Positions 1-15,682 of a DNA stretch of 15,682 bases are shown piece by piece. The notes under the pieces were generated by a model that saw only the letters and a program-made list of their open reading frames with translations, was not told where the DNA came from and made no database searches. Position numbers and translations under genes: made by a program. The stretch comes from Gemmatales bacterium (GTDB lineage: Bacteria; Planctomycetota; Planctomycetia; Gemmatales; Gemmataceae). The stretch spans positions 1 through 15,682 of the forward strand of contig JBBQPM010000165.1 of NCBI GenBank assembly GCA_038217425.1, in the 5' to 3' direction. Numbering within the stretch: position 1 is the first letter of the stretch; each line of letters opens with the position of its first letter.

Positions 1-107
1 GCGGGCTTACGCCGCGCCGCTCGCCATGATGCCTCATTCTCACCCGCGTGCAGTATATATGAGTCGGCCCTTCAGGCCGAATGACATGAATTTTACGGAG
101 GAACACG

Positions 108-362
108 ATGACGCATGTGGAACGTGTCGAAGAATACATCATCAAGCTCATTCATCGCGAGCCGTTCTTTCCCTTCGTGATGGATATGGCAGACGGTTCG
201 ACGCTCGAGATTCCTCACGGAAGATTGGCTATCGCGGGCGGCGGAGCGGTATTCCTTAGCCCCGACGACGGCTTTGTGGATTTTCAGTTCAAGAATGTGC
301 GAAGGATCGCTCCGATCGTCCCAGTCCCCTTCGTGCCGATCGATTTCGGAGTTTCCAGATGA
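108..362 (+). CDS. small hypothetical protein (84 aa), translationally coupled to the downstream gene
   Basis: ATG at 108 follows GGAGG (97-101) at 6-nt spacing. Its TGA stop (360-362) overlaps the ATG at 359 of the next gene (ATGA junction). Composition is balanced, unlike the Arg-rich competing frame 26..259. I recognise no family. Confidence 0.55.
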   Translation: MTHVERVEEYIIKLIHREPFFPFVMDMADGSTLEIPHGRLAIAGGGAVFLSPDDGFVDFQFKNVRRIAPIVPVPFVPIDFGVSR

Positions 363-2878
363 CGACGTCCCGCGCGACTTGCTTTGGCGTTTGCGTTCTA
401 ACGCTTGTCGGGGCCGTGCGCGGAGACGCTCAGGACGGCAACGTGCCGCCTGGATTCCAGGAGCACATCCGCCCCTTCCTCGCCGCCCACTGCGTGAGCT
501 GTCACGGCGCCAAGAAACCCAAGGGCGATCTCCGCCTCGACAACCTCCCCGCCGACTTCGGCGACAAGAAGACTGCGGAGATCTGGGCCAACGTCTACGC
601 CCGATTGCGCGACGGCGAAATGCCCCCCAGGAAACAGCCGCAACCCAAGGCCGACGACGCCAAGAAAATCCTCAACTGGATCGCGGAGCAGACGAAGTCC
701 ACGACTCGGCCCTTGCTCAATCGCCGGCTCAATCGCTACGAGTTCGAGTACTCGCTGCGCGATTTGCTCGATCTCCCGGGGCTCGAAGTCAAGGAACTGC
801 TCCCGCGCGACGGCGAAAGCGAAGGCTTCGACACGGTCGGCGACGGTCTGGATATTTCCTACGTGCAGATGGCGCGTTTTCTGGAGGCGGCCGACCTGGC
901 GCTCGATCAGGCGGCGGCGACCGGGCTGGCGCCGATTCGGCCCGACACGCGCAAGATCCGTTTTTGGCCGCAGGACGCCGGCGATTGGGTCAATCGCATG
1001 GGGAGCGGTTCCACCATTCCGCTCGGCGATTCAGGCGCCCACCCGGTGCTCGATCGCGAGAAGGGCGTCGTCGCGCTCAAGGCCGCGGAGCTACGCAAGC
1101 TGCCGCGCTTCAAGGCCGTCGCCACGTTCTTTCACTCCGACTCGTCCGCCCAGCATCGCTTCTCGGGCGACGTCCGCATCCCTGTGGCCGGGCTCTACAA
1201 ACTCACGATTTCCGCCTACACGTTCGACTGGAACAAGGGCCAGGTCGAACCCGCGAAACTCGCCCGGCCCTACTCCATCAGCACCGACACGCGCGTGCTC
1301 GGCTACTTCGACGCGCCCCCCAACGAAGCGGGCCTCAGCACCGTGACGGTCTGGCTGGAGCCGACCGACAGCATCCACTTCAACGCCGTCAATCTGCGGC
1401 ACGGCCATGGCCTGGCCAAGGGGGCGATGAGTTACGCGGGGCCCGCCATTGCCGTCGAATGGGTCGAAGCCGAGGGACCGATCCTCAAGACCTGGCCCAC
1501 GCTCGCGCGCACCCGGCTCTTCGGCGATCTCCCCCTCGCCGAATGGCAGGCGAAGTCCAAGCTGCACAAGCCGTCCCGGCCCAAGGGAATCACGCACTAT
1601 TTTACCCCGACCTCGACCGACCCCATGGTCGACGCCGAACGCTTGATTAAGGAATTCACTTACCGCGCCTGCCGTCGGCCGCTCACCAAGGAACGCGTCG
1701 AGCCGTTCCTCAAACTCGTGAAGGCCCGGCTCGATCAGCAATCGTCCTTCGAGGACGCCATGCGCACTGCGTACAAGGCCGTGCTCGTCTCGCCCCACTT
1801 CCTCTTCCTGCGCAGCGAGCCGGGCAAGATCGATCACTTCGCGGTGGGGAGCCGACTTTCGTATTTCCTGTGGAGTTCGCTCCCCGACGACGACCTGCTC
1901 AACCGTACCAACACCAGGCAAATCCTTCAGCCGGCGATGATGAAGACGCAGACCGATCGGCTCCTGGACGATCCCAAGTTCGAACGCTTCCTCGACAGTT
2001 TCCTGGGCCAATGGCTCAAGCTCCGCGAGATCGGCAGCAATCAGCCCGATCGCCAACTCTATCCCGAGAGCGAACTCGAGTCGGACATCAGCCATTATCT
2101 TTTCGACTCGATGGCCAACGAAACCCGGCAATTCTTCGCGAACATGATCAAGAAGGATCTGAGCGTCACGCATCTCGTCGACTCGGATTTCGCGTTCGTC
2201 AACGAACCGCTGGCGAAGCTCTACGGTCTCAAGGACGTGTACGGGTCGGCGTTGCGCGAAGTGCCGCTCCCCGCGAACGGCGAACGCGGCGGCATCGTGA
2301 CCCAGGCGAGCGTGCTGAAGGTCTCCGCGAACGGCACGACGACCTCGCCGGTCGTGCGCGGCGTGTTCGTGACGAGCCGGCTGCTGGGCCGACCGATCCC
2401 GCCGCCGCCTCCGAACATCACCGGCATCGACCCCGACGTTCGCGGCGCCACCACCATTCGCGAGCAGCTCGCCAAGCATCGCGACAACGCGTCGTGCTTC
2501 GCGTGCCACGCCAAGATGGACCCGCCTGGCTTCGCGCTGGAGAGCTTCGACGTGCTGGGCCGATTCCGCGAACGCTATCGATTTCTGGACAACGGCCGAA
2601 TGAATCCCAAGGGCCCGCTTGTGGATTCCAGCGGCGAAACCGAGGATGGGCAGAAGTATCAGAGCATCGCCGAGTTCCGCAAGATCGTGCTCGCCGACCC
2701 GGCGCCCCTCGCGCGCAATCTCGTCACCAAGCTGATGGTCTACGCGATCGGCGCTCCGCTCACCCCGGCCGATCGGCTCGAGGTCGACGCCATCGTCGAA
2801 CGCCTGCGCGCCAAGAATTTCGGCGTCCGTTCGATGATTCACGAGGTGGTGCAGAGCAAGGCGTTCCGTCAGGAATGA
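359..2878 (+). CDS. secreted planctomycete-type haem-binding multidomain protein (PSCyt + DUF1587/DUF1595/DUF1592/DUF1588/DUF1585 architecture)
   Basis: 839 aa. The N-terminus looks like a signal peptide (MTTSRATCFGVCVLTLVGAVRGDA). CxxCH motifs are CVSCH at nt 491-505 and CFACH at nt 2495-2509. Family-typical strings include LNRYEFEYSLRDLL, YFLWSS.PDDDLL, FL.QWL.L, TSPV.RG.F and C.ACH...DP.GFALE.FD..G..R. Domain names come from recollection of the Pfam families first defined in Rhodopirellula. Confidence 0.9.
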   Translation: MTTSRATCFGVCVLTLVGAVRGDAQDGNVPPGFQEHIRPFLAAHCVSCHGAKKPKGDLRLDNLPADFGDKKTAEIWANVYARLRDGEMPPRKQPQPKADDAKKILNWIAEQTKSTTRPLLNRRLNRYEFEYSLRDLLDLPGLEVKELLPRDGESEGFDTVGDGLDISYVQMARFLEAADLALDQAAATGLAPIRPDTRKIRFWPQDAGDWVNRMGSGSTIPLGDSGAHPVLDREKGVVALKAAELRKLPRFKAVATFFHSDSSAQHRFSGDVRIPVAGLYKLTISAYTFDWNKGQVEPAKLARPYSISTDTRVLGYFDAPPNEAGLSTVTVWLEPTDSIHFNAVNLRHGHGLAKGAMSYAGPAIAVEWVEAEGPILKTWPTLARTRLFGDLPLAEWQAKSKLHKPSRPKGITHYFTPTSTDPMVDAERLIKEFTYRACRRPLTKERVEPFLKLVKARLDQQSSFEDAMRTAYKAVLVSPHFLFLRSEPGKIDHFAVGSRLSYFLWSSLPDDDLLNRTNTRQILQPAMMKTQTDRLLDDPKFERFLDSFLGQWLKLREIGSNQPDRQLYPESELESDISHYLFDSMANETRQFFANMIKKDLSVTHLVDSDFAFVNEPLAKLYGLKDVYGSALREVPLPANGERGGIVTQASVLKVSANGTTTSPVVRGVFVTSRLLGRPIPPPPPNITGIDPDVRGATTIREQLAKHRDNASCFACHAKMDPPGFALESFDVLGRFRERYRFLDNGRMNPKGPLVDSSGETEDGQKYQSIAEFRKIVLADPAPLARNLVTKLMVYAIGAPLTPADRLEVDAIVERLRAKNFGVRSMIHEVVQSKAFRQE

Positions 2879-2946
2879 CGACGTTCGCATCTTAACGAAA
2901 CCTTCGCGCGTTGCGTTCGCGTCCTTCATACGCCATCCGCATCATT

Positions 2947-4392
2947 ATGCAGATGACGTACGACGCGGACGTGATCGTGGCAGGCAGCGGCGCCGGGGGC
3001 GCGACCTTGGCGTACGCATGCGCCCGTGCCGGCAAGAGCGTGCTGCTCCTGGAACGGGGCGACCGCTATCCCCCGCCCGAATCGACCGCCGACGAGCAGA
3101 CGATGCTCATCGACAAGAAGCCGTACGACGATCGCCCTATCGACGTCAACGGCACGGCGCGTCGGCTGTACATGGGAGGCGTACTGGGGGGTGGCACCGC
3201 GCTCTTCGGCGCCGCCCTGATGCGGGCCCACCCCGACGACTTTCATCCCGGCAAACACTACGGCGACCGCCTGCCTCGCCACCTCTGGGATTGGCCCCTC
3301 ACCTACGAAGATCTTCGGGACGACTACGCCGACGCCGAACGTCTCTTCGCCGTCTCCGGCAGCGCCGCCTACGCTGGCGCCCTGCTTCCGCTTCATCCGC
3401 TGAACCAGCGTTTGATGTCGGCGAATCGCGAAGAGGGTCTTCAGCCGTTTCGCCTCCCCCTGGCGATCGACGCGAGCAAGTGCCTGGAGTGCCGAGCCTG
3501 CCCGGGGTTCGTGTGTCCGACCGGCGCCCGACGTTCGTCGGCGCAGCTTGTGGACGGGCCCAATCTGCCGGGCCTGCGCGTCCTCACCGGCATCGACGTC
3601 GAGCGGCTCGACCTTGCGGACGGCTTCCACGTCATCGAACGCGCCACGAGCCGGCGCACCGTATATCGTGCGCGCCGCTACGTGCTCGCCGCCGGCGCCA
3701 TCGGCTCGCCGCTACTGCTCTTGCGGTCGGGTCTGGAGCATCCGCAGCTCGGTCGCAACTACATGATGCATCTGTCGCCGATCGTCGTCGGGATTTTCGC
3801 CAGGCGCCTGGAGACTGACGCGGGATTCCTCAAGCAGGTCGGCTTCACCGATTACTATTTCGGCACCGGGACATATCCGCACAAGCTCGGCTTGGTGCAA
3901 TCGCTGCCGCTGCCGGGGCCGTTGATGCTCGCCAAGGCGCTCCCCTGGATGCCCAGCGCGGTGCGGGAGTTTCTGCGTCGGCGCATGTTGCCTCTCGTGG
4001 GGATCGTGGAAGATTTGCCGAATCCCGAGAATCGCGTGTCGTGGGGTGCGGACGGTAAGCCGGCGCTGCGGCATCGCTTCAGCCCGTACGATCTCGAGCG
4101 AGGCAAGCAACTCGCGGGGTTGACGGCCCAGATACTCAAACGCGCCGGCGCCTGGACGTGTGCGACGAGCAGCTTCGCCTCCAGCGAGCACGTCGCCCAT
4201 CAATGCGGCACGCTTCGCTTCGGCTCCGATCCGAAGCACGCCGTCCTGGACCGCGACTGCCGGCTGCATCAGCATCCGCACGTCTTCGCGGTCGACGGCA
4301 GCTTCCTGCCGACGTCGCTCGGCGTCGGGCCGGCGCTCACGATCATTGCCAACGCCCTGCGCGTCGCCCGCATTGTTGCGAGCGAAGTTTGA
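2947..4392 (+). CDS. GMC-family FAD-dependent oxidoreductase
   Basis: The N-terminal Rossmann motif DVIVAGSGAGGATLA...LLLERG lies right after ATG 2947. The track ORF starts at TTG 2911, and I prefer 2947 because of where the GxGxxG falls. The C-terminus carries a GMC signature (HQCGTLRFG..P...VLD...R.H....VFAVDGSFLPTS.GV.PALTI.A.A.R.A). A Cys cluster CLECRACPGFVCP sits at nt 3481-3516. Confidence 0.85.
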   Translation: MQMTYDADVIVAGSGAGGATLAYACARAGKSVLLLERGDRYPPPESTADEQTMLIDKKPYDDRPIDVNGTARRLYMGGVLGGGTALFGAALMRAHPDDFHPGKHYGDRLPRHLWDWPLTYEDLRDDYADAERLFAVSGSAAYAGALLPLHPLNQRLMSANREEGLQPFRLPLAIDASKCLECRACPGFVCPTGARRSSAQLVDGPNLPGLRVLTGIDVERLDLADGFHVIERATSRRTVYRARRYVLAAGAIGSPLLLLRSGLEHPQLGRNYMMHLSPIVVGIFARRLETDAGFLKQVGFTDYYFGTGTYPHKLGLVQSLPLPGPLMLAKALPWMPSAVREFLRRRMLPLVGIVEDLPNPENRVSWGADGKPALRHRFSPYDLERGKQLAGLTAQILKRAGAWTCATSSFASSEHVAHQCGTLRFGSDPKHAVLDRDCRLHQHPHVFAVDGSFLPTSLGVGPALTIIANALRVARIVASEV

Positions 4393-4405
4393 ATCCGGAG
4401 TCCGC

Positions 4406-5332
4406 ATGAGATTGCCCTTTCCGAAAGTTCGCCGAGAGCAGTTCCGCCAGGCCCGCCAGGTTCACGGCGGCTTCTGGAATTTCCTCGTCGCCATCCTCGG
4501 CGTCAAGCTCGCGCGGCTGCACATCCCGACCGGGAAGCTACGGACCTCGCTGTACCGCAAGATCTTTAACAAGAAATACCCTCCTGGCATCAACGAGGCC
4601 GAAACGGAACGGCCTCTCTCGGCGTATCCCTCGCTCAACGCCCTGTTCACGCGCGGCATCAAACCCGAGTGCCGGCCGATCGCGACCGGCACGCCGCAGT
4701 TTCTCTCGCCCTGCGACGGGACCGTTCAAGATCTCGGCCGACTCGACCGCGACAAGCTCCTCACGCTCAAGAGCATCGAATACACGCTCCCGTCGCTGCT
4801 CCCGGAGGTCGACACTCGGCCGTTCGAGAACGGGCACTACGCGATCGTCTTCTTGTCGCCGATCGATTGTCATCGCGTCTTCAGCCCGCAGGACGGCCGA
4901 CTCGAAGAGGTGATCCACATCCCCGGGTATCGGCTGCCGGTCCATCCCCCCTGTCAGCGTGCGGAGTTTCCGGTGTATTCGCTGAACGAGCGCATGATCT
5001 TGCGATTGTCGACGCCGCTGGGGCCTTGCCTGGTGGTGATGATCGCGGGCTGGGGCGTCGGGAACATCACGTTGCCCGGGGCGGCGGACTTCCGCCCGCG
5101 CCGTCGGGCGCTGTCCAAGAAGACCTGGTCGAAGCCGCTGGAGGTCCGCCGCGGCGACTGGATCGCGACGTTCGAACTCGGTTCCACGGCGGTGCTGATC
5201 ACGCCCCCCGGCGTCCACGTGCAAACGCTCGTCACCCCCAACCAGAAGGTCCAGTATGGCCAGCCTCTCTTTACTTACGCCGACCAGGGCGGAACCGATC
5301 GAGCAGCGCGTGCTGTTCCTCGATCGACTTGA
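4406..5332 (+). CDS. phosphatidylserine decarboxylase-like pyruvoyl-dependent decarboxylase proenzyme
   Basis: 308 aa from ATG 4406, with GGAG at 4397-4400 and only 13 nt after the GMC stop. PSD-family motifs are SPCDG, FLSPIDCHRVFSP, IPG, NER and the self-cleavage site FELGST (Ser codon 5183-5185). The upstream part of track ORF 4160..5332 is Arg/Ser-rich, overlaps the GMC gene, and I discount it. Confidence 0.85.
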   Translation: MRLPFPKVRREQFRQARQVHGGFWNFLVAILGVKLARLHIPTGKLRTSLYRKIFNKKYPPGINEAETERPLSAYPSLNALFTRGIKPECRPIATGTPQFLSPCDGTVQDLGRLDRDKLLTLKSIEYTLPSLLPEVDTRPFENGHYAIVFLSPIDCHRVFSPQDGRLEEVIHIPGYRLPVHPPCQRAEFPVYSLNERMILRLSTPLGPCLVVMIAGWGVGNITLPGAADFRPRRRALSKKTWSKPLEVRRGDWIATFELGSTAVLITPPGVHVQTLVTPNQKVQYGQPLFTYADQGGTDRAARAVPRST

Positions 5333-5345
5333 CCCGGCAGCGCCA

Positions 5346-6803
5346 ATGCGAGCCCGGTTCGTGGCGCTGGTCAGTTCCTTCTCCATTCACCTGGGCGATA
5401 CTGCCGCCGCCGAGGCGGAGCGGGTTGCGCGGGAGCGTCTGCGAACAACGGCCGACCGCGTCGTGGCGATTCGCGCGGGGAACTCCGAGACCGGGCTGCG
5501 CCGTTACGGATTCGCGTATCCGCTCGTGCCGGGCTATCTGCGCAGCTGCTTCGTCTCGGACGCCGAGCTGTTCGCGGCCATCGACAAGATTCGGCAGGCG
5601 CCGACAGCGCGGAAGTGCGTCGCCGTGCTCGGCGCCAATCGCCCCTGGCGCGACGCGCTTCGCGAACATCGGGCGCGTGGCATCGTGTCGGCGTGCCTCA
5701 CCGGCGTCTGCTTCGTGCTTTCGCTGCTGCTCTTGGGCCATCTCGCCGCCCTGGTGCTCCGCCTGCTCGCGCGCTGGCGGCCTGCCTTGCGGCGCTGGAA
5801 CGTCGATACCCTGACCCCCGGCTCCTTCGACGAATTGCTCACCCTGTGCAACCCGTACAACTTCCAGCACGTCAAGGTCGTCGGCTACAACAACGGCGTC
5901 GTCCACTTCGGGCATCGCTATCCCGGCAAGACCGTCGTCTCCACCGTCCGCTGCAATCGCGTCGTCCGCGCCGGCGTCGACGTCCTCAAGGCCGACTGCG
6001 GCGCCACGATTCGCAAGGCGACCGACTTCCTCGCCGCCGACGACCGCGAGCTCTTCGTCGTCCCAAATTACTCGTACGTCAGCCTGGGTACGGCGTTCTT
6101 CGTTCCCATTCATGGCTCCGCCTCGGATGCGTCGACCGTCGCCGAGACGATCGTCCGCGTGCTGCTCTACGATCCCGCCGACGACCGCTTCATTCTCGCT
6201 TCGAGCGATGAGCCGGCCTTCCGCGATCGGGTGTACGACCTCGCGAGCAACGTGCTCGTTCTGCGACTTTGGCTCCGCGTCAAGCCGAAGGCCCGCTACT
6301 TCCTGCAACAAGAGGACGCCCTGAATCCCGGCAGCGCCGAATTGCTGAGTGCGCTGCGCGACGTGCGGGCGACCAACGTCGAGATCCGCAAGGCCAGCGC
6401 CGCCTCGGCGACGGTGCGGATCGCGCGCTACTATCATGCGGCGGGTACCGGGACTTTGGAGATGCCGCGCGATGTGCTGGGACGGTTGTGGGATCGTCTC
6501 GAGGAGAACGCGATCACGTCGTACTTGATGCATCTGCTCACGCGGCGGCTCGCCTGGCATGTCGAGCTGTTTTTCACGGCCGAGGAGTTCGCGCTCTTTT
6601 GGCAGACGCACACGTCGGCGCCGCTCAAGAAGATCCAGCTTCGCTACATTCGCCGGGACGGCTGGCAGCATTCGCCGTTCCGCGATCATGACTGCATCTC
6701 GGCGGATCTGTTCCTGTTTCGCTGGCAGCGCGCGAAGTTCGAGGCGTACTTGAAGCAGACGTTCGGCGTCGTCCGTTCGAATCCGGGCAAGCACAGCAAC
6801 TAG
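5346..6803 (+). CDS. membrane-anchored FAD-binding PCMH-type oxidoreductase (VAO / sugar-1,4-lactone oxidase / DprE1-like)
   Basis: ATG 5346 lies 13 nt after the PSD-like stop. The alternative start at 5256 would overlap that gene by 77 nt. A hydrophobic helix (GIVSACLTGVCFVLSLLLLGHLAALVLRLLA, about nt 5679-5771) precedes a segment matching the FAD_binding_4 pattern (P.SF.EL......VKVVGYNNG....; ADCGATIRKATDFL; VSLGTAFFVPIHGS; LVLRLWLRVKP). The C-terminal ..NPGKH resembles the HWGK ending of ALO-type oxidases. The family call rests on motif recollection only. Confidence 0.6.
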   Translation: MRARFVALVSSFSIHLGDTAAAEAERVARERLRTTADRVVAIRAGNSETGLRRYGFAYPLVPGYLRSCFVSDAELFAAIDKIRQAPTARKCVAVLGANRPWRDALREHRARGIVSACLTGVCFVLSLLLLGHLAALVLRLLARWRPALRRWNVDTLTPGSFDELLTLCNPYNFQHVKVVGYNNGVVHFGHRYPGKTVVSTVRCNRVVRAGVDVLKADCGATIRKATDFLAADDRELFVVPNYSYVSLGTAFFVPIHGSASDASTVAETIVRVLLYDPADDRFILASSDEPAFRDRVYDLASNVLVLRLWLRVKPKARYFLQQEDALNPGSAELLSALRDVRATNVEIRKASAASATVRIARYYHAAGTGTLEMPRDVLGRLWDRLEENAITSYLMHLLTRRLAWHVELFFTAEEFALFWQTHTSAPLKKIQLRYIRRDGWQHSPFRDHDCISADLFLFRWQRAKFEAYLKQTFGVVRSNPGKHSN

Positions 6804-6810
6804 GAGAGCC

Positions 6811-8862
6811 GTGATCATGGATGCCGGTCGACGTCTGGAAGAAACCTACGAGCAGATGCTGCGCGAGAAGCTGCCCAACCTGTTTCGGCTCTACCTGAAT
6901 CCGTACGTCGTCGGGACGTGCCTGTGCCTGGAACGCATGATTCACATTTCCTGGCAGACGTCGGAGCCGTACCAGTCGTTCCTGGCGAACAGCTTCGACG
7001 AGGCGCTCAGCGGGGCGATCAAGCTGGCACGTTACGCCGCCAGCGTGACCGGCAAGCCGAGCCAGGGACTGGTGATCGACCGCGAGAACCGACTGGAATC
7101 GTTCGCGTCGTCCGGGGACGTGGTGTTTCTGCCGGGACTCACGATCGTCCGCAGCGCGGCATCGGCGGATGCGTCGTTCGGCTTCGTCGTCGAGGTCGGC
7201 TCCGAACCCGTCGCGACGTCGGCGCTGCGCGTCGTCTGCACCGATCGTGCGGCACTCGTCCATCGGCGGACGCAGCCGTCGGCTTCTCCAGATATCGTCG
7301 TGTTCGACGAATCGTTCGTGTGCCGCGACGTTCCGTTCGGCGCCTTCGCGGCCCGCAAGAGTCTTTACGATCACTGGAATCGGCCCGGGAAATCGACCTT
7401 TCACTCGACCACGTTTCAGCCCAACACCGTCTCGACGCTGCACTTCATGAGCTGCCTCGAGCGCGACGACCCGGAGTGTTACGCCCAGATCGCCGCCGAT
7501 CTTCGGCGTCTCGAGGACGATCCAGCGCTTCGGCTAAAACTCTTACGGCGACTCTACAGCCCGTCCCTCGCCAACGCCATCGCGGCGACGGGATGCGACA
7601 CGCCCGATGTCCGCGCCGAAGGGCACTACGTGTTCGTCGACGGCCGCAAGATCTTCGACGGCGTGGGCGGAGTCGCCTGCAGCGTGCGCGGACACAACCC
7701 GCCGACGTATGCCGAGGAAATCGCCGATCTCGCCGACGTCGATTGTGCCGGGGAACTAAAGGCGAGGCTGCACGCGTCGACCGGATTGCCGAACCTGCTC
7801 CCCGCGGTCAGCGGCGCCAGCGCGGTCGAGAACGCGCTCAAGCTCGTCCTGGTCGCGCAGTCCCCGCGCAAACACGTTCTCGCGCTCAAGTCGGGCTTCG
7901 GCGGCAAGACCTTGCTGGCGCTCGCGGGCACCTGGAATTCCTCGTACAAACAACATCTCGACCCGCTCTACGCCGAGGTGCTCTACGTCGATCCGTTCGC
8001 CGACGACGCCGTCATGCAGATCGAGGCGATTCTGCGGACCACGCCCGTCGCGGTCGTGCACATGGAGTTGATCCAGGGCGTGGGGGGCGTGCGCCGCGTG
8101 CCGGAAGCGATCGTGCGCCATCTCGATGCGGCCCGGCCGAGCCATGGATTTTTACTGCTCATCGACGAAGTTCAAACGGGCATGTTCCGCACCGGGCCGT
8201 TCACGCTTTCCCGCGCCATGGGAGTGACGCCCGATCTGCTCGCCATCGGCAAGGCCGTCTCCGACATGATGATTCCGTTCGCCGTCACGCTCTACTCGCA
8301 GCAACTTCAGCAAAAGCTGACGCAGCTCGGCTCGACGTTGCCGGAATGCATTCGCGATCGGTATTCGTATCCGATCGCATATCAGACGGCGCTGAACGCC
8401 CTTCGCTTCGCGGAGAAAACGGGATTGGCCGAGCGCGTGGCAGAATCGGGCGCGGCGTTCGCCCGACGGCTCGTGGAGGAACTGGCGACGTGCAAAGCCG
8501 TCCGCGCCGTCCGAGTCTTCGGGCTTTTGATCGGCATCGAACTCGACGCGTCGCGCTGGCCGCAGCGCTGGTTTGCGAAACGCCTCTTCTGGTTCTATCT
8601 GTCCGCGATGTTGCAGCATCCGCGCTTCCCGGTCCTCGTCGGTTTCTGCCAGTATGAACCGAACGTCCTCAAGATCACGCCGCCGCTCACCACCGATGCG
8701 GACGAGATTCGGCAGATCTGCGCGACGATCGGCGACGTCTTACGGCGACCGTTCTATCGTCTCTTGATTTCCGCCGTCGGCGGAATGTGGAAGTCGTTCG
8801 GTCTAGGGAGGAAGAAACATGCAGTCCCTGAAAGCCCAGCCCCTCAGCCTGTTTCGCATTGA
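6811..8862 (+). CDS. tandem class-III (omega-amine type) aminotransferase: degenerate N-terminal pseudo-domain plus complete PLP domain
   Basis: 683 aa. Start is GTG 6811 or ATG 6817, with AGGAG at 6802-6806, 7 nt after the upstream stop. The C-terminal domain carries SGASAVENALKL, ELIQGVGGV, IDEVQTGMFRTG and PDLLAIGKAVSD (PLP Lys codon AAG 8251-8253). Residues about 20-245 repeat the same fold signature in shortened form (LYLNPYV, SFDEALSGAIKLAR, FDESF, PFGAFAARKSLYD, FHSTTFQPN) but lack the Lys segment. Confidence 0.85.
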   Translation: MIMDAGRRLEETYEQMLREKLPNLFRLYLNPYVVGTCLCLERMIHISWQTSEPYQSFLANSFDEALSGAIKLARYAASVTGKPSQGLVIDRENRLESFASSGDVVFLPGLTIVRSAASADASFGFVVEVGSEPVATSALRVVCTDRAALVHRRTQPSASPDIVVFDESFVCRDVPFGAFAARKSLYDHWNRPGKSTFHSTTFQPNTVSTLHFMSCLERDDPECYAQIAADLRRLEDDPALRLKLLRRLYSPSLANAIAATGCDTPDVRAEGHYVFVDGRKIFDGVGGVACSVRGHNPPTYAEEIADLADVDCAGELKARLHASTGLPNLLPAVSGASAVENALKLVLVAQSPRKHVLALKSGFGGKTLLALAGTWNSSYKQHLDPLYAEVLYVDPFADDAVMQIEAILRTTPVAVVHMELIQGVGGVRRVPEAIVRHLDAARPSHGFLLLIDEVQTGMFRTGPFTLSRAMGVTPDLLAIGKAVSDMMIPFAVTLYSQQLQQKLTQLGSTLPECIRDRYSYPIAYQTALNALRFAEKTGLAERVAESGAAFARRLVEELATCKAVRAVRVFGLLIGIELDASRWPQRWFAKRLFWFYLSAMLQHPRFPVLVGFCQYEPNVLKITPPLTTDADEIRQICATIGDVLRRPFYRLLISAVGGMWKSFGLGRKKHAVPESPAPQPVSH

Positions 8863-9370
8863 GTTCGACGAACTCTACGCCCGCCATCTGTGCCGGCATT
8901 CGCAGCGGGGCATCAACGCCATTCACCTCGCCGCGCTCTTCGGCATCTGGTACGCGGTCTACGGGTTGCTCCACTGGGCCGTCGGCCTCGACGGGGTGCT
9001 CGCAGTCCCGGCGCTTTCGTATCTCTTGATCCTGGCGCCGAATGTGCCGCTCCGCGTCCTCGTGGCGATGGCGTTTTTTCTCGGCGTCCTCATCGCGGCG
9101 GTGCTGCTGCTCCCGGCGCCGTGGTGGGCGTACCTCCTCATGATCCCGGCGCTTGCCAAAATCCAGTCGTGGAGCCATCGCTTCTACACGGCCACGCGCG
9201 ACATGACGGAGTTCAACCGGAAGTACGTCAAGGGGCGGGTGCTCTTCGTGGTGCTCTTGATATACGAGGTGCCGATCGTGCTCAACCTTCTTTTGTGCCC
9301 GCGTGAACTGCCCGCGGTTTTCGGCGCCGAGCGGTCGAGCGAAACATCGAGACCAGCATGTTCGTCGTGA
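8819..9370 (+). CDS. DUF962 / Mpo1-like four-helix membrane protein
   Basis: ATG 8819 follows GGGAGG (8806-8811). The protein is 183 aa with about four hydrophobic helices. The N-terminal Y..H...H....N.IH pattern and a late Q.WSH.F segment resemble the yeast Mpo1/YGL010w family as I recall it. It overlaps the aminotransferase 3-prime end by 44 nt and the convergent GT 3-prime end by 89 nt. Confidence 0.5.
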   Translation: MQSLKAQPLSLFRIEFDELYARHLCRHSQRGINAIHLAALFGIWYAVYGLLHWAVGLDGVLAVPALSYLLILAPNVPLRVLVAMAFFLGVLIAAVLLLPAPWWAYLLMIPALAKIQSWSHRFYTATRDMTEFNRKYVKGRVLFVVLLIYEVPIVLNLLLCPRELPAVFGAERSSETSRPACSS

Positions 9371-10529
9371 AGCGGGCGATGCTTTCGCCCCACGCCGGCC
9401 TTGGCGCCGAGTGCTCGATCGCCTGCAGGTACGCCTCGCGCACCCGGCCGATCGAGTGTTCCCAGTTCCGCGCTTCGATGGTCTGCCGGGCGGCGGCGCC
9501 GATGCGGGCACGGGTTTCGGGCTCCTTCAGGATGGTGCGCGTCCAGCGGACCGCGTCGTCCGTGTCTTGCGGTCGGTAGAGGTAGCCGGACTCGGCATGG
9601 GTTAGCAGATTCGGAATGCCGCCGGCCTGCGGCGCGACCACGGCACAGCCGGTCGCCATCGCCTCGAGCACCACGTTGCCCATCGTCTCTGTTTCCGACG
9701 CGTAGAGAAACGCATCGGCCGAGGCGTACGCGGCGGCCAACTCTTCCCCCTTCAGGTATCCGAAGAAGTTGGTGTCCGTCCCCTCGAAGCGGCGCTCCAG
9801 GTTCGCACGGGTCGGGCCGTCCCCCACGATCGCCAAGGTACATTCGGGAAACGCGCGCATCACGTTCGCCAGGAAGCCGACGTTCTTCTCGGGCGCCAGA
9901 CGCGAGACCGTGAGCAAGAGCGGACGCTCGGGTCGCCCGTGCGTCAGGCGATTCCGCATCGCGGCGCTTTGGCGCTTCGGATGAAAGAGATCGCTGTCGA
10001 CGGCCGGGGGCCAAAGCTCGACGCGTTCGAAGCCCCGGCTCTTCAGATCTTCCTGCATGATGGGCGAGACGGTGAGGTTTACGTCGGCGCGATTGTGGTA
10101 GTTGCGCATCAGCCACCAGATCAGCGCCGAGAGGGGCCGCAGCGCCTGGTAGCCCTTCACGAACTCGCCGTACAGCGTGTGGAAGGAGAAGACGCTCGGC
10201 ACGTTCATCCCGGACTGACGCAGGAGATCGTTGACGCGAAAGCCGAACGCGAAGGGGTTGACGTAGTGCAGCACGTCGGGACGAAACGCGCGGAGCTTCG
10301 CCGCCAGGCTGCGGTCGGGCAGGCCGATGCGATATTCGGGGTAGAGCGGAAACGAAAAGCTCGGCACCGGCAGCACGGGTATGTCGCAGCGCTCGCATCC
10401 GGGCGCCTGGGGACAGACGACGAGGAGTTCATCGCCGTGCTGGGGGAGTTGGCGAATGAGATGGAGCGTGCGATTGACGACGCCGTCGATCTTGGGCAGG
10501 AAGACTTCGGAGATGATGGCGACTTTCAT
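9282..10529 (-). CDS. GT4-family lipid glycosyltransferase, SQD2/SqdX-like (diacylglycerol glycosyltransferase type)
   Basis: 415 aa from ATG at 10529, preceded by AGGAG. It aligns by eye along its length with plant SQD2: I.SE.FLPK.DGV..R, SF.FPLYPE, LW...VDS..F.P, GRPE.PLL..V.RL..EK, IVGDGP....LE..F, F.G.L.G.EL..AYAS.D.F...SETET.G.VVLEAM..G..VV....GGIP.L. The EX7E motif is at nt 9663-9689. Confidence 0.9.
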   Translation of the reverse strand: MKVAIISEVFLPKIDGVVNRTLHLIRQLPQHGDELLVVCPQAPGCERCDIPVLPVPSFSFPLYPEYRIGLPDRSLAAKLRAFRPDVLHYVNPFAFGFRVNDLLRQSGMNVPSVFSFHTLYGEFVKGYQALRPLSALIWWLMRNYHNRADVNLTVSPIMQEDLKSRGFERVELWPPAVDSDLFHPKRQSAAMRNRLTHGRPERPLLLTVSRLAPEKNVGFLANVMRAFPECTLAIVGDGPTRANLERRFEGTDTNFFGYLKGEELAAAYASADAFLYASETETMGNVVLEAMATGCAVVAPQAGGIPNLLTHAESGYLYRPQDTDDAVRWTRTILKEPETRARIGAAARQTIEARNWEHSIGRVREAYLQAIEHSAPRPAWGESIARFTTNMLVSMFRSTARRRKPRAVHAGTKEG

Positions 10530-10541
10530 GGCGCTCCTGGG

Positions 10542-11381
10542 TCAGGGGGCGATTTTCTGGGCGAGATGGATTTCGATGCTGTGATGATCTTCCAGAGGGA
10601 ACAAGAAGCGATTGAGTGCGAAGCGCGTGAAGGCGCCGGCTTGGTGCAGGCCGATCGCTTCGATGAAGGGGGTGAGCCAGCCGCCGTAGTAGGCGAACTC
10701 GAGGAATTCGTCGACGTTGCGGAAGCGCAGTTTCGGCTCGAAGGTTTCGGATTGGCGGATCGCGAAGTTGTTTTGTTTGAGGGTGTCGACGACTTCCTGC
10801 CGATTCGCGGGGCTCATGACCATGCTCTCGACGTCGAGTTTGGGCCCGCGGAAAAGGAACTTGAGGAGTTTGCTGTCGGCCTTGGCCTGGAGTTTGGGGT
10901 AGGAACGTTTGGTCGCGCCGAGGTAGGACCAGTAGCCGCCGACGGCGAGTCGGCTCCAGACTTTGGGCGCCAGGATGCTCAAGGGGACGAAGCCGCTGAT
11001 AAAATGGGTGCAGATGAGATCGAACGATTGATCGCGGAAATGGGCGTCGAGATTGGCGGCGGTGTCGACGGTGCCGACGAGATCGGGAAACTTGCGGTAG
11101 GCGCAGTCGATCATCTTGGGCGAGAGGTCGAGGCCGAAGGGTTGGATCTGATCGTCGGCGAGGGCTTTGAGGCGGGTGAGGAACATGCCGGTGCCCATGC
11201 CGACGTCGTAGACGGAGAGCCGGGTCGAGCCGTCGCCGAGGAGTCGCTGTTTGCGGATTTGGGCGACGGCGCGGTCAAGGGTGTCGCCGTTGACGGATTG
11301 GGGATCGAGGTCGTAGCGGGAGGCGATGACTTCGTCGTACTGACGCTGAATGGCGCTGGTCGTCATGGGGAAGGTTTCCAT
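10542..11381 (-). CDS. class I SAM-dependent methyltransferase with uncharacterised C-terminal extension
   Basis: Motif I is VYDVGMGTG, post-I is GLDLSPKMI, motif II is FDLICTHF and motif III is LAVGGYW. The stop at 10542-10544 is 12 nt upstream of the GT start, so the two are probably co-transcribed. The start is uncertain: the track uses TTG 11411, and ATG candidates are at 11381 and 11366. Confidence 0.8.
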   Translation of the reverse strand: METFPMTTSAIQRQYDEVIASRYDLDPQSVNGDTLDRAVAQIRKQRLLGDGSTRLSVYDVGMGTGMFLTRLKALADDQIQPFGLDLSPKMIDCAYRKFPDLVGTVDTAANLDAHFRDQSFDLICTHFISGFVPLSILAPKVWSRLAVGGYWSYLGATKRSYPKLQAKADSKLLKFLFRGPKLDVESMVMSPANRQEVVDTLKQNNFAIRQSETFEPKLRFRNVDEFLEFAYYGGWLTPFIEAIGLHQAGAFTRFALNRFLFPLEDHHSIEIHLAQKIAP

Positions 11382-11480
11382 CGGGGTTGGCTCGGACTGA
11401 CCCTGGGTCAATAAACGAAAGAGGCGCGAGCATTGAATGAAGACGCGAGGGGGATTGCGTCAAGTTAGGTTGAAGGGATC

Positions 11481-11509
11481 TTCACATCGCGACCGGTCGA
11501 GTCTACAAT
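11481..11509 (+). promoter_or_regulatory. candidate sigma70-type promoter for the Kelch gene (TTCACA-N17-TACAAT)
   Basis: TTCACA at 11481-11486, an exact 17-nt spacer, and TACAAT at 11504-11509. It lies in the divergent intergenic region, about 60-95 nt upstream of the candidate start codons. Whether this consensus applies to this organism's housekeeping sigma factor is assumed. Confidence 0.4.
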
Positions 11510-11602
11510 TACCGAGTTCCAGTTGAGCATGCTCCGCCATCGCATCCAGGCCCTTCTTCCGCGTATGCAATGCAGCTCAAATACCGAAGCCTACCTGGGG
11601 AG

Positions 11603-12598
11603 ATGCGGATGCGAATGGCAACTTGTTTGATGGCGTGGATGCTGGCGAGCGTCGGTTGGAGTGCGGAGGGGAAAGCAGTCTACCCGCCGCTCCCGGAAAG
11701 CTTCTCCAGTTTCGGCGCCGCCGTCTCGGACGGATTCGTCTACGTTTACGGCGGGCACGTGGCCAAGACCCACGTCTATTCCACCGAGGCGGTCACGGGG
11801 AAGTTTCGCAGGTTGCGCCTGGCCGATCCCGCCAAGGGCTGGGAAGAACTCCCCGCCGGGCCCCCCCTTCAGGGACTGGCGCTGGTGGCGCACGCCGGCA
11901 AGATCTATCGCATCGGCGGCATGCATCCGCGCAACAAGCCCGACGAAAAAGCCGACAACCACTCCGTCGCCAGTTGCGACGTTTTCGATCCCAAGACAAA
12001 GCAATGGCAGGCGCTGCCCGACCTCCCCGCGGCCCGGTCGTCGCACGATGCCGTCGTGGTCGGCGATCAGCTCCTCGTCGTCGGCGGCTGGAATCTGAAA
12101 GGTCGCGGCAACGGCTACCACTACGACGAGCACGCCCTGGTTCTCGATCTCTCCCAGAAGAAACTGCACTGGGACACGATCCCACAACCCTTCAAACGAA
12201 GGGCGCTGCAGACCGCCGTGTTCGACGCCAAGGTCTACGTCTTCGGCGGCATGGACGACGAGAACACCATCGAACTCGCCGTCGACGTCCTCGATCCCAA
12301 GACCAAGAAATGGTCGTCGGCTCCCGCGATCCCGGGCGCACGCCGAAATGGCTTTTCCCCCGCGGCTTGCGTCAGCGACGGCAAGCTATACCTCAGCCCG
12401 CCCAACGGGATCGTGTATCGGCTCACCGAAAAGAAGGACCGCTGGGAGGAAGTCGGCGCCCTCCAAAAGCCCCGCCTCGTGCACCGCATGGTGCCCGCCG
12501 GGGAGAACCGGCTGTTGGTCCTGGGAGGCGCCTCCGGACCCGAAAACATCGCCGCCGTCGAGGCGATCGAACCCAAAGTCCAGCCCAAGAAAGATTGA
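11603..12598 (+). CDS. secreted Kelch-repeat beta-propeller protein (about six blades)
   Basis: The signal-peptide-like N-terminus MRMRMATCLMAWMLASVGWSA/EG starts at ATG 11603. An alternative ATG at 11570 gives 342 aa. Blade signatures recur: FVYVYGGH, KIYRIGGM, QLLVVGGW, KVYVFGGM, KLYLSPP and RLLVLGGA, with intervening W/DP.T..W motifs. Confidence 0.8.
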   Translation: MRMRMATCLMAWMLASVGWSAEGKAVYPPLPESFSSFGAAVSDGFVYVYGGHVAKTHVYSTEAVTGKFRRLRLADPAKGWEELPAGPPLQGLALVAHAGKIYRIGGMHPRNKPDEKADNHSVASCDVFDPKTKQWQALPDLPAARSSHDAVVVGDQLLVVGGWNLKGRGNGYHYDEHALVLDLSQKKLHWDTIPQPFKRRALQTAVFDAKVYVFGGMDDENTIELAVDVLDPKTKKWSSAPAIPGARRNGFSPAACVSDGKLYLSPPNGIVYRLTEKKDRWEEVGALQKPRLVHRMVPAGENRLLVLGGASGPENIAAVEAIEPKVQPKKD

Positions 12599-12612
12599 CA
12601 GTTCCCGTCACG

Positions 12613-14088
12613 CTACGGATCTTGTTCTACGACCGGCGGCGGGGGAGCAGCCATGCGGCGGGACGGCTCGTTCCATAAGCGGAAGCCAATGTCTTCAGCC
12701 GGCGCAATTGCAGGCGCAACATACCACGCCGCTTTCCCCAACGGCTCGCGGACGATGGCGCCTTGGTCGTCGTTTTCATCGATGCCGATGGAATAGACGA
12801 CGATGCCCTCCGCCTCCTCGCGATACCGCAAGGGTTGCCCGTCCACGGGATCGACGGGCAACGCAGGGAGCAGCTTCTCGGCAACCAGCACCTCCAGCGT
12901 CTTCGGCCAGCGCTTGTGCTCGAGCCGATACCGTTCGCAGGCGAGCGCCACGAGCGTCGTTCGCAGCACTGCCTGACTGCGGAGTTCATAGGCATGAATC
13001 CTCACGCAAAACGAAAAGGAGGCCCCGTCGAGCGGATCGCGTGCTTTGCCGTCGGTATGATCATGAAGTTCCTGCAGCTTGGCCTTCTGCTGGTGCAGCG
13101 GCAGTTTCGCAATTTCGATCAGCCGATTCGTGAAGCGAAGATGGGCCGGGTAGTACTTCAGTACCAACTTCGGAAACTCCTCATGGATCCAATCTCCCAG
13201 CGTCATGTTGTCTCGGGCGGCGAACCATTTACGCGGCACGGGATGCTGGGTCACCTTGCCATTGCGAATATTCTCAAAGCAGTGGTGAAACCCCGCCCGC
13301 TCTCCTTTGAGCGTGCCGATCCAGTTGCTTTCTTCAATCTCGCGCGCCACCAACATTTGTAAGGTGAGCAGGCTCTCCTTGGACGGACTTCCCTGGGCGA
13401 GGATGCGCTCGGCCGTTTCTGCAAACTTGCGGTGATTGCCCATACGACTCAAATGGGAACCCAGAAAGCGATCGTCCCCGATCGTCCGTCCGATGTTCAG
13501 AATCGCCCGACAGTTGCCCAGCGCCTCAGCGCAGCGATTCTGCTGGGCCAAAAGATAGGCGTCATGAAGCAGCCATTCCGAGATCGAACGAGCCGCATCA
13601 TGAGCCGGCATCTGCGTCCAGATATAATCGGCACTGAACTCGATGGCAAAGCGGCCGTGCGGCATGTCCTTCAGCTTGCGAGCTTCGGCGATTGCCGCCG
13701 GCGCGCTGTAGAGTCGGCTCCGGATCAGGTCGATTTGCTGCAAGTTCATCCGCTGGGTCGGCTTCAACGCGGCGAAGATCTTGTCGTAATCCGCCGCCGT
13801 CGAGACGCACAACTTGGGCGCTTTGCTGTGCGCCCGGAGGATCTGCAAAGCGGCGTTGTCCGCATCGAGAATCGGCGGGCGATCGGCTTCGAGTTCGGCG
13901 AGCCGCCAGCGCGGTTCCAGGGCGTCGGTTTCCGCCTCGGCGCAACTCCAGTCGTGGTCGAGGGCGATTCCGAGTAGGTCCAACACGCACAGAATCACAC
14001 ATCCCGTGACGACGACGCAGATGAGTCCGACCAGCCACCAGCGCCGCCTGGGCCTCGACGACGTGACGGGAGTCGATTGCGTGTTCAT
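12613..14088 (-). CDS. hypothetical single-pass membrane-anchored protein, largely helical
   Basis: I prefer the ATG at 14088 (MNTQSTPVTSSRPRRRWWLVGLICVVVTGCVILCVL), which gives a positive-inside N-terminus plus one TM helix. The track ORF extends to 14298 through lower-GC3, hairpin-rich sequence that I take as non-coding, and ATG 14151 is another option. The C-terminal string YRLEHKRWPKTLEVLV...LPALPVDPVDGQPLRY......VVYSIGIDENDDQG is a motif I recall from many uncharacterised PVC proteins and from pseudopilin C-termini. Confidence 0.65.
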   Translation of the reverse strand: MNTQSTPVTSSRPRRRWWLVGLICVVVTGCVILCVLDLLGIALDHDWSCAEAETDALEPRWRLAELEADRPPILDADNAALQILRAHSKAPKLCVSTAADYDKIFAALKPTQRMNLQQIDLIRSRLYSAPAAIAEARKLKDMPHGRFAIEFSADYIWTQMPAHDAARSISEWLLHDAYLLAQQNRCAEALGNCRAILNIGRTIGDDRFLGSHLSRMGNHRKFAETAERILAQGSPSKESLLTLQMLVAREIEESNWIGTLKGERAGFHHCFENIRNGKVTQHPVPRKWFAARDNMTLGDWIHEEFPKLVLKYYPAHLRFTNRLIEIAKLPLHQQKAKLQELHDHTDGKARDPLDGASFSFCVRIHAYELRSQAVLRTTLVALACERYRLEHKRWPKTLEVLVAEKLLPALPVDPVDGQPLRYREEAEGIVVYSIGIDENDDQGAIVREPLGKAAWYVAPAIAPAEDIGFRLWNEPSRRMAAPPPPVVEQDP

Positions 14089-14213
14089 GGAACCAGCATA
14101 CCGTGCCGCCAGGTCAATTCCAAGCGTCTCATTTTCGAAGGTCCACGGCATAACCTTCGCGCGAGGACACTGGTACATAAACGTCACGATCTTGCCCCGG
14201 AAGTATAGTTTCC

Positions 14214-14306
14214 TCTGCCCCTGCCGGGGCAGTCGAATTTCGTCGTGCATCCACGGGTTGCGCTGCGCTCCACCCGTGGCTACCTTCCGCCGCCCCATCC
14301 GGGGCG
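14214..14306. repeat. cluster of three perfect hairpins (REP-like intergenic element)
   Basis: Hairpin 1 is CTGCCCC-TGCC-GGGGCAG (14214-14231). Hairpin 2 is CCACGGGT-N13-ACCCGTGG (14250-14278). Hairpin 3 is CGCCCC-ATCC-GGGGCG (14291-14306). Hairpins 1 and 3 share a GCCCC-N4-GGGGC core. The cluster lies in the divergent intergenic region between 14088 and 14634. Confidence 0.4.
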
Positions 14307-14633
14307 AAAGTCACTTTTTCCAGCTCAGTCTGTAAGATCCCCGACGACGCCTGGTATTCCCTTCTGAGCGGAACGGGATCGACCCGAATGATCCGCCGGC
14401 CCATCCGAGGCGTACCATGATCCTGACCGCTTTTTCGCTCACGGAGGTTCGGATTAGAACGGATTGCGCTTATCTTGCAACCGTTCCGGCGAGCCGGGAC
14501 GCGTCAGCGCCCGGAGCACAGGTGGATTGCAAGCGCACTCGCCTCCCGGCTCTGACGCGACTGGGTTCGCCGAATGCGGTGCAATCGTGAGCCGCTTTGA
14601 ATGACTGTTTTACCTTCGACAAAGGAGAATGCC

Positions 14634-15383
14634 ATGAACCGACTCAAGGGAAAAATCGCCGTCGTCACCGGGGCGTCCAAGGGCATCGGCGCCGCGATCG
14701 CCGAACATCTCGCCGCGGAAGGGGCGGCCGTCGTCGTCAATTACGCCAGCAGCAAGGCCGGCGCCGACGCCGTCGTCAAACGCATTGCCGAGAAGGATGG
14801 CCGGGCCGTCGCGGTGCAGGCCGACGTCTCCAAACACGAAGACATTCAGCGTCTGTTTGCGGAGACGAAGAAAGCGTTCGGCAACGCCGACATCCTCGTC
14901 AACAACGCGGGCATCTACGAATTTGCCCCGCTGGAAGCGATCACGCCCGAGCACTTCCACAAGCAGTTCAACCTCAACGTGCTCGGCCTGCTGCTGACGA
15001 CGCAAGAGGCCGCCAAGCACTTTGGCCCCGCCGGCGGGAGCATCGTGAATATCAGTTCCGTGGTGGCGACGCTGGCTCCGCCCAACGGTGCCGTCTACAG
15101 CGCCACCAAGGCGGCGGTCGATGCGATCACGCGGTCGCTGGCCAAGGAGTTGGGGGCGCGTCGCATCCGGGTGAACTCGATCAATCCCGGCCTGGTCGAG
15201 ACGGAAGGCCTGCTCAGCGCGGGCCTTCACGAAGGGGATTTCCGCAAGTCGATCGAGGCGCAAACGCCGCTCGGCAGGATCGGCCAACCCAATGACATCG
15301 TCGGCGCCGTCGTCTTCCTCGCGTCGCCGGAATCGTCCTGGATCACCGGCGAAACGCTCTACATCTCGGGCGGCTATCGTTAA
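14634..15383 (+). CDS. classical short-chain dehydrogenase/reductase (FabG-like 3-oxoacyl reductase family)
   Basis: ATG 14634 follows AAGGAG (14622-14627). Motifs are TGASKGIG, NNAG, the catalytic S...YSATK and a PG.V.T segment. It is 249 aa. The track start at 14601 adds 11 residues lacking a ribosome-binding site. Confidence 0.9.
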   Translation: MNRLKGKIAVVTGASKGIGAAIAEHLAAEGAAVVVNYASSKAGADAVVKRIAEKDGRAVAVQADVSKHEDIQRLFAETKKAFGNADILVNNAGIYEFAPLEAITPEHFHKQFNLNVLGLLLTTQEAAKHFGPAGGSIVNISSVVATLAPPNGAVYSATKAAVDAITRSLAKELGARRIRVNSINPGLVETEGLLSAGLHEGDFRKSIEAQTPLGRIGQPNDIVGAVVFLASPESSWITGETLYISGGYR

Positions 15384-15446
15384 ACCCCTCGCACGCCGGC
15401 TGCGACGCCCGGGCGGACGTTTCTCGGAAAATCTTGCGGAAAGTCG

Positions 15447-15476
15447 TTGACAGGGCATGTGTACATATGTTAATAT
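15447..15476 (+). promoter_or_regulatory. near-consensus sigma70-type promoter with extended -10 and an embedded palindrome
   Basis: TTGACA at 15447-15452, an 18-nt spacer, and TGtTAATAT (TG at 15468-15469, hexamer at 15471-15476). The imperfect 14-bp palindrome CATGTGTACATATG (15456-15469) sits in the spacer. This is a local AT-rich patch in GC-rich DNA, about 40 nt upstream of ATG 15518. Confidence 0.45.
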
Positions 15477-15517
15477 CTAGAAAGAGGTACTCGATCCCCT
15501 TGCCCTGGAGATTCGCC

Positions 15518-15682
15518 ATGATCGCCTGCCCCCCGCTTTCGACGCCCGCCGAGTTCCGTGCCGCGTTCGCTTCCGTCGTCAGCCTCGAGGATTTGCAAGC
15601 CCTGGCCCGCGTTCTCTTGAACCGGGCGCTCGAAGGCAATCTGACCGCCGCCAAGATGGTGCTGACGTACGTGATGGGCAAG
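15518..15682 (+). CDS. partial hypothetical protein (5-prime end only, runs off the window)
   Basis: ATG 15518 follows GGAG (15507-15510). 55 codons stay open to the window edge with GC-rich third positions (MIACPPLSTPAEFRAAFASVVSLEDLQALARVLLNRALEGNLTAAKMVLTYVMGK). It is absent from the track because it has no stop. The antisense track ORF 15343..15681 crosses the promoter and the SDR 3-prime end and is less plausible. Confidence 0.5.
   Translation, partial: MIACPPLSTPAEFRAAFASVVSLEDLQALARVLLNRALEGNLTAAKMVLTYVMGK

Follow-up and report, generated by a model that had tools for sequence, protein, structure and literature searches.

A conserved seven-gene cluster of Planctomycetota and cyanobacteria that most likely builds an undescribed N-methylated membrane-lipid head group

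What might be made by a cluster that combines two flavoenzymes, an aminotransferase, a decarboxylase, a methyltransferase, a glycosyltransferase and a small membrane protein? Such a cluster lies at positions 2947-11381 of a contig from a Gemmatales bacterium (GCA_038217425.1, JBBQPM010000165.1). The window, meaning the whole stretch of DNA that was analyzed, is 15,682 nt long. Its most likely product is a membrane-lipid head group, so far undescribed, that contains nitrogen and is N-methylated.

All seven genes (Table 1) lie where a first-pass annotation had placed them, and its gaps of 13, 13, 7 and 12 nt and the 44-nt overlap of the aminotransferase and small membrane protein genes were all reproduced. 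Two corrections are needed, one of them being that the small membrane protein and GT4 genes overlap convergently by 89 nt at their 3' ends. Six of the seven products are sequence-identical to the public gene calls on the NCBI contig; the aminotransferase begins at ATG 6817 in the public call. The other, judging from alignments, is that the true start of the flavoprotein is most likely ATG 5256, not 5346. From 5256, the N-terminus (MASLSLLTPTRAE) fits the homologue consensus MASLxLxT, and only from there does it align with homologues. This start makes the flavoprotein gene overlap the gene of the phosphatidylserine-decarboxylase (PSD) type enzyme by 77 nt, and PSD/flavoprotein overlaps of 20-38 nt were called independently in the related loci L001, L036, L038, L080 and L081.

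Table 1. Genes of the cluster and their predicted products
Predicted product	Position (nt)	Strand	Remarks
GMC-family FAD dehydrogenase, probable Fe-S cluster	2947..4392	+	481 aa
PSD-type pyruvoyl decarboxylase proenzyme	4406..5332	+	308 aa
Membrane-anchored VAO/ALO-fold flavoprotein	5256..6803	+	515 aa from ATG 5256; public call begins at 5346
Two-domain class-III aminotransferase	6811..8862	+	lysine-less aa 1-267 and active-type aa 268-644
Small polytopic membrane protein, conserved His	8819..9370	+	183 aa; remote, unproven Mpo1/DUF962 relative
GT4 retaining glycosyltransferase, Agt1/GlcNAc-PG-synthase-like	9282..10529	-	415 aa
Class-I SAM-dependent methyltransferase, probably N-methyltransferase	10542..11381	-	279 aa

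Cluster genes co-occur on more than 60 further contigs, and dozens of uncultured Planctomycetota and cyanobacteria keep the seven genes together. The core of the first-pass proposal, a co-conserved and membrane-oriented cluster, is borne out, with the genes clearly staying linked across related genomes. Among 29 related loci with wide flanks, the PSD, flavoprotein and aminotransferase genes are present in all, the GMC and small membrane protein genes in 27, the methyltransferase gene in 26 and the GT4 gene in 19. Related loci span 34-64% GC and belong to Planctomycetota and cyanobacterial MAGs, the latter represented by L010/L038, L018, L036 and L039. Gene order is reshuffled in at least four ways. 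The methyltransferase-GT4 pair lies either downstream, in convergent or co-directional orientation, or upstream and divergent, and in L080 the small membrane protein gene has moved upstream onto the opposite strand. A literature search found no paper on such a gene combination, in keeping with the earlier statement that no characterized pathway has these genes.

The glycosyltransferase ties the cluster to diacylglycerol (DAG). It matches Glyco_transf_4 and Glycos_transf_1 (each about 1e-29), carries a conserved E-x7-E motif (ETETMGNVVLE) and is 30% identical over 393 aa (E 4e-42) to Agt1 of Pseudomonas aeruginosa, a proven DAG glucosyltransferase (PMC8528852). The GT4 assignment stands, and the idea that it glycosylates DAG gains support from this homology. 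Its best NCBIfam match is GlcN_PG_synth (133 bits; cutoff 480), which glycosylates the head group of phosphatidylglycerol (PG) (PMC12713373). The GT4 gene adjoins the methyltransferase gene wherever both are seen. In 11 of the 29 wide-flank loci, the cluster adjoins a gene for a PlcP-like, DAG-generating phosphoesterase (29% identical to PA3219-type PlcP); the window itself has none. HAD phosphatase genes are also found near some related loci. PlcP and Agt act together in phosphate-stress lipid renovation in P. aeruginosa (PA3219/PA3218), SAR11 and Phaeobacter (PMC8528852, PMC4796936). The cluster shares with that system the Agt1-homologous GT4 and, in those 11 loci, the adjoining PlcP-like metallophosphoesterase, which together point to DAG-based, phosphate-free glycolipid synthesis. 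However, PlcP-Agt has no counterparts of the other six proteins (GMC, PSD, VAO-fold flavoprotein, aminotransferase, small membrane protein and methyltransferase). The absence of GT4 near 10 of the 29 loci counts against the preferred reading set out below.

The PSD-like call proved to be of the canonical type (PF02666, 1e-44; TIGR00163, 135 bits with a cutoff of 111.75). The protein resembles E. coli Psd across the beta chain (7cnw, 3e-26), and 50 orthologues keep its PCDG, DCHR and LGST motifs at 90% conservation or more, so that it is predicted to be catalytically intact. A canonical, intact PSD would in turn require an alpha-amino-acid lipid intermediate. Cyanobacteria are not known to have PS or PE, and because the cluster occurs in cyanobacterial MAGs, the alpha-amino acid is probably made inside the pathway. 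Ordinary PS might serve as the substrate in Planctomycetota, a point against this reading. In E. coli Psd, phosphate is bound by Tyr137 and Ser166, the former being Tyr or Arg family-wide (PMC7952604). The window PSD has Phe149 and Pro178 at these positions. Across the 50 orthologues, the Tyr137 position holds Phe in 42, Tyr in 7 and Leu in 1, and the Ser166 position holds Leu in 36, His in 7, Pro in 6 and a gap in one. As the cluster PSDs have lost both phosphate-binding side chains, the product lipid is probably phosphate-free, although the loss should be read as suggestive because E. coli Y137F alone retains about 50% activity.

The amine would be introduced by the aminotransferase. Its tandem architecture, proposed earlier, was recovered as an Aminotran_3 domain (1.5e-44, residues 268-644) preceded by a degenerate copy of that fold. 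When the first 267 aa were searched as a profile, they matched PDB class-III aminotransferases (2eh6, 3.5e-5; BioA, 0.0024), and this domain lacks the catalytic lysine, the residues that align at the 'AKG' lysine site being 'DES'. The DEVQTG motif and the GK catalytic lysine are kept in 46 orthologues. The closest relatives are ArgD, PigE, LysJ and BioA. On the side of their specific substrate, class-III enzymes more typically aminate aldehydes or ketones than form alpha-amino acids, which argues against a serine-like intermediate. The methyltransferase matches Methyltransf_25/11, as previously assigned. Its family profile finds phosphoethanolamine N-methyltransferases (6e-10), the bacterial PE N-methyltransferase 8ys9 (6e-7) and the sugar N,N-dimethyltransferases TylM1/DesVI (about 2e-5) and CalS10. 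Since its PDB matches are mainly N-methyltransferases, the earlier suggestion of N-methylation is strengthened, and the enzyme is probably an N-methyltransferase.

Together, these enzymes recall Psd and PmtA, which convert PS to PE and then PC. Shared are the canonical PSD with its Asp-His-Ser/LGST machinery and a methyltransferase whose profile matches PE and phosphoethanolamine N-methyltransferases. Unlike that system, the cluster encodes no PS synthase, its PSD lacks the Tyr137/Ser166 ligands, the PSD gene shares an operon with those of the aminotransferase and both flavoenzymes, and the cluster is found in cyanobacterial MAGs. A PssA-independent phospholipid pathway could nevertheless be drawn. 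The PG glycerol would be oxidized to phosphatidyl-glycerate and next to the hydroxypyruvate by the GMC and VAO-fold enzymes, then converted to PS, PE and towards PC, with GT4 acting on a PG-type head group. Such a scheme uses known chemistry and finds a single role for each of the GMC, flavoprotein, aminotransferase, PSD and methyltransferase enzymes, and PG is found in all host phyla of the cluster. It is also consistent with the curated PSD model being cleared, with the PG-head-group enzyme as top GT4 match and with the methyltransferase profile matches to PmtA and PEAMT. We consider it improbable, as the PSD phosphate ligands are lost, the PlcP-like and HAD phosphatase neighbours suggest DAG and phosphate-free chemistry, the GT4 score lies below the GlcN_PG_synth cutoff, and neither the small membrane protein nor GT4 is needed. 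The cluster might also run in a catabolic or remodelling direction, in which PSD converts PS to PE, the aminotransferase removes the amine and the flavoenzymes oxidize the aldehyde to an acidic head group. Transamination is reversible, aldehyde hydrates are oxidizable by flavin dehydrogenases and the PSD is canonical, but this direction leaves no role for the N-methyltransferase-like enzyme, GT4 or PlcP. As it also explains neither the cyanobacterial clusters nor the loss of the PSD phosphate ligands, it is very improbable.

The two flavoenzymes bear on what is oxidized before amination. The GMC assignment is secure (GMC_oxred_N, 6e-18; GMC_oxred_C, 3e-17), and the best PDB relatives are the catalytic subunits of membrane-bound dehydrogenase complexes (6a2u, 7w2j), namely FAD-glucose dehydrogenase alpha (6e-20) and the fructose dehydrogenase large subunit. 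Four cysteines (C179/C182/C185/C190, CxxCxxCxxxxC) are invariant across 38 orthologues, and we take them to sit where the 3Fe-4S center of those enzymes lies. The four-Cys motif differs from those complexes, and the cytochrome c subunit, the small Tat-signal subunit and the signal peptide are absent here, so the GMC protein is probably on the cytoplasmic face. Neither a signal peptide nor a TM segment was predicted in it. The GMC gene is absent from L002 and from Mastigocoleus-type cyanobacterial loci. The other flavoenzyme was described earlier as a TM-anchored VAO/ALO/DprE1-like protein, a description that holds. It has one strongly hydrophobic segment (GVCFVLSLLLLGHLAALVL), and its relatives match FAD_binding_4 (best 1.8e-8); no Pfam family was matched by the protein from the window. 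Its AlphaFold (AF2) model resembles L-galactonolactone dehydrogenase, alditol oxidase and DprE1 (Foldseek, 5e-11 to 1e-7), with D-2-hydroxyglutarate dehydrogenase also among the matches, a ranking inside the VAO superfamily that comes from a mediocre model (pLDDT 66). The family comprises at least 625 clusters at 90% identity in public data. By homology, both flavoenzymes fall in sugar/polyol/hydroxy-acid oxidizing groups.

The first-pass annotation had built on these oxidases an amino-sugar analogue of SQDG. GT4 would make hexosyl-DAG, a flavin oxidase would turn it into a keto- or aldehydo-sugar and the aminotransferase would aminate that sugar, specifically as a GMC-aminotransferase pair like NeoQ/NeoB acting at C6, and N-methylation would follow, leaving PSD and the small membrane protein accessory or unrelated. 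GMC and class-III aminotransferase genes do share a cluster in the 2-deoxystreptamine aminoglycoside pathways (NeoQ/LivQ and NeoB), possibly with a common hydroxyl-carbonyl-amine logic, and the 6'-oxidase LivQ (7dve) is a detectable GMC relative. At 2.7e-7, however, this match is far weaker than that to the Fe-S sugar dehydrogenases, the four-Cys motif is invariant here, and the substrates are presumably lipid-bound rather than soluble pseudo-oligosaccharides. The aminotransferase's invariant partner is the VAO-fold flavoprotein, not GMC. The homology of GT4 to Agt1, the PlcP-like neighbours, the likeness of both oxidases to sugar oxidases, the aldehyde- or ketone-using aminotransferase relatives and the profile matches to TylM1, DesVI and CalS10 all fit an amino sugar. 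So does L031, the single Verrucomicrobiota locus, which has four relatives (range 26-39% identity): the flavoprotein, the aminotransferase, and distant GMC-like (30%) and methyltransferase-like (26%) proteins. L031 lacks the PSD and small membrane protein genes, and its content therefore indicates that the oxidation/amination half can stand alone, against a serine-like product. An amino sugar offers no substrate to PSD, because pyruvoyl decarboxylases of the PSD type depend on an alpha-amino acid, which a pyranoside does not supply, yet PSD is intact, present in 29 of 29 loci and encoded by a gene overlapping the flavoprotein gene. The two extra genes with the tightest linkage would stay unexplained. 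The earlier interpretation is therefore kept in part: a conserved, membrane-oriented cluster without characterized precedent stands, while its C6 amino-sugar chemistry is doubtful and less likely than a serine-like head group.

The small membrane protein had been linked to Mpo1/DUF962. Yeast Mpo1 is an Fe2+-dependent 2-hydroxy fatty acid dioxygenase, and the likeness is that both are small, polytopic in the membrane and conserve His residues; the N-terminal motif can also be aligned to an Mpo1-like protein from P. aeruginosa. The protein type holds, but DUF962 membership is weakly supported: matches are sub-threshold in 17 of 20 members (best E 0.0024), and the family never reaches the PF06127 gathering score. 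An exhaustive profile search from the family returned a closed group of 108 clusters at 50% identity and no canonical DUF962 proteins. The RHLCRHSQxGINxxH and QxWSH motifs are conserved. The AF2 model is confident (pLDDT 86) and shows seven predicted helices in a bundle, for which the PDB gave no structural match.

Some cyanobacterial neighbourhoods suggest another use. The PSD-flavoprotein-aminotransferase-methyltransferase-small membrane protein cassette could tailor specialized, possibly secreted lipids on a lineage-dependent scaffold, glycosyl-DAG in Planctomycetota and a polyketide or sphingoid base in some cyanobacteria. In L018/L059 it is co-directional with a TE-ACP-alpha-oxoamine synthase (BioF/SPT-like, 2.8e-105), an SDR and a second GT4, with a fatty-acid desaturase and a CMAS-type methyltransferase close by, and in L036/L037 a FAAL-ACP-KS-AT polyketide synthase follows. 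All 33 species-representative genomes with the flavoprotein gene are MAGs, with no cultured isolate. This natural-product role is unlikely, since the PKS/AOS context occurs only within a single cyanobacterial subclade (flavoproteins 83% identical) and amounts to one lineage-level observation, whereas most loci lack PKS/NRPS genes and carry PlcP-like genes typical of bulk lipid remodelling.

The preferred reading, to which we assign a probability of roughly 0.4, is that the window contains a complete copy of a conserved pathway that, at the cytoplasmic face, would equip a membrane glycolipid with a cationic amino head group carrying N-methylation. Each step is proposed from family membership and synteny. 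GT4 would glycosylate DAG, which in many relatives may be supplied by the neighbouring PlcP-like phosphoesterase. The Fe-S GMC and the membrane-anchored VAO/ALO-fold enzyme would then oxidize the head group to a 2-oxo-acid-type intermediate, and the small His-rich membrane protein may assist as a dioxygenase or electron acceptor. A weak point is that there is no clear route to a 2-hydroxy or 2-oxo acid on a glycoside without ring cleavage. The aminotransferase, the sole amine-introducing enzyme of the cluster, would give a serine-like, O-linked alpha-amino acid, from which the PSD-type enzyme would take off the carboxylate, and the resulting ethanolamine-like amine would be N-methylated by the SAM methyltransferase. 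The outcome may resemble that of BtaA/BtaB, which make the betaine lipid DGTS: DAG would carry an N-methylated head group that derives from an amino acid and lacks phosphate, and SAM-dependent N-methylations would come last. In contrast to BtaA/BtaB, the cluster has no BtaA-like 3-amino-3-carboxypropyl transferase, obtains its amine by transamination, includes a decarboxylase and involves far more oxidative chemistry. In net terms, the logic of PS to PE to PC would be moved onto a lipid, probably without phosphate, that has its serine-type head group assembled in place.

The seven reading frames at 2947-11381, and the spacings between them, were reproduced as the first-pass annotation had given them, and six of the seven products are identical to sequences in public gene calls. 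The flavoprotein most probably starts at ATG 5256 rather than at the publicly called 5346, because its N-terminus, MASLSLLTPTRAE, aligns with the conserved MASLxLxT of the homologues only from that start. This start results in a 77-nt overlap with the gene for the phosphatidylserine decarboxylase (PSD)-type enzyme; PSD/flavoprotein overlaps of 20-38 nt were called independently at five other loci. The genes for the small membrane protein and the GT4 glycosyltransferase have an 89-nt tail-to-tail overlap. The window flavoprotein is also ~70-100 residues short of the N-terminal domain found in most homologues, which are 550-630 aa long.

The window has a GC content of 63.6%. None of the three genes downstream of the cluster is syntenic with it at other loci, and the large gene upstream has no conserved place beside it. 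Promoter and terminator scans gave nothing above chance expectation, and Rfam and tRNA scans of the window gave no matches.

Genes of the window and the number of 29 wide-flank loci carrying each cluster gene
Product	Coordinates	Strand	Wide-flank loci
PSCyt1, PSD2-5, PSCyt3 (DUF1585/1587/1588/1592/1595) protein, 839 aa; Planctomycetota-typical by domain matches; upstream of cluster	359-2878	+	
GMC oxidoreductase	2947-4392	+	27/29
PSD-type decarboxylase	4406-5332	+	29/29
Flavoprotein	5346-6803 (revised start 5256)	+	29/29
Aminotransferase	6811-8862	+	29/29
Small membrane protein	8819-9370	+	27/29
GT4 glycosyltransferase	9282-10529	-	19/29
Methyltransferase	10542-11381	-	26/29
Kelch-repeat/NanM-like beta-propeller protein	11570-12598	+	
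561-aa protein, one TM segment, no family match	12613-14298	-	
FabG-like SDR	14601-15383	+	

Synteny across related genomes, the check that the first-pass annotation had proposed, proved to be conserved. A search with the flavoprotein yielded 38 metagenome contigs and 33 loci in species-representative genomes, every one a metagenome-assembled genome (MAG). The MAGs belong to Gemmataceae, Isosphaeraceae, Tepidisphaerales and Planctomycetaceae, with three cyanobacterial sources and one from Verrucomicrobiota. Soil, peat and marine metagenomes are the sampled habitats of the cluster in Planctomycetota and Cyanobacteriota. The loci most similar to the window lie on a Singulisphaera MAG contig (L003) and on a metagenome contig (L041), with 61-79% protein identity. 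Together with the Planctomycetota-typical upstream gene, this indicates a planctomycete source, probably from Isosphaeraceae or Gemmataceae. At the wide-flank loci, the decarboxylase, flavoprotein and aminotransferase genes are always present (table). The methyltransferase-GT4 pair shifts as one unit, being convergent downstream in the window and co-directional downstream or divergent upstream elsewhere. A fourth gene order is found at locus L080, where the small membrane protein gene lies upstream on the opposite strand. Adjacency that is kept despite this cross-phylum shuffling is strong evidence for one shared function, and chance adjacency of seven genes is ruled out by the synteny. The cyanobacteria-labelled loci have a GC content of 34-41%, compared with 55-64% in planctomycete loci, so the shared cluster is not a binning artefact.

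Within the cluster, the flavoprotein-aminotransferase pair is the most universal unit. The Verrucomicrobiota locus (L031) has only this pair, plus GMC-like and methyltransferase-like genes. The decarboxylase and small membrane protein genes occur jointly with few exceptions (e.g., L059, with the decarboxylase alone), and the GT4 travels with the methyltransferase. The flavoprotein forms at least 625 clusters at 90% identity in public data, and none of its relatives was found among 72,556 plasmids. On a short metagenome fragment (L073, 1-1175), the flavoprotein gene is convergent with an opposite-strand aminotransferase-small membrane protein pair, and the adjacency is kept. At eight loci from MFD long-read MAGs (L009, L027-L030, L032, L034 and L035), cluster genes are split into several shifted tblastn pieces, most likely through frameshift error and not pseudogenisation.

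The GMC enzyme matches PF00732 and PF05199, carries the FAD motif GSGAGG at residues 14-19 and is without a signal peptide. Its closest solved structures are the catalytic subunits of the membrane-bound FAD-glucose dehydrogenase (6e-20) and fructose dehydrogenase, and it is far less close to LivQ (2.7e-7), the 6'-oxidase of aminoglycoside pathways. A CxxCxxCxxxxC motif (residues 179-190, window 3481-3516) is invariant in 38 of 38 orthologues and suggests a Fe-S cluster. The glucose and fructose dehydrogenases presumably hold a 3Fe-4S cluster in this same region. Their complexes also contain cytochrome c and small Tat-signal subunits, whereas no such proteins were seen among the window's other ORFs. 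No further family of conserved neighbours emerged from all-against-all clustering of the ORFs of the first 35 loci.

The window flavoprotein has no Pfam match at all, and FAD_binding_4 fails to match it even at E <= 10. This domain was matched by four of 10 diverse homologues (best 1.8e-8), and many others carry precomputed matches. A Foldseek search of the PDB with the AlphaFold model, whose pLDDT is only 66, returned 57 matches at E <= 1e-3, of which the listed 50 are all flavoenzymes of the VAO family. Among the matches to this model are 8qnb (5e-11), 2vfu (3e-10), 6lpn (1e-8) and 4fdn (3e-8), and the enzymes represented include L-galactonolactone dehydrogenase, alditol oxidase, D-2-hydroxyglutarate dehydrogenase and DprE1. 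The ALO C-terminal domain PF04030 was not matched by any of 10 family members at E <= 10, and the C-terminal RSNPGKHS bears only a resemblance to the HWGK motif. A single long hydrophobic segment, with Gly-His at its centre, is interpreted as a monotopic anchor.

The GT4 enzyme matches PF13439 and PF00534 and conserves the E-x7-E motif (ETETMGNVVLE). It is 30% identical (E 4e-42) to Agt1 of Pseudomonas aeruginosa, a proven diacylglycerol (DAG) glucosyltransferase (PMC8528852). Its scores lie below the equivalog cutoffs for GlcN_PG_synth (133 bits against 480) and MGlcDAG synthase (80 against 400), and ORF clustering found no SqdB-like gene among the conserved neighbours. A gene for a PlcP-like phosphoesterase, which shares 29% identity with P. 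aeruginosa PlcP (PA3219 type), adjoins the cluster at either end in 11 of the 29 wide-flank loci and is absent from the window. The DAG from which PlcP-Agt systems make phosphate-free glycolipids comes from PlcP (PMC8528852, PMC4796936). An aminopentanetetrol head group was rejected, since it needs a free reducing-end sugar and the glycoside made by a GT4 has none.

In the aminotransferase, the class-III domain (PF00202, 152.7 bits) covers residues 268-644, and the DEVQTG motif and catalytic GK lysine are conserved across 46 orthologues. Its closest relatives are ArgD, PigE, LysJ and BioA. The profile of the N-terminal 267 residues has class-III aminotransferases as its top PDB matches (3.5e-5, 0.0024 and 0.069), and in this copy the lysine site is occupied by DES (Asp-Glu-Ser). 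The tandem architecture read in the first-pass annotation is right, with the first copy dead, and direct hhalign comparison of the two domains was not significant. HpnO-type hopanoid amination was rejected as hopanoid genes occur in no locus.

The methyltransferase is a class-I SAM enzyme, and most matches of its family profile are N-methyltransferases, among them enzymes acting on phosphoethanolamine or phosphatidylethanolamine as well as TylM1 and DesVI, which N,N-dimethylate amino sugars. TylM1 and DesVI, together with the GT4, the sugar-oxidase affinities and the aldehyde/ketone type of the aminotransferase relatives, fit the mechanism proposed in the first-pass annotation, in which a sugar hydroxyl of a hexosyl-DAG would be oxidised, transaminated and N-methylated. 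Such an amino-sugar glycolipid gives no role to the decarboxylase or the small membrane protein, and we consider it possible but somewhat doubtful. The broader proposal of an undescribed lipid head-group pathway is supported, though the amino-sugar mechanism is one of several and not the best fit.

The decarboxylase scores 153 bits against PF02666 (cutoff 22; 1e-44) and 135.4 bits against TIGR00163 (cutoff 111.75), and is clearly related to E. coli Psd (3e-26). It has the PCDG, DCHR and FELGST motifs, whose conservation among 50 orthologues is at least 90%. In E. coli Psd these correspond to His144 by alignment and, on motif grounds, to the Asp90-containing and Ser254 (LGST) sites. Judged by these motifs, the enzyme is a canonical, catalytically intact family member. 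An intact pyruvoyl decarboxylase would need a serine-type alpha-amino acid as its substrate. Cyanobacteria are not known to have phosphatidylserine (PS) or phosphatidylethanolamine (PE). As the cluster occurs in them, the amino acid is probably made inside the pathway. ArnA/ArnB-like 4-keto-uronate decarboxylation, which has no need for a pyruvoyl amino-acid decarboxylase, was rejected.

In E. coli Psd, Tyr137 and Ser166 hold the substrate phosphate, and activity is much reduced in the Y137F/S166A double mutant (PMC7952604). Across the Psd family, position 137 is Tyr in 85% and Arg in 15% (PMC7952604). The window enzyme has Phe149 (4850-4852) in place of Tyr137 and Pro178 (4937-4939) in place of Ser166. 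Among the 50 orthologues, the Tyr137 position is Phe in 42, Tyr in seven and Leu in one, and the Ser166 position is Leu in 36, His in seven and Pro in six, with one gap. The orthologues retain His144, and Tyr is retained at the 137 position only by a cyanobacterial subclade linked to polyketide synthase (PKS) and alpha-oxoamine synthase (AOS) genes. The altered phosphate ligands favour a non-phospholipid substrate. They also weigh, together with the DAG-generating neighbours, against a route from PG through PS and PE to PC, whose chemistry would be tidy and which we regard as unlikely.

Because the phosphate ligands are lost, the GT4 is Agt1-like and the neighbours are PlcP-like, a DAG-glycolipid scaffold is preferred over PS. 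We therefore propose, with a probability of about 0.4, that a serine-type head group is built on a DAG-glycolipid and then decarboxylated and N-methylated. The two flavin dehydrogenases would convert a hydroxylated head group to a 2-oxo acid, and the aminotransferase, as the sole nitrogen-introducing enzyme, would convert this to an alpha-amino acid. The decarboxylase would then release the amine, which the methyltransferase would N-methylate. These steps are inferred; what the analysis showed are the family memberships, the intactness of the catalytic motifs, the association with the membrane and the synteny. The same enzymes working in the catabolic direction would be a poor fit, and this is extremely unlikely.

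The small membrane protein is the weak point among the family calls of the first-pass annotation, which had assigned it to DUF962/Mpo1. Matches to PF06127 were found in 17 of 20 members, but always below the gathering threshold: the window protein reaches 9.2 bits where 24 are needed, and the best family member has an E of 0.0024. Its N-terminal motif aligns with that of a P. aeruginosa protein annotated as Mpo1-like (hhalign P 0.0024). An exhaustive profile search did not lead beyond a closed family of 108 clusters and recovered no canonical DUF962 proteins. The profile had no match among PDB sequences, and the confident AF2 model (pLDDT 86) had no Foldseek match in the PDB. In P. aeruginosa (L079, NZ_CP137508.1, 2192-5973), a gene with the annotation 'Mpo1-like protein' is 1.6 kb away from the characterised PlcP-Agt1 pair. 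This proximity may be coincidence or a hint of a DUF962 role in glycolipid remodelling.

In another reading, the cluster would make a DGCC-like betaine lipid of the acetal type, or a hydroxymethyl homologue of it. The GT4 would supply a glycosyl-DAG, and the Fe-S GMC enzyme would oxidise a ring hydroxyl to give a keto-glycoside. The Mpo1-like protein would cleave the adjacent C-C bond, keeping C1 as the carboxylated acetal carbon and leaving the distal part as an O-linked glycerate, DAG-O-CH(COOH)-O-CH2-CH(OH)-COOH. The VAO-fold enzyme would produce the 2-oxo acid and the aminotransferase an O-linked serine, which the decarboxylase would turn into an ethanolamine ether and the methyltransferase into a choline ether. 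This scheme uses each conserved gene exactly once and would account for a canonical decarboxylase without phosphate ligands; nonetheless, we consider it very unlikely. Nothing was known of DGCC biosynthesis according to a 2023 paper (PMC10685587).

The cyanobacterial loci differ in their surroundings. In Trichodesmium-type loci, MFS transporter and HAD-IB phosphatase genes follow the cluster. Mastigocoleus-type loci are without the GMC gene, and their cassette shares one co-directional array with TE-ACP-alpha-oxoamine synthase, SDR and second GT4 genes (L018, 4290-8861). At the related cyanobacterial locus L036, a FAAL-ACP-KS-AT polyketide synthase follows the cassette (8120-11986). This context suggests that the PKS/AOS-linked subclade has a sphingoid or polyketide lipid anchor in place of DAG. 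It would also agree with the cluster being a tailoring cassette for specialised lipids, which is improbable, as the PKS/AOS context is a single lineage-level observation. Sphingolipid synthesis was rejected because AOS is linked to the cluster in one cyanobacterial subclade only; an AOS-like match at locus L008 has 27% identity and is 2 kb away. Two Mastigocoleus-type contigs (L018, 677-14478; L059, 1-13808) share 98.9% identity as far as the stop codon of the methyltransferase gene. Beyond it they diverge, and the next gene encodes the small membrane protein in one, whereas a window-type GT4 and sulfate-assimilation genes follow in the other. Strain variation or a chimeric assembly would account for this divergence.

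The cluster combines known enzyme families and is widespread in uncultured bacteria. No description of this combination was found in literature searches on the gene combination, DUF962 with PSD, planctomycete aminolipids, GlcN-PG and cyanobacterial AOS/FAAL clusters. Bacterial membrane-lipid head groups continue to be discovered, and the synthesis of several abundant environmental phosphate-free lipids is unexplained. Because all cluster-bearing genomes are MAGs, the product would have escaped lipidomics of cultured strains. At 8.4 kb, the cluster is small enough to be expressed directly in a heterologous host. If the proposal is true, a lipid head group of the serine type would arise in situ, through oxidation and transamination, before a PSD-type enzyme acts on it. 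Such a way of making phosphate-free, ethanolamine- or choline-like cationic lipids would be new in its logic, and it would bear on the interpretation of intact-polar-lipid biomarkers and on microbial phosphorus economy.

Follow-up and report, generated by a model that had tools for sequence, protein, structure and literature searches.

A tandem class-III aminotransferase with a Lys-less N-terminal pseudo-domain from a Gemmatales bacterium, a candidate intramolecular pseudo-heterodimer

Described aminotransferases with one or two partners

Class-III (omega-) transaminases are regarded as obligate symmetric dimers. In serine palmitoyltransferase (SPT), also of fold-type I, a Lys-less LCB1 subunit pairs with the catalytic LCB2, and in the coccolithovirus EhV-86 the LCB1 and LCB2 halves are naturally fused in one chain. 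SPT differs from the protein described below in its subfamily (alpha-oxoamine synthases), in its reaction (a Claisen condensation) and in having both halves at full size. The term single-chain SPT is attested in the literature. The use of omega-transaminases in biocatalysis is limited by cofactor loss and by dimer dissociation, and a covalently linked pseudo-dimer from nature, having a single active site in each chain, would offer a model on which to engineer single-chain enzymes.

In class-III enzymes a Thr from the partner subunit holds the PLP phosphate (Thr332* in the case of YgjG; PMC4244111), and the active site of omega-transaminases is defined by dimerisation (PMC9594044). Canonical members such as ArgD/LysJ (1vef), GabT (1sff) and YgjG (4uox) form a symmetric homodimer with two sites, each subunit carrying its Lys and its trans Thr. 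PigE and PtTamH are class-III omega-transaminases which aminate the aldehyde delivered by a fused reductase (PMC8341465, PMC9594044); the descriptions of PigE and TamH, as distinct from their sequences, report a single transaminase module and no pseudo-domain. A heterooligomeric aminotransferase, SerTA (Ser4/Ser5), was reported from Serratia sp. ATCC 39006 (FEBS Lett 2024, PMC11726168). It has been shown experimentally that the SerTA heterodimer has one active site, to which a Lys-less chain made of the large domain only gives the PLP-phosphate ligands Asn189* and Arg191* (PMC11726168).

The window, that is the whole stretch of 15,682 nucleotides analysed from a Gemmatales bacterium (GCA_038217425.1 JBBQPM010000165.1:1-15682), contains a gene in which the functions found twice in the canonical homodimer are split between two unequal modules:

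6817..8862, + strand: tandem class-III aminotransferase gene, 681 aa, a single stop-free ORF
6817..7554, + strand: N-terminal pseudo-aminotransferase domain (aa 1-246), large domain only, Lys-less and without its own PLP ligands, by profile, Foldseek and hhalign
7555..8766, + strand: catalytic class-III aminotransferase domain (aa 247-650), by Pfam PF00202 and PDB and Foldseek matches

The database gene call (P0001) is 681 aa long, and in the ORF reading a GTG at 6811 is an alternative start to the ATG at 6817, which yields 683 aa. The initial annotation had proposed two consecutive class-III aminotransferase copies in one chain, and both halves do belong to class III by profile or fold. The chain is made of a transaminase and of a shortened, catalytically dead copy, which probably replaces the second subunit.

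The fused dead-partner design is a known principle, that of SerTA, here in class III and in a single chain. As in SerTA, a full fold-type I aminotransferase is found together with a short, Lys-less paralogue reduced to the large domain. SerTA, however, is encoded by two genes and made of two polypeptides, whereas the modules are fused here with the dead one at the N-terminus; it is a DegT-like member of the sugar-aminotransferase branch, encoded in an amino-group carrier protein cluster, whereas both modules are PF00202 class III here; and the predicted trans element of the present protein is the class-III Thr loop. SerTA was not found in the PDB searches, by sequence with either half or by Foldseek with the N half. 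The principle described in 2024 would in this way be extended to another aminotransferase branch and to a fused form, and no description of a tandem or pseudo-dimeric aminotransferase of such design was found in the literature searched.

Two unequal class-III copies

The Aminotran_3 profile (PF00202, curated cut-off 30.5 bits) matches aa 268-644 of the C-terminal half over profile positions 15-403, with 152.7 bits and an E-value of 1.5e-44. In PDB sequence searches this domain matched 1vef (E 1.7e-29) and 4ppm (E 1.6e-25), and in Foldseek searches 4ppm (E 7.8e-23) with a target-normalised TM of up to 0.84, PigE (4ppm) being its best structural and near-best sequence match. The Pfam match and the AAG codon at 8251-8253 bear out the earlier reading of a complete C-terminal domain with the PLP lysine in AIGKAVSD. 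The motifs of this domain are the following:

7810..7830, + strand: SGASAVE (aa 332-338), phosphate-binding loop, aligned with SGTEANE of 1vef
8164..8181, + strand: DEVQTG (aa 450-455), with Asp450 to the pyridine N1 and Gln453 to O3', aligned with DEIQTG of 1vef
8242..8265, + strand: AIGKAVSD (aa 476-483), with the catalytic Lys479 (codon 8251-8253), aligned with the Lys of 1vef and 4ppm
8353..8382, + strand: RDRYSYPIAY (aa 513-522), what is left, in degenerate form, of the Thr motif; the 1vef alignment pairs it, across an insertion, with HGTTFGGNPLA

Glu417 and a stacking aromatic residue (F/Y361) are present as well, so that the domain shares with 1vef, 1sff and 4uox the fold, the Lys, the Asp, the Ser-Gly, the Glu and the aromatic residue. 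K479, D450, S332, G333 and F/Y361, aligned with the corresponding residues of 1vef, are each found in 282 out of 282 family members. Where the 1vef alignment places the H-x-x-T-F-G-G-N-P loop of the domain itself, ECIRDRYSYP and an insertion are found, and no conserved Thr or Ser occurs at positions 513-517 in the 282 members aligned.

Among families and PDB entries, the domain matched best to ArgD/LysJ, to PigE and to aminotransferases acting on putrescine or GABA. All 67 NCBIfam equivalog families scored under their cut-offs (argD 158 versus 410, PRK03244 143 versus 457, PigE 142 versus 850), and membership in the ArgD, LysJ, PigE, BioA and GabT equivalogs was ruled out by scores that far under the cut-offs. 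The label 'acetylornithine/succinyldiaminopimelate/putrescine aminotransferase', at present given to hundreds of proteins, probably does not fit them.

For the N-terminal half, a PDB search with a profile built from 27 N-domains gave 2eh6 (ArgD) as the best match (E 0.0054), 7 of the 10 matches being class III, and the 2eh6 alignment was collinear (N-domain 24-216 versus aminotransferase 65-264). When N-domains were searched alone, weak matches to Aminotran_3 were obtained with 16 of 27, the copy in the window scoring 12 bits (E 0.085) relative to the cut-off of 30.5. The N-domains of a sister clade matched the same profile in ten cases out of ten (E 1.8e-13 to 1.7e-5), five of them above the 30.5-bit gathering score. 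With the AlphaFold model of the N-domain alone, the top 50 Foldseek matches were all class III (E from 2.9e-7, TM 0.52-0.65). The two halves were also compared with each other by hhalign, and a collinear match with 78% probability and an E-value of 1.9e-5 was obtained from a diverse alignment, versus a non-collinear match with 9% probability from only 120 close homologues (Neff 2.5). These searches confirmed that the N half is homologous to class-III aminotransferases, far past chance. The profile check suggested for each half thus returned a class-III aminotransferase both times, and structure prediction gave the N half the class-III large-domain fold, shared with the canonical enzymes, and not an unrelated fold. 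This half is without the first ~60 canonical residues, without the C-terminal small domain and without PLP ligands of its own.

The N-terminal motifs named in the initial annotation (LYLNPYV, SFDEALSGAIKLAR, FDESF, PFGAF and FHSTTFQPN) were all found as described. The alignments place them as follows:

6874..6909, + strand: PNLFRLYLNPYV (aa 20-31), highly conserved in the clade, aligned with residues 65-75 of 2eh6
6991..7032, + strand: SFDEALSGAIKLAR (aa 59-72), degenerate S-G-S/T-E-A phosphate loop and helix, aligned with SGASAVENALKL of the C-domain
7237..7248, + strand: CTDR (aa 141-144), at the position of the DEVQ motif, the Asp to PLP N1 being replaced by Cys141 in this clade, from alignments
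7288..7317, + strand: PDIVVFDESF (aa 158-167), the segment of the dead domain in which Glu165 (codon 7309-7311, GAA) stands at the Lys position, aligned with 2eh6 and with the C-domain of the same chain
7399..7425, + strand: FHSTTFQPN (aa 195-203), retained H-x-x-T-F-G-G-N-P motif, with Thr199 at 7411-7413, aligned with HINTFGGNP of 3n5m

One earlier claim has to be corrected, namely that about 25 residues around the catalytic Lys are lost from the N half. The segment is present, since PDIVVFDESF aligns with PDLLAIGKAV of the C-domain and the Lys is replaced by Glu165; a deletion was also rejected by the alignment of PDIVVFDESF..PFGAF with PDVIALAKGL..PIGAI of 2eh6. At position 165, Glu is found in 261 members, Asp in 14 and Lys in none (n=282). 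Because PDIVVFDESF is the Lys segment, FDESF is not the equivalent of DEVQTG, an assignment that was likewise rejected by the presence of VVCTDR, with Cys141, at the DEVQ position. Cys141 occurs in 160 of the 282 members, and LDES or LDET is often kept in the sister clade.

The remaining ligand positions of the N half are degenerate too. In the copy of the window, Phe60-Asp61 stands in place of the Gly-Ser/Thr phosphate loop, and the half has no stacking aromatic residue. Within SFDEALSGAIKLAR, positions 60-61 vary across the family (F/G/R/H and D/E/L), while E62, K69 and R72 are nearly invariant. The segment PNLFRLYLNPYV has P20, N21, R24, L25, N28, P29 and V31 invariant in the 27-sequence N-domain alignment, and P20, N21, R24 and V31 are still invariant across 116 full-length members.

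Reciprocal losses and packing of the halves

The swap of motifs between the halves pointed out in the initial annotation is real and family-wide, as counted over 282 members from two clades. The N half keeps Thr199 in 279 of 282 and a Lys in 0 of 282, while the C half keeps Lys479 in 282 of 282 and has lost the Thr motif. The flanks of Thr199 are conserved to a similar degree (H196 in 276 and N203 in 281 of 282), and the sister clade carries HSSTFGGN at the FHSTTFQPN position. Each half has lost what the other keeps, which represents a clean subfunctionalisation into a pseudoenzyme domain, and this reciprocal pattern is the one expected from an obligate pseudo-heterodimer.

We consider it likely, on balance, that two class-III (fold-type I) modules form an intramolecular pseudo-heterodimer in this protein, the C module being the sole catalytic one. 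At the level of sequence, the reciprocal conservation and the class-III nature of both halves support the pseudo-heterodimer interpretation first put forward, whose geometry and Thr199-phosphate contact are predictions. According to this model, the C module, which no longer has the H-x-x-T-F-G-G-N-P loop exchanged between canonical subunits, would bind PLP via Lys479, Asp450, Ser332-Gly333, Phe361 and Gln453. The N module is predicted to be unable to bind PLP, with the Lys changed to Glu165, the N1 Asp to Cys141 and the phosphate loop to Phe-Asp, and with no stacking aromatic residue; it would probably pack against the C module where a second subunit otherwise sits. Thr199 of the H-S-T-T-F loop would then add the missing trans contact to the single active site by binding the PLP phosphate, the LYLNPYV segment would probably contribute to this site as well, and one PLP would be held per chain. 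Possibly, two chains associate further, or the C-domains also pair.

The full-length AlphaFold model is a single rigid body (pLDDT 89.6, pTM 0.91), compared with a pLDDT of 85.7 and a pTM of 0.86 for the N-domain alone, and this single-body prediction suggests a dimer-like packing of the N and C halves. N-domain segments 21-30 and 91-110 gain 16-23 pLDDT in the full-length context, the two alignments differing in depth (116 versus 27 sequences); PNLFRLYLNPYV itself has a pLDDT of 68 in the N-alone model and of 91 in the full-length model, and is a candidate for a second trans-acting or interface segment. The H-S-T-T loop stays below a pLDDT of 50 in both models and is not confidently placed.

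These models bear on a second explanation, namely that the C-domains of two chains form a normal homodimer and that the N-terminal relic, with no role in the active site, is an accessory module that aids solubility, docks to a membrane or a partner, or regulates the enzyme. The characterised class-III enzymes all dimerise via their catalytic domains, including the fusions PtTamH (homodimer, PMC9594044) and PigE (two chains, 4ppm), and the poor placement of the H-S-T-T loop by AlphaFold would suit such an arrangement. A homodimer of C-domains would, however, be without the trans phosphate Thr, the loop being degenerate in 282 out of 282 members while the N-domain keeps the Thr in 279 of 282; this selective retention of the Thr loop is hard to reconcile with a passive accessory module, and the pTM of 0.91 points to fixed N/C packing. 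We hold an accessory module to be unlikely.

Coevolution was analysed by mean-field DCA with gaps excluded (282 sequences, Meff about 216-225). Plausible intradomain pairs were recovered, and inter-domain pairs made up 34% of the top 50 versus a roughly estimated noise expectation of ~47%. The clustering of the inter-domain pairs was not significant (p about 0.07); suggestive ones among them were L27/Y30-I255, V32/L36-V481 adjoining Lys479, and A97/S99-K342/V346.

In another reading, compatible with the pseudo-heterodimer, the N-domain keeps a ligand pocket of its own in which Glu165 has a new role (it might bind an effector, the tail of the substrate or a carrier protein), making the protein an asymmetric two-site enzyme. 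An acidic residue at position 165 in 275 of 282 members, in both clades, exceeds the need of a merely dead site; W187, P173 and F174 hardly vary in the family either; and in SerTA the surface on which the carrier protein docks is made up mostly by the dead chain (PMC11726168). Of the other PLP ligands, on the other hand, those at positions 60-61 vary and the one at Cys141 has been lost, and the sequence suggests no ligand, and a second site of this kind seems improbable to us.

Family, gene neighbourhood and likely chemistry

A frameshift or misassembly that merged two adjacent aminotransferase genes would give an artefactual two-domain ORF, and 6 of 81 genome loci are indeed interrupted or partial. 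These are mostly MFD-series MAG contigs, and the sole one translated (L067) is frameshifted and looks like a sequencing frameshift. In the other 75 of the 81 loci, mostly from Planctomycetota, the fusion is one continuous ORF and is therefore not a frameshift artefact; the ORF of the window is stop-free, and more than 100 homologues of 680-740 aa come from independent assemblies. An artefactual origin is refuted by these loci and homologues, and we regard it as vanishingly improbable.

The survey of the architecture that had been suggested showed that about 250 clusters, formed at 50% identity, conserve the fusion; no stand-alone N-domain family was found among 254 clusters. The family forms two clades in at least six phyla, the second clade occurring in unrelated gene clusters. 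Carriers in culture include Singulisphaera acidiphila DSM 18658, Paludisphaera soli and Aquisphaera insulae. In Planctomycetota and a few cyanobacteria, the gene lies in a conserved seven-gene cluster, and the family marks an uncharacterised pathway there. The cluster comprises a GMC oxidase, a PSD-like decarboxylase, a VAO-like protein, the tandem transaminase, a small hydrophobic protein, a methyltransferase and a GT4 enzyme. The neighbours in the window are the following:

2911..4392, + strand: GMC-family FAD oxidoreductase (Pfam GMC_oxred_N, GMC_oxred_C), upstream in 69 of 81 loci
4160..5332, + strand: phosphatidylserine-decarboxylase-like protein (Pfam PS_Dcarbxylase, 2e-44), in 71 of 81 loci
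5256..6803, + strand: 515-aa protein with a hydrophobic segment and, from homologue matches, a divergent domain resembling FAD_binding_4, in 78 of 81 loci
8819..9370, + strand: 183-aa hydrophobic protein, probably of the membrane, from its translation, in 76 of 81 loci
9282..10529, - strand: GT4 glycosyltransferase (Pfam Glyco_transf_4, Glycos_transf_1), adjacent in 46 of 81 loci
10542..11411, - strand: SAM-dependent methyltransferase (Pfam Methyltransf_25, Methyltransf_11), adjacent in 63 of 81 loci

The real start of the phosphatidylserine-decarboxylase-like gene is probably later, its homologues being about 292-296 aa long (gene calls of L001 and L002). For the 515-aa protein, the copy of the window had no Pfam match and its PDB sequence search was empty; FAD_binding_4 was matched, weakly, by 4 of 7 homologues (best 7.9e-6), and the hydrophobic segment was read by eye as a transmembrane helix. 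The gene of the 183-aa protein, for which no Pfam family was matched, overlaps the 3' end of the aminotransferase gene by 44 nt. No carrier-protein gene was found in the operon from Pfam and the gene calls of the window, L001 and L002, and the literature search for this operon returned no paper.

Judging from this context, the tandem enzyme likely catalyses a Glu- or Ala-dependent conversion of an aldehyde to a primary amine. The adjacent flavin oxidoreductases could supply the aldehyde, and the neighbouring methyltransferase might next methylate the nitrogen of the amine, the substrate being membrane-associated. A more speculative extension, which we put forward tentatively and think unlikely as a whole, is that tandem class-III transaminases make up a widespread class of omega-transaminases that work obligately as single chains with a single active site, that the dead half does more than supply Thr199, its emptied pocket with the invariant Glu having become a docking or substrate-tail site, and that the operon makes an N-methylated amino-lipid or amino-glycolipid. 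Were the docking pocket real, two-fold symmetry would be broken and membrane- or carrier-bound aldehydes would be accessible.

In the sister clade, fusions to an NAD_binding_4 thioester reductase (P0264 and P0331) and to a methyltransferase (P0276) were found, the reductase fusion being shared with PigE and PtTamH, and one gene overlaps the end of an NRPS terminating in PCP-R. Members of this clade lie next to thioester reductases and methyltransferases or are joined to them in one protein, which suggests amination of aldehydes. Methyloprofundus is also represented in the family (P0294).

Integrity and domain content of the tandem aminotransferase

The aminotransferase ORF of the window is unbroken on the + strand (6811(GTG)/6817(ATG)-8862) and lies downstream of a gene whose stop codon is at 6801-6803, with a GAGAG stretch 3' of that stop. 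Residues are numbered here from the ATG at 6817, as in the database gene call for the window's own protein (P0001, 681 aa), the numbers of the initial annotation being greater by 2. The N and C halves were found in one uninterrupted ORF in 75 of the 81 homologous loci, the remainder being interrupted or partial (the single one inspected is frameshifted), and the best 120 of the 796 database relatives of the full protein (E <1e-5) are all 681-742 aa long, the named ones coming from Gemmataceae. A frameshift or merging of two genes was therefore ruled out, and the tandem aminotransferase, initially proposed as a two-domain single chain, is a real and conserved protein under selection.

In the C half, aa 268-644 matched the Pfam Aminotran_3 profile along almost its full length (152.7 bits, cut-off 30.5, E 1.5e-44), in agreement with the complete class-III domain with a PLP lysine first read there. 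The closest solved structures by sequence were LysJ/ArgD of Thermus (1vef, E 1.7e-29) and the PigE transaminase domain (4ppm, E 1.6e-25), and Foldseek with the full-protein AlphaFold model returned those and other class-III enzymes (E to 7.8e-23, target-normalised TM <=0.84). The alignment with 1vef identified the following motifs.

Motifs of the C half in the alignment with 1vef
SGASAVE: phosphate loop
GFGGKT: stacking Phe361
ELIQGVGG: further motif
DEVQTG: Asp450
AIGKAVSD: Lys479, codon 8251-8253 (AAG)

In the same alignment the next motif, canonically H-G-T-T-F-G-G-N-P-L-A, reads ...STLPECIRDRYSYPIA... here, a segment that contains an insertion and lacks a conserved Thr. No NCBIfam equivalog reached its cut-off (best argD, 158 against 410), so that orthology with ArgD, LysJ, PigE, BioA or GabT was rejected. 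The Arg of the class-III motif n-v-l-R-l-x-P-P-L usually binds the alpha-carboxylate; in NVLKITPPL (window 8662-8688) it is Lys619, and of 282 members 207 have Lys and 66 have Arg at this position. Lys is found in the window's clade and Arg is kept in the sister clade.

The window's N half alone gave weak Pfam and NCBIfam matches, every one of them class-III and all collinear (aa 22-77 on profile positions ~84-139, aa 156-210 on ~279-333). Aminotran_3 was matched individually by 16 of 27 N-domains, and the profile built from these 27 had ArgD 2eh6 as its top PDB match (E 0.0054, N-domain 24-216 on aminotransferase 65-264), class-III enzymes making up 7 of the 10 matches listed. The N-domain profile also retrieved a sister clade (E 1e-18 to 1e-22) with a less degenerate N-domain carrying H-S-S-T-F-G-G-N; all ten sister-clade N-domains tested match Aminotran_3 (profile ~206-330, E 1.8e-13 to 1.7e-5), five above the gathering score. 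When the N-domain was modelled by itself with AlphaFold (pLDDT 85.7, pTM 0.86), every one of its Foldseek top 50 was a class-III enzyme (E from 2.9e-7, TMq 0.52-0.65), and comparing the profiles of the two halves in a diverse alignment gave 78% probability, E 1.9e-5 and 171 collinear columns. These profiles and models identify the N half as the large domain of a class-III enzyme, without the first ~60 residues and the entire C-terminal small domain of the canonical enzyme. Of the two class-III copies proposed initially, the C half matches Aminotran_3 strongly and the window's N half weakly when alone, the clearer matches coming from its relatives.

Reciprocal conservation and predicted packing of the two halves

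The initial annotation held that about 25 residues around the catalytic Lys were missing from the N half, which did not stand: in both the PDB alignment and the internal N/C alignment, PDIVVFDESF..PFGAF falls on PDxxxxAKxL..PxGA, so that the Lys segment is present, with Glu165 (7309-7311, GAA) at the Schiff-base Lys position. FDESF was rejected as the DEVQTG counterpart, since it lies within the Lys segment and the DEVQTG position reads VVCTDR. The N1-binding Asp is replaced there by Cys141 in the window's clade, and many sister-clade members retain LDES/LDET. The phosphate loop S-G-S/T-E-A reads S-F-D-E-A, both key positions being variable across the family. These replacements indicate that the N-half cofactor site was lost by substitution and not by deletion. 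Position 165 is acidic in 275 of 282 members, in both clades, and is thus more strongly conserved than would be expected from mere loss of function.

Two elements hold the PLP phosphate of class-III enzymes, the Gly-Thr/Ser loop of the same subunit and a Thr of the other subunit; in YgjG these are Gly150, Thr151 and Thr332* (PMC4244111). Lys300 and Thr332 of YgjG are 32 residues apart, and Glu165 and Thr199 are 34 apart.

Conservation among 282 aligned full-length members of both clades
C half, Lys479: 282/282
C half, Asp450: 282/282
C half, Ser332-Gly333: 282/282
C half, Glu417: 281/282
C half, Phe/Tyr361: 282/282
C half, 513-517 (Thr-loop equivalent): no conserved Thr or Ser
N half, His196: 276/282
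N half, Thr199: 279/282, plus 2 Ser
N half, Asn203: 281/282
N half, position 165: Glu 261, Asp 14, Lys 0

On these counts each half retains exactly what its counterpart lost, and the swap of the Thr motif between halves that had been noticed in the window extends to the family. Such a pattern is expected if the N half takes the partner-subunit position and the C-half site alone is alive. The N half would accordingly replace the second subunit, with the sole live site in the C half; this pseudo-heterodimer is the best-supported mechanism and reasonably probable, its geometry being one that we infer.

The full-length AlphaFold model forms one rigid body (mean pLDDT 89.6, pTM 0.91). Two N-domain segments, 21-30 (the motif NLFRLYLNPY) and 91-110, have pLDDT 68-76 when the N-domain is modelled alone and 91-92 in the full-length model. 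This gain suggests that they are positioned at the predicted N/C interface, although the alignment depths of the two runs differed. The H-S-T-T loop stays at pLDDT <50 in both models, a result that counts neither for nor against the packing and is plausible for a loop requiring the cofactor. The two halves would presumably pack like a real class-III dimer.

One experimental precedent among aminotransferases for a live and a dead partner is SerTA of Serratia (2024), composed of the full enzyme Ser5 and the short, Lys-less, large-domain-only paralogue Ser4; the heterodimer has a single active site to which Ser4 gives Asn189* and Arg191* for the phosphate, and according to its authors heterooligomeric aminotransferases had not been studied earlier (PMC11726168). 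Unlike the tandem aminotransferase, SerTA consists of two polypeptides, belongs to the sugar-aminotransferase branch and is located in a carrier-protein cluster. In the alpha-oxoamine synthase branch, the analogue is LCB1/LCB2 serine palmitoyltransferase with its natural single-chain viral form, and the term single-chain serine palmitoyltransferase is attested in literature matches. The literature searched yielded no account of a class-III enzyme with such a fused, pseudo-dimeric architecture, and the database names of the relatives are generic. The protein is relevant to PLP enzymologists and transaminase engineers.

Sister clade, likely chemistry and distribution

In the sister-clade member of Aquimarina sp. 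BL5, the tandem aminotransferase gene and the end of an NRPS gene overlap, the last domains of the NRPS being PCP and thioester reductase (PCP-R). Some sister-clade members are fused to thioester reductases (P0264, P0331), methyltransferases (P0276, P0278, P0285) and F420H2_quin_red-like domains (P0237, P0253), and the Streptosporangium gene has an aldehyde dehydrogenase, P450s and an alcohol dehydrogenase as neighbours. Among characterised proteins, PigE and PtTamH are the closest relatives; both fuse a reductase to a transaminase and convert thioesters to amines (PMC8341465, PMC9594044). Together, the fusions, gene contexts and kinship point to aldehyde amination, frequently with N-methylation as the next step; for the window's operon, one of the two flavoprotein oxidoreductases might supply the aldehyde.

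A search of 1.84 billion representatives with the N-domain profile recovered 254 clusters (50% identity), with full-length members of ~680-870 aa and a few longer fusions. Taking a single genome for each species gave 79 loci, the majority from Planctomycetota: Gemmataceae, Isosphaeraceae (including Singulisphaera acidiphila DSM 18658, Paludisphaera soli and Aquisphaera insulae), Pirellulales, Planctomycetaceae, Tepidisphaerales and a Kuenenia MAG. Cyanobacterial carriers are few (Hyella patelloides, a Trichodesmium MAG, a Mastigocoleus MAG); the sister clade belongs to other phyla, its hosts being Aminicenantes, Methyloprofundus, Aquimarina, Pedobacter, Streptosporangium and Candidatus Kentron.

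The conserved operon and neighbouring genes

The core operon has the order GMC oxidoreductase, PSD-like decarboxylase, ~515-aa protein, tandem aminotransferase and ~180-aa hydrophobic protein, each found in 69-78 of 81 loci, alongside a SAM methyltransferase (63/81) and a GT4 glycosyltransferase (46/81).

Features of the window
359-2878, +: 839-aa protein with the planctomycete-specific PSCyt1/PSD2-5/PSCyt3 set (DUF1585, 1587, 1588, 1592, 1595) and a cytochrome c motif
2911-11411: conserved cluster including the adjoining methyltransferase and GT4 genes (loci L001-L081)
5256-6803, +: 515-aa protein, no Pfam match for the window copy
8819-9370, +: 183-aa hydrophobic, probably membrane protein, kept in 76/81 loci
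9939-11414, +: 491-aa ORF, antisense to the GT4 and methyltransferase genes, no Pfam match
12613-14298, -: 561-aa ORF, no family match

The cluster is Planctomycetota-wide with a few cyanobacteria, and no paper on it was found in the literature search; the tandem aminotransferase marks an uncharacterised phylum-wide operon. The 839-aa protein gene lies outside the cluster (0/81 loci), its domain set being consistent with a Planctomycetota origin, and the 491-aa ORF, being antisense and without a Pfam match, is probably spurious. The gene of the 183-aa protein shares 44 nt with the 3' end of the aminotransferase gene, and its product matched no Pfam family; by eye, H-x4-N-x2-H followed by an S-H-R motif is reminiscent of Mpo1/DUF962, a likeness supported by no search. 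The C-terminal part of the 515-aa protein is divergent FAD_binding_4-like (VAO/PCMH type) as matched via homologues only (4 of 7, best E 7.9e-6), and a hydrophobic stretch at ~aa 145-172 reads by eye as one putative TM helix.
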